Source of the DNA: a virus
Virus genome (UHGV): UHGV-2091278
Reading direction: 5' to 3' (one strand)
Length of the DNA: 17,075 nt
Part shown: piece by piece, positions 1-17,075 of the stretch
How positions within the stretch are numbered: the stretch's first letter is position 1
How the letters are laid out: every line of letters begins with the position of its first letter
Made by a program: the position numbers and the translations under genes
Notes under the pieces: model-generated
Told to the model about the DNA's origin: nothing
What the model saw: the letters and a program-made list of their open reading frames with translations, nothing else
Database searches by the model: none

Positions 1-1230
1 GACCTGATTGCGCGCACTAAAGCTGCATTACAGAAGAACCCGAAAAATGTGTTGCTGGCGGTGTGCTGGATGCAGGGCGAATTTGACATGAGCGCTGCCA
101 CCTACGCACAGCAACCGGACCTGTTCACGGCCATGCTGAAGCAGTTCCGTACTGACCTTTCCGGATTTAACGCGCAGTGCCATGGCGGCAGTGCTGCAGT
201 TGTACCGTGGATTTGTGGCGACACGACGTATTACTGGAAAAACACATACGGCACACAGTATGACTCCGTCTACGGCGCGTACAAAAACAGGGAGAGCGAC
301 AACGTTTTCTTTGTGCCGTTCATGACCGACGGTAACGGCAACAACACGCCCACCAACTTACCGGCAGAAGACCCGGATATTGCTGATGCAGGTTATTACG
401 GCGCGCAATCCCGTAGTAATGGTAATTGGGTATCGTCAAATCGTCCGACACATTTCAGTTCATGGGCGCGCAGGGGCATTATTTCGGATCGCCTGGCAAC
501 CGCTATTCTGAACGCAGTTGGTCGAACCAGCGCCTTCATCAGCGGTACCGCACCGGAGATTAAACCCTCGCCCGGCGGCGACACGCCATCGGGGCCGTCT
601 GATGGTGACACATCCGTTCGTACAGTCTCCCTGCTGCCGACAGCCGGAGAGGCTGCTGCGCAGGGCTGGACCATCACCGGCGGCAGTGTTGCGCTGGAAG
701 ATGGTGTGTTTAAGGTTACCAAGCAGAGCAATAAAACCTGGTCCCTGATGCATCCGGTGGATGACGCAGTCTCCCTGCTGACACGGGGTGGCAGACTGAG
801 CTGTAAGTTTCGACTGTCAGGCGCACTGACCAACAACCAGTTCGGTCTGGGAATTTATCTGTATACCGATGTAGCGTTACCTGACGTCGTGGCGATGACC
901 GGGACTGGTAACCCGTTCCTGATGTCGTTCTTCACCCAGACCACAGACGGCAAACTGAATCTGATGCATCACAGGAAAGCAGGAAACACAAAGTTGGGCG
1001 AGTTCGGGAATTACAGTAACGACTGGCAGACGCTGGAGCTGGTGTTCACCGCCGGCAGTGCCACGGTTACTCCGAAACTGAATGGAGTGGCTGGCCCGGC
1101 ATTCCAGGTCATAAAAGACAGTCTGACACTGGGGCTGAATGCGCTGACGTTAACTGATATCACTAAAAATGCCGCGTACGGCGTCGATATCGGCAGCCTG
1201 GTGCTGGAAATCAATAATCCCGCAGCATAA
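1..1230 (+). CDS. 5'-truncated CDS; C-terminal part of a SASA/SGNH-type esterase-like protein (NanS-p-like sialate O-acetylesterase) followed by a ~200-aa beta-rich putative carbohydrate-binding domain
   Basis: Reading frame is open from base 1 (the track start at 49 is an internal Met); stop TAA at 1228-1230. Motif ...VCWMQGEFD... resembles the esterase QGE(S/N) region as I remember it. Lies 23 nt upstream of R on the same strand. Confidence 0.45.
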   Translation, partial: DLIARTKAALQKNPKNVLLAVCWMQGEFDMSAATYAQQPDLFTAMLKQFRTDLSGFNAQCHGGSAAVVPWICGDTTYYWKNTYGTQYDSVYGAYKNRESDNVFFVPFMTDGNGNNTPTNLPAEDPDIADAGYYGAQSRSNGNWVSSNRPTHFSSWARRGIISDRLATAILNAVGRTSAFISGTAPEIKPSPGGDTPSGPSDGDTSVRTVSLLPTAGEAAAQGWTITGGSVALEDGVFKVTKQSNKTWSLMHPVDDAVSLLTRGGRLSCKFRLSGALTNNQFGLGIYLYTDVALPDVVAMTGTGNPFLMSFFTQTTDGKLNLMHHRKAGNTKLGEFGNYSNDWQTLELVFTAGSATVTPKLNGVAGPAFQVIKDSLTLGLNALTLTDITKNAAYGVDIGSLVLEINNPAA

Positions 1231-1253
1231 GGAAGAGCAGGAGAGCAAAACAG

Positions 1254-1721
1254 ATGCTTAAGACAAACAGTCTGCGAGAGTCCATGCTTCATGGGTGTCG
1301 GTGGTGCCAGGCTAATCCCGAGAAATTCACCATTTTCGTGGAGAGCGGCAACATTGAAACGACCGGAGAAGCGCCCTCGTTTGTTTACCGCTATCAGATG
1401 GTGATGTTTGTCATGGATTACGCCGGAGAGCTGGACGACCTCACGCTGCCGCTGCTGGCGTGGTTATCCGAAAATCAGCCACAGTTGTTGCTCAATCCGG
1501 AGCGTAATCAGGACATCAAATTTTCTGCCGTTATCAATGACGATGACAGCGCCGATCTCCTGTTTACGCTCCCCCTGCGGGAACGCGTTCGCATCACGCG
1601 CAACAGTCAGGGCACACCGCAGGCAGAACACCTGCCGGAGCCAAAACCCCGTCTGCCCTCTTCCGAAGGCGACTGGTCGCATGTATTCCAGGATGTGACG
1701 TGGGGTGAAAGCGATGGATAA
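1254..1721 (+). CDS. R: P2 gpR-like tail completion protein
   Basis: 155 aa; N-terminus MLKTNSLR... and ...LPLLAWLSENQP... match my memory of P2 gpR (MLKPDSLR..., VPVLAWLRENQP). SD GGAGAG 8 nt upstream of ATG. Confidence 0.8.
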   Translation: MLKTNSLRESMLHGCRWCQANPEKFTIFVESGNIETTGEAPSFVYRYQMVMFVMDYAGELDDLTLPLLAWLSENQPQLLLNPERNQDIKFSAVINDDDSADLLFTLPLRERVRITRNSQGTPQAEHLPEPKPRLPSSEGDWSHVFQDVTWGESDG

Positions 1722-2349
1722 GGCATTCACCAGCGTGGATGAAACCTTTGAGGCTATCCGCGACAGCCTGAATCAGCAGGCCATCAATAACATCGCCAGA
1801 AAGCTGGCACAGGATTTACGTCGCGCCCAGCAGGCACGTATCCGATCACAAAAAGCGCCGGACGGGACCGAATGGACACCACGCAGACGCCGCGTAACCC
1901 GGATACAGGAGCGCATTCGCTTTATCTGGAATAACGAAGCACGCACGCTGAAAAACTGGCATCACGACACGGGGAAATACGGGCGAACCATTACCGGGTG
2001 GGATGAGGATAAAAACAATATCCGCACGTTTTACCGGGATGACATCGACCGTTTTCTGGAAATACGCACCCGGCGCATCAACCAGGACAGCACAAAGCGC
2101 GTCCCCATGTTCGTAAAACTGCGCACCGCCCGCTACCTGAAAGCCCGTGCAGATGCCTCCGGTGTGACGGTGGGTTACAGCGGCGTGGCCGCACGTATTG
2201 CACGCGTTCATCAGTTCGGTGAGCGCGATCAGGTTGCGCCGGGCATTTTCACCGATTACCCGGTACGTGAGCTGTTGGGTATCAGCCAGGCAGATGAGCG
2301 CCTGATTTATAACACGGTGCTGGGCCGGATTGCGGAGGCTGTACGGTGA
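1714..2349 (+). CDS. S: P2 gpS-like tail completion / virion morphogenesis protein
   Basis: Open frame 1705-2349 immediately after R and before V; ATG at 1714 overlaps the R stop (ATGGATAA). GTG at 1705 is an alternative start. Size and position fit the phage virion morphogenesis (gpS) family. Confidence 0.6.
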   Translation: MDKAFTSVDETFEAIRDSLNQQAINNIARKLAQDLRRAQQARIRSQKAPDGTEWTPRRRRVTRIQERIRFIWNNEARTLKNWHHDTGKYGRTITGWDEDKNNIRTFYRDDIDRFLEIRTRRINQDSTKRVPMFVKLRTARYLKARADASGVTVGYSGVAARIARVHQFGERDQVAPGIFTDYPVRELLGISQADERLIYNTVLGRIAEAVR

Positions 2350-2927
2350 GCGCAGAACTCATGCGACTGCTGAGCAACATCATCCGCACCGGGATCATCT
2401 CTGAAGTTGATGAGAAGTCCTGGCGCGTGCGCGTTCGCAGCGGCGAACTGGAAACAGGCTGGTTGCGCTGGAACACCACGCGCGCGGGAGCCTTCAATGT
2501 GTGGCTGCCGCCATCACCAGGCGAACAGGTGGTAATTGCCTGCATTGGCGGCAACCCGGAAACCGCCATGATAATTGGCAGCCTGTGGAGTGATGCCAGT
2601 CCGGCCCCCGGCAAAAGCCTGAAAGAAATCGTGGTCAGCGCGCCGGATGGCGCGGTGTTCCGCTACGACGCAGACGCTGGCGCACTGAGCGCCAGCGGCA
2701 TGAAAACAGCCACCCTGCAGGCATCCGTCAGCGTGACACTGGATACGCCCGTCGTGGAATGCACAAACCTTCTGAGAACAGCGACGCTTGACGTCACAAA
2801 AGGGGGAAAGATGAGCGGCAATATCACGCACAGCGGCGGCAACTTCACCTCAAACGGCATCACAGTGCATACGCATAAACACGGTGGTGTGAAAGGCGGC
2901 AGCGATTCGACAGGAGGCCCGCAGTGA
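2346..2927 (+). CDS. V: P2 gpV-like baseplate central spike protein
   Basis: 193 aa; ...IRTGII...E, WLRW, HTHKHGG... pattern as in P2 gpV; GTG start overlaps S stop (GTGA). ATG at 2361 is an alternative start. Confidence 0.85.
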   Translation: MSAELMRLLSNIIRTGIISEVDEKSWRVRVRSGELETGWLRWNTTRAGAFNVWLPPSPGEQVVIACIGGNPETAMIIGSLWSDASPAPGKSLKEIVVSAPDGAVFRYDADAGALSASGMKTATLQASVSVTLDTPVVECTNLLRTATLDVTKGGKMSGNITHSGGNFTSNGITVHTHKHGGVKGGSDSTGGPQ

Positions 2928-3274
2928 CAACCCGCTACACAGGAATGAATCCGGACGGGACGGGAAACCTGAATGATATGGAGCACCTGAAACAGTCAGC
3001 CAGGGACATCCTGACCACCCCGCTGGCCAGCCGGGTTATGCGACGGGAATATGGCAGCCTTGTACCTGATTTGATTGACGAACCCATGAATAACACCACG
3101 CGTCTGCAATGCATGAGTGCTGCCGTGATTGCGCTGACACGATGGGAACCCCGCATTGCCCTGGACGCCATCGACGTTGTCTGGAAAGCGGGAGGCCGCG
3201 CCGGGGTGACGCTGTCGGGCACTGTCATGCAGACCATGCAGAATGTTGAGTTAACCATCACGCTGAGGGAGTAA
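2924..3274 (+). CDS. W: P2 gpW-like baseplate wedge protein (gp25/lysozyme-like fold family)
   Basis: 116 aa; MTTRYTGMN...RVMRREYGS...WEPR closely parallels P2 gpW (MTARYLGMN...RVMRRDYGS...WEPR). GTG start overlaps V stop, SD AGGAGG upstream. Confidence 0.85.
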   Translation: MTTRYTGMNPDGTGNLNDMEHLKQSARDILTTPLASRVMRREYGSLVPDLIDEPMNNTTRLQCMSAAVIALTRWEPRIALDAIDVVWKAGGRAGVTLSGTVMQTMQNVELTITLRE

Positions 3275-3277
3275 ATC

Positions 3278-4174
3278 ATGCCTGCTGTTGACCTTTCCCA
3301 GTTACCGGAACCCGCCATCATCGCGAAGCCTGATTTTGAGGCAATTCTGGCTGACACAAAGGCCATGATGATTGCGTCCTATCCTGCCGAACAGCGTGAA
3401 GCCGTCTCCGCCGCGCTGGAGCTGGAATCGGAACCCCTGAACGTTATCGCCCAGACAACAGCGTTTCGTGAAATGCTGTTACGCCAGCGGGTCAATGAGG
3501 GTGCACGCGCCTGCATGTTAAGCCACAGCGCCGGGACAGACCTGGACAACCTCGCGGGCAATATGAACACAAAGCGCCTGGTTATCACTCCGGCAACGGA
3601 TACCACCGACGCGGTGATGGAAAGCGACACATCGCTGAGACTGCGGGCGCAACGGGCGTATGACGGTCTGAGTGTTGCTGGCCCGTCAGGCGCATACGAG
3701 TATTTTGCACGCAGCGCCAGCGGTCTGGTACGCGACGCGCGAGCCATCAGCCCGTCTCCGGCCAACGTGACGGTTTCCATCCTGTCCACTGAAGGCGACG
3801 GCACAGCAACGGAGGCGTTGCTTAATACCGTTCGCGCCGTTCTGAATGCAGAGGATACCCGCCCGGTGGCCGACCGCCTGACCGTACAGAGCGCCAGAAT
3901 CGTGACATGGCGGCTGAATGCAAAACTGTACTTTTACCCCGGCCCGGAATCCGAACCTATTCTGGCCGCGGCTGAATCGTCGTTCAGGAAGTGGCTGGCT
4001 GAGCAGGGGCTTATCGGTCAGGACGTGGCGTTGTCCGCCATTGCTGCCGCACTGCATGTGCACGGTGTGCAACGCGTGGAGATAATCGAACCCACACAGA
4101 ATATGGCCATCAGCGACATACAGGCGGCGCGCTGTGAGTCATTCACCATCAGCGAAGGTGGACGCAATGAGTAA
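3278..4174 (+). CDS. J: P2 gpJ-like baseplate protein
   Basis: 298 aa; MP..DL.QLP...SEPL...RPVADR.TVQSA...LYFYPGPESEPI... is collinear with P2 gpJ; SD GAGGGA 7 nt upstream. Confidence 0.85.
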   Translation: MPAVDLSQLPEPAIIAKPDFEAILADTKAMMIASYPAEQREAVSAALELESEPLNVIAQTTAFREMLLRQRVNEGARACMLSHSAGTDLDNLAGNMNTKRLVITPATDTTDAVMESDTSLRLRAQRAYDGLSVAGPSGAYEYFARSASGLVRDARAISPSPANVTVSILSTEGDGTATEALLNTVRAVLNAEDTRPVADRLTVQSARIVTWRLNAKLYFYPGPESEPILAAAESSFRKWLAEQGLIGQDVALSAIAAALHVHGVQRVEIIEPTQNMAISDIQAARCESFTISEGGRNE

Positions 4175-4697
4175 TTCGTTGTTACCACCATCAGCCAGCA
4201 ATTTCATGCGTTGTGCCGAAGCCGTCGGAACACGCATTACAGACATTCCGGTAGACCTCAACACGCTGTGGTCGCCGGACACCTGCCCGGTGCATCTGCT
4301 GCCTTATCTCGCCTGGGCGTTTTCCGTTGACCGCTGGGATCGCAACTGGCCGGAAGAGACAAAGCGACAGGTGATTCGTGATGCATGGCTGATACACCGA
4401 CACAAAGGGACCATCAGCGCACTGCGCAGGGCCATTGAGCCGCTGGGATACCTCATTCGCGTGTCTGAGTGGTGGGAGTTCGGCGGAGAACCGGGAACAT
4501 TTACCGTTGAAGTCGGCACGCTGGACAGTGGCGTGACGGAGGAAATGTATCTGGAAATGGAGCGGTTGATTGCTGATGCCCGCCCGGTCAGCCGCCACAT
4601 GACAGGGCTGAATATCATTCAGGAGATCCCGGGGGATATTTTCGCGGCGGCAGCAACTTACGACGGTGAAGTCATTACCATTTATCCGGACGATTAA
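4167..4697 (+). CDS. I: P2 gpI-like baseplate protein
   Basis: Track ORF starts at 4134, but homology to P2 gpI begins at MSNSLLPP (ATG 4167, overlapping the J stop). ...[25 protein letters not shown]...HKGTI...[14 protein letters not shown]... matches gpI. Confidence 0.85.
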
Positions 4698-4699
4698 GC

Positions 4700-6847
4700 A
4701 TGAGTACCACAACACGAAAATTTAAAACCATTATCACTGATACTGGTGCCAAAAAATTAGCTCAGGCTGCCGCGCCAGATGGTAATCCTGTCCGCCTGAC
4801 TCATATGGCCGTGGGCGACGGTGGCGGCACGTTGCCCACACCAGACAGTAAGCAGATCCGTCTGGTGCATGAGGTGTGGCGACATACTGTTAATCGCGTC
4901 ATCCTGGACGCAACACATCAGAACCGCATTATTGCGGAGCTGGTTATTCCTCCTGAAACGGGCGGATTCTGGATCCGGGAAATTGGTGTATTTGATGAGC
5001 ACGGCGATTTGATCGCGGTGGGCAATACTGCCGAAAGTTACAAACCAACCGTTGCCGAAGGATCCGGACGTGCACAAACATTTCGCACCATTCTGACCGT
5101 ATCCAGCACTGCCACCGTGGCGCTTACCGTGGATAACACCATGGTAATGGCCACAGTGGATTACGTGAATGACAAACTGAAAGAACATGAACAGTCACGA
5201 CGTCACCCGGACGCCTCGCTGACCGCAAAAGGCTTTGTTCAACTCAGTAGCGACACTAACAGCGTGTCTGAAACGCAGGCTGCAACGCCGAAAGCAGTAA
5301 AGGCCGCGTATGATCTTGCTAACGGGAAATATACTGCGCAGGATGCCACCACAGCGCGAAAAGGCCTTGTCCAGCTCAGTAGCGCCACCAACAGCGATTC
5401 TGAAACGCTGGCGGCAACACCAATGGCGGTAAAGGCAGCATATGACCTTGCTAACGGGAAATATACTGCGCAGGATGCCACCACAGCGCGGAAAGGCCTT
5501 GTCCAGCTCAGTAGCGCCACCAACAGCACGTCTGAAGCACTGGCCGCAACACCGAAAGCGGTAAAGACAGCATATGACCTTGCTAACGGGAAATATACCG
5601 CTCAGGACGCTACGACAGCACAAAAAGGGATTGTCCAGCTAAGCAGCGCGACTAACAGCACATCTGAAACGCTTGCCGCGACACCGAAAGCAGTGAAAGC
5701 AGCTAATGACAATGCGAATGGTCGGGTACCTTCTGCCCGTAAGGTGAATGGTAAGGCGCTTTCAGCGGATATTACACTGACGCCGAAAGATATTGGTACG
5801 CTTAACTCAACAACTATGTCATTTAGCGGTGGTGCTGGTTGGTTCAAATTAGCAACGGTAACCATGCCGCAGGCGAGTTCTGTTGTTTCAATTACGTTGA
5901 TTGGTGGGGCTGGATATAACGTCGGTTCACCTCAACAGGCAGGTATATCTGAACTTGTTTTGCGTGCAGGTAATGGTAATCCGAAGGGGATTACTGGTGC
6001 TTTATGGCAGCGCACATCGACAGGGTTTACAAATTTTGCCTGGGTCAATACATCTGGTGATACTTACGATATTTACGTTGCAATCGGAAATTATGCGACT
6101 GGTGTAAATATTCAATGGGATTATACCAGTAATGCCAGCGTAACGATTCATACGTCACCAGCATATTCTGCTAATAAGCCGGAAGGGTTAACGGACGGTA
6201 CAGTTTATTCACTCTATACGCCATCAGAGCAGTTTTATCCGCCTGGCGCACCAATCCCGTGGCCATCGGATACCGTTCCGTCTGGTTATGCCCTGATGCA
6301 GGGGCAGACTTTTGACAAATCTGCCTACCCGAAACTTGCAGTCGCTTATCCGTCAGGCGTGATCCCTGATATGCGTGGCTGGACGATTAAGGGCAAGCCC
6401 GCCAGTGGTCGTGCCGTATTGTCTCAGGAACAGGACGGCATTAAATCGCACACCCACAGCGCCAGTGCATCCAGTACGGATTTGGGGACGAAAACCACAT
6501 CGTCGTTTGATTACGGTACTAAAACGACCAGTTCATTTGATTACGGCACAAAAACCACAAATAGCGCAGGAGCTCATTCACACAATATACCTGTTGGTCA
6601 CACTGGCGCGGGGAATGGTGTATCAGCCGGTTATAACGCTGCGTTAGGTACTGGTACCACGTCGAGCGCAGGAGGGCATGCTCACAATGTATATATCGGT
6701 GCCCATAACCACACTATCGGCATTGGTGCTCATGCCCATTCTGTCATTATTGGTCCCCACGGACACACCATCACCGTTAATGCTACGGGGAACGCAGAAA
6801 ACACCGTAAAAAACATCGCATTTAACTATATTGTGAGGCTTGCATAA
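4700..6847 (+). CDS. H: P2 gpH-like tail fibre protein, conserved N-terminal attachment domain, variable repeat-rich shaft and His-rich C-terminal tip
   Basis: 715 aa; N-terminus [23 protein letters not shown]... is typical of P2/Mu/P1-type fibres; internal 44-aa repeats; C-terminal HxH motifs and ...[11 protein letters not shown] terminus. Confidence 0.85.
5225..5720. repeat. Four tandem near-identical 132-bp (44-codon) repeats inside the tail fibre gene
   Basis: Repeat unit KG(F/L/I)[35 protein letters not shown](R/Q); the GGC/GGG phase points 5231, 5363, 5495 and 5627 are exactly 132 nt apart. Confidence 0.85.
6485..6565. repeat. Short 30-bp tandem repeat ([10 protein letters not shown] x ~3) in the fibre distal region
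   Basis: [10 protein letters not shown] repeated consecutively in the translation; nucleotide period 30. Confidence 0.6.
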
Positions 6848-7425
6848 TGACATTCAGAATGAGTGAACAATCACGGACCATAAAAATTTATAATCTACTG
6901 ACCGGAACCAATGAGTTTATTGGTGAAGGTGATGCATACATTCCACCTCATACAGGTCTGCCTGCAAACAGTACCGATATTGCACCACCAGATATTCCGG
7001 CTGGCTTCGTGGCTGTTTTCAACAGTGATGAGGCATCGTGGCATCTCGTTGAAGACCATCGGGGTAAAACTGTTTATGACGTGGCATCAGGGGACGCGTT
7101 ATTTATTTCTGAACTCGGTCCGTTACCGGAAAATGTTACCTGGTTGTCGCCGGATGGAGAGTGTCAGAAGTGGAACGGCACATCCTGGGTGAAAGATGCA
7201 GAAGCAGAAAAACTGTTTCGGGTAAGGGAGGCAGAAGAAACAAAAAACAGCCTGATGCAGGTAGCCAGTGAGCATATTGCGCCACTTCAGGATGCCGTAG
7301 ATTTGGATATTGCGACGGAGGAAGAGGCATCGTTACTGGCTGCATGGAAGACATATCGGGTATTGTTGAATCGTGTTGATACAACAGTAGCAGCGGATGT
7401 TGAGTGGCCAGTCGCCCCACAATAA
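6847..7425 (+). CDS. G: Tail fibre assembly chaperone (P2 gpG / Tfa-like)
   Basis: 192 aa; ATG overlaps H stop (TAATG); protein resembles Tfa/gpG chaperones; sits directly after the fibre gene. Confidence 0.8.
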
Positions 7426-7432
7426 AAAGAAA

Positions 7433-7460
7433 AAGCCATCGACAGAAATATCGATGGCTT
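7433..7460. terminator. Bidirectional intrinsic terminator between convergent G and the acetyltransferase gene
   Basis: Perfect 10-bp stem AAGCCATCGA / TCGATGGCTT with 8-nt loop, A-run upstream (AATAAAAAGAAAA) and TTT downstream. Confidence 0.55.
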
Positions 7461-7468
7461 TATGTACT

Positions 7469-8074
7469 CTATTTATACAATACAACACCACTCTTTTTAG
7501 TTATATATGTGCAGTTTGATGGTATATCTTTATTTATAAAAGACATTGCACCTATTTTTACATTATCCCCAATTTTACGTGATAATCCAATGATGCAACA
7601 ATTAGCTCCGATATCAACGTTACTACCAATTTTCACTCTTGAACCAGGCATGTCACCATCTATCTGCCCAATGGTAGTATTCTGTCGTAATACCAGATTT
7701 TCACCCGCATCAACAGCAAAATGAACAACAATTCCAGCATGATGGGGAATTGTTAACCCTTTTCCAATATTTGCTCCTAATCCTATTTCACAACCAAATT
7801 TGTTAATTATTTTACTGTTTAACTTTTTGGCTGCTTTCTTATGTAATTTATTACCATTAATATACATTTCGTTAGCCAACCGCCACCAGAAAAGGAAATT
7901 CCGGTTACGCTGCTTTTTCTCTCTTAAAAGCCTCCAGATATCCATACGTTTCCGCCGAATTACTTCATGTTTCCAGAAGTTTTTTAAATTAGTAGAGTTC
8001 CCAAATAAAACAAAGTGAATTGCCATTAAGTAGGACAGCACGAAAATCTCCTTAATTATTATTTCAGACCACAC
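7469..8074 (-). CDS. Hexapeptide-repeat (left-handed beta-helix) acyltransferase, serine O-acetyltransferase (CysE/WcaB-like) family; A+T-rich cargo (moron) gene
   Basis: 201 aa; C-terminal ...IGLGANIGKGLTIPHHAGIVV...IGQIDGDMPGSRVKIGSNVDIGANCCIIG...IGDNVKIGAMSFI... is the classic [LIV]G hexapeptide pattern and the DG..G.R.P.IG motif of serine acetyltransferases. Visibly lower GC than flanks. Start uncertain (GTG 8074, ATG 8026 or ATG 7945). Confidence 0.65.
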   Translation of the reverse strand: MWSEIIIKEIFVLSYLMAIHFVLFGNSTNLKNFWKHEVIRRKRMDIWRLLREKKQRNRNFLFWWRLANEMYINGNKLHKKAAKKLNSKIINKFGCEIGLGANIGKGLTIPHHAGIVVHFAVDAGENLVLRQNTTIGQIDGDMPGSRVKIGSNVDIGANCCIIGLSRKIGDNVKIGAMSFINKDIPSNCTYITKKSGVVLYK

Positions 8075-8154
8075 ATGTTATAAGGTTAAGAGATTATAAA
8101 ATCCTGTTATTTGTTATTCAAAAACAATTTTCTGAGAAGGACATACAACAGCAA

Positions 8155-8187
8155 GTCGCCAGTCACCTTCATCAGGAAATTGGCGAC
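8155..8187 (-). terminator. Hairpin downstream of U (possible end of the FI-U transcript)
   Basis: 7-bp inverted repeat GTCGCCA...TGGCGAC with 19-nt loop; no clear U-tract, so weak. Confidence 0.2.
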
Positions 8188-8197
8188 ATACGTTAAA

Positions 8198-8692
8198 TCA
8201 GAGCAGCCCCTTAACTGAGCTGGCCGCGCTGTTAAGGGATGATGTCACCTTATCTTTGAAGCCGGACAACATATCGCTGAACGATGAGGATTGCAGGCGC
8301 TCCCGCAAATCCTCATCACAGCGTTCAAGAGTCAGTGAAAATTCTATCTTTTTCGCCTTACCGTAGCGATCAAACTCGGAGCGGGTCGTATTCGTTTCAG
8401 TCAGTACATACATGCCGTAAATCTGCCCGACGCCATCAATCAGAGGCCAGGGGCATCCTGTATATGCCTGCGTGGTCAACAACGACAGCGACACTTCGCC
8501 ACCTGTAATCTCAGGATAAAGAACACCCGAAAGAACGATGCGATCATCACCTGCACCGATATACTGCCAGCTTGCCGAACGGTTAACGCGTTCATTTTTC
8601 ACATGTCGCCAGCTTTTGTTTTGCTGTAACTGCTGATGCGGCAACGTGCGCAACTCAAAAACAAACATGCCGTAGATCATCATCATGGCCAT
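8198..8692 (-). CDS. U: P2 gpU-like tail protein
   Basis: 164 aa; ...LSGVLYPEITGGEVSLSLL...WPLIDG.G.IYGMYV... parallels P2 gpU; SD GAGGAG overlaps the T stop. Confidence 0.85.
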   Translation of the reverse strand: MAMMMIYGMFVFELRTLPHQQLQQNKSWRHVKNERVNRSASWQYIGAGDDRIVLSGVLYPEITGGEVSLSLLTTQAYTGCPWPLIDGVGQIYGMYVLTETNTTRSEFDRYGKAKKIEFSLTLERCDEDLRERLQSSSFSDMLSGFKDKVTSSLNSAASSVKGLL

Positions 8693-8698
8693 GACTCC

Positions 8699-11515
8699 TC
8701 AATCTTTATCGTAAAAACTGCCACGTCCGGCACGGTCGCGTCGTTCCAATTCTGCCCTGACCATTTCACCGACCAGTTTCGCCAGTTCGCGGGGATTCTG
8801 CGTAACAACGTTATGCAGATGAACATGAATTTCACCGCCAAATCCGGAGGCAACAGGCTCCCGGTTACGGGAAGTTACAGGAACTGATGCCACTGGAGAT
8901 CGTATGGCCTCCGCCACCGGGCGGGAGCTGGCCGCAACAACAGGGACCAGCGCCGGAGGCAGCGGAGCCGGGACCACGGGTGTGATATTAATTGCGGGGG
9001 CAGGCTTACTGACCTGCGCAATCTTCCGCTCCTGCCACTCCCCACGAACAGCAAGTGCGCGGGGCAGGTTTTTAAAGACAATATCGCCGGGGCCAATGCG
9101 TTTTTTCGTCTCCTCAACCAGCTTACCTGTGTTATCAGCAATTTTGCTGAGTCTGCGCAGCGTACCGGTATTGCTGTCTGTGAGCGGTTTATTGTCTTTG
9201 GAGTTATCACCTCCGGTGCCATTGCCATTTTCCACAGGCTTCGGCGGATTGATTTTCGCCAGGTCCCCCTGAAGTAAGGCAACCTTGTCCTGAAGAATGG
9301 CCGCACGCTGTGCGTCTTCGATTTTCTTGCGCGCCCTTTCCGCTTCATCCGGAAGGACGCCAAGTTTTTCAAGTATCCACGCCAGCGTATCCAGTAGCAT
9401 TTTTGCAGGTGTCAGAACAAGTTGTAACGCACCGCCAAGAACGTTACCGAATATCTCGCCAGCACTGGTACATTTATCCAGCGTTTCCTTGCTGGACTCC
9501 ATCGGTGACAACAGCGATTTAAACCAGTTAAACACCTGGCTGATCCCGCTTCCGATTGCGTCAAAAACAGGACCAAACCGTTCAAAGGTTTCGCGCAACG
9601 GGGTCAGCCTTTCCATAATCCCGCTGAACACCCCGGCAAAAAATGCCCTGATGGGATCCCAGTATTTCCAGATGAGAACGGCAGCTCCGGCAAGCGCAGC
9701 CACGATAAGACCGACCGGACTGAACAACGCCCCGATAGCGCCCCCCAGTAACGAAACGGAACCCGTCACCATTCCCCATAGTGCTGGCAGGAGTCTGACA
9801 GCATTCATTGAACCGGTCAGGAGGGAAAAGCCAAGACGCAGTTTTGCCAGCGGGCCAGCAAGCACACCAATAGCCAGCGACAACGAGCCAACCGTTGCAG
9901 TCATTGCCAGCAACGCACCGCCTGCTATCAGTAGCTGGCGCGTCAGTACCGGATGAGCCTGCGCCAGCGAGGTGATTTTTTCAAGCACCCGCGTGAGCCA
10001 CTGCGTGACAGAACGCAGCGGACCGTCAACCAGATCACTGATGCGAATACGAAGACCTTCCCATGCGCTGTCGAGATTTTTCAGGTCCCCATCAAGATTA
10101 TCGGCCATTACTTTTGCAACGCGATCGGCCTCTCCCCTTGCCCCCTGCAATTCTCTGGTCAGTTTTTGCAGCTCTCCTGAACCAGCCGCCGCAACAAGCG
10201 TCTGCAAACCAACGAACGCCTCTTCTCCGGCGATGTCCTTGAAGAAGGAGACCTGGTCCACCTGTCCGTATTTTTGTGTCGCCTTATAGAGATCAAGCAG
10301 CACATCCTCCATCGGGCGCATTTTGCCTCTGGCGTCAGCAACTGACACCCCCAGCTCTTTCAGCGCATCAGCCGCAGCTTTTGGCGGTGATGCAAGGCGG
10401 GACAGACTTGCGCGCATGGCCGTACCAGCATCGCTTCCACGAAGACCATTATTGGCAAGCATCCCGGCCATGGCTGCCGCTTCTTCAAGACTGATACCAA
10501 GTTTTGCGGCAACCGGACCGGTATACTTCATGGTTTCGCCCAGCGCGCGTAAATCAGTATTGGTCCGGGTGAATGCCGCTGTCAGCGTATCGCCAACCCG
10601 GTCCATTTGATCGGCTGTCAGGTTGAACTGTGTGAGGATATTGGAGCCTATATCCGCCGTCTCGCCGAGTTCGACGCCACCTGCCAGCGCCATATTAAGA
10701 ACACCGGGCAATGCGGCCTGAATGGCCTGCGGAGTAAAACCAGCCATTGCCAGAAAGCTCTGCCCACTGGCGGCATCACTCGCAGTAAACTGTGTTTCAG
10801 AACCAAGTTTTAACGCCTGCTCACGCAGCGCCTTAAACTGCGGGCTGTTTTTGTCGATTCGCGTCAGTGCCTGAACGCGGGACATCTCTTTGCCGAACCC
10901 GATCGCAGGCTGCAAAAAACGTCCGGCAGCATAGCCGCCAGCCGCTGCAGCACCAATTGCCAGCGCACCACCTGTTTTCAGTTTTCCCACGGTTTCCTGC
11001 GCGCGCGAATACCGCTCACGCGCCCGCGTTACACGCGCAAGCGCCTGCCGTTCGCGTTCAAGTTGGTTGTTGTACTGTTCGGTGCGTCTGATGGCCTGCT
11101 GGATGGTGTTATCGCTGCCTGTCAGGGAAATGCCGTGGCGTTTCAGCTCTCCGCCAAGTTCCCGCATTTTCTGAATTTCCCGTGTGCGCGATTCATTCAG
11201 GCGTTCAAGCCGGGTGCTTAACTGCTGCATCAGCTTTTGTTGTTTTTCGCTGAGAACTGTACCCGTGCGTTGTAACTGATTAAGTGCGTTAAGCTGGCGT
11301 CGTGCTTTCACGATGCCAGCATCCGCTTTACTGACAGCGTCGCGGGCGCGCTCAAATGAACGCGCCTGACGCTCGAGATTTTTGATCGCCCCCTGCGTTC
11401 GCTGAATGGAGTCACCAAACTGCCCCATCAGGCGGCGGGCGTTTTCGGCAGGCCGGGTCAGCCTGTCAACGGCGCTGAAAGCGACCCGGATGTCAAGAGT
11501 CTTCATTATCTGCAT
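8699..11515 (-). CDS. T: Tail tape measure protein (P2 gpT-like)
   Basis: Very long ORF (up to 947 aa from GTG 11542); coiled-coil-rich N-terminal region, Gly/Ala-rich hydrophobic middle segments, position between E/E' and U. Start most likely ATG 11515 or 11506, overlapping the E' stop. Confidence 0.85.
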   Translation of the reverse strand: MQIMKTLDIRVAFSAVDRLTRPAENARRLMGQFGDSIQRTQGAIKNLERQARSFERARDAVSKADAGIVKARRQLNALNQLQRTGTVLSEKQQKLMQQLSTRLERLNESRTREIQKMRELGGELKRHGISLTGSDNTIQQAIRRTEQYNNQLERERQALARVTRARERYSRAQETVGKLKTGGALAIGAAAAGGYAAGRFLQPAIGFGKEMSRVQALTRIDKNSPQFKALREQALKLGSETQFTASDAASGQSFLAMAGFTPQAIQAALPGVLNMALAGGVELGETADIGSNILTQFNLTADQMDRVGDTLTAAFTRTNTDLRALGETMKYTGPVAAKLGISLEEAAAMAGMLANNGLRGSDAGTAMRASLSRLASPPKAAADALKELGVSVADARGKMRPMEDVLLDLYKATQKYGQVDQVSFFKDIAGEEAFVGLQTLVAAAGSGELQKLTRELQGARGEADRVAKVMADNLDGDLKNLDSAWEGLRIRISDLVDGPLRSVTQWLTRVLEKITSLAQAHPVLTRQLLIAGGALLAMTATVGSLSLAIGVLAGPLAKLRLGFSLLTGSMNAVRLLPALWGMVTGSVSLLGGAIGALFSPVGLIVAALAGAAVLIWKYWDPIRAFFAGVFSGIMERLTPLRETFERFGPVFDAIGSGISQVFNWFKSLLSPMESSKETLDKCTSAGEIFGNVLGGALQLVLTPAKMLLDTLAWILEKLGVLPDEAERARKKIEDAQRAAILQDKVALLQGDLAKINPPKPVENGNGTGGDNSKDNKPLTDSNTGTLRRLSKIADNTGKLVEETKKRIGPGDIVFKNLPRALAVRGEWQERKIAQVSKPAPAINITPVVPAPLPPALVPVVAASSRPVAEAIRSPVASVPVTSRNREPVASGFGGEIHVHLHNVVTQNPRELAKLVGEMVRAELERRDRAGRGSFYDKD

Positions 11516-11761
11516 TCCCGCTGCGAAGTGCCGCCCGCTCACGCCAGCTAACCACTTCGCCGGGCGTCATCATGAAGATTTCGGCGGGCGACCAGTTAAA
11601 AATGGCGGCAATATCCGCCACCAGATCTTCGATGTGCTCAAAGCACACCAGGGTGATTACGCTGCCGTCTCCTGCACGCTCTTCGCGCCAGAGTCTGGCT
11701 CGCTCATAAAATTTACAGCCACAGCGCACAACTGAATAAAATCGCGTGACGACATTTTTTT
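11493..11761 (-). CDS. E': E' segment: -1 frame extension producing the E+E' fusion tail assembly chaperone
   Basis: The -1 frame opens exactly at the A7 run (plus-strand T7, 11755-11761) inside E and stays open to TGA at 11493-11495; the arrangement mirrors P2 E/E+E' and lambda G/GT. Confidence 0.7.
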
Positions 11762-12031
11762 AATCATCACTTCATCCAGTCGTGGCGAGGTCACGCGAGG
11801 CAACAGCGTGAACATGGTATCCGCTTTCAGATTCAGCACATCAGACAGCGACAGACCACGCAGGGATCCCGCCTGCTCAATAGCCCCGGTGATCTCCACA
11901 TATGTGATTTTTTCGGCACCACGCTCAATTGGCCGGGAAAGTTTTACACCACGTTCGACAGCCATATCCTCACCTGCCGTCACATCATCCGCTACGGTGT
12001 TATTCCGGGTTTCAGTATCGATATCTTTCAT
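11657..12031 (-). CDS. E: P2 gpE-like tail assembly chaperone (zero-frame product)
   Basis: 124 aa; located between tube and tape measure genes; SD AGGAG 7 nt upstream of ATG; contains the frameshift site. Confidence 0.8.
   Translation of the reverse strand: MKDIDTETRNNTVADDVTAGEDMAVERGVKLSRPIERGAEKITYVEITGAIEQAGSLRGLSLSDVLNLKADTMFTLLPRVTSPRLDEVMIKKMSSRDFIQLCAVAVNFMSEPDSGAKSVQETAA
11755..11761 (-). other. Putative programmed -1 ribosomal frameshift slippery site (A AAA AAA on the coding strand)
   Basis: A7 homopolymer at E codons ~90-92 (..VMIKKM..); the -1 frame has stop codons immediately upstream and opens at this run. Confidence 0.55.
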
Positions 12032-12086
12032 CAGTTGTCTCCTTTTCAGTCAGAGGCGACGCACTGCGCCGCCTGCATATTACTTA

Positions 12087-12599
12087 TCAGCCAAGCCCAA
12101 GCGCGGAACGAATGCGGTCAGGCACAATGTCCTTGCCGTCCTTCCGGTAGATGTGGTTCAACAGGTCGATTTCCCACAGCGGGCGATCGTTAACGCTAAG
12201 CTTGTAGTAGGTGTTTTTGACAGCGTAAGTGTGTGATGTGGCTTCGCCCTGTTTGGCCTCCCCCATATCAATTTCCGTCACACGCCCGCGCATCTCGATT
12301 TCATACAGATCGCTTTCTGCATCGGTGTAATATTCACCCGCAAAACGCAGCAGCGTGCCGTCAATCGTGCCGCCATACTTAAGGAACAGTGCACGAACAG
12401 CTCCCCCCATGACAAAGCTCGCATCAAGCGCGGAGTCGTCCAGACCGAGATCAATACTTACTGCCCCCATCATGCCACCACCACGATAGCTGTCGGTTTT
12501 GCGCGTCAGTTTGGGCGGCGTGACGGATGTCACTTTACCCACTTCGTTTTCACCATCCACAAACAGCGTAAAAAAGCGAAGATGTTTTGGTACAGCCAT
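12087..12599 (-). CDS. FII: P2 gpFII-like tail tube protein
   Basis: 170 aa; ...TPPKLTRKTDSYRGGGM.G...DLGLDD... matches P2 FII (LPKLTRKLENYRGAGM...DLGLDD); start ATG overlaps the FI stop (TGATG). Confidence 0.9.
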   Translation of the reverse strand: MAVPKHLRFFTLFVDGENEVGKVTSVTPPKLTRKTDSYRGGGMMGAVSIDLGLDDSALDASFVMGGAVRALFLKYGGTIDGTLLRFAGEYYTDAESDLYEIEMRGRVTEIDMGEAKQGEATSHTYAVKNTYYKLSVNDRPLWEIDLLNHIYRKDGKDIVPDRIRSALGLG

Positions 12600-13783
12600 C
12601 AGGCACCTCCCAGCACCGCAAATGCGGGACCAAAGAATTCATCAGTAAACGTCTGGTAAAGCTCCATGTCTTCCAGCGGGGGAACGGGCGTATATTTGTA
12701 GCGAATACGCACACGCCCCTGACGTAAATCCGTGGTGCCGTTATCCACCACGTCATACCAGCACTCCGCGCCAATCAGTTTCCCGGCAGTAACCAGCGAA
12801 TCCAGTTTTGCCCTGATGGCGCTGATAACATCCTTCACGTTCGCAGGCGTCAGTGGACTGTCGATGGTTTCAAACTGCGCTTCCGCAATTGAATCAGCCA
12901 GCACCTGTGCGGTTCGGGTATACACCTCAAAGATGTAGGCGTTCGTTTCCGGTGTGCGGTTGCCCCAGAAGCGGAACCCGTTGCGACGAATAATGGTCGT
13001 GATTTCTTTGTTGTTGAGGCTGTTGGCATCACTGTCTTCGGCCTGTAATGACCAGAACACATGCCTCGACATCCCCAGCACATTTTTAACCGGAACGTTG
13101 GACAGTGATTTGTGCCACCCCTGCTCATGGTCAATGTACGCACGAAGGCCGCACGCATAGGCAGGCGCGGGGAACGTTTCGTTTTTGCCACTTTTCGGGT
13201 TGTAGGCGATGAAGTCCGGCCATAAGAGCATCACCTCACGTTCGTTGAATTTCTGGCGGTAGGTAATCGCCTCAGCCATCGTGTTACAGCCGTGACATGA
13301 GGCATACACAAACGCGCGCAGTTTACCTGCAATCACGCACAGGGATTTTGTTACAGCCTCCGTGTCCAGCTCCGGCGCAGCCAGAATACGCGGACGGTAT
13401 CCGATGCTTTCATCCTGCTCTGCAACAAGCAGCGCATACATCCCCGTATAGCTGCCGTCATCCTCAGAACCACCGATAACCAGTTGATCCTGCGTCTTTC
13501 CGTCTTCTTCTTTGTGTTCAGCCACGCGAACGACGATCACCTTTGTGCTCACCTGGTCTGCGATGGCCTTAAGCGCACGATAAAGCGTCCCCGTTGTTCC
13601 GCATTTTCCCAGCACGTCATTGACGCGGGTCAGCAGTGTGGGCTTGTTCAGCGGGAACAGCTTCGCGTCCGCATCATCCGCCGTTGCCACGATACCGATA
13701 ACGCTGGAATCAACATCGTTAATCGCTGTTACCAGGTCGGTATTTTCCGTAACACGGGCACCATGAAAACGAGTTTCACTCAT
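12599..13783 (-). CDS. FI: P2 gpFI-like contractile tail sheath protein
   Basis: 394 aa; ...FPLNKP...KLRAF.Y....C.T..E...YRQ.F..RE.M..WPDF...EQGWHK.LSNV...FRFWGNRT...YTRTAQV..D...YTPVPPLE... is diagnostic of the P2 sheath family. Confidence 0.9.
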   Translation of the reverse strand: MSETRFHGARVTENTDLVTAINDVDSSVIGIVATADDADAKLFPLNKPTLLTRVNDVLGKCGTTGTLYRALKAIADQVSTKVIVVRVAEHKEEDGKTQDQLVIGGSEDDGSYTGMYALLVAEQDESIGYRPRILAAPELDTEAVTKSLCVIAGKLRAFVYASCHGCNTMAEAITYRQKFNEREVMLLWPDFIAYNPKSGKNETFPAPAYACGLRAYIDHEQGWHKSLSNVPVKNVLGMSRHVFWSLQAEDSDANSLNNKEITTIIRRNGFRFWGNRTPETNAYIFEVYTRTAQVLADSIAEAQFETIDSPLTPANVKDVISAIRAKLDSLVTAGKLIGAECWYDVVDNGTTDLRQGRVRIRYKYTPVPPLEDMELYQTFTDEFFGPAFAVLGGA

Positions 13784-13940
13784 AGCTTCAGCCCCTTGTA
13801 TCCGTTAAATGATTCGGCAACAATCATCACCCACCACGCGCGTAATCTCACCCCTGCGCTATTCTCCCGCCACGGCGACAACAAAAAGCAGTACCCCCCT
13901 CCGCACGCACATGCGACCATGCCGTACAGGGAGGGAACAG
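13784..13940. promoter_or_regulatory. Divergent intergenic region expected to hold the late promoters for the FI operon (-) and D (+)
   Basis: 157-bp non-coding gap between divergently oriented start codons; no specific Ogr-box could be confidently recognised by eye. Confidence 0.3.
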
Positions 13941-15050
13941 ATGACCGACACCACCATGCAATTGCTCAGTCAGGGCACAGACCCCGTGAAAATGCCGGAT
14001 TTTGATATTCTCGCCGAGGGTAAAACGCTGTCCGGCGTGGCAGAACGCCTGATGAGCCTGTCACTGACCGACAACCGGGGATTTGAGGCGGACCAGCTCA
14101 CCATCACGCTGGATGATGCCGATGGCCAGTTGCAGCTACCGCCACGGGGCGCGCGCCTGACGGTTCTCATTGGCTGGAAAGGGGAACCGCTGACAGAAAA
14201 AGGCACTTACATTGTTGATGAAATCGCTCACGAAGGACCGCCGGACAGGCTGACTGTTTCAGCCAGAAGCGCAGATTTTCGGGATGAATTTAATGTTAAA
14301 CGTGAGGCGTCCTGGCATGATGTGACCGTTGAACGTGTGGTATCCGCCATCGCTCATCGGTACGGCCTGAAACCGCAAATCAGCGAAATGCTGATGGATA
14401 TCGAAATCGACCACGCCGACCAGACTGAAGAAAGCGACATGTCCTTCCTTACGCGCATGGCGGAAATGCTGGGCGCAATCACCACGGTAAAAAGCGGTAA
14501 TCTGTTATTCATCATGCCCGGCGGTGGCGTGAACGCACAGGGCCAGCCGTTGCCATCGTTCGCCATCACACGCAGCAGCGGCGATCGCCATCAGTTCCGC
14601 ATTGCTGACCGCGAGGCGTATACGGGGGTACGCGCTTACTGGCTTGATCTTAATTACGGGAAAAAGAAAAAAGTCAGCGTGAAACGCCGCAAACCGCCAA
14701 AACCCAAAAAGGAGAAAAGCAGCAGCCGTGAAGGTGATTATATGGAAGGCGCGGAAGGCAATGTGTTTGTGTTACGCAAGACTTATCAGAACGAGCAGGC
14801 AGCAAGACGCGCAGCGGCGGCAAAGTGGCAGCAGCTACAACGCGGAGCCGCATCATTCTCCATCACACTGGCACGCGGACGCGCAGAACTCTACCCCGAA
14901 ATGCATGGCACGGTAACAGGATTTAAAAGCGAGATTGATAATCAGGACTGGATTATTGCAAAATCCGAGCACACCATTGATAACAGCGGCTTTACCACGC
15001 AGCTTGAGCTTGAAGCAAAAATTCCGGAATGGATAGCAGAAACAGAATGA
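13941..15050 (+). CDS. D: P2 gpD-like tail protein
   Basis: Track ORF starts at 13809, but homology to P2 gpD begins at MTDTTMQLLSQGTDPV...; ATG 13941 has GGGAGGGAA SD upstream. ...DNRGF.ADQLT.TLDDADG...YIVDEIAH.G.PD.LTV.ARSADFR..., the basic KK-rich stretch and ...SGFTT.LELE... are all gpD-like. Confidence 0.85.
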   Translation: MTDTTMQLLSQGTDPVKMPDFDILAEGKTLSGVAERLMSLSLTDNRGFEADQLTITLDDADGQLQLPPRGARLTVLIGWKGEPLTEKGTYIVDEIAHEGPPDRLTVSARSADFRDEFNVKREASWHDVTVERVVSAIAHRYGLKPQISEMLMDIEIDHADQTEESDMSFLTRMAEMLGAITTVKSGNLLFIMPGGGVNAQGQPLPSFAITRSSGDRHQFRIADREAYTGVRAYWLDLNYGKKKKVSVKRRKPPKPKKEKSSSREGDYMEGAEGNVFVLRKTYQNEQAARRAAAAKWQQLQRGAASFSITLARGRAELYPEMHGTVTGFKSEIDNQDWIIAKSEHTIDNSGFTTQLELEAKIPEWIAETE

Positions 15051-15106
15051 GTAAATTAGATGCATTAGCTCAGTCATGAGTTTACTGATTACGTACGGCA
15101 CAGAAG

Positions 15107-15141
15107 CAAACCTGATAGTTTGCTCTGTGCCAGAAACGGAC
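15107..15141. terminator. Long imperfect inverted repeat between convergent D and the DUF2971-like gene
   Basis: GGCACAGAAGCAAA ... TTTGCTCTGTGCC (about 13 bp stem, one bulge, 8-nt loop); no adjacent U-tract, so function uncertain. Confidence 0.25.
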
Positions 15142-15172
15142 ATTGCCGACATCATAATCGACACAAATTACA

Positions 15173-16036
15173 TTAATCACCTATGTGATTACGTTCTATA
15201 TATCTTACAATCTTCTCTAAAGATTCAACCCCCCACCTCTGCATAGCATGCGGGGATTCTGTATATTCATAATCTTCTATGGTGAGATCCCATGTACTTT
15301 TCTTGAATTCACACTGATATAATCGCACAGTCTTGTTTAAAACCAACCCTTCTAACACACTGCTTTTCTTAATGATTTTGTCAATGTCTTTATTGTTAAT
15401 CCCAATGTAGATAGCTGTTACCGAACTTAAATCAGTTATCTTGTCAATTAAAATATTTTCTTGCTTTTGTAATAGCCCCACTCGCTTTATTATTCTAACT
15501 TCTTCTTCATATTTCCAATGCAATGATTTAGTAAGCAATAATTTACTAATTACATCAGCGCTATAAATGTTTTCTTGACTGATTTTTAGTTTGCTTTTTA
15601 TTCGACTCTCTAAATAATTAATGTCACCTTTCTGTGCCGTAATTAGGCATTTTTCTTCATCATCAAACCCTGCCCTTTCTGTGTCAATTGCTACAACAAA
15701 CCCCTGATGTTTATCAGCATAATGTGACCACATCAGTACATTGAGAGGATTTTTAGAAAGGCATAAGCAGGCAACATTTTGATTGATCTCCCCCCTCATA
15801 GCTAATGGTTCAAGCGATTCACCATCTAATGAAAGTTCATAGCCATAGCTTTCAAAAGGATCATTAAACTCACTATATGGAGTGAATTTTATAGAGATGT
15901 AACCATCTTTAAAAAATCGTTCCAATGATGTCTTATCTATATATTTATACAGAATCATAATATATTCAGAATTAATTATAGGTGTTATCAGTATACAGTA
16001 CTTCAACAAGTAGATGTAAAGATCCCATTTAAACAT
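15173..16036 (-). CDS. DUF2971-family-like protein of unknown function; A+T-rich cargo gene inserted between D and ogr
   Basis: 287 aa; ...ILYKYIDKTSLERFF.DGYI..KFTPYSEFNDPFES... and ...LMWSHYADKHQGFVVAID... resemble the conserved N-terminal motifs I associate with DUF2971. Strong SD GAGGAGGA directly before ATG 16036; visibly low GC. Confidence 0.6.
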   Translation of the reverse strand: MFKWDLYIYLLKYCILITPIINSEYIMILYKYIDKTSLERFFKDGYISIKFTPYSEFNDPFESYGYELSLDGESLEPLAMRGEINQNVACLCLSKNPLNVLMWSHYADKHQGFVVAIDTERAGFDDEEKCLITAQKGDINYLESRIKSKLKISQENIYSADVISKLLLTKSLHWKYEEEVRIIKRVGLLQKQENILIDKITDLSSVTAIYIGINNKDIDKIIKKSSVLEGLVLNKTVRLYQCEFKKSTWDLTIEDYEYTESPHAMQRWGVESLEKIVRYIERNHIGD

Positions 16037-16153
16037 TCCTCCTCAATACGCGGATTAAACAAATTAAAGCATCTTACTCAAAATGGACCATCAGTTGGAT
16101 TTAGAGCCAACACAACCTAGAATAGCGGCAGCACCACGTTAAGGGAGGTCGCT

Positions 16154-16414
16154 ATGTTCCGTTGTCCGCTTTGTGGCGCATCTGCCCGTATCCGCACCAG
16201 TCGTCCGGAAAATGATTCAAACACCGTGCGACAAAAGTATTACCAGTGCAACAACCTGGAATGCGGCGTATGCTTCTCAACACTGGAAGCTTTCCATAAA
16301 TTCACATCGAAGCACGCCTCCGGCGTTCACTCTTCAGAAGGTATCCCGTGGCATGAGCTGCCAGCTTCGCACAGGGGAAACAATCAGATGAGTTTGCCTT
16401 TACCTCAGAATTAA
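16154..16414 (+). CDS. ogr: Ogr/Delta-family zinc-finger late transcription activator
   Basis: MFRCPLCGASARIRTSR...QKYYQCNNLECGVCFSTLE... matches P2 Ogr (MFHCPLCQHAAHARTSR...ERYHQCQNVNCSATF) with a Cys-x2-Cys...Cys-x4-Cys arrangement; SD AAGGGAGG upstream. Confidence 0.8.
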   Translation: MFRCPLCGASARIRTSRPENDSNTVRQKYYQCNNLECGVCFSTLEAFHKFTSKHASGVHSSEGIPWHELPASHRGNNQMSLPLPQN

Positions 16415-16423
16415 CAGGCAGAA

Positions 16424-16452
16424 TTGCCGGAGTAACAAAAAAGCGATAGATT
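16424..16452 (+). promoter_or_regulatory. Putative sigma70-like promoter for the hok-like transcript
   Basis: TTGCCG - 17 bp - TAGATT, about 150 nt upstream of the hok-like ATG; weak match, by eye only. Confidence 0.25.
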
Positions 16453-16474
16453 ACGCGCGGGTGCCTTTCGGCTG

Positions 16475-16738
16475 ATGGTCGGAGGGAATACCCGAAGGCC
16501 AGATGTGGAAAGGCCCCGGAAAACATCTCTGTTTAACCGAGGCCCTAACCGCATTACCTTGACAAGTGAAAGGTTAGCGCCTCTCCGGAAAAGGAGCAAG
16601 TGCTATGTCGCAAAAATCGCTTACGGCCATCACGTTCTGCGTGACGGCAATCCTCATCATCTGGATGCTGCACGGTTCGCTGTGCGAAATACGGATGAGC
16701 TTCTGGGGAGCGGAGTTTGCGGCGTTCTTACAGTGTAA
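16475..16738 (+). CDS. mok-like overlapping reading frame (possible translational coupling ORF for the hok-like toxin)
   Basis: 87-codon ORF in a different frame that starts upstream of and overlaps almost all of the hok-like ORF, as mok does in hok/sok loci. Confidence 0.3.
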   Translation: MVGGNTRRPDVERPRKTSLFNRGPNRITLTSERLAPLRKRSKCYVAKIAYGHHVLRDGNPHHLDAARFAVRNTDELLGSGVCGVLTV

Positions 16739-16745
16739 GCAGTAA
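16605..16745 (+). CDS. Hok/Gef-family type I toxin (small membrane peptide)
   Basis: 46-aa ORF MSQKSLTAITFCVTAILIIWMLHGSLCEIRMSFWGAEFAAFLQCKQ, too short for the ORF track. Hydrophobic TM segment then SLCEIR...E.AAF, the Hok signature (Hok: ...RKSLCEIRYRDGHREVAAF...). SD AAGGAG 8 nt upstream. Confidence 0.7.
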   Translation: MSQKSLTAITFCVTAILIIWMLHGSLCEIRMSFWGAEFAAFLQCKQ

Positions 16746-16834
16746 GGAAACCGCGACGGGGGAGCAATCCCCCGTCAATCGGTTGCCAGGGTAAGGTCGA
16801 TAAGGCACCCTATCTCACAGACATGAACAACAAA

Positions 16835-16866
16835 CCCGCAGCGTAAAAACTGCGGGTTTTCTTTTT
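16835..16866 (+). terminator. Rho-independent terminator downstream of the hok-like gene
   Basis: Stem CCCGCAG / CTGCGGG with 8-nt loop followed by TTTTCTTTTT. Confidence 0.65.
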
Positions 16867-17011
16867 GGTGCCCTCACCGACTTGAAACAGTGATCAGACT
16901 ATAAGACAAAGCCCACAATGTAGCGGGCTTACTCCCCTCTCCCTCCACCGAATGTGGACACATAGTGGAACAAAGAGAGATAAAATATTATAAATCAATC
17001 GGTTATTGAAA

Positions 17012-17039
17012 GAAAAAAGGCCGCAGAGCGGCCTTTTTA
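17012..17039. terminator. Bidirectional intrinsic terminator
   Basis: A-run, stem GGCCGC / GCGGCC with AGAG loop, then TTTTT. Confidence 0.55.
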
Positions 17040-17050
17040 GTTAGATCAGA

Positions 17051-17075
17051 TTACTCGTCTTTGGGCGAAGCGTTT
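17051..17075 (-). CDS. Extreme 3' end of an unidentified minus-strand gene continuing beyond the window
   Basis: Minus-strand frame ...NASPKDE followed by TAA (plus-strand TTA at 17051-17053) and then the 17012-17039 terminator; only 8 codons visible. Confidence 0.25.

Follow-up and report, generated by a model that had tools for sequence, protein, structure and literature searches.

The window analysed here, a stretch of 17,075 nt from the virus genome UHGV-2091278, opens with a reading frame that has lost its 5′ part and ends just ahead of the tail completion gene R. This raises the question of what such a gene is, and what it does in a P2-like phage. The original prediction took it for the C-terminal part of a SASA/SGNH-type esterase with a lectin-like domain, reminiscent of the prophage-encoded NanS-p sialate O-acetylesterases. 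We find that it is very probably the 3′ part of nanS-p, a sialate O-acetylesterase accessory gene that follows the lysis cassette of a P88-like E. coli prophage.

Frame 1 is open from the first nucleotide of the window to a TAA at 1228-1230 (410 codons), and nt 1-1230 of the plus strand code for the last 409 residues of a 626-residue protein (Table 1). The full-length protein was taken from near-identical genomes, not from the window itself; complete copies of the gene lie at positions 19350-21230 of one such genome (L001) and 5595-7475 of another (L205), and the sole protein difference between these copies and the window is K542R. The 5′ 651 nt of nanS-p, upstream of the window, code for a DUF1737 domain, a linker and the GQSN nucleophile motif. 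For reading upstream the nearest genomes were those of strains 266917_2 and 300444, with 2 and 3 nt differences from the window over the stretches compared (3 over 1756 nt for strain 300444). As had been predicted, the gene stops 23 nt before R; the ATG of the latter is at 1254, and its product is P2 gpR. The GC content of nanS-p is 55%, similar to that of the rest of the phage.

Table 1. Features at the start of the window (positions in nt; residue numbers refer to the full-length NanS-p protein).
Feature	Position	Strand	Basis or remark
3′ part of nanS-p	1..1230	+	Codons for residues 218-626 plus stop; open frame
NanS-type SGNH (type II) esterase domain, C-terminal two thirds, residues 218-395	1..534	+	3PT5 match; Pfam SASA
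WMQGEFD, SGNH block III-like motif, residues 240-246	67..87	+	Identical in NanS (3PT5 alignment)
CAT codon of His368 (block IV, RPTH), equivalent to NanS catalytic His301	451..453	+	3PT5 alignment
Pro/Ser/Gly-rich interdomain linker, residues about 396-424, FISGTAPEIKPSPGGDTPSGPSDGDTSVR	535..621	+	Sequence
C-terminal lectin-like (jelly-roll) carbohydrate-binding domain, DUF6645	622..1227	+	6YP6 E 3.9e-30; DUF6645 E 2e-19
Spacer of 23 nt, nanS-p stop to R start	1231..1253	+	Shine-Dalgarno-like AGGAG at 1239-1243
gpR tail completion gene, downstream neighbour	1254..1721	+	PF06891 E 1.4e-38

The architecture is that of NanS-p: DUF1737, then a NanS-type SGNH esterase, then a lectin-like DUF6645 domain. 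For the full-length protein, Pfam scores were above the cut-offs for DUF1737 (PF08410; residues 4-53, 30.5 bits against 24), SASA (PF03629; residues 75-271, 49.3 bits against 24.8) and DUF6645 (residues 477-587, 70.1 bits), bearing out the expectation of a SASA/DUF303 match; the fragment in the window, taken alone, reaches only 18.6 bits with SASA, under the cut-off, and matches DUF6645. Residues 69-388 were aligned by phmmer with E. coli chromosomal NanS (YjhS, 3PT5; E 1.9e-123), identity in the esterase domain being about 65%, and the match to the NanS-p C-terminal domain 6YP6 spans residues 431-623. Chromosomal NanS, unlike the protein described here, is without the DUF1737 and lectin-like domains and is not phage-borne (PMC8065619). 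Pfam, PDB and PHROGs gave only esterase, DUF1737 and DUF6645 matches, and no assignment to a tail-fibre or lysis family. The PHROGs family of the protein, phrog_143, is annotated as of unknown function, the protein is covered by no NCBIfam or PADLOC model, and its RefSeq name is merely 'DUF6645 domain-containing protein'.

The resemblance to prophage NanS-p proved strong. The three-domain architecture and SGNH motifs are shared with the NanS-p proteins of lambdoid and Stx phages (933W L0105/z1466; phi24B vb_24B_21, which is gp84; Stx1-phage 'yjhS'), with 81% overall identity to the Stx1-phage allele and 50% to phi24B vb_24B_21. Closer still is the copy from a P88-like prophage of the O104:H4 outbreak lineage (WP_000202135.1), in which 624 of the 626 residues are identical, the other two being substitutions, and the order lysC-nanS-p-R is the same. 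Four aromatic residues have been proposed as the binding site of the phi24B C-terminal domain (PMC10462455); these, Y510/Y515/Y540/F611, correspond here to F498/Y503/F528/L594, so that three of the four positions are still aromatic.

Ser82 (in GQSN) and His368 (in RPTH) align with Ser19 and His301 of NanS, chain residue 312 of 3PT5 (His301) standing opposite query residue 368; the Ser/His pair and the Gln-Ser-Asn motif are conserved. A Ser-His-Asp triad had been proposed as the check on catalytic competence. Its Ser and His are found, but the triad is the wrong test, since NanS itself works by a Ser19/His301 dyad without Asp (PMC9063846); here, likewise, there is no catalytic Asp. Set against the four-block description of SGNH enzymes (PMC10462455), WMQGEFD is, in our own reading, block III, and the RPTH variant of block IV is already known in Stx2 phage 86 (PMC10462455).

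The gene is a mosaic, with a sharp change between residues 68 and 69. One lambdoid allele shows 98-100% identity over residues 69-626 but only 29% over residues 1-68. In this allele, from a non-Stx lambdoid prophage of E. coli Ec-U3 (WP_000874316.1), the esterase and the C-terminal domain are each 98% identical and the linker 100%, and nt 207-1866 of the gene are 97.5% identical; it is only this inside of nanS-p that is common to lambdoid alleles. Of 18 P88-like loci compared with the reference, 15 have an N-terminal DNA identity of 99.5-100% and three of about 92%, and identity in the body ranges from 88 to 100%. These comparisons suggest that the enzymatic body (residues 69-626) has been repeatedly swapped with lambdoid nanS-p alleles by within-gene recombination, and that the N-terminal DUF1737 module is a subtype specific to the P2 family. 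This subtype is 22-31% identical to the lambdoid NanS-p types. In the alignment of the domain L17, L25, G28, W29, G33 and Q49 are invariant, and the P2 type is marked by a conserved loop of its own (EPG(T/V)PWYLMQAM) and, following Gly55, by the stretch DISPDSP.

A role for this module is suggested by phage phi24B, whose DUF1737 domain forms a hexamer bound at capsid hexon centres by way of a Tyr42 anchor loop, gp84 being cleaved after about residue 54-57 near an SISSP motif (2026 preprint, cryo-EM and proteomics). Because the phi24B domain binds capsid hexons, display of NanS-p on P2-type heads is plausible, and with it the virion-associated enzyme that the original prediction gave as an alternative. 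The P2-type DUF1737 might then serve mainly to dock NanS-p on gpN hexons, giving a particle that binds or traverses O-acetylated mucus by its esterase and lectin domains; self-cleavage in the linkers might follow, as reported for phi24B gp84. The phi24B linker that corresponds to residues about 396-424 is reported as a self-processing site (2026 preprint), and by analogy the linker of P88-like NanS-p may be self-processed as well. We regard docking as the main role of the module as a serious possibility, though not the likelier one.

Several observations favour docking. The P2-type domain scores as a bona fide DUF1737 with a loop and DISPDSP stretch of its own. This N-terminus (type D) was seen only in P2-family phages, at all 26 loci with a typable head module, and type B likewise goes with phi24B-type heads (8 of 9 loci) and type C with one head type (6 of 6); all these locus counts, and those for type A below, are redundant counts. 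The P2-type N-terminus occurs in 3 of 347 NanS-p-bearing phage records. A second, divergent P2-like lineage, with just 62% identity in the capsid protein, also keeps it at the lysC-R site; the esterase body, by contrast, is swapped with lambdoids. This second lineage came to light in a HMMER scan with the N-terminal domain, which gave 10 matches, the top two non-self matches being frameshifted copies that pointed to it; a word-indexed protein search with the same domain returned truncated near-identical fragments only. Stand-alone small DUF1737 proteins also exist (P0015 and P0016), and we found no viral contig containing them.

Against docking, head modules of two unrelated kinds (lambda-related, 16 loci; Ec-U3-type, 9 loci) are found with one and the same type-A DUF1737 core, which is also present in phage 434, with its lambda E/D head; therefore the N-terminal type need not match the capsid, and a strict rule equating N-terminal type with head type was rejected. 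Homologous recombination alone would moreover give the same sharp module boundary, since divergence between the N-termini is too great for them to recombine. Binding of NanS-p in phi24B was confined to hexons at the flat centres of the faces of its T=9 shell (2026 preprint). The loop differs in sequence and length, AYEPGTPWY here against STAGYGAEF in phi24B, and the anchor Tyr42 aligns with Thr43, although W45 and Y46 are adjacent. The P2-family shell is T=7 and, unlike the T=9 shell of phi24B, is not known to have hexons of this kind. The small N-terminal domain is homologous to that of a hexon-centre decoration protein (phi24B gp84, and by analogy T4 Hoc and T5 pb10), but differs from it in loop sequence and in the geometry of the shell to which it would bind.

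More tentatively still, DUF1737 could be an exchangeable, head-type-specific adaptor, whose P2 subtype would anchor NanS-p on gpN hexons, P88-like particles then carrying an esterase and lectin out of the cell, with one body circulating among lambdoid, P2-like and possibly Mu-like phages (the last with a different N-terminus). The P2-specific N-terminus set against the freely exchanged body offers a simple, testable handle on the claim that DUF1737 binds capsids; should it prove true of P2-type capsids, enzyme display on heads and phage-mucus interactions could be studied in P88-like phages as a genetically tractable system.

Returning to the preferred reading, an accessory sialate O-acetylesterase, nanS-p would belong to the transcript of the late head-lysis-tail-completion operon upon prophage induction, since its ATG overlaps the lysC stop (ATGA), the genes lie on the same strand and no terminator or promoter is predicted between them. 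A search for promoters and terminators near the insertion gave no more signals than expected by chance. The strict Ogr-type consensus TGT-N12-ACA was found three times in 26 kb, fewer than in shuffled sequence, and at none even of the late-promoter positions expected for this phage, so that it is the gene arrangement that argues for operon membership. Expression of lambdoid nanS-p is reported to depend on induction (PMC8065619). R would be translated from its own ribosome-binding site after the spacer. By homology, the esterase should remove 9-O-acetyl groups from Neu5,9Ac2 and from acetylated mucin sialoglycans, and the C-terminal jelly-roll domain probably directs it to glycans. Release by phage lysis is probable because the protein starts with the DUF1737 domain and has no obvious signal peptide; some NanS-p may also leave on the virion. 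The lysogen population would be expected to benefit. According to a review, each of the five NanS-p alleles of O104:H4 strain C227-11phi-cu yields an active esterase and allows growth on Neu5,9Ac2, and NanS-p enzymes de-O-acetylate mucin glycans (PMC8065619); WP_000202135.1 is probably one of these five.

The substrate could instead be bacterial, the esterase acting on O-acetylated surface polysaccharides (O-antigen, polysialic-acid or other capsules) rather than on host mucin, and so aiding adsorption or freeing progeny from debris. Receptor modification by NanS-p has been raised in a review (PMC8065619), virion and lysis genes surround nanS-p, and the prophage also has an O-acetyltransferase-like cargo gene (window 7469-8074). 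We nevertheless consider this unlikely: the esterase domain is close to that of chromosomal NanS, which acts on free Neu5,9Ac2 (PMC9063846), NanS-p enzymes are reported to act on mucin glycans, and the carriers, which include O104:H4 of the outbreak lineage, O26 and ST131, showed no tie to one host serotype.

We found the lysis-nanS-p-R arrangement in 373 of 5426 complete E. coli genomes (about 7%), and the N-terminal coding part in 376 E. coli genomes; in 40/40 of the matches listed this part lay inside a DUF6645 (nanS-p) gene, with lysC annotated alongside in 36/40. A few public copies are frameshifted or truncated (P0011, P0013; L022, L023, L046), as they would be were nanS-p a decaying, non-functional remnant of past recombination, but this is very improbable, given full-length near-identical annotated frames in 11 of 11 sampled genomes from the 373, intact catalytic motifs and intact orthologues in the divergent P2-like lineage. 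When one genome per species was scanned with the full-length protein, only 5 loci came up: loci in relatives of Escherichia, and plain NanS-like genes in Proteus and in a Bacillota MAG. Records for vB_EcoM-569R5 and vB_EcoM-705R2 are apparently of phages located in clinical-isolate genomes, and were not counted as evidence of inducibility. Discussion of NanS-p has so far centred almost wholly on its association with Shiga-toxin genes in lambdoid phages; a survey of 5945 P2-like genomes mentions neither esterase, SASA nor DUF1737, and the paper on P88 does not mention an esterase. That the same enzyme is common in P2-family prophages is relevant to counting nanS-p copies and to reading growth on O-acetylated sialic acids.

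The usual context of NanS-p is lambdoid, with the Q antiterminator or stx on one side and the holin gene on the other, which is typical rather than definitional. The placing of these genes in lambdoid late regions by the original prediction is confirmed by such contexts as that of Ec-U3, where the order is the canonical antiterminator, tRNAs, nanS-p and then holin. The gene studied here is likewise a late-region prophage gene beside lysis genes, but its carrier belongs to the Peduoviridae and its site is lysC-R, after the lysis cassette, a site shared by the second lineage. In both nearest genomes nanS-p is preceded by X, holin, M15 endolysin, DUF2570 (LysB-like) and LysC genes, so that it lies between a complete P2-type lysis cassette and R. 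The prophage is P2-like throughout (integrase/Cox/gpA, Q-P-O-N-M-L-X, lysis, R-S-V-W-J-I-H-G, FI-U, D and ogr); it is as a whole a P88-like phage of E. coli (Xuanwuvirus, P2 family).

The original prediction had placed the esterase where the lysis cassette should be and envisaged the joining of a lambdoid late region to a tail module of P2 type. Although nt 207-1866 of nanS-p are 86-97.5% identical to lambdoid nanS-p alleles, this reading is refuted, with the lysis cassette complete in the nearest genomes, P2-family head, replication and immunity genes beyond it, and lambdoid homology that ends inside nanS-p at both ends and brings no lambdoid flanking genes. It had also been allowed that a normal P2 lysis cassette might lie upstream and the reading frame be a read-through artefact; the cassette is there, but the frame is that of a real, largely ordinary accessory (cargo) gene added after it.

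The site is also found empty. It is without nanS-p in P88, 520873, 503458, 500465-2, P884B11, Chuche and PhiR44_2, and P88-like phages are polymorphic for the presence of the insertion. Comparison with the empty site shows homology lost 53 nt before the nanS-p ATG and regained 42 nt into R, so that the first ~42 nt of R belong to the segment that differs from P88. The prophage carries a second cargo gene, the one at window 7469-8074, which is hexapeptide O-acetyltransferase-like.

The full esterase gene was taken from the nearest complete genomes, strains 300444 and 266917_2. Window nt 1–1800 is at least 99% identical to hundreds of complete E. coli chromosomes, and all 17075 nt align to strain 300444, with identity reported as 100.0% and 3 nt differences within the first 1756 nt. 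These differences all fall inside nanS-p, one being non-synonymous (K542R), the sole residue change from the RefSeq protein WP_032207317.1 ('DUF6645 domain-containing protein'). The gene of 1881 nt encodes 626 residues with three Pfam domains (Table). SASA scores 49.3 bits in the full protein, over the cut-off of 24.8 bits; the 409-residue window fragment alone is sub-threshold (18.6 bits), with a DUF6645 match at E 2e-19. E. coli NanS (PDB 3PT5) aligns to residues 69–388 (E 1.9e-123) and the crystallized C-terminal domain of NanS-p (6YP6) to residues 431–623 (E 3.9e-30). NanS catalysis employs Ser19 and His301 and no catalytic Asp (PMC9063846). Here these correspond to Ser82 (GQSN motif) and His368 (RPTH motif), so that of the Ser-His-Asp triad anticipated by the original prediction Ser and His are present, and Asp drops out as a triad member, as in NanS itself. 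The domain matches and these two residues uphold the identification as a NanS-p-like esterase with lectin-like tail, and by sequence criteria the feature is a real NanS-p sialate O-acetylesterase gene.

Features of the nanS-p locus, the window and related loci (window numbering unless prefixed by a locus or given as residues of the full protein; identities are to the allele of a non-Stx lambdoid prophage of strain Ec-U3, to Stx1 phage and to phi24B)
Feature	Coordinates	Strand	Remark
nanS-p, 3′ part	1-1230	+	frame 1 open from nt 1; TAA 1228-1230
His368 codon	451-453	+	
Differences from strain 300444	585, 974, 981		
AGGAG	1239-1243	+	precedes R, start 1254
R 5′ end	1254-1295	+	
R-S-V-W-J-I-H-G	1254-7425	+	
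H	4700-6847	+	tail fibre; repeats 5228-5755
Acetyltransferase-like gene	7469-8074	−	island ~7200-8400, 39-40% GC
FI-FII-E-T-U	8198-13783	−	
D	13809-15050	+	
DUF2971 gene	15173-16036	−	island 15001-16200, 35-38% GC
ogr		+	
Full nanS-p	L001:19350-21230		
lysC 3′ end, nanS-p-positive	L001:19298-19353		
lysC 3′ end, empty site	L004:1184-1250		
nanS-p, second P2-like lineage	L014:10001-11968		IMG/VR contig; 656 residues
nanS-p, second P2-like lineage	L018:5044-6969		IMG/VR contig; 642 residues
nanS-p, second P2-like lineage	L020:3281-5215		IMG/VR contig; 645 residues
NanS-p-like gene, Mu-like context	L109:9839-11848		also L112, L113
DUF1737	residues 4-53		Pfam
SASA	residues 75-271		Pfam
DUF6645	residues 477-587		Pfam
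N-terminal segment	residues 1-68		29%, 31%, 22%
Esterase segment	residues 69-395		98%, 88%, 69%
Linker	residues 396-424		100%, 86%, 34%
C-terminal segment	residues 425-626		98%, 84%, 37%

As predicted, the gene ends 23 nt before R, a P2 gpR gene (PF06891, E 1.4e-38), and beyond it the window continues as a P2-family tail region. The esterase had also been placed where the P2 lysis cassette should be. In the nearest genomes that cassette is complete and not displaced: tail protein X, holin, M15 endolysin, a DUF2570 (LysB-type) protein and Rz1-like LysC lie immediately upstream, and the esterase ATG overlaps the lysC stop (ATGA). Farther upstream are P2-family capsid, scaffold, terminase and portal genes, gpA, Cox, repressor and integrase; the prophage of strain 266917_2 lies between pdxB and flk. 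The suggested fusion of a lambdoid late region to a P2-type tail module fails, since no lambdoid DNA flanks the gene upstream or downstream in these genomes and P2-family genes run throughout. The esterase gene is an accessory gene that a P88-like prophage of the P2 family carries between lysC and R. The GC content of its segment is that of the phage (55%); the other two cargo islands of the window have 35–40%. Promoter-like and terminator-like matches around it were at chance level only, and we infer that it is read within the late head-lysis-R-S transcript.

The backbone DNA places the prophage in the P88 group (Xuanwuvirus, Peduoviridae). In phage P88 and six relatives these same lysis genes lead straight into R, with no esterase in between. 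P88 homology is lost within the lysC 3′ end, 53 nt ahead of the esterase ATG, and restarts 42 nt into R, so that the two forms have different LysC tails and first R codons. The o-spanin LysC ends with ~17 residues that read AELDKRIAELTHQTGVTQ in the nanS-p-positive form and ELLEQRRLQRLNNEDNNHAEN in empty-site P88-like phages, and R residues 5–14 differ too, so the exchanged segment takes in the diverged flanks of lysC and R.

The esterase gene at lysC-R is common in E. coli, the lysis-esterase-R arrangement occurring in 373 of 5426 complete genomes. An evenly spaced sample of the match ranking (60 records) held 11 with the arrangement and 17 empty-site P88-like prophages. Carriers include O26, ST131 and the O104:H4 outbreak lineage, whose copy is identical at 624/626 residues. 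According to a review (PMC8065619), all five NanS-p alleles of O104:H4 C227-11phi-cu are active esterases allowing growth on Neu5,9Ac2; the same review describes the removal of O-acetyl groups from mucin glycans by NanS-p enzymes. A NanS-type esterase domain is encoded by 347 deposited phage genomes, 3 of them with the N-terminus found here, all Peduoviridae; the gene goes unmentioned in a survey of 5945 P2-like genomes. This is an already known kind of enzyme, in an under-described phage context and with a P2-specific N-terminal subtype.

The gene itself is a mosaic of conserved N-terminus and exchanged body (Table). The N-terminal-coding DNA occurs in 376 E. coli genomes, with at least 99% identity in 367; it lies inside nanS-p in 40/40 rows listed, lysC being annotated beside it in 36. 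In IMG/VR P88-like loci this DNA is 99.5–100% identical to the reference in 15/18, and one variant (~92% identical) accounts for 3/18. Across these loci the nanS-p body ranges from 88 to 100% identity, and it can match lambdoid alleles (98.4%) as closely as other P88-like copies. It follows that co-resident P2-like and lambdoid prophages are swapping the body through crossovers within nanS-p. One 50-kb contig (L024/L151, IMGVR_UViG_2529292998_000004) carries a P88-like head module together with lambda-related terminase and portal, and could represent adjacent prophages or a chimeric bin; co-residence of this type would permit such exchange.

When the N-terminal domain was used for a full HMMER scan, few relatives came up; the nearest were frameshifted copies, which pointed to IMG/VR contigs L014–L020. 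These belong to another P2-like lineage (capsid protein 62%, portal 70%, R 56–58% identical), sharing ~71% DNA identity with P88 only in the terminase/portal region and lacking a near neighbour in the phage collection searched. Its nanS-p genes are intact, encode DUF1737-SASA-DUF6645 and occupy the same lysC-R position. Their N-termini are 52–65% identical to ours, with the common loop SEPGVPWYLMQAM (here YEPGTPWYLMQAM); the esterase domains are only 66–71% identical and DUF6645 is likewise more divergent. Since this lineage keeps the P2-type DUF1737 module at lysC-R, the module tracks the P2-family backbone, and at this site the gene is probably a long-standing resident of the phage group, not a one-off capture. 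L109 shows the esterase body in yet another, third type of phage setting: its SASA and DUF6645 follow 99 N-terminal residues that are not DUF1737 (starting MPGNFTVKVSGG), and the gene is immediately preceded by a Mu-like block of baseplate, tail-fibre and invertase genes and followed by C5-methylase and DUF968 genes.

The most interesting reading remaining is that DUF1737 is a capsid adaptor. In phi24B, NanS-p (gp84) is reported to be a structural protein whose DUF1737 forms hexamers on face-centre hexons of the T=9 capsid, with an anchor loop containing Tyr42, and whose enzyme is cut off at linker motifs once released (2026 preprint, bioRxiv 10.64898/2026.04.10.717836). We compared N-terminal subtype with head module over 186 NanS-p loci, counting those with a typable head, and found four core types. 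Type D, with the P2-type loop, had P2-family heads in 26/26; type B (phi24B-type loop) had phi24B-type heads in 8/9, and type C (loop SSYTDDGAALIQ) one distinct head type in 6/6. Type A (short loop, VAITPYTLMQA) occurs with lambda-related, lambda/434-type and unrelated Ec-U3-type heads, differing even where the 52-residue core is identical; phage 434 (lambda E/D head) has it as well. The counts contain many near-identical prophages and nanS-p is physically linked to head genes, so that the association of subtype with head is suggestive, not proof. Recombination restricted to homologous DNA would equally be expected to leave so sharp a break at residue 68. Display on the capsid through the P2-type DUF1737 is a plausible if rather doubtful proposal.

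Other features of the window were noted. The gene for the 201-aa hexapeptide-repeat acetyltransferase-like protein lies in a low-GC island (phage ~55%), with tail-fibre assembly gene G and gpU on either side. The protein resembles EpsC, CysE and WcaB, all matches being below curated cut-off; in strain 266917_2 its place is taken by a DNA invertase and an additional gene for a tail protein. With nanS-p also present, one prophage carries both O-acetyltransferase-like and O-acetylesterase genes. Between gpD and ogr lies the gene for a 287-aa DUF2971 protein, which has a match (E 4e-27) to PDC-S31, one of PADLOC's candidate defence families. In other strains the annotation of the aligned region includes macro-domain and DUF3800 proteins, and in strain 266917_2 another hypothetical protein is encoded between D and ogr; since contents differ among strains, the D-ogr site may be a hotspot for variable cargo or defence genes. 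The FI-FII-E-T-U block opposes the R–G genes and D. In phage P2 these tail genes and D all share one orientation. The opposed block is also annotated in strain 266917_2 and may be characteristic of such prophages. Tail-fibre gene H encodes four tandem 44-residue repeats, KG(F/L/I)VQLSS(D/A)TNS..., which correspond to four Pfam Phage_fiber_2 matches.

Follow-up and report, generated by a model that had tools for sequence, protein, structure and literature searches.

Phage-borne O-acetyltransferases with the left-handed beta-helix (LbH) fold and morons that cause lysogenic conversion are already known. NeuO of prophage CUS-3 is a cytoplasmic LbH O-acetyltransferase of K1 polysialic acid, encoded by a cargo gene that adjoins the gene of a receptor-binding protein. 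The phage O-antigen acetyltransferases Oac and OafA are integral membrane proteins of the acyltransferase-3 (AT3) type that act during or after export. Lysogenic conversion by these AT3 enzymes occurs through O-acetylation of glycans (described in part in PMC9558356). In phage P2, the slot next to the fibre chaperone gene G harbors fun(Z), a nonessential cargo gene of 1587 nt that blocks T5 and is positioned beside a terminator, convergent with G. Two E. coli enzymes are also relevant to the locus described here, the serine O-acetyltransferase CysE and the colanic-acid O-acetyltransferase WcaB. WcaB, encoded within the wca/cps cluster, is a short LbH enzyme of the CysE branch, and according to the K-12 annotation Wca acetyl groups are placed on the Und-PP-linked repeat sugars of colanic acid.

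The window analyzed here is a stretch of 17,075 nt from the UHGV virus genome UHGV-2091278. The whole region represents the late part of a P2-family prophage with a G+C content of 54%, and the following features were assigned.

5791 to 6846, plus strand: C-terminal half of the tail fibre gene, within a 2.24-kb cassette in common with the P1-like phage JL22
6847 to 7425, plus strand: tfa/G, tail fibre assembly protein gene (Pfam Caudo_TAP, 3.5e-40), conserved convergent neighbour
7426 to 8197: A+T-rich cargo island reaching from the stop codon of tfa to that of gpU, delimited by G+C content and by a break in homology to phage P88
7432 to 7461, both strands: terminator hairpin of 13 bp common to tfa and the acetyltransferase gene, from folding and U-tract
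7469 to 8041, minus strand: acetyltransferase gene, 190 aa, GTG start, PHROG 2154, annotated as 'serine acetyltransferase'
8048 to 8053, minus strand: Shine-Dalgarno sequence AAGGAG, spaced 6 nt from the GTG, read from the sequence
8093 to 8121, minus strand: sigma-70-like promoter, TTGAAT-17 nt-TATAAT, 10 of 12 consensus matches
8151 to 8191, minus strand: hairpin just past the gpU stop and upstream of the promoter, -19.8 kcal/mol, z -4.9, poor U-tract
8198 to 8692, minus strand: gpU, with which the inverted tail operon ends (Phage_P2_GpU, 3e-38), annotated in strain A1

An initial sequence-only reading had placed an A+T-rich island between G and the next tail operon, with a single gene on the strand opposite to G. 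Both points were confirmed. The island comprises 772 nt with a G+C content of 0.342, compared to 0.544 on both flanks, and contains one credible gene, which is convergent with tfa/G and has gpU as its upstream neighbour on the same strand. The protein encoded by the fibre gene shows the domains Phage_fiber_2 and Collar. In E. coli strain A1, a prophage integrated beside ihfA/pheT is 99.9% identical to positions 4000 to 9000 of the window. The prophage backbone matches phage P88 (Xuanwuvirus), with the tail operon FI-FII-E-T-U inverted with respect to P2. Homology to P88, the named reference phage of this prophage type, breaks off at position 5566 and is back at 8192; in P88 the slot is occupied by an alternative tail-fibre/tfa pair and a DNA invertase. 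The proposed analogy to P2 holds for the order of G, terminator and a cargo gene on the opposite strand in the position of fun(Z), whereas the slot of P88 differs and fun(Z) shares no homology with the acetyltransferase gene. A housekeeping cysE paralogue, or host DNA trapped between two separate elements, had been named as the case that would overturn the cargo interpretation. This case was excluded, since the locus is part of one contiguous P2-family prophage and the gene occurs in deposited phage genomes and in a PHROG family.

Several other explanations for the island were rejected. It is not a relic of an invertible segment, as the window contains no Gin/Cin-type crossover site and no convincing inverted repeats flank the island; in JL22, unlike here, the acetyltransferase gene is located inside the invertible C-segment. 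Phase variation of the gene was ruled out by the absence of tandem repeats between positions 7300 and 8300. A regulatory RNA was likewise dismissed, because the single Rfam match in the window, IS009, lies within the tfa coding sequence.

The gene appears to be equipped with its own expression signals. The longest possible reading is an ORF of 201 aa reaching position 8074, but the GTG start was preferred, which yields a product of 190 aa identical to the PGAP protein WP_000954202.1. The promoter-like site is a consensus match alone and lies about 50 nt upstream of this start. From this site the acetyltransferase gene would be transcribed in the lysogen. The hairpin between the two convergent genes folds with z ~ -6.5, at -19.4 kcal/mol for the minus strand and -16.1 kcal/mol for the plus strand, and none of 200 shuffled sequences folded equally well. 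It had been described as a perfect bidirectional terminator. The shared hairpin is real, but its symmetry is not, as the U-tract is good on the acetyltransferase side (UUUUUCUUUUU) and weak on the tfa side (UUUAUGU). The hairpin at 8151 to 8191 may terminate the tail operon weakly, so that late read-through into the acetyltransferase gene might occur. The island combines distinct composition, a promoter-like site and a terminator, and absence from P88 and P2, features by which a moron is recognized. Together with the occurrence in phage records and in PHROG 2154, this agrees with the earlier view of a cargo gene and suggests that the island is a self-contained accessory gene in the post-tfa slot of a P88-like P2-family prophage.

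The product was classified by profile and structure searches. The query was the 185 aa that remain when the product is read from the ATG at its codon 6, and it matched PHROG 2154, which is annotated as function unknown, over nearly the full length (1.9e-87; residues 8-185 against profile positions 3-181 of 185). Among the NCBIfam models, EpsC scored highest (75.9 bits, 2.9e-21, cut-off 150), followed by CysE (TIGR01172, 61.8 bits, 7.4e-17, cut-off 210.65; NF008349, 36.9 bits, cut-off 397) and WcaB (TIGR04016 / NF007564, 54.0 / 54.8 bits, 7e-15, cut-offs 194.65 / 196). As these were the best matches and all of them remained below the cut-offs, the product falls into this branch of the LbH enzymes but outside every named family. 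Pfam Hexapep also scored below its cut-off (24.2 versus 27 bits), and no SATase_N domain was matched in the Pfam search of the product. In a PDB sequence search the best solved structures were serine acetyltransferases (1e-12), which were also the top Foldseek matches of an AF2 model (TM up to 0.69). In the AF2 monomer five N-terminal helices have a pLDDT above 90, whereas the beta-helix is poorly modeled (pLDDT 53-65); enzymes with the LbH fold are normally trimers. Hexapeptide repeats run in a 6-residue register from residue 85 on, and these tandem repeats, together with the homology to solved LbH enzymes, place the product in the LbH superfamily. LacA and Maa were among the weak LbH matches. 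Thus the predicted homology to the CysE/WcaB type was verified, at the level of the branch and not of CysE itself. One piece of evidence offered for it was wrong, however: the motif DG..G.R.P.IG is not present, and the actual sequence is IDGDMPGSRVKIG, which has no proline and belongs to the most variable stretch of the family. The family is small and tight, as it comprises 66 clusters (50% identity, E<=1e-30) among 1.84 billion representatives. It grades into a much broader set of short SAT-like proteins. Taken together, these searches indicate that the product is most probably a soluble acetyl-CoA-dependent LbH acetyltransferase of the CysE/WcaB/EpsC branch.

The active site was analyzed in an alignment of 38 family members with E. 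coli CysE, whose sequence is identical to 1T3D. The roles of the CysE residues D92, D143, D157, H158, R192 and H193 follow the published SAT structures (1T3D, H. influenzae). The catalytic dyad Asp143/His158 (E. coli numbering) is represented by E85 and H100, with Asp or Glu in all 38 members at the first position and His in 37 of them at the second. In contrast, the residues that bind L-serine and cysteine, Asp92, Asp157, Arg192 and His193, are not retained. The region around D92 is missing from the family, D157 is replaced by Pro here and by a variable non-acidic residue across the family, and R192 and H193 correspond to the most variable loop, residues 126-135. The C-terminus reads ...GVVLYK, without the Ile tail required for binding of CysK. 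These features bear on the possibility that the gene encodes a genuine, feedback-insensitive serine O-acetyltransferase, which would raise the supply of O-acetylserine and cysteine for phage or host. PGAP has assigned the name 'serine (O-)acetyltransferase' in hundreds of genomes, and the best matches among solved structures are serine acetyltransferases with the same fold, catalytic His and acidic partner. However, the loss of the substrate-binding residues, SATase_N and the Ile tail, the scores far below the CysE cut-offs and the closer relationship to WcaB leave little room for this function. The enzyme looks active, but L-serine is very unlikely to be its acceptor.

When E. coli enzymes were scored with the family HMM, WcaB obtained 95 bits, CysE 70 and WcaF 26, and a pairwise alignment with WcaB showed 35% identity over 109 aa (E 4e-15), which spans the whole catalytic domain. 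WcaB and the product have the E-I and T-I-x-H-H motifs in common, with Glu at the position of CysE D143, and in both the chain ends right past the beta-helix without a CysK-binding tail. On these grounds WcaB is the closest of the E. coli enzymes compared. Differences to WcaB are the longer N-terminal bundle of about 82 aa with five helices and an invariant FWWR motif, the score below the family cut-off, and the location in the tail region of a prophage instead of the wca/cps cluster. Like NeuO, the product would be a cytoplasmic LbH enzyme encoded by prophage cargo that adjoins a receptor-binding protein gene, but it belongs to another LbH branch (30.5 bits with the NeuD-type model, cut-off 160.8), its gene lacks the 5' tandem heptanucleotide repeats, and its host range is not capsule-specific. 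With Oac and OafA it would share the outcome, lysogenic conversion via O-acetylation of a glycan. Since the product is a soluble LbH enzyme and not a membrane AT3 protein, it would need cytoplasmic precursors as substrate. The retained dyad, the lost serine-binding residues and WcaB as nearest relative lend indirect support to the earlier suggestion of a surface polysaccharide precursor, and the acceptor is plausibly a sugar. The annotation should read 'LbH acetyltransferase, WcaB/CysE-like', as the CysE name is misleading. We estimate a probability of about 0.9 that the gene encodes a mobile accessory LbH acetyltransferase and not CysE.

The acetyltransferase gene is closely linked to tfa. 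In 573 of 575 E. coli records both genes are contiguous. Positions 5791-8032 of the window, a cassette of 2.24 kb that consists of the fibre C-terminal half, tfa and the acetyltransferase gene, are found at 93% nucleotide identity in the P1-like phage-plasmid JL22, and a non-P2 myovirus prophage near torT has positions 6245-8123 in common with the window. The convergent arrangement with tfa also occurs in P2-like prophages with an allele of 70% identity and in Citrobacter phage phiNP, Hafnia phage yong2 and phage 613R2 (44%, 36% and 35% amino acid identity, respectively). Among 80 loci sampled from IMG/VR, a convergent tfa was located about 50 nt away in every locus with at least 85% identity that had room to show it; at 45-71% identity this applied directly to 12 of 20 loci, and two more contained tfa within 2 kb. 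The identities of tfa and acetyltransferase to the window follow the same rank order (97/99, 95/93, 94/92, 86/70, 57/44 and 48/36), which indicates long co-inheritance. The acetyltransferase gene travels with the 3' end of tfa, and often with the fibre C-terminus, among P2-like, P1-like and other myoviruses. However, acetyltransferase alleles of 98-99% identity adjoin fibre tips that are 70-100% identical. A strict co-variation of the enzyme with the fibre tip was therefore rejected, and there is no tight match to one receptor-binding tip.

This neighbourhood could be taken to indicate a role in virion assembly, for example acetylation of the fibre or its chaperone. The gene adjoins tfa and lies downstream of the tail operon on the same strand, where late read-through across the weak hairpin might express it, and in virulent S. 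thermophilus phages distant LbH homologues form part of late operons. Nevertheless, the same tfa type (tfaQ/tfaR-like) is present in 4678 genomes, mostly without the acetyltransferase, which was found in just 530. P88 and P2 do without the enzyme, and homologues reside on plasmids that have no fibres. An assembly function therefore seems extremely improbable. The linkage itself may have another origin. The post-tfa slot elsewhere carries unrelated cargo such as a SAM methyltransferase, which has no NCBIfam match, fun(Z) of P2 or invertible segments, and the adjacency to tfa may therefore reflect a permissive site and recombination instead of function.

Relatives are also found away from fibres. 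A relative with 57% identity is positioned at a prophage end beside hok/gef and the host gene copA, another with 64% identity adjoins an integrase, and one with 50% identity occurs among IS elements on virulence plasmids. Relatives with 53-56% identity are conserved on IncI1/B/O/K/Z plasmids, flanked on one side by a toxin-antitoxin pair and on the other, close to repA, by a ProQ/FinO gene. The search for a partner gene, recommended at the outset, revealed none that is conserved across the loci compared, except for tfa in phages and the toxin-antitoxin and ProQ/FinO genes in the I-complex plasmids. This distribution bears on two further functions. The first is modification or detoxification of a small molecule such as an antibiotic, a bacteriocin, a toxic sugar or a metabolite, with a host benefit unrelated to phage receptors. 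It would suit a promiscuous single-gene cargo of prophages, islands and 229 plasmids, 151 of these conjugative, as well as the frequent nearness to toxin-antitoxin and colicin immunity/lysis genes, the weak matches to LacA and Maa and the hypervariable acceptor loop. However, NCBIfam gave no significant match to LbH acetyltransferase families that act on xenobiotics or antibiotics, WcaB, EpsC and CysE are closer than LacA or Maa, and the strong and old synteny with tfa in phages would stay unexplained. We regard this function as unlikely.

The second is defence or exclusion by means other than glycan masking, for example by acetylation of a phage or host protein or of nucleic acid, comparable to fun(Z), old and tin of P2. 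Such a role is suggested by the position equivalent to fun(Z), by relatives that adjoin hok/gef at the prophage end close to att, and by PDC-S31, a PADLOC candidate gene that the prophage described here carries in its second island. Against it, no family of PADLOC-DB 2.0 matched the acetyltransferase at E<=1, no partner gene is conserved, and the enzyme goes without mention in the P2/P4 hotspot papers and one supplement. We know of no defence effector or toxin with the LbH fold; the acetylating toxins known to us have the GNAT fold. The toxin or defence effector that the sequence-only reading had considered thus found no backing in these searches, and a defence function is decidedly improbable.

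The acetyltransferase gene is under purifying selection. Pairwise dN/dS values among the alleles of the window, O157:H7, a P1-like phage, another prophage and a 70% allele were 0.02-0.14, similar to those of tfa (0.09-0.22). In O157:H7 the P2-like prophage is cut by IS elements and its tape-measure gene is frameshifted, and the acetyltransferase gene is intact. The allele P0007 is a mosaic, with ends identical to the window allele and a centre and variable loop like another allele. At a threshold of about 83% nucleotide identity or more, the allele was detected in 530 of 5426 complete E. coli genomes, with 66 copies on plasmids, and carriers include O157:H7 and O111:H8.

Based on these data, a WcaB-type mechanism would be the most economical. 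Working on the cytoplasmic side of the inner membrane, the enzyme would O-acetylate a sugar hydroxyl in an envelope glycan precursor that is linked to a lipid or a nucleotide. Near-identical alleles span O157, O111, O39 and other backgrounds, so that a conserved glycan such as the LPS core, ECA or colanic acid is expected as acceptor, and not one O-antigen. An envelope glycan as acceptor is our tentative preference, held at slightly less than an even chance. The surface of the lysogen would thereby be altered, amounting to lysogenic conversion, and the altered glycan may lower the adsorption of phages or pili that read it. Whether the gene was selected for such receptor masking is more doubtful. 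Co-travel with tfa and the fibre C-terminus is compatible with masking, without proving it. As the earlier reading proposed, masking is possible, but a match to the phage's own fibre is weakened by the divergent tips and by the fibre-distant relatives; the relatives on plasmids and at att sites and the variable fibre tips argue for a benefit that is not tied to one fibre. In a more far-reaching and distinctly unlikely scenario, fibre C-terminus, Tfa and acetyltransferase would form a portable 'recognise-and-mask' module, in which a new tip arrives with the enzyme that acetylates its conserved glycan receptor and provides immediate superinfection exclusion. The homologues on plasmids of the IncI complex would give equivalent protection from PilV pili or phages that read LPS.

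Searches of the literature by accession, PHROG id and keywords yielded no functional study or phenotype for this gene. The authors of the JL22 report stated that the reason for its presence there is unknown (PMC9603915), and in a study of C. rodentium prophages it was entered merely as a 'fitness' gene (PMC6456863). About one tenth of the complete E. coli genomes carry it under the misleading name 'serine acetyltransferase', and it is a common, selected and mis-named cargo acetyltransferase of phages and plasmids. Should the enzyme not modify such a glycan, the gene would simply add to the uncharacterised morons of an already known cargo slot. If a 'recognise-and-mask' module exists, cytoplasmic LbH acetylation of E. 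coli LPS core or ECA would be a new envelope modification. If the enzyme acetylates a conserved envelope glycan, receptor-binding cassettes would be shown to move together with a modifier of their receptor, and the acetylation would represent a widespread and overlooked surface modification that matters for the host range of phages, for phage therapy and serology, and possibly for conjugation.

The position following the tail fibre assembly gene (tfa), which in the window is occupied by the acetyltransferase gene, was also analyzed in related loci. In other prophages a methyltransferase is found at this position, likewise convergent with tfa; this methyltransferase gave no match in NCBIfam.

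L019 4640-5308 and L020 4437-5105: class I SAM-dependent methyltransferase, 222 amino acids, convergent with tfa

Some loci harbor both the methyltransferase and the acetyltransferase, separated by a fragment of tfa. Thus, the slot after tfa stacks small modifying enzymes, each of which brings its own piece of tfa.

The acetyltransferase itself occurs in several alleles. In E. coli O157:H7 TR01 (L017, 8427-15725) a 99% identical copy has remained intact within a heavily degraded P2-like remnant, despite surroundings in which IS elements have displaced the genes for head and baseplate and the tape-measure gene carries a frameshift. The allele with 70% identity (L020, 3501-4070) is an intragenic mosaic when compared with window 7469-8041: at both the N- and the C-terminal end it is identical to the window allele, and its center, which contains the variable loop, is similar to the P0030 allele known from prophage ends. 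Homologues with 53-56% identity represent a conserved accessory gene on IncI1/B/O/K/Z plasmids, where they are located near repA and are flanked by a toxin-antitoxin pair of the YacAB or ParE type and a gene of the ProQ/FinO family.

L028 5934-6521, L030 4966-5556 and L026 2091-2681: acetyltransferase homologues, 53-56% identity

The following further features of the window were located around the tail genes and towards the prophage end.

5227-5721: internal direct repeats of the tail fibre gene, approximately 132 nt, 79-84% identical
7190-7388, plus strand: match to Rfam RF02111 'IS009', 193 bits
8198-13783, minus strand: FI-FII-E-T-U operon
13809-15050, plus strand: gpD, divergent from FI
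15051-16153: second A+T-rich island, between gpD and ogr, G+C 0.35
15173-16036, minus strand: DUF2971 gene, the only gene of this island
approximately 16605-16745, plus strand: hok/gef family toxin gene, placed by correspondence with L001 29306-29446

The direct repeats of the tail fibre gene correspond to Phage_fiber_2 repeats, and HxH motifs are abundant in the fibre tip (6245-6844). As the RF02111 match falls wholly within tfa, towards the 3' end of its coding sequence, this Rfam 'sRNA' family appears to have been built on the sequence of a tfa gene or tfa remnant. In contrast to P2, the FI-FII-E-T-U operon is inverted in the window, which leaves gpD by itself on the plus strand; for gpD, the annotation of strain A1 lists only a shorter coding sequence and a pseudogene fragment. 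The DUF2971 gene is probably a defence cargo gene, since it matches the PADLOC phage-defence candidate PDC-S31 (4.1e-27). At the end of the prophage, ogr is followed by the hok/gef family toxin gene, and in other prophages a 57% identical relative of the acetyltransferase comes immediately after such a hok/gef gene.

Distant LbH homologues, with 36-40% identity over the beta-helix only, were found in two Gram-positive phage contexts.

L112 4815-5294 and L113 3902-4318: distant LbH homologues

In virulent Streptococcus thermophilus phages of the 987 group the homologue immediately follows the receptor-binding or tail genes, and in a Staphylococcus phage it adjoins attP. The occurrence of LbH homologues after receptor-binding or tail genes and beside attP hints that this association is a wider, recurrent one.

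Follow-up and report, generated by a model that had tools for sequence, protein, structure and literature searches.

In phage P2 the F operon reads pF-FI-FII-E-E'-T-U-D-ogr, with D, which overlaps U, closing the FI operon ahead of ogr, and in the deposited records of both P2 and Fels-2 the genes FI-FII-E-T-U-D lie on one strand. Late promoters of P2 that depend on Ogr have the consensus TGT-N12-ACA (PMC3931495), and in P2 a site of this type stands ~55 bp upstream of the start. A second arrangement is found in the annotated records of Escherichia phages P88 (Xuanwuvirus, NC_026014) and 500465-2 (Gemsvirus), and in the close relatives of P88: R, S, V, W, J, I, H, and G occupy one strand, U, T, E', E, FII, and FI the other, and D and ogr the first strand again. 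P88 is reported to be inducible or plaque-forming in one source (PMC5285337), as is Citrobacter phage PhiSM in another (PMC6456863), and these reports support the view that the flipped order yields a working virion. A survey of the literature on P88, Citrobacter PhiSM, the SEN phages, and Xenorhabdus xnp1, together with a keyword search, returned nothing on an inversion or on a divergent FI/D promoter; since no paper describing the order was found, its status as known rests on deposited, ICTV-classified genomes.

The DNA analyzed here, a stretch of 17,075 bases that we refer to as the window, differs by three mismatches over its whole length from the prophage adjoining ihfA in Escherichia coli strain 300444, and is the late-gene half of an ordinary P88-like (Peduoviridae) E. 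coli prophage. On its plus strand, R (1254-1721) and S (1705-2349) lie just upstream of V, which opens a run of baseplate and tail-fibre genes, V, W, J, I, H, and G (2346-7425), assigned from the open reading frame map, PHROG matches to tail fibre and tail fibre assembly families, and the PGAP names in the 300444 prophage. A terminator-like hairpin with a 13-bp stem (7432-7461) separates G from a convergent low-GC cargo gene on the minus strand (7469-8041; GC 0.35; Pfam Hexapep), which encodes a hexapeptide-repeat acetyltransferase of the CysE/WcaB/EpsC type, although all of its NCBIfam matches fall under the curated cut-offs. A promoter scan placed a sigma-70-like promoter for this gene at 8121-8093 on the minus strand.

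The open reading frame map and the PHROG and Pfam assignments placed U, T, E/E', FII, and FI on the minus strand (8198-13783) and V-W-J-I-H-G and D on the plus strand. Reading against the coordinates, the block begins with the tail sheath gene FI (12599-13783; phrog_23, 1e-125; Pfam sheath domains) and continues with the tail tube gene FII (12087-12599; Pfam Phage_tube, 2e-45), gpE (11657-12031; phrog_103) with its -1 frame extension E' (to 11493, the two together spanning 11493-12031), and the tape measure gene T (8699-11542; phrog_28, 7e-220), the start of which is uncertain, PGAP placing it at 11506; its last gene is U (8198-8692; Pfam Phage_P2_GpU, 3e-38; phrog_76). On the plus strand, D (13941-15050; phrog_52, 8e-167; Pfam Phage_GPD) encodes the tail spike or hub protein annotated as "late control D", which is 52% identical to D of P2 and of Fels-2. 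Between D and ogr lies a second low-GC cargo gene, on the minus strand, encoding a DUF2971 protein (15173-15958; GC 0.32-0.36; Pfam DUF2971); ogr itself (16154-16414, plus strand; Pfam Ogr_Delta, 5e-14; named as such by PGAP) encodes an Ogr/Delta-family zinc-finger late activator.

The window thus carries a P2-like (Peduoviridae) tail module, with homologues of FI, FII, E, T, U, and D and the internal order FI-FII-E-T-U, and both the genes and the order from FI to U are those of the P2 F operon, as is the succession of D and ogr. What distinguishes it from P2 is that the FI...U segment is inverted and D forms a separate, divergent unit; a collinear F operon, with D directly after U on a strand shared with FI and V-G, is not present. 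These observations bear out an earlier note on this DNA, which had described the tail module as not collinear with P2 and the block from sheath to U as inverted relative to the baseplate genes and D; the order does differ from that of P2, 186-type phages, and Fels-2. Fels-2 had been considered as a possible sharer of the flipped order and was ruled out as such, being collinear with P2.

The same note had FI and D diverging across a gap of 157 bp (13784-13940), a length that follows from placing the start of D at the ATG at 13941. That ATG is preceded by the Shine-Dalgarno sequence GGGAGGG (13929-13935, plus strand), an in-frame ATG upstream at 13809 is without a ribosome-binding site, and homology to D begins at about residue 45 of the longer open reading frame that starts at 13809; the ATG at 13941 is most likely the start of D, and the divergent arrangement and the length of the gap both stand.

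Positions 7000-16500 were compared with deposited phages by megablast, and a more sensitive search was used for distant relatives. The tail block was recovered at 91-97% nucleotide identity in Escherichia phages 500465-2, P88, P884B11, PhiR44_2, and Chuche and in Citrobacter phage PhiSM, the best tail-region matches being 500465-2 (96.7%) and P88 (92.8%), over 76-77% of the query and with the window representing the late half only. The annotated P88 and 500465-2 records show exactly the order of the window. The FI-D gap of P88 and its close relatives is likewise 157 bp long and nearly identical to that of the window, including a dyad described below, although the base just before this dyad differs (A in the window, G in P88). 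P88 also differs from the window at three other places: its G|U junction holds an invertible fibre cassette and a DNA invertase where the window has the acetyltransferase gene, and it has neither the DUF2971 gene between D and ogr nor the DUF6645 gene that precedes R in the window. The more sensitive search extended the divergent FI|D arrangement, at 65-68% nucleotide identity, to Klebsiella phage 3LV2017 (Reginaelenavirus) and Salmonella phage SEN5 (Senquatrovirus), which share with the window the flipped order and a gap of ~155 bp with the same hexamer spacing, but in which G runs almost directly into U without cargo.

The distribution of the order was examined by scanning one genome per GTDB species with an alignment of D proteins, which yielded 80 D loci, and by classifying the gene order at each with tblastn. 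U-T-E-FII-FI lay opposite to D in 59 of the 80 loci, and the remaining 21 were collinear. The flipped loci come from more than 20 genera of Enterobacterales, namely Salmonella, Edwardsiella, Serratia, Kluyvera, Erwinia, Enterobacter, Citrobacter, Mixta, Pantoea, Kosakonia, Pectobacterium, Brenneria, Klebsiella, Raoultella, Yokenella, Xenorhabdus, Photorhabdus, Providencia, Morganella, Hafnia, Yersinia, Rouxiella, and Symbiopectobacterium. Identity to the D protein of the window was at least 61% in every flipped locus and at most 54% in every collinear one, and the FI-D gaps of the flipped loci, at 122-195 bp, bracket the 157 bp of the window. Burkholderia phage KS5 and Ralstonia phage RsoM1USA, both phages of Betaproteobacteria, are collinear, and they were used to root trees of D and of FI built by simple neighbour-joining without support values. 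In both trees the flipped loci form one clade that includes the window and has no collinear member, and the collinear order is accordingly read as ancestral and the flipped order as one old derived event. The pattern of sequence relationships points to a single old inversion.

Within E. coli, the FI|D junction of the window (13300-14400, at a coverage of at least 80%) was found in 1355 of 5426 complete genomes and the P2-type U-D junction in 1571 of the same 5426. To represent the alternative orientation we built a synthetic junction in which the U gene of this lineage is joined directly to its D gene; at a coverage of at least 80% it was found in none of the 1420 E. coli genomes that carry these genes. 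The possibility raised in the earlier note that the window is misassembled and its true orientation collinear is excluded by these two counts, the flipped junction recurring in independent complete genomes and the collinear one in none, and the near identity of the window to the 300444 prophage likewise speaks against an artefact, to which we assign a negligible probability.

The flipped order is therefore ordinary, being the fixed and ancient gene order of the P88-like branch, carried by roughly one complete E. coli genome in four and already on record. The condition under which the note would have considered its own observation unremarkable, a standard order in a known lineage, describes the P88-like Peduoviridae, and the depiction of a noteworthy or recent rearrangement does not survive the finding that P88 and at least four ICTV genera, 59 of 80 loci, and 1355 of 5426 E. 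coli genomes share it. As a discovery the arrangement matters little, since E. coli genomes carry it about as often as the classical P2 order; for prophage annotators and synteny-based classifiers, it means that P2 collinearity is not the sole normal order in Peduoviridae.

The cargo genes had been given a causal part in the earlier note, which held that both junctions of the inverted block coincide with cargo insertions and read the order as the outcome of recombination at those sites. The first statement holds for the G|U junction (7426-8197), which contains the acetyltransferase gene, and fails for the FI|D junction, where there is none; the DUF2971 gene is at neither junction, its place between D and ogr being beyond the flipped block. 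A recent, strain-specific inversion by recombination at cargo-insertion sites would agree with the low-GC gene at G|U, yet the order is common to four phage genera and to the 59 loci, spread over more than 20 bacterial genera, that form one clade, most relatives have no cargo gene at G|U, and none of the 80 related loci has the DUF2971 gene. A G homologue was the closest matched gene ahead of U in 27 of the 59 flipped loci, often ~60-160 bp from the stop codon of U, a DNA invertase adjoined U in 8, and the remainder had other fibre genes or nothing recognizable. With relatives mostly free of cargo at G|U, FI|D cargo-free, and the DUF2971 gene outside the block, cargo is neither cause nor marker of the inversion, and a recent event of this kind is very unlikely. 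The acetyltransferase gene is a local insertion at G|U, and the cargo genes came later, as variable insertions with no connection to the inversion. In a PADLOC search, the DUF2971 protein matched the candidate defence family PDC-S31 (5e-27), and neither the acetyltransferase nor the DUF6645 protein had a match.

The invertase adjoining U in P88, in 500465-2, and in those eight loci could suggest that the block is a programmed invertible segment switched by a Gin/Cin-type enzyme. The window, however, has no invertase gene, and a search for inverted repeats across 7300-14100 returned only short, scattered, chance-like pairs, none of which joins the two junctions. The opposite orientation was absent from all 1420 genomes, and the alternative genes for tail fibre and fibre assembly in P88 adjoin the invertase on its far side with respect to FI-U. 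With no invertase, no paired repeats, and a single orientation seen, the block does not resemble a Gin/Cin/Hin-type segment, and a programmed switch can hardly be credited at all.

Under the reading of one old inversion, the segment from pF through FI-FII-E/E'-T-U would have inverted once, long ago, while D and ogr stayed in place, and the flipped order would then have become fixed across the whole P88-like branch. Such an inversion would have set the promoter region of FI back to back with D, which, as the note had pointed out, must then have a promoter of its own. A conserved candidate for it is predicted in the FI-D gap. A sigma-70 consensus scan of this gap found no promoter, a result that fits activator dependence and proves nothing, and a search for exact TGT-N12-ACA found none in any intergenic region of the window. 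We aligned the 59 distinct FI-D gaps of the flipped loci, and conservation was poor apart from three blocks, a dyad and two flanking hexamers. The dyad in the window, TCTCCCGCCACGGCGACA (13863-13880, centre 13871/13872), matches 5 of the 6 bases of the TGT-N12-ACA consensus, reading TCT-N12-ACA with the mismatch in the FI-side half-site; owing to this TCT, the exact-consensus search missed the dyad and the alignment revealed it. In 3LV2017 and SEN5, unlike the window, the dyad is a perfect TGT-N12-ACA.

At the aligned position, T[GC]T-N12-A[CG]A was present in 57 of the 59 gaps, 36 of them with exact TGT-N12-ACA, and the ACA half-site that faces D was kept in 55 of the 57. A hexamer of the form nAnnnT stood exactly 34 nt from the half-site on the FI side in 55 of the 57 gaps and at the same offset on the D side in 51, while at other offsets within 28-40 nt it occurred in at most 11; the 59 gaps are phylogenetically related, so that these counts overstate the number of independent observations, though outside these blocks the gap is poorly conserved. 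In the window the corresponding predicted -10 hexamers, placed by the conserved offset and by the geometry of P2 pP and pO, respectively, are GATGAT for FI (13823-13828, minus strand) and GACCAT for D (13915-13920, plus strand), each 34 nt from the dyad.

The closest known counterpart is the pP/pO region of P2, for which the P2 record annotates a single activator site serving both promoters, with the dyad centre 55.5 bp from both annotated starts and hexamers at the same 34-nt offset. The two regions are alike in having one dyad midway between two divergent late units with the same spacing, and the FI-D gap would follow the general design of P2 late promoters; they differ in the genes served, terminase/portal and capsid at pP/pO against the sheath operon and D at the FI-D gap, and in that starts and activator site are annotated in P2 and predicted here. 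Applying the pP/pO geometry to the window gives predicted starts at ~13816 for FI and ~13927 for D.

From this analogy we infer a single Ogr-type site that drives FI...U in one direction and D in the other. The 157-bp gap would be a bidirectional late promoter, in which one dyad-symmetric site for an Ogr-family activator lies ~56 bp upstream of two divergent starts, each with a -10 hexamer and no -35 element, and FI...U and D would still be co-activated late in infection, as the single P2 site serves pP and pO. The ligand of the dyad is presumed to be the Ogr-family protein encoded at 16154-16414. Taken together, one old inversion fixed in the P88-like branch, with the FI-D gap as a bidirectional Ogr-type late promoter, is the reading that we consider very probable.

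The conserved dyad might instead serve the FI operon only, with D expressed from a constitutive or early promoter independent of Ogr. The imperfect TCT...ACA dyad of the window and the slightly lower conservation of the D-side hexamers (51 against 55 of 57) lean this way. It is nevertheless the well-conserved ACA half-site that faces D, the offset of the D-side hexamer equals both that on the FI side and that at P2 pO, and the gap contains no sigma-70 consensus promoter, so that an Ogr-independent D promoter seems improbable.

If the bidirectional promoter is accepted, it offers a reading of why the flipped order was fixed, which we hold with somewhat more confidence than doubt. A palindromic Ogr-type site would act in both directions, and once it was flipped next to D, that gene would have needed only a -10 hexamer 34 nt away to remain under late control; all late genes of the branch would then run from two shared operators, P|O and FI|D. 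The intergenic sequence of the 300444 prophage contains TCT-N12-ACA at two sites only, one in the P-O gap and one in the FI-D gap, each followed by ACAAAA(A)GC. On the same reading, TCT-N12-ACA-ACAAAA(A)GC would be the form that both sites reached by drift in the E. coli sub-lineage, a hint that the specificity of Ogr co-evolved with them. Only the conserved design of this putative bidirectional late promoter, a variation on P2 pP/pO, is mildly new. The FI|D gap is conserved and provides a compact testable case of one palindromic activator site serving two divergent late operons, and the exact starts predicted for it would be useful for engineering P88-type phages or tailocins.

Within the flipped block, the chaperone pair E/E' is kept together with a predicted -1 frameshift. 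A candidate slippery heptamer, A_AAT_TTT (11714-11708, minus strand), stands in the correct frame for a -1 shift between E and E', and the predicted fusion aligns with E+E' of P2 through the shift site (E=9e-29). Klebsiella 3LV2017 and Salmonella SEN5 retain the heptamer of P2, T_TTT_TTG, in place of the A_AAT_TTT of the window.

The low-GC gene for a hexapeptide acetyltransferase at window 7469-8041 (minus strand) is accompanied by a sigma-70-like promoter (8093-8121) and a terminator hairpin with a 13-bp stem (7432-7461), and its product is CysE/WcaB/EpsC-like, falling under every curated cut-off. In two phages with far larger records, JL22 (99.6 kb) and vB_EcoM-Ro157c2YLVW (80.7 kb), the gene and the end of the adjacent fibre-assembly gene are present with 91-93% identity. 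Their recurrence at the sequence level suggests that the fibre-plus-acetyltransferase unit is a mobile cassette, possibly with a role in surface-polysaccharide modification.

Further cargo lies between D and the activator gene ogr, where a DUF2971 gene of low GC content (0.32-0.36) occupies window 15173-15958 on the minus strand; its product matches PDC-S31, a candidate anti-phage family in PADLOC (5e-27). None of the 80 related loci carries a DUF2971 gene. In phage 500465-2 the same slot is instead filled by another hypothetical gene, which suggests that cargo occasionally enters at D|ogr. Read-through from D into ogr could be blocked by convergent transcription at the DUF2971 gene. The lysC-R interval of the late operon houses a plus-strand gene for a 626-aa DUF6645 protein (L087:6051-7931 in the near-identical prophage locus of E. 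coli 300444, with only the 3' part in the window, at 1-1230), whereas P88 has just a 137-bp gap at this position. The GC content of this gene is phage-typical, and comparison of its product against PADLOC and NCBIfam returned no match. At the prophage end, a hok/gef-family toxin gene (16605-16745, plus strand) was located, and the host gene ihfA starts at the right edge of the window (17051-17075); the prophage therefore adjoins ihfA-pheT.

Both late operator sites of the window's prophage (window 13863-13880, in the FI-D gap, and L087:1149-1166) bear TCT in the FI-side or P-side half, and TCT replaces TGT in the FI-side half of 21 of the 57 related dyads. The opposite half-site keeps ACA, with ACAAAA(A)GC following it, and the TCT half-site may reflect a changed half-site preference of the sub-lineage's Ogr protein. 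Among the P88-type phages of E. coli (P88 and the window, 11708-11714, minus strand), the slippery heptamer for E/E' reads A_AAT_TTT; the homologous site of P2, Klebsiella 3LV2017, and Salmonella SEN5 reads T_TTT_TTG.

The D reading frame is unbroken in the window, and its annotated start differs among records (window 13809-14250; L087:20642-20951): the 500465-2 record begins at the ATG equivalent to 13809 (413 aa), the P88 record at the equivalent of 13941, and PGAP in E. coli 300444 at 14250 (266 aa), with a spurious partial ORF called upstream. A D gene 95-98% identical to that of the window resides in a P88-type prophage on a contig of 226 kb (NZ_JBQPOM010000071.1, locus L008) whose label, Vagococcus sp. 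WN89Y, is that of a Firmicute; this assembly probably contains enterobacterial DNA contamination or is mislabelled. Two related E. coli phages, 520873 and 503458 (NC_049344.1 and NC_049341.1), have IS100 (IS21-family) insertions in their tail sheath / tape measure region and, although deposited as phages, are thus probably defective prophages.

Follow-up and report, generated by a model that had tools for sequence, protein, structure and literature searches.

The closest described counterpart of the genes considered here is the gpE/gpE+E' pair of phage P2 (FETUD operon), in which E' is reportedly made as a frameshift extension, with an efficiency of about 10%, and is said to be essential. The P2 shift site is annotated as T_TTT_TTG, in agreement with a first-pass annotation of the present locus, and leaves 6 codons to the E stop. 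The P2 gene lies between FII and T, and the end of E' overlaps the start of T. The same layout is found in the stretch of 17,075 nucleotides analysed here (virus genome UHGV-2091278, hereafter the window), which is a P88-like prophage (Xuanwuvirus, Peduoviridae): E stands between FII, the tube gene, and T, which encodes the tape measure, the genes being adjacent and on one strand (Table 1). The lambda gpG/gpGT pair is likewise comparable in its shared N terminus, its position just upstream of the tape measure and a minor product made by a -1 slip (PMC5009743), although it has no sequence similarity to the window genes, uses another heptamer (G_GGA_AAG) and serves a siphovirus rather than a myovirus tail.

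Table 1. Features of the E/E'/T region in window coordinates.
Feature	Position	Strand	Basis or remark
Gene E, zero-frame tail assembly chaperone, 124 aa	11657..12031	-	ORF list and sequence
Shine-Dalgarno sequence AAGGAG of E	12044-12039	-	7 nt upstream of E
E' part, -1 frame after the predicted slip, 71 codons and TGA	11493..11708	-	PF06528; substitutions
E+E' fusion reading unit, predicted 179 aa (E residues 1-108 and 71 aa)	11493..12031	-	
Tape measure gene T	8699..11506	-	Pfam PhageMin_Tail 1.6e-56; PGAP annotation of a 100%-identical locus
Tail tube gene FII	12087..12599	-	Pfam Phage_tube 2.1e-45; directly upstream of E
Proposed -1 slippery heptamer A_AAU_UUU	11714-11708	-	Zero frame GUA AAU UUU AUG; E codons 107-108
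A7 run, slip-site candidate of the first-pass annotation	11755..11761	-	E codons 91-92 and first base of codon 93

The reading frames themselves are as the first-pass annotation described them. Nine stop codons interrupt the -1 frame of E from 12014 to 11760, and the last of them (TAA 11762-11760) overlaps the A7 run; the frame is then open into the tape measure start for 88 codons (given earlier as about 85), to TGA 11495-11493. That the last stop falls exactly at the run merely reflects the T that precedes the A's. E ends at TAA 11659-11657, and the end of E' overlaps the T start (ATG 11506) by 14 nt.

Both parts of the predicted fusion are homologous to P2 proteins. E gives a weak Pfam match to Phage_TAC_7 (residues 29-109, E=0.003; 18 bits, the cut-off being 25), which stops at residue 109, while the -1 ORF carries PF06528, Phage_P2_GpE (45 bits, the cut-off being 23; 7.4e-12, fusion residues 138-173); NCBIfam returned no match for either E or the fusion. 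When the fusion is rebuilt with an NF-Y junction, it aligns collinearly with P2 E+E' in BLASTP (2e-29), the E part with P2 gpE and the junction VNF-Y opposite VGF-F of P2, and tblastn linked the query to P2-like phages. The phage records were searched by tblastn in place of a search of genome contigs with the E protein, which had returned 2 loci only, both P88-type. Gene position, the GpE domain in the -1 ORF and the alignment to P2 thus bear out the assignment to the chaperone frameshifts of the P2 E/E+E' and lambda G/GT kind.

Where the -1 frame is entered is a separate matter. Within the open -1 stretch, the sole canonical in-register X_XXY_YYZ heptamer is A_AAU_UUU, which lies 47 bases downstream of the A7 run and had been overlooked. 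A DNA-pattern scan of IMG/VR gave 119 related loci, of which 117 were usable and 60 of these P88-type; GTAAATTTT is invariant in all 117, while the lineages differ at 7 of 10 synonymous positions nearby. Across 16 Peduoviridae loci a slippery heptamer always stands where the conserved E helix (..V.GF-L) ends, and it reads T_TTT_TTG, T_TTT_TTT, T_TTT_TTC or C_CCT_TTC, A_AAT_TTT_TTG in P88 and Chuche, and A_AAT_TTT in the window. The window heptamer is positionally homologous to those of the 15 other loci, including U_UUU_UUG of P2. The proposal that the slippery sequence differs from that of P2 thus stands for A_AAU_UUU against U_UUU_UUG but not for an A7, and the 33 codons by which E was thought to run past the site become 16, within the range of 6-22 seen in other Peduoviridae. 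A U_UUU tetramer within E (GAU UUU, codons 96-97) was discarded as a candidate, since P88 does not conserve it (GAC TTT) and since it precedes the -1-frame TGA of P88.

Substitutions between the window and P88, scored in the zero and -1 frames, place the change of coding constraint at the same point. Between the A7 run and the heptamer there are 7 synonymous changes and 2 non-synonymous ones when the zero frame is read, but 0 and 10 when the -1 frame is read; beyond the heptamer, as far as the E stop, the counts become 2 and 8 in the zero frame and 6 and 4 in the -1 frame. Constraint passes from the zero to the -1 frame at the heptamer, 16 codons past the A7 run. We consider it likely, with a probability of roughly 0.8, that the ribosome slips at A_AAU_UUU and gives E+E' by a P2-type -1 frameshift.

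We infer slippage at this heptamer, its efficiency and the functions of the proteins according to the following scheme. E (124 aa) would be the tape-measure chaperone of this P88-like myovirus prophage. A minority of the ribosomes translating E would pause with tRNA-Asn at AAU (codon 107, P site) and tRNA-Phe at UUU (codon 108, A site), both tRNAs would shift by -1 on A_AAU_UUU and pair anew with AAA and UUU, and the -1 frame would then be read from UAU GAG CGA as far as its TGA, the T at 11708 being read twice. The product would be a 179-aa E+E' protein in which the whole E chaperone domain is joined to the C-terminal GpE domain, with a predicted junction ...AVAVNF-YERAR... and an E' part running YERARLW...NADNEDS to the stop. 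If P2 E+E' and lambda gpGT are a guide, the tape measure may be coated by many copies of E and few of E+E', with the E' domain recruiting the tube protein. The predicted tryptic junction peptide would be DFIQLCAVAVNFYER for entry at the heptamer and NVVTR or FYSVVR for entry at the A7 run.

Published reporter data place H_HHU_UUY among the best shift motifs in E. coli, with 11.4% for AAAUUUU next to a strong stimulator against 0.77% for UUUUUUG, while A_AAU_UUU lacking a stimulator is near background (0.070% against 0.055%) (Sharma et al. 2014, PMC4066793). No convincing hairpin or pseudoknot was found 5-9 nt downstream of A_AAU_UUU, RNAalifold over five lineages giving only -4.8 kcal/mol, and no SD-like sequence was found 6-17 nt upstream. 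The stem-loop or pseudoknot that the first-pass annotation proposed to look for did not emerge at either candidate site, single-sequence folds over 40-60 nt being no better than those of shuffled sequences (for A7, z = +0.55, +1.30 and -0.33 to +0.83). Anti-SD pairing upstream of the two sites is likewise weak and wrongly spaced (-2.6 and -6.8 kcal/mol, the latter being the best duplex at A7, with a spacing of 2 nt).

The A7 run was the site first proposed for the shift, by a -1 slip of tRNA-Lys on AAA AAA, which would give a 179-aa fusion ...VMIKK-NVVTRFYSVVRCGCKFYER... without the last E helix. It is a real feature of these genomes: the worry that it might be a sequencing error is removed by its presence in a 100%-identical complete genome and in 118 of the 119 IMG/VR relatives, and the 81 nt around it match 513 E. 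coli records exactly. The -1 frame is open from 11759 in window-type genomes, and A-rich heptamers are shifty in E. coli if in register, with A_AAA_AAA reaching 0.4% by itself and 25% when the IS3 pseudoknot is present in published data. The register, however, is not the A AAA AAA that had been given, since the zero frame reads AUU AAA AAA AUG and the in-register heptamer is U_AAA_AAA (C_AAA_AAA in P88); this leaves effectively an A_AAA tetramer, for which published values are 0.13%, or 0.26% with a strong pseudoknot. The A_AAA_AAG sites of dnaX and the IS3 family, which resemble such a model in placing an A-rich run within coding sequence, combine the X_XXY_YYZ register with an SD-like element and a hairpin or pseudoknot, whereas the window A7 is off by one and no stimulators were found there; the aligned position of P2, moreover, is not slippery. 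The openness of the -1 ORF after A7 is not conserved among relatives, as each of the 60 P88-type loci has a -1-frame TGA three codons past the run, and so do three window-type loci (L051, L077 and L081), in which E, E' and T are intact. The 10 non-synonymous and 0 synonymous -1-frame changes before the heptamer also speak against translation of that stretch in the -1 frame, and a slip at A7 would remove a segment homologous to P2 gpE residues 70-84, E residues 93-108 corresponding by homology to the last helix of P2 gpE. Codon usage by itself would lead one to expect the two AAA Lys codons to be kept, and a single A7 in 17 kb is below the chance expectation of 3.6 +/- 2.6 (at least one occurs in 183 of 200 shuffles). 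Off register, followed by a TGA in relatives and lying 16 codons ahead of both the constraint switch and an invariant heptamer, the A7 run is, in our judgement, a bystander, and a ribosomal slip there very unlikely to be the route to E'. In window-type genomes, where the -1 frame is open there too, the run may make a minor contribution to the shift.

Slippage of RNA polymerase on the same A7/T7 tract, adding one A so that some mRNAs would encode E(1-92) followed by the -1 frame, has the merit that one added nucleotide gives the -1 frame whatever the register, and an A6 indel in one relative (L100) shows that the tract is unstable. Efficient transcriptional slippage in E. coli, on the other hand, usually needs runs of 8-9 or more, for which an A7 is borderline. 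The TGA that most relatives have behind the run, the lack of -1-frame constraint and the loss of the conserved E helix count against this reading as well, and it leaves the invariant in-register heptamer downstream without an explanation. In its favour, E. coli genes are depleted of AAAAAAA in each of the three frames, a deficit put down in part to transcriptional slippage or indels by the authors reporting it (PMC4066793). We hold this the least likely of the explanations weighed here. E' could instead be made alone by re-initiation, with no frameshift, as the 51-aa 'GpE family phage tail protein' of PGAP (GTG 11648 to 11493), which appears as a separate CDS in PGAP and in several phage records and starts 9 nt past the E stop. 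That GTG has no SD sequence, however, and conservation in the -1 frame (6 synonymous changes, 4 non-synonymous) sets in 60 nt before it, at the heptamer, the -1 frame being open and alignable to P2 E+E' from the junction on; P2 E' is, moreover, reported to arise as a frameshift extension. Independent synthesis seems very improbable to us, slightly more so than a ribosomal slip at A7. A second, upstream entry into E' at A7, whether ribosomal or transcriptional, is conceivable in the window-type lineage because the change of TTG to ATG has removed the P2-type U_UUU_UUG and the TGA after A7 is absent. We think such an entry very improbable, to the same degree as the A7 slip on its own; if real, it could compensate for a weakened heptamer or yield a second E+E' isoform without the last E helix, and the lineage would offer a naturally occurring example of a frameshift site on the move.

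In the three window-type loci with a TGA after A7, A_AAU_UUU is the only site available. That the heptamer would suffice alone is suggested by these loci, which represent at least two independent events, and by Shae_phiSM, a phage whose E/E' overlap region is identical to that of the window and which, to judge from its name, would be the published PhiSM, reported as a temperate phage that forms plaques.

Of 5426 complete E. coli genomes, 1374 carry the E-region DNA; the window-type lineage is represented by about 600 complete genomes, and the 740 E. coli records that match at 80-90% identity are probably of the P88 type. Among the Xuanwuvirus phage records and PGAP annotations of prophages that were examined, not one joins E to E', and the PRFect paper and the P88 genome paper make no mention of the heptamer motif or of an E/E' frameshift. 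About one complete E. coli genome in four carries the prophage, so the predicted 179-aa E+E' is missing from the corresponding proteomes. The practical value of the locus lies in this annotation, and the view of tail-chaperone frameshifting is unchanged.

P88 itself offers the most direct comparison. It shares about 85% nucleotide identity, gene order, the GTA AAT TTT codons and the upstream A7 with the window, and differs in the TGA three codons past A7, which the window does not have, and in the site, where A_AAU_UUU_UUG comprises two overlapping heptamers including that of P2, while the window has TTG changed to ATG (Leu to Met). Two abundant, close lineages whose sites differ only as A_AAU_UUU_UUG and A_AAU_UUU_A amount to a small natural experiment, which suggests that A_AAU_UUU, not the P2-type U_UUU_UUG, carries the shift in Xuanwuvirus.

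Set against P2, the window has the predicted -1 shift near the end of E, on a canonical in-register heptamer at the homologous codon (VGF-F in P2, VNF-Y in the window), and the PF06528 domain in E'. The heptamer is A_AAU_UUU instead of U_UUU_UUG and is followed by 16 rather than 6 codons to the E stop; E measures 124 aa against 91 and the predicted fusion 179 against 142, with a linker 10 residues longer in the window. A strong SD-like AAGGUGGU just 5' of the slip site is found in P2 only, and the FI-U block of the window is inverted relative to the baseplate genes. With these differences, the window pair is most likely an ordinary, so far unannotated member of the known P2-type class with a minor variant of its heptamer.

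The E/E' frameshift, joining the zero-frame tail assembly chaperone gene E to its -1-frame part E', very probably exists. E starts at ATG 12031, behind AAGGAG, and stops at TAA 11659-11657, and its predicted zero-frame product is 124 aa. From 12014 to 11760 the -1 frame is closed by nine stops, TAA 11762-11760 being the final one, and it then stays open for 88 codons up to TGA 11495-11493, where it overlaps the start of the tape measure gene T at 11506, much as the first-pass annotation had described. This -1 ORF matches Pfam PF06528 (Phage P2 GpE) at 45 bits against a cut-off of 23, and the reconstructed fusion aligns with annotated P2 E+E' over 153 residues (BLASTP 2e-29), bearing out the proposed membership of the conserved chaperone frameshift known from P2 (E/E+E') and lambda (G/GT). 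With the fusion as tblastn query, two-piece matches in different frames were found in 326 phage records, a few of which (P2, Smp131, Menos) carry a joined CDS. E and E' are joined in no Xuanwuvirus record examined nor by PGAP, which starts a separate 'GpE family phage tail protein' of 51 aa at GTG 11648.

To place the slip, we compared 16 Peduoviridae loci by their E sequence, their -1 window and every X_XXY_YYZ heptamer in register. In 16/16 a heptamer lies where a conserved E helix ends (...D[LF][IV].L....V.[GN]F|L): T_TTT_TTG in P2, SEN5, Vimunumvirus, Menos, Fels-2, Dagavirus, Tigrvirus, Novemvirus, YenM_31.17, P88 and Chuche, T_TTT_TTT in the Zymomonas element and Smp131, T_TTT_TTC in Firavirus and C_CCT_TTC in Reipivirus. 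At the homologous codon our sequence reads GTA AAT TTT ATG, giving an in-register A_AAT_TTT 47 nt (16 codons) 3' of the A7 run, whereas P88 and Chuche read GTA AAT TTT TTG, in which A_AAU_UUU overlaps the P2 heptamer U_UUU_UUG. By our own estimates, any in-register canonical heptamer would arise by chance in the 34-codon overlap with a probability of about 0.13, and one at the single homologous codon with a far lower probability. Scanning IMG/VR for an exact pattern yielded 119 related loci, and of the 117 that were usable 117 carry GTAAATTTT[A/T]TGAGC. The slip is best placed at A_AAU_UUU. Slippage there would produce an E+E' protein of 179 aa, made up of E residues 1-108 followed by YERARLWREERAGDGSVITLVCFEHIEDLVADIAAIFNWSPAEIFMMTPGEVVSWRERAALRSGNADNEDS, with T 11708 read twice.

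The first-pass annotation had placed the slip at the A7 run, the only one in the window, against 3.6 expected by chance per 17 kb. The run is indeed on the minus strand, but its zero frame is AUU AAA AAA AUG and hence U_AAA_AAA (C_AAA_AAA in P88) rather than A AAA AAA; in its register the run amounts to an A_AAA tetramer. A -1 stop does coincide with the run; the coincidence was over-read, as that TAA consists of the preceding T and two of the A's, and the 16 further open codons upstream of the heptamer have roughly even odds by chance ((61/64)^16 = 0.46, our calculation). P88 and Chuche keep the run but carry a -1-frame TGA three codons later (TCC CGT GAC), so that a slip at their A7 cannot reach E'. 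This TGA follows the run in all 60 IMG/VR loci of the TTG type, while about 52 of the ATG type, that of the window, are open from the run onwards. Three loci of the ATG type have the TGA too, L051, whose background is that of P88, and L077 and L081, by a synonymous CGC to CGT change; in all three the genes are intact, with E of 122-124 aa, E' of 71 codons and T of 935-938 aa. A further locus, L100 (IMGVR_UViG_2534681774_000015), has A6 at the homologous position; this shifts the N-terminal part of E out of frame and breaks the gene, and T at this locus is shortened to 491 aa. The prophage may be in decay, or the missing A may be a sequencing error in the homopolymer; what the locus shows is that the run is prone to indels, not that it has a function.

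Substitutions between the window and P88 (synonymous/non-synonymous) number 7/2 in the zero frame and 0/10, stop included, in the -1 frame from the A7 run to the heptamer, 2/8 and 6/4 from the heptamer to the E stop, and 0/8 and 5/3 beyond it; as read from these counts, the frame of coding constraint switches at the heptamer, not at the run. E residues 93-108 (MSSRDFIQLCAVAVNF) align to P2 gpE ELPDLVALAGKVVGF, which is kept in P2 E+E', and the Pfam TAC_7 match extends as far as residue 109. The suggested search for a stem-loop or pseudoknot revealed no stimulatory element beside the run. Register, the relatives' TGA, constraint, helix homology and this lack of a stimulator leave the A7 run, with 33 codons of E after it, unsupported as the slippery site, although it may make a minor ribosomal or transcriptional contribution in window-type genomes. 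The earlier view that the site differs from that of P2 holds for A_AAU_UUU, from which 16 codons remain to the E stop, not about 33.

Of the E. coli motifs in Sharma et al. 2014 (PMC4066793), H_HHU_UUY belongs to the best 15. Without a stimulator, with IS911 stimulators and with the IS3 pseudoknot, AAAUUUU gave 0.070, 0.355 and 11.4% frameshifting and UUUUUUG 0.118, 0.247 and 0.765%; A_AAA gave 0.125% without a stimulator and 0.256% with the pseudoknot (PMC4066793 Table S3). Given these AAAUUUU and UUUUUUG figures, the TTG to ATG change of the window lineage need not impair the site, and A_AAU_UUU may already be the main site in P88-type phages. Unstimulated A_AAU_UUU is near background in reporter assays (PMC4066793). 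At 5-9 nt downstream of the heptamer no hairpin or pseudoknot was convincing, and neither a conserved consensus structure nor an SD-like sequence at stimulatory distance was found. P2, Fels-2 (L016), Dagavirus (L017) and relatives, unlike the window and Xuanwuvirus, carry a strong SD-like sequence, AAGGUGGU or GAGGUGGU, that ends 0-3 nt short of U_UUU_UUG and pairs with the 16S tail at -13 to -14 kcal/mol (2168-2178 in P2, L005). A 7-bp hairpin, GGUGUGC UUUGA GCACAUC, starts 8 nt past the E stop codon and contains the GTG taken by PGAP as E' start. Window-type and P88-type sequences share it without change, and in an RNAalifold of 5 sequences several of its pairs show covariation in genera further removed. 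Lying about 57 nt from the heptamer, it is too distant for a classical frameshift stimulator.

Features of the tail region and its surroundings
Feature	Coordinates	Strand	Evidence
Baseplate and fibre genes (R, V, W, J, I, H, G-like)		plus	
Acetyltransferase gene	7469-8074	minus	
U	8198-8692	minus	clear Pfam match
Tape measure T	8699-11506	minus	clear Pfam match
CRISPR spacer match in E'	11538-11571		100% identity
Hairpin	11631-11649	minus	
E	11657-12031	minus	weak Pfam match, below the cut-off
A_AAU_UUU heptamer	11714-11708	minus	
A7 run	11755-11761	minus	
Tube FII	12087-12599	minus	clear Pfam match
Sheath FI	12599-13783	minus	clear Pfam match
gpD (Phage_GPD)	13809-15050	plus	
DUF2971 protein gene	15173-16036	minus	
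ogr	16154-16414	plus	

Over the 700 bases around E/E', identity is 98% with Citrobacter phage Shae_phiSM and Xuanwuvirus P884B11 and about 85% with Escherichia phage P88 (Peduoviridae, genus Xuanwuvirus). The 561-base E region is matched at 100% by a prophage adjoining ihfA in E. coli strain A1, and of 5426 complete E. coli genomes 1374 contain it. Within E', 34 nt match a CRISPR spacer region of E. coli strain GmM066 (NZ_CM183652), in a type I-E array adjoining cas1e-cas2e; at least one E. coli therefore has CRISPR immunity against this prophage sequence. The hexapeptide-repeat acetyltransferase gene between gpU and a tail-fibre assembly gene, a 'serine acetyltransferase' according to PGAP in the identical prophage, resembles a moron, a cargo or lysogenic-conversion gene. 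A second probable cargo gene is the one for the DUF2971 protein, an insertion that separates gpD from ogr and runs on the other strand.

The Shae_phiSM overlap region is identical to the window's. PhiSM of C. rodentium, which we equate with Shae_phiSM from the name, is reported to be a fully functional, plaque-forming temperate phage whose virions have long non-contractile tails (Siphoviridae; PMC6456863). The Shae_phiSM record (L001, OR565851) encodes a P2-type sheath, tube and baseplate, its sheath gene being mislabelled 'late control gene D protein'. The two records may concern separate phages; otherwise, either the morphology or the annotation calls for another look.

In P2, FI-FII-E-T-U-D-ogr form a single co-directional operon, whereas here the FI-FII-E-T-U block (8198-13783) is opposite in strand to the baseplate and fibre genes, gpD and ogr (49-7425 and 13809-16414). 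P2 does use the T-rich site that the first-pass annotation gave for it, GG T_TTT_TTG, annotated as its shift site, with six codons of E remaining past it. The feature is real but already known in kind, a frameshift of the P2 E/E+E' and lambda G/GT type, and the case described here, with its site best placed at A_AAU_UUU (11714-11708), is an unannotated member of that kind, a minor heptamer variant at the P2-homologous position.

Follow-up and report, generated by a model that had tools for sequence, protein, structure and literature searches.

A DUF2971 gene captured between tail gene D and ogr of a P88-like Escherichia coli prophage is a candidate single-gene anti-phage system

In a P88-like prophage of Escherichia coli, the tail gene D and the late activator gene ogr are separated by an insert of A+T-rich DNA that carries a single gene of the DUF2971 family. 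We propose, with a probability of about 0.6, that this gene is a stand-alone abortive-infection gene with an ADP-ribosyltransferase (ART)-like fold which was captured by the prophage as a mobile cassette. As parts of this proposal, an anti-phage function of the gene is probable, ADP-ribosyltransferase chemistry of its product is slightly favoured, and we infer both the abortive-infection outcome and the expression of the gene in the lysogen. An earlier note on the same DNA had read the gene as a horizontally acquired single-gene DUF2971 candidate for defence or abortive infection in a variable slot, and this reading is supported, as its testable parts held in the analyses described here. The family, its fold prediction and the concept of P2-family hotspots have already been published, and the finding is no surprise to specialists.

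The DNA analysed is a stretch of 17,075 nucleotides of the virus genome UHGV-2091278 (hereafter the window). In the region tested, the window was 100% identical to the chromosome of E. coli strain A1 from a short-beaked echidna (NZ_CP029328.1). Its content is the late-gene arm of a prophage whose end lies next to ihfA, and the closest phages are the Xuanwuvirus members P88, P884B11, 500465-2 and 520873. On the left of the insert lies tail gene D (13941-15050, plus strand; phrog_52, E=8e-167), a 369-aa ‘phage late control D family protein’ in the relatives, and on the right lies the gene of an ogr/Delta-like zinc-finger late activator (16154-16414, plus strand; phrog_603, E=4e-15, and RefSeq). 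For the region 13809-15050 (plus strand) of strain A1, RefSeq represents D by a protein of 266 aa and, on the opposite strand, a pseudogene fragment; the open reading frame supports the 369-aa D with its start at 13941, as annotated in other genomes.

The composition of the window shows a G+C content of 0.30-0.35 across 15200-16100 versus 0.51-0.60 in the flanks. In phage P88, E. coli U12A and most relatives, the junction is empty and the D stop is 42 bp from the ogr start. When the window was aligned by BLAST with the empty sites of E. coli U12A (L017) and phage P88 (L018), the homology ended at 15060 and resumed at 16113/16114. Because the homology is lost at 15060 and regained at 16113, the insert is about 1,052 bp (15061-16112). 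Thus, the roughly 1.1 kb of A+T-rich DNA that had been noticed between D and ogr is borne out. That DNA had been set against canonical P2, which is a loose comparison for a Xuanwuvirus (P88-like) prophage, but the contrast holds for the true relatives with their 42-bp junction. The same 1,052 bp was found with at least 97% identity in 16 of 5,426 E. coli genomes (17 copies), each time with the D and ogr flanks. The cassette-bearing E. coli are commensal and environmental strains, with echidna, crow, dog and wastewater among their sources.

A probe of 401 bp that spans an empty junction matched 1,200 E. coli genomes. The junction was contiguous in 720 of the 1,200 genomes, and in about 480 of them the two halves were separated or one half was found alone. 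Every interrupted site that was sampled held one gene, and at least eight unrelated single-gene cargos were seen. Besides DUF2971, these comprised three proteins of 221, 385 and 132 aa, the first of them also present in EPEC E2348/69, a 340-aa protein that matched HEPN_RiboL-PSP below the threshold, a DUF3800 protein of 389 aa, a YecA-family protein of 379 aa that bears a SEC-C motif and an alpha/beta hydrolase of 252 aa. Both orientations of the cargos occur. The comparison of the D-ogr interval across relatives therefore confirms a variable cargo site.

The borders of the insert are partly common to occupied sites. At the left border (15061-15073), loci with other cargo types (L002, L003, L004 and L006) align with the window up to 15069-15073, and the empty sites align up to 15060. 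The right border (16079-16112) is likewise common to other cargo types and absent from the empty sites: the alignment starts at 16079 for the loci with the 221-aa cargo (L003 and L006), at 16091 for the DUF3800 locus (L002), at 16094 for L005 and at 16113 for the empty sites. Since these border bases are common to occupied loci and missing at empty sites, they suggest that cargos are exchanged by recombination within the border sequences. A search for repeats flanking the insert as a signature of insertion returned short ones at chance level only. The D-ogr junction is plausibly part of a third P2-family hotspot. Like the known accessory hotspots of the family (old/tin and Z/fun; PMC9122126, PMC13586616 and preprint 10.1101/2024.10.15.618418), it holds swappable accessory genes between conserved phage genes; it differs from them in that this junction of P88-like phages lies outside the two classical sites, and the sampled sites contain single genes only.

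When the other cargos were searched with PADLOC, the YecA-family protein gave a weak match via its SEC-C region (E>=3e-5) and the rest gave none. Since the other cargos have no PADLOC match apart from this weak one, the slot is not proven to be specific for defence genes. The YecA-family cargo (L027, 1616-2755, in E. coli O26 RM10386) has its SEC-C motif at the N-terminus (PF02810, E=2e-8), and Rugutis, a lactococcal single-gene antiphage system, carries a PF02810 SEC-C domain (PMC11381338). Thus, two cargos of the D-ogr slot share domains with lactococcal Abi-like systems.

The sole gene of the insert had been described as a 287-aa gene on the minus strand. The open reading frame is present (15173-16036, minus strand, 287 aa), but the conserved protein has 261 aa and is encoded by 15173-15958 (minus strand, stop included), as indicated by RefSeq and the starts of orthologues. 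Its start is Met-27 of the 287-aa frame (ATG at 15958), the same as in RefSeq WP_064549311.1. The homologues are typically 260-264 aa long and all align from Met-27, and the distant orthologues all start there. In the Klebsiella and Aeromonas orthologues, GGGG or GGAG stands directly upstream of the ATG that is equivalent to Met-27. The 26 upstream in-frame codons (15959-16036, minus strand) are conserved at the DNA level only and are probably a non-coding 5’ region: compared with Buttiauxella and other orthologues, they are put out of frame by a 1-nt indel, and the upstream ATGs of those orthologues are at differing positions. The GAGGAGG before the ATG at 16036, which had been taken for the gene's own strong Shine-Dalgarno sequence, does exist in the DNA; it has a spacing of 1-4 nt, lies outside the block shared with orthologues and is not conserved in them, and it is probably fortuitous. 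The frame-shifting indel and the non-conserved Shine-Dalgarno sequence together rule out the 287-aa start with its GGAGG as the conserved start. Judged from these alignments, the product of the gene is probably 261 aa, and a longer isoform specific to E. coli may exist.

To assign the protein to a family, it was compared with profile libraries. Pfam DUF2971 (PF11185) matched over the full length of the profile (1-89 of 89) with E=5.4e-11 and 44.1 bits, above the cut-off of 22, so the membership that the earlier note had proposed from short motifs was correct. At E<=1, Pfam returned DUF2971 plus a sub-threshold AfaD match and nothing else, and thus there was no DarT-family match. Five PADLOC models of PDC-S31 matched (the best, PDLC04990, with E=4.1e-27 and 93.6 bits over residues 83-254), and at E<=1 PADLOC gave no other family. 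In PHROGs the protein belongs to phrog_1762 of unknown function (E=1e-57), and NCBIfam gave no match. Each of the 120 homologues listed carries PF11185 or is unannotated. By tblastn, DUF2971 homologues were found on 765 plasmids, and they are common in genomes of phages and phage-plasmids such as Cyrano and SSU5, of which SSU5 is a phage-plasmid. PDC-S31 is a computational single-gene defence candidate of PADLOC, and it was not named anywhere in the literature that could be searched. The gene is a good candidate for a defence gene, though not a surprising one, because its family is already on the list of anti-phage candidates, and it adds a member to an already catalogued type (DUF2971 / PDC-S31 / Aristaios-type).

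Aristaios is the validated member of this type. It is a 316-aa DUF2971 protein of the Lactococcus plasmid pUCCL641_199 that acts as a single-gene Abi-like system and has an ART-like model (Grafakou et al. 2024, PMC11381338), and it inhibits phage transcription and protein production (PMC13064643, PMC12967558). The window protein resembles Aristaios in having a DUF2971 domain and a single-gene locus on a mobile element, a likeness that is drawn through the shared Pfam family. The two differ in host phylum and in the type of mobile element, and it is for Aristaios that the Abi-like phenotype was demonstrated. The sequence identity between them is probably low, and no Lactococcus plasmid was among the tblastn matches listed. 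The likeness to PDC-S31 consists of the HMM match and the single-gene architecture.

An AlphaFold2 model of the protein had a pLDDT of 91.7, with strand 1 starting at residue 2. Foldseek searches of the model against PDB and BFVD gave nothing significant, and a profile HMM search against PDB sequences gave no match. Across 79 homologues, the residues Asn-32, Asp-33, Pro-34, Leu-75, Trp-77, His-79, Tyr-80, Gly-86, Lys-144, Trp-148, Glu-151, Glu-153, Arg-155 and Gly-186 (261-aa numbering) are invariant, and the window protein keeps all 14 of them, with Tyr-80 in the motif WSHY. DUF2971 has been predicted to be a modified H-Y-E ART near DarT and AbiGi, with a conserved Tyr, an ExE motif and a poorly conserved His (PMC12522546). 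At the level of sequence, Tyr-80 and Glu-151-x-Glu-153 fit this Tyr plus ExE assignment, and the motif-I His/Arg is not conserved, as strand 1 reads Tyr-Lys-Tyr. The signal for an ART fold in the model is consistent but weak. Where the earlier note assigned no mechanism, an ADP-ribosyltransferase-like fold can be suggested from the model. It is unlikely that the gene serves defence by some other chemistry, that is by NAD+ hydrolysis or depletion, by an action like that of RNA 2’-phosphotransferase or by binding only, since the invariant Tyr and the ExE-type motif fit ARTs that act as transferases (PMC12522546).

Two other ART systems were compared with the window locus. DarT of DarTG is paired with the macrodomain antitoxin DarG, whereas neither the insert nor the conserved unit described below contains DarG or any second gene, and the aligned sequence identity of the window protein to DarT is 5-12%. 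CmdT of CmdTAC is an mRNA ADP-ribosyltransferase (PMC11618068) and would be alike as an ART effector that blocks phage gene expression, the ART being predicted in the present case. CmdTAC is a three-gene toxin-antitoxin-chaperone system, whereas the window locus has one gene; CmdTAC was discovered in variable regions of P2-like phages (iLund4u preprint 10.1101/2024.10.15.618418).

Proteins of this family have also been linked to virulence: about 18% of DUF2971 proteins are predicted effectors, and the family was found via a Legionella effector candidate (PMC12522546). The same prophage has another cargo of the conversion type, an acetyltransferase gene at 7469-8074. These points would fit a moron with a role outside defence, for example an ADP-ribosylating virulence effector that is secreted or injected, or a lysogenic conversion gene of another kind. 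Such a role has a remote chance of being correct. Neither a signal peptide nor a hydrophobic leader is present at the N-terminus (MILYKYIDKTSLERFF...), strand 1 beginning at residue 2; secretion genes were linked in none of the contexts examined; and the gene is found in the commensal and environmental E. coli listed above.

To define the extent of the cassette, the E. coli sequence was compared with orthologues of 75-78% protein identity from five contexts. The nucleotide identity was 0.64-0.90 from about -75 to about +820 relative to the ATG, and it was at background upstream of -75 and beyond about +845-860. The conserved unit (about 15113-16033, about 0.92 kb) thus consists of about 75 nt upstream, the gene and about 60 nt downstream, which leaves no space for another gene. 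In nine contexts, the genes flanking it upstream and downstream are not homologous to one another, so there is no conserved neighbour gene. Small upstream open reading frames in Klebsiella, Buttiauxella, K. aerogenes and Citrobacter were considered as a partner gene (antitoxin or sensor) and rejected, as they are mutually non-homologous and the E. coli cassette has none. The results agree with a single-gene system, as had been suggested for this insert: there is no conserved partner, and conservation is confined to about -75 to +845 around the open reading frame.

The orthologues reside in elements of several types. An Enterobacter orthologue (77%) is in a satellite with integrase, AlpA and a DUF927 primase, and in one variant of this satellite the gene lies beside a complete Septu system (PtuA, E=5e-153; PtuB, E=7e-117). 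In that int/AlpA/DUF927 satellite, PtuA and PtuB occupy L021 7562-9617, about 1.8 kb from the DUF2971 orthologue. A Serratia orthologue is in a P4-like satellite (AlpA, Ash and P4-type primase), between the primase and host DNA, a position known as a minor P4 defence hotspot (PMC13586616). The Klebsiella orthologue (75.6%) is on an IncN/IncR conjugative plasmid, in the ard/muc region (ardK/ardB/mucA), where it adjoins two tyrosine recombinases. The Buttiauxella orthologue is chromosomal. Among the distant relatives (45-68% identity), one of Klebsiella is in an island near umuDC-like genes and a PtuA/AriA-like ATPase, one of Aeromonas follows zot in a filamentous prophage, one is in a phage-plasmid-like element with DnaB, ParA and a tailspike, one of Citrobacter is at the end of a P2/HP1-like prophage, and one of K. 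aerogenes is at the edge of a cluster of unannotated genes. The orthologues are thus associated with defence loci in the satellite defence hotspots, one of them beside Septu.

The same contexts bear on whether the gene protects the host cell. An ART-like protein could instead serve the mobile element in counter-defence or host takeover, by modifying host defence or host machinery. The T4 enzymes Alt, ModA and ModB modify host proteins, and plasmid leading regions carry anti-defence genes. The position of the Klebsiella plasmid copy next to antirestriction genes and the abundance of DUF2971 homologues in phage and phage-plasmid genomes (SSU5 and Cyrano) would agree with such a role. However, the Klebsiella plasmid gene abuts the two tyrosine recombinases, which suggests that it arrived as cargo of an inserted element; other orthologues sit in the satellite defence hotspots; the window gene is co-oriented with no phage operon; and the family is a PADLOC defence-island candidate, with Aristaios protecting cells (PMC11381338). 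Counter-defence is therefore distinctly unlikely.

Three points might suggest a selfish addiction or toxin module, or a decaying passenger of no current function: the predicted fold is toxin-like and no antitoxin is visible, the prophage arm also contains a hok/gef killer gene at a distance of 450 bp, and the cassette is rare (the 16 genomes above). Post-segregational killing needs a labile antidote, for which the 0.92-kb unit has no room. The open reading frame is intact in all 17 copies at 97% identity or more, all family-invariant residues are kept, and orthologues at 45-78% identity have kept their full length in many elements, a sign of purifying selection. An addiction module or a decaying passenger is thus very improbable, and a defence gene of the abortive-infection type remains the preferred reading.

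The DNA upstream of the gene was searched for a promoter. A block of about 75 nt (15959-16033, minus strand; 64-88% identity in five genetic contexts) travels with the gene and presumably contains its promoter or 5’ UTR. Inside this block there is a -10-like TATAAT at 15975-15980, for which no good -35 element was found. A sigma-70 scan gave 8 consensus-like sites versus 4.6 expected, none of them well placed, and from the best minus-strand site near the start, transcription would begin within the open reading frame. Since no convincing promoter was found, expression of the gene in the lysogen is an assumption. The divergent promoter region that had been proposed to be shared with ogr is putative. 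By RNAalifold, the upstream block had -7.4 kcal/mol with no covariation and no conserved fold, and an Rfam search of 14900-16300 at E<=1 found nothing. Inspection of the block by eye for LexA-box or Ogr-type (TGT-N12-ACA) sites gave no convincing match.

Downstream of the gene, a 16-bp stem-loop with no U-tract (15096-15132, minus strand) was predicted by RNA folding between the convergent stops of D and the DUF2971 gene. The fold of 15051-15172 (minus strand) had -39 kcal/mol with z=-3.9, and the homology to orthologues stops within the 5’ arm of the stem-loop, at about +845 from the ATG.

With the insert in place, ogr is no longer next to the 3’ end of D, and any transcript that reaches ogr must either run through the cargo in antisense or begin close to the right border. 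Because the gene lies antisense to this direction, read-through of late transcription into ogr could keep the gene silent while the prophage itself grows lytically. By eye, a TTGGAT-N17-TAGAAT is present at 16079-16124 (plus strand), across the right border of the insert and directly upstream of the ogr Shine-Dalgarno sequence; it was not picked up by the promoter scan. The TAGAAT upstream of ogr is also present at empty sites, and the -35-like TTGGAT comes from the border sequence of occupied sites. Going by these motifs, the arrangement could be a way for ogr to keep a promoter when the slot is filled.

We propose the following model for the gene. A cassette made of about 75 nt upstream, one gene and a short 3’ tail would have been captured in the D-ogr slot of a Xuanwuvirus prophage of E. 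coli, and its product would be a 261-aa cytoplasmic DUF2971 protein with a divergent, DarT/Tpt1-like ADP-ribosyltransferase fold. This effector would most likely protect the lysogen against other phages as a stand-alone system of the abortive-infection type. Upon sensing infection, it would transfer ADP-ribose from NAD+ to nucleic acid or to part of the transcription or translation machinery, and the modification would shut down phage gene expression, as reported for Aristaios. A toxic ART that has no antitoxin would need a control mechanism, and the sequence reveals none. Because there is no partner gene, the control would have to be intrinsic, for example through low expression or auto-inhibition by the C-terminal ~100 residues. 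A more far-reaching version of the model is doubtful, although we put it forward tentatively: the gene would be the first stand-alone, antitoxin-free ART-type immunity gene borne by a Gram-negative prophage, with a DarT/Tpt1-like enzyme that is released from auto-inhibition by a phage trigger and modifies nucleic acid or the transcription machinery, and with a 0.9-kb promoter-plus-gene cassette that has spread among P2-like prophages, P4-like and PICI-like satellites, inoviruses, phage-plasmids and conjugative plasmids.

If the gene is active, single-gene defence of the DUF2971/Aristaios type would no longer be confined to lactococcal plasmids but would include enterobacterial prophages, and PDC-S31, a PADLOC candidate, would become a validated system in a tractable host. 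It would also provide a minimal model for how an ADP-ribosyltransferase with no antitoxin is kept silent until infection. Since the D-ogr junction is interrupted in about 40% of the E. coli genomes that carry it, mostly by unannotated single genes, it is a compact place to seek one-gene defence systems.

Several other features of the prophage were observed. The minus-strand gene at 7469-8074, between the tail-fibre assembly gene G and the tail gene U, encodes a hexapeptide-repeat acetyltransferase, with EpsC, CysE and WcaB matches far below the NCBIfam cut-offs and the RefSeq name ‘serine acetyltransferase’. In phage P88, a DNA invertase gene and an alternative fibre segment occupy the corresponding place. 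The locus is a second cargo slot of the same prophage, and its product is possibly involved in the modification of surface polysaccharide. A full-length match to Rfam IS009 (RF02111) at 7190-7388 (plus strand; 193 bits, gathering score 117) lies within the 3’ part of the tail-fibre assembly gene (6847-7425). The genes FI-FII-E-T-U are on the minus strand (8198-13783) and diverge from D, unlike the colinear order of P2. This inverted FI-U block was considered as an anomaly and ruled out, since phage P88 has the identical layout, which is thus normal for Xuanwuvirus. The Hok/Gef-family killer gene (16605-16745, plus strand; Pfam HOK_GEF, E=4e-7) is located between ogr and the end of the prophage at ihfA, and it is conserved in all the P88-like relatives examined.

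Follow-up and report, generated by a model that had tools for sequence, protein, structure and literature searches.

A hok/sok-like cassette between ogr and the chromosome junction of a P88-like, P2-family prophage of Escherichia coli

The locus analysed here is best read against hok/sok of plasmid R1 and hokW-sokW of the Stx2 prophage Sp5. [quoted passage not shown] In a preprint survey of Hok peptides, M1, C16, T18, L30, C31, E32 and E41 (R1 numbering) are kept in more than 80% of the peptides, and prophages show a four-fold enrichment in hok genes (Escalera-Maurer et al., bioRxiv 10.1101/2025.08.07.668861). The window, by which we mean the whole stretch of 17,075 nt that was analysed (UHGV virus genome UHGV-2091278), holds a hok/sok-like cassette of about 445 bp (16424-16866) in which most RNA hallmarks of hok/sok are present. 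Its host element is a P88-like, P2-family prophage of E. coli integrated beside ihfA; ogr (16154-16414) lies directly 5' of the cassette and the prophage/chromosome junction falls at about 17009, and between the two the cassette is the last functional unit (moron) of the prophage. R1 hok/sok, in contrast, is carried on a plasmid. Very probably, 16424-16866 forms a type I toxin-antitoxin cassette of the hok/sok type that is both complete and portable (Table 1). The 450 bp that separate ogr from the end of the prophage are thus empty only in appearance, since a toxin gene, a predicted antisense RNA and about 350 nt of regulatory RNA lie there; as such short elements are easily missed in a track of open reading frames (ORFs), the practical value of the analysis is one of annotation. 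The preliminary description of the window had seen the general hok/sok layout at the prophage edge, and the promoter, 3' hairpin, terminator and 5'/3' fold-back have all been located.

Table 1. Features of the hok/sok-like cassette (positions in the window).
Feature	Position	Strand	Details
hok promoter	16424..16452	+	-35 TTGCCG (16424-29), 17-nt spacer, -10 TAGATT (16447-52); predicted +1 G16459
Full-length hok mRNA, predicted, 408 nt	16459..16866	+	5' end GGGUGCC to terminator T-run
tac-like 5' element	16459..16473	+	pairs with fbi-like 16795-16810 or with ucb-like box 16508-17
'mok-like' frame overlapping hok	16475..16738	+	87 aa; judged incidental
Sok-like antisense RNA, predicted, ~59 nt	16505..16563	-	13-nt single-stranded 5' tail, GC-rich hairpin, CCUUUCC; predicted ends
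ucb-like box GAAAGGCCCC	16508..16517	+	closed form: pairs with GAGGCC (16539-44), helix 5; open form: pairs with 5' end
Antisense-target hairpin	16539..16583	+	arms GAGGCCCTAACC (16539-50) and GGTTAGCGCCTC (16572-83, dcb-like)
Sok-like promoter	16571..16599	-	-35 TTGCTC (complement 16594-99), 17-nt spacer, -10 TAACCT (complement 16571-76)
hok Shine-Dalgarno AAGGAG	16591..16596	+	8 nt before ATG; GGAG (16593-96) pairs with anti-SD CTCC (16583-86)
hok CDS	16605..16745	+	46 aa + stop, MSQKSLTAITFCVTAILIIWMLHGSLCEIRMSFWGAEFAAFLQCKQ; Hok cluster 72, sequence 72_1621
Post-stop GC-rich hairpin	16755..16776	+	perfect 9-bp stem 16755-63/16768-76
3' inhibitory segment	16779..16810	+	16779-91 pairs with Sok-target loop (16557-69); fbi-like 16795-16810 pairs with 5' end
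Intrinsic terminator of hok mRNA	16832..16866	+	terminator scan and inverted repeat I3

The 46-codon ORF, earlier likened to Hok/Gef toxins, encodes a peptide that matches Pfam PF01848 HOK_GEF at 29.9 bits against a gathering cut-off of 22 (E 4e-7), with residues 7-44 aligning to positions 5-42 of the 42-position profile, and PHROG 251 'MokW-like host killing' at E 1.3e-22. Alignment with Hok peptides, suggested at the same stage, bears the likeness out: by BLASTP, C12, T14, L26, C27, E28 and E37 fall on C16, T18, L30, C31, E32 and E41 of R1 Hok and M1 falls on M1, so that all seven residues conserved in the survey are present, and they vary little or not at all among six subfamily members. 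The peptide sequence agrees with the family layout of a hydrophobic helix at the N-terminus and a C-terminal domain that bears these residues. Six diverse peptides of the subfamily have 16 invariant residues in common at pairwise identities of only 48-74%, and the hok ORF is intact, being 46 codons long in 12 of 13 copies and 47 codons long in the remaining copy. Judged by its sequence, the product is a member of the Hok/Gef family, the match lying far beyond chance. With an SLCEIR...E.AAF core, it would be a small transmembrane toxin like R1 Hok, to which it is 39% identical over 31 residues; R1 Hok has 52 aa instead of 46 and carries the Tyr of AYESGK, whereas the window peptide has a C-terminal Cys (C44). 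HokW has 51 aa, only 31% identity to the window peptide and a lambdoid genome and another site as its setting; in Stx phages the relative of the window cassette is a 46-aa gene of its own, located downstream of lom, and not hokW. The best NCBIfam match is to HokA of E. coli K-12 (NF007290, E 2e-8), but the Hok models of that collection score far below their cut-offs (34 bits against the equivalog cut-off of 89 for HokA; 21.6 against 73), and assignment to HokA-E was rejected for this reason. Full-length comparison with a HokA-type sequence gives 38% identity, MxQK at the N-terminus and AAFLxC at the C-terminus being shared; on sequence comparison, the window peptide is a separate subfamily and not a HokA orthologue. 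PADLOC had no model matching the Hok peptide.

The locus had been called unannotated, which is true only of the ORF track: RefSeq WP_000078916.1, 'Hok/Gef family protein', is exactly ORF 16605-16745, and gp52 of phage P88 is labelled 'MokW-like host killing'. Table S2 of Escalera-Maurer et al. contains the identical peptide as 72_1621, and at the peptide level cluster 72 shows no difference from the window. According to that preprint, 72_1621 belongs to a high-abundance cluster and was one of the peptides cloned to assay toxicity under arabinose induction, and the constructs given there as non-toxic are only 19_179, 60_1482 and 69_1540, 72_1621 not being one of them; on this listing of tested constructs, the 46-aa peptide is reported to be toxic when expressed. 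By the preprint's own account, the survey left Mok, Sok and the mRNA elements unanalysed on purpose, so the RNA anatomy and the absence of a conserved mok set out below are additions to it and not contradictions (bioRxiv 10.1101/2025.08.07.668861). The element is ordinary and already known, being annotated, catalogued and reported toxic, and with prophage-borne hok/sok loci documented the discovery stakes are small; a literature search returned nothing specific on hok in P2-like accessory or defence hotspots.

The cassette was found in 1,757 of 5,426 complete E. coli genomes, with a Hok/Gef annotation in every carrier E. coli genome record among those listed. As one unit it has been kept across three species and at least four kinds of mobile element, standing after ogr, lom, gpJ or L31-B and in ICE-like islands, and up to nine copies of the subfamily occur in one genome. 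Copies in phage P88 and Salmonella are 93-96% identical to the window; those of the 46-aa subfamily in Stx and lambdoid phages, located after lom or gpJ, have about 80% nucleotide identity. A scan of genome contigs gave only six loci, three of them on contigs labelled as non-enteric taxa, which are probably contaminants, and the diversity of copies used below was for this reason drawn mainly from E. coli copies of 68-95% identity.

A consensus sigma-70 scan of 16050-17075 at a threshold of 9/12 reported no promoter. Since the hok promoter (8/12 consensus matches) and the Sok-like promoter both lie below that threshold, they were identified by homology and conservation. The weak promoter noticed earlier about 150 nt upstream of hok is TTGCCG-17-TAGATT, which is conserved in every cassette context: copies in unrelated contexts become homologous precisely from the -35 (ATTGCC/ATTGCG) onwards and retain the -10 (TAnATT/TACAGT). 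The mRNA 5' end was deduced by comparison with the homologous 5' ends of hokW and plasmid hok (GGGTGCTTGAGG / GGCGCTTGAGG) and from the point at which a full-length model match to Rfam RF01794, 'sok antitoxin (CssrC)', starts (+ strand, 16459-16618; 48.4 bits, below the gathering threshold of 59; E 1.7e-9). Because the consensus of that model begins like a hok-sense 5' end (GGGUGCUUGA...), the match marks the hok leader strand and not the antisense. At the opposite end, the strong terminator described before at 16835-16866 was located as a 10-bp stem (16832-41/16850-59) with an 8-nt loop, followed by TTTTCTTTTT to 16866; it is kept in the P2-like prophage and ICE-like island copies and absent from the lom-linked copies, in which the transcript would read into the next gene.

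The full-length RNA has a minimum free energy (MFE) of -178.4 kcal/mol (z = -7.6 against shuffles), and its MFE fold closes the ends. The RNAalifold consensus of 12 divergent copies contains 98 pairs, 17 of them with compensatory changes against 2-9 such pairs in slid controls, and 95.5% of cells are paired across the 12 copies, a value reached by 0 of 500 shuffles. As modelled, the hok mRNA has a conserved closed fold that is supported by covariation. The 5'/3' fold-back that the preliminary description had suggested looking for pairs 16459-73 with 16795-16810, just before the terminator, and includes a perfect 9-nt complement (16459-67/16802-10); consensus helices 1-2, which join the 5' end to the fbi-like element, are 97.6-100% paired in the 12 copies, with one-sided changes and one two-sided change, copies L005-7 and L017 using re-registered partners. 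Helix 7, between the 3' segment and the target loop, has 10 pairs, 3 with compensatory changes. The start region is closed as well: the AUG pairs with codons 38-41 and the SD with the anti-SD (helix 10, 89.6% paired), and in the full-length RNA GGAG is almost never free (P(unpaired) about 0.00-0.03). The hairpin already noted at 16755-16776 is perfect as described, with a 9-bp stem, and forms helix 17, which is 99.1% paired with compensatory changes at 4 pairs; by analogy with the 3' stem-loop of R1 Tr-hok (PMC9841398), it is predicted to be the 3' end of the processed active mRNA and its block against exonuclease.

The 5' end has an alternative partner in the ucb-like box, with a 10-nt complement (16460-69/16508-17), and this alternative helix 1 is 98% paired. 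The target hairpin, which is inverted repeat I1 (92% complementary), has 97% of its cells paired in the 12 copies with G-U wobble changes only, and Sok is predicted to recognise its variable loop (16551-71). The R1 hairpin between the mok SD (GAGG) and dcb, described in PMC9841398, is its homologue; none of the copies has a start codon within the target hairpin. The open fold, composed of the tac/ucb pairing and the target hairpin, is possible in every copy (97.2% paired), mostly at invariant positions and with little covariation. In the MFE folds GAGG has its partner at nt 58-59 in all 11 copies with a full-length leader and at the equivalent nt 42 in L017, which has a shorter one; upon in-silico 3' truncation, which takes away the inhibitory 3' segment, nt 3 and GAGG change their partners (GAGG now pairing with dcb) and the MFE fold opens in 7 of the 12 copies. 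A model of direct SD unmasking is unsupported, as the mean P(unpaired) of the hok SD goes only from 0.03 to 0.11 after this truncation, and that of the AUG from 0.22 to 0.24. R1 hok/sok is alike in its tac-fbi fold-back, post-stop hairpin and terminator, and its tac-ucb alternative pairing and GAGG/dcb target hairpin have predicted counterparts in the window. That promoters, tac/ucb/dcb/fbi and hairpins are kept with compensatory changes points to continuing selection on the regulatory RNA as a whole.

A Sok-like promoter had been suggested on the minus strand around 16480-16600, and TTGCTC-17-TAACCT is present there and conserved in 12 of 12 copies, the -10 being identical in all and the -35 keeping TTG. 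Its position and spacing are the same as those of the plasmid TTGCGC-17-TATCCT (reference locus L010); R1 has its antisense promoter, TTGnnC-17-TAnCCT, in the same place and a tail-plus-hairpin antisense RNA of about 60 nt, as is predicted in the window. TAACCT also stands at the homologous position of hokW/sokW, which resembles the window cassette in being a prophage-borne hok/sok with this Sok -10 and a similar 5' end (GGGTGC...). A '-10 promoter-less' mutant of sokW lost antitoxin activity (PMC8621323), and from its sequence the mutagenic primer YO-421 appears to alter the TAACCT hexamer of sokW. The minus-strand promoter of the window would yield a Sok-shaped antisense RNA of about 59 nt, folding at -24.1 kcal/mol (z = -3.5). 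The Sok-like RNAs predicted across copies have 57-62 nt, a 5' tail and a hairpin (dG -21 to -30), an architecture that the plasmid Sok reference and all 12 copies of the subfamily have in common; the hairpin occurs in two variants that differ on both arms. The terminator tail CCUUUCC of the Sok-like RNA is poor.

The frame at 16475-16738 that overlaps hok, and that the preliminary description had compared with mok, does exist, but a mok role does not hold, as the frame is specific to the window copy and 8 of 13 copies are without an equivalent. Indels and stops interrupt it in L002, L003, L006-L009, L013 and L014; in the phage P88 and Salmonella copies it is broken, and it has no Pfam or NCBIfam match. 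With every upstream ATG, GTG and TTG tested, no upstream ORF reaches the hok SD in 8 of the 13 related copies, and those of the other 5 have differing start codons and frames; the reference loci L010 and L011 do possess such an ORF. No copy has an ATG, GTG or TTG 5-13 nt after GAGG, and a mok starting at the conserved ATG16503/GTG16505 with a GAAGG SD was rejected because ORF lengths range from 8 to 78 codons and the frames are inconsistent. Given this lack of conservation, 16475-16738 is most likely open by accident in the window copy. R1 differs in having mok, whereas in the window GAGG is followed at 8-9 nt by a codon other than a start and hok is preceded by a TAG in frame (in GGTTAGCGCC); hokW likewise has an in-frame upstream ATG (+113) and a 70-aa Mok-type product, a leader that the window subfamily lacks. 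As the subfamily has no conserved mok leader ORF, we infer that Hok translation probably starts directly at its own AAGGAG-N8-AUG. It may be suggested, with more reserve than conviction, that cluster 72 is a naturally mok-less hok/sok, in which ucb/GAGG/dcb would form a pure RNA switch, Hok would be initiated directly and the Sok-like RNA would act via duplex-triggered decay or refolding. If this is true, the variable target loop and the Sok 5' tail would insulate the up to nine copies in a genome from one another. An abundant subfamily that keeps every R1 switch RNA element with no conserved mok could serve as a natural test case for whether hok/sok systems can do without leader-ORF coupling.

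The mechanism that we propose follows R1 and hokW/sokW in its steps. The weak constitutive promoter would give a stable, translationally silent full-length hok mRNA, from which slow 3' trimming to the hairpin at 16755-76 would remove the inhibitory 3' segment; the leader would then refold and expose the target loop, and binding of the unstable Sok-like RNA to this loop would lead to mRNA decay. Once Sok synthesis stops, by loss of the element or by transcription shut-off on infection or induction, Hok would be translated, insert in the inner membrane and depolarise or kill the cell. Roles in stabilisation or abortive infection would, by analogy, be compatible with the anatomy of the cassette, and so, equally, would a role in phage release. 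In the last case the same cassette would have been selected as a helper of lysis and release, Sok being lost on induction and Hok permeabilising the membrane. HokW-sokW raises Sp5 release about two-fold after mitomycin C (PMC8621323), and both the occurrence of the subfamily after lom/gpJ in Stx and lambdoid phages and the enrichment of hok genes in prophages agree with such a role. HokW is, however, only distantly similar to the window peptide and its gene has the mok-type leader that the window lacks, the other two roles fit the anatomy as well, and R1 hok/sok is reported to lower T4 plating; we regard release as a possible but rather unlikely reason for the selection of this cassette.

Several chromosomal hok loci of E. 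coli K-12 are considered inactive, and the window locus could similarly be a decaying, translationally dead relic that has lost its mok leader, never makes Hok and hitch-hikes on mobile elements. The target hairpin indeed has no conserved start codon where R1 and hokW carry the mok ATG, most copies are without an upstream ORF to the hok SD, and that SD is paired in both modelled conformations. Such decay is nevertheless improbable in view of a hok ORF intact in 13 copies, invariant residues retained in divergent peptides, a regulatory RNA conserved with compensatory changes across mobile elements and species, a well-formed SD (AAGGAG-N8-ATG) and the toxicity reported for 72_1621 in the preprint listing. 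That a very short frame directly downstream of ogr, with no terminator between, is open by chance in the ogr 3' untranslated or terminator region, the hairpins being ogr terminators, is refuted for practical purposes by the peptide score above the curated Pfam threshold, by the Hok/Gef annotation of the carrier E. coli records listed and by the presence of the cassette in 1,757 genomes and, with no ogr beside it, in lambdoid prophages and ICE-like islands.

The cassette 3' of ogr is best read as a locus of the standard hok/sok type. The 46-codon ORF encoding a Hok/Gef-like peptide that the preliminary description pointed out is present, and its product scores above threshold against Pfam HOK_GEF (29.9 bits, gathering score 22, profile positions 5-42 of 42) and matches PHROG 251 'MokW-like host killing' (E 1.3e-22). 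Alignment with known toxins gives 39% identity to Hok of plasmid R1 across the core (31 residues), 38% to a HokA-type sequence over the full length and 31% to HokW; all seven residues conserved in >80% of Hok peptides in a recent survey (bioRxiv 10.1101/2025.08.07.668861) align. The NCBIfam Hok models match weakly (HokA, 34 bits vs 89), indicating a separate subfamily. E. coli chromosomes, for example NZ_CP029328.1, contain this region at 100% identity, and there RefSeq gives the order ogr, 'Hok/Gef family protein' WP_000078916.1 exactly at this ORF, and ihfA. The prophage is P88-like (Xuanwuvirus, Peduoviridae), the same gene in phage P88 being gp52, labelled 'MokW-like host killing'. The ~430-bp cassette occurs in 1,757 of 5,426 complete E. 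coli genomes, at up to 9 places per genome, and is annotated Hok/Gef in every listed E. coli record carrying it. [quoted passage not shown] The prophage cassette is thus already known; the initial observation is confirmed and its interpretation right in its core, wrong in calling the toxin unannotated and in its mok assignment. Prophage-free genomes match the window only from 17009 onward, so the cassette is the final unit at the right end of the prophage.

Features of the hok cassette and its consensus RNA fold
Feature	Position	Strand	Basis or remark
ogr	16154-16414		5' of hok ORF; Pfam Ogr_Delta, 52 bits
hok promoter	-35 TTGCCG 16424-29; 17-nt spacer; -10 TAGATT 16447-52	+	start of homology between copies
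Overlapping 87-codon frame ('mok-like')	16475-16738	+	present in the sequence
hok ORF	16605-16745	+	product MSQKSLTAITFCVTAILIIWMLHGSLCEIRMSFWGAEFAAFLQCKQ, read from sequence
Sok-like promoter	-35 TTGCTC, complement of 16594-99; 17-nt spacer; -10 TAACCT, complement of 16571-76	-	
Predicted Sok-like RNA	~16563 to ~16505	-	59 nt
Post-stop perfect hairpin	16755-63/16768-76	+	perfect 9-bp stem
Terminator-like stem with T-run	stem 16832-59, T-run to 16866	+	terminator and repeat scans
Helix tac/fbi	16459-73 with 16795-16810		consensus fold
Helix ucb/GAGG	16512-18 with 16538-44		consensus fold
Helix Sok-target loop/3' segment	16557-69 with 16779-91		consensus fold
Helix anti-SD CUCC/GGAG	16583-86 with 16593-96		consensus fold
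Helix AUGUCGCAA/UUGCGGCGU	16605-13 with 16717-25		consensus fold

Copies at 68-96% identity follow ogr in P2-like prophages (window, L002, L004), lom or gpJ in lambdoid and Stx prophages (L003, L008, L009) and a type-B L31 gene in ICE-like islands (L005-L007); Salmonella and E. albertii carry further ones (L014, L015, L017). In all contexts homology starts at ATTGCC/ATTGCG (window 16423), which gives the hok promoter with a predicted +1 at G16459, and it stops after GGCACCC (16810) or past the terminator. The untranslated leader (16459-16520) is conserved above the hok codons, a signature of selection on RNA. In L004 (2057-3005; E. coli CFSAN018748, a P2-like prophage adjoining raiA) a Com-family regulator and a DNA methyltransferase stand between the cassette and the prophage end, indicating that the site after ogr/hok is a variable cargo site. 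Enterobacterial cassettes also lie on contigs labelled Planococcaceae MAG (L012), Vagococcus sp. (L013) and Xanthomonas pisi (L016), with 98%, 98% and 72% peptide identity, respectively; these most likely reflect contamination or mislabelled assemblies rather than real host range.

The perfect hairpin and strong terminator described 3' of the ORF are both present, and folding predicts the fold-back that had been suggested as a check: 16802-10 is a perfect complement of the 5' end GGGUGCCUU (16459-67), and the minimum free energy (MFE) fold of the 408-nt hok RNA closes its ends (-178.4 kcal/mol, z = -7.6). The RNAalifold consensus of 12 distinct copies contains 98 pairs, with 95.5% of cells paired and compensatory changes in 17 pairs, vs 2-9 with two-sided changes when partners are slid by 1-3 columns; none of 500 shuffles matched the observed pair-count values. 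In the full-length MFE folds, 12/12 copies pair nt 3 with the 3' element and GAGG with ucb; the GAGG partner is nt 58-59 in the 11 copies whose leader is full-length and the equivalent nt 42 in the shorter leader of L017. An 'open' fold, joining the 5' end to ucb (16508-17) and adding a hairpin at 16539-50/16572-83, is 97.2% paired across all copies, its variation being mostly one-sided. Upon in-silico trimming to the post-stop hairpin, pairing changes to 5' end/ucb plus GAGG/dcb in 7/12 copies, the window among them, and mean accessibility of the target loop rises from 0.31 to 0.46. The same closed/open architecture is described for R1 hok mRNA (PMC9841398). A simple unmasking of the hok SD by truncation finds no support in ensemble calculations, its P(unpaired) moving from 0.03 to 0.11.

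A minus-strand promoter of the Sok type, proposed for about 16480-16600, is found there and is kept in 12/12 copies, a 1-nt insertion moving the -35 element in one. Plasmid hok/sok has TTGCGC-17-TATCCT at this position, and hokW/sokW an identical TAACCT at the homologous one. A 'promoter-less' sokW mutant with -10 element substitutions lost antitoxin activity (PMC8621323); by our own reading of its sequence, the mutagenic primer YO-421 appears to alter the TAACCT hexamer. The predicted RNA (-24.1 kcal/mol, z = -3.5) has a single-stranded tail of 13 nt and then a GC-rich hairpin, the shape of plasmid Sok, and the hairpin occurs in two variants that differ on both arms. Its 5' tail, hence the target loop (16551-16571), is the most variable segment of an otherwise near-invariant leader (L002-L017), which suggests that antisense specificity has diversified, avoiding cross-talk among up to 9 copies per genome. 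Rfam RF01794 ('sok antitoxin (CssrC)') aligns full length at 16459-16618 (+) with 48.4 bits, below its gathering score of 59 (E 1.7e-9). Its consensus starts like hok/hokW mRNA 5' ends and terminates in an AUG; what it matches is therefore the sense leader, and the model itself seems to represent the leader of hok rather than an antisense RNA.

In IncFII plasmid hok (L010) and Sp5 hokW (L011), an ATG 8-9 nt after GAGG (+112/+113) starts a frame through the hok start, a mok-type arrangement with in-frame read-through products of 71 and 70 aa; mok there would be Hok with an N-terminal extension, not another frame's product. A frame running through the hok start fits the published need for translation of R1 mok as far as the hok SD (PMC9841398). 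Copies of the 46-aa subfamily all lack an ATG, GTG or TTG at 5-13 nt past GAGG, and an in-frame TAG (within GGTTAGCGCC) stands upstream of hok. The overlapping frame previously likened to mok does exist, but it is not conserved and hence most likely incidental: its ATG is absent from L005-L007, it is shut by indels and stops in L002, L003, L006-L009, L013 and L014, and an upstream ORF reaches the hok SD in only 5/13 copies, with differing start codons and frames. From the conserved ATG16503/GTG16505 with a GAAGG SD run ORFs of 8-78 codons whose ends are inconsistent, and the conservation of these codons is better explained by overlap with ucb. The abundant 46-aa subfamily may operate without a leader ORF.

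The sequence and structural elements of the standard hok/sok type are observed; its operation, leader refolding apart, is modelled on R1 and hokW/sokW. Full-length hok mRNA would be made silent and stable, its 3' end would be slowly processed and the leader would refold; an unstable antisense RNA would capture the refolded mRNA, and upon loss of that RNA the membrane toxin would be made. The cassette may stabilise the prophage, abort superinfection or help lysis on induction. Abortive infection and release help have published precedents, and for plasmid-borne loci the established role is plasmid maintenance (PMC8621323).

Between a gpD-like tail gene and ogr, a 30-37% GC island (flanks ~54%) encodes a 287-aa DUF2971 protein (15173-16036, -; Pfam 44 bits; phrog_1762) matching PADLOC candidate defence family PDC-S31 (E 4e-27); no gene is annotated in the equivalent stretch of phage P88, and the DUF2971 gene looks like an AT-rich defence moron adjoining the cassette. 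The hok terminator is separated from the chromosome junction (~17009) by ~140 bp of prophage-specific DNA (16867-17008), which includes a further terminator-like hairpin (16909-16930, -). On the chromosomal side, a 5'-truncated, sub-threshold match to sRNA STnc540 (16953-17075, -; 33 vs 38 bits) overlaps a hairpin 3' of ihfA.
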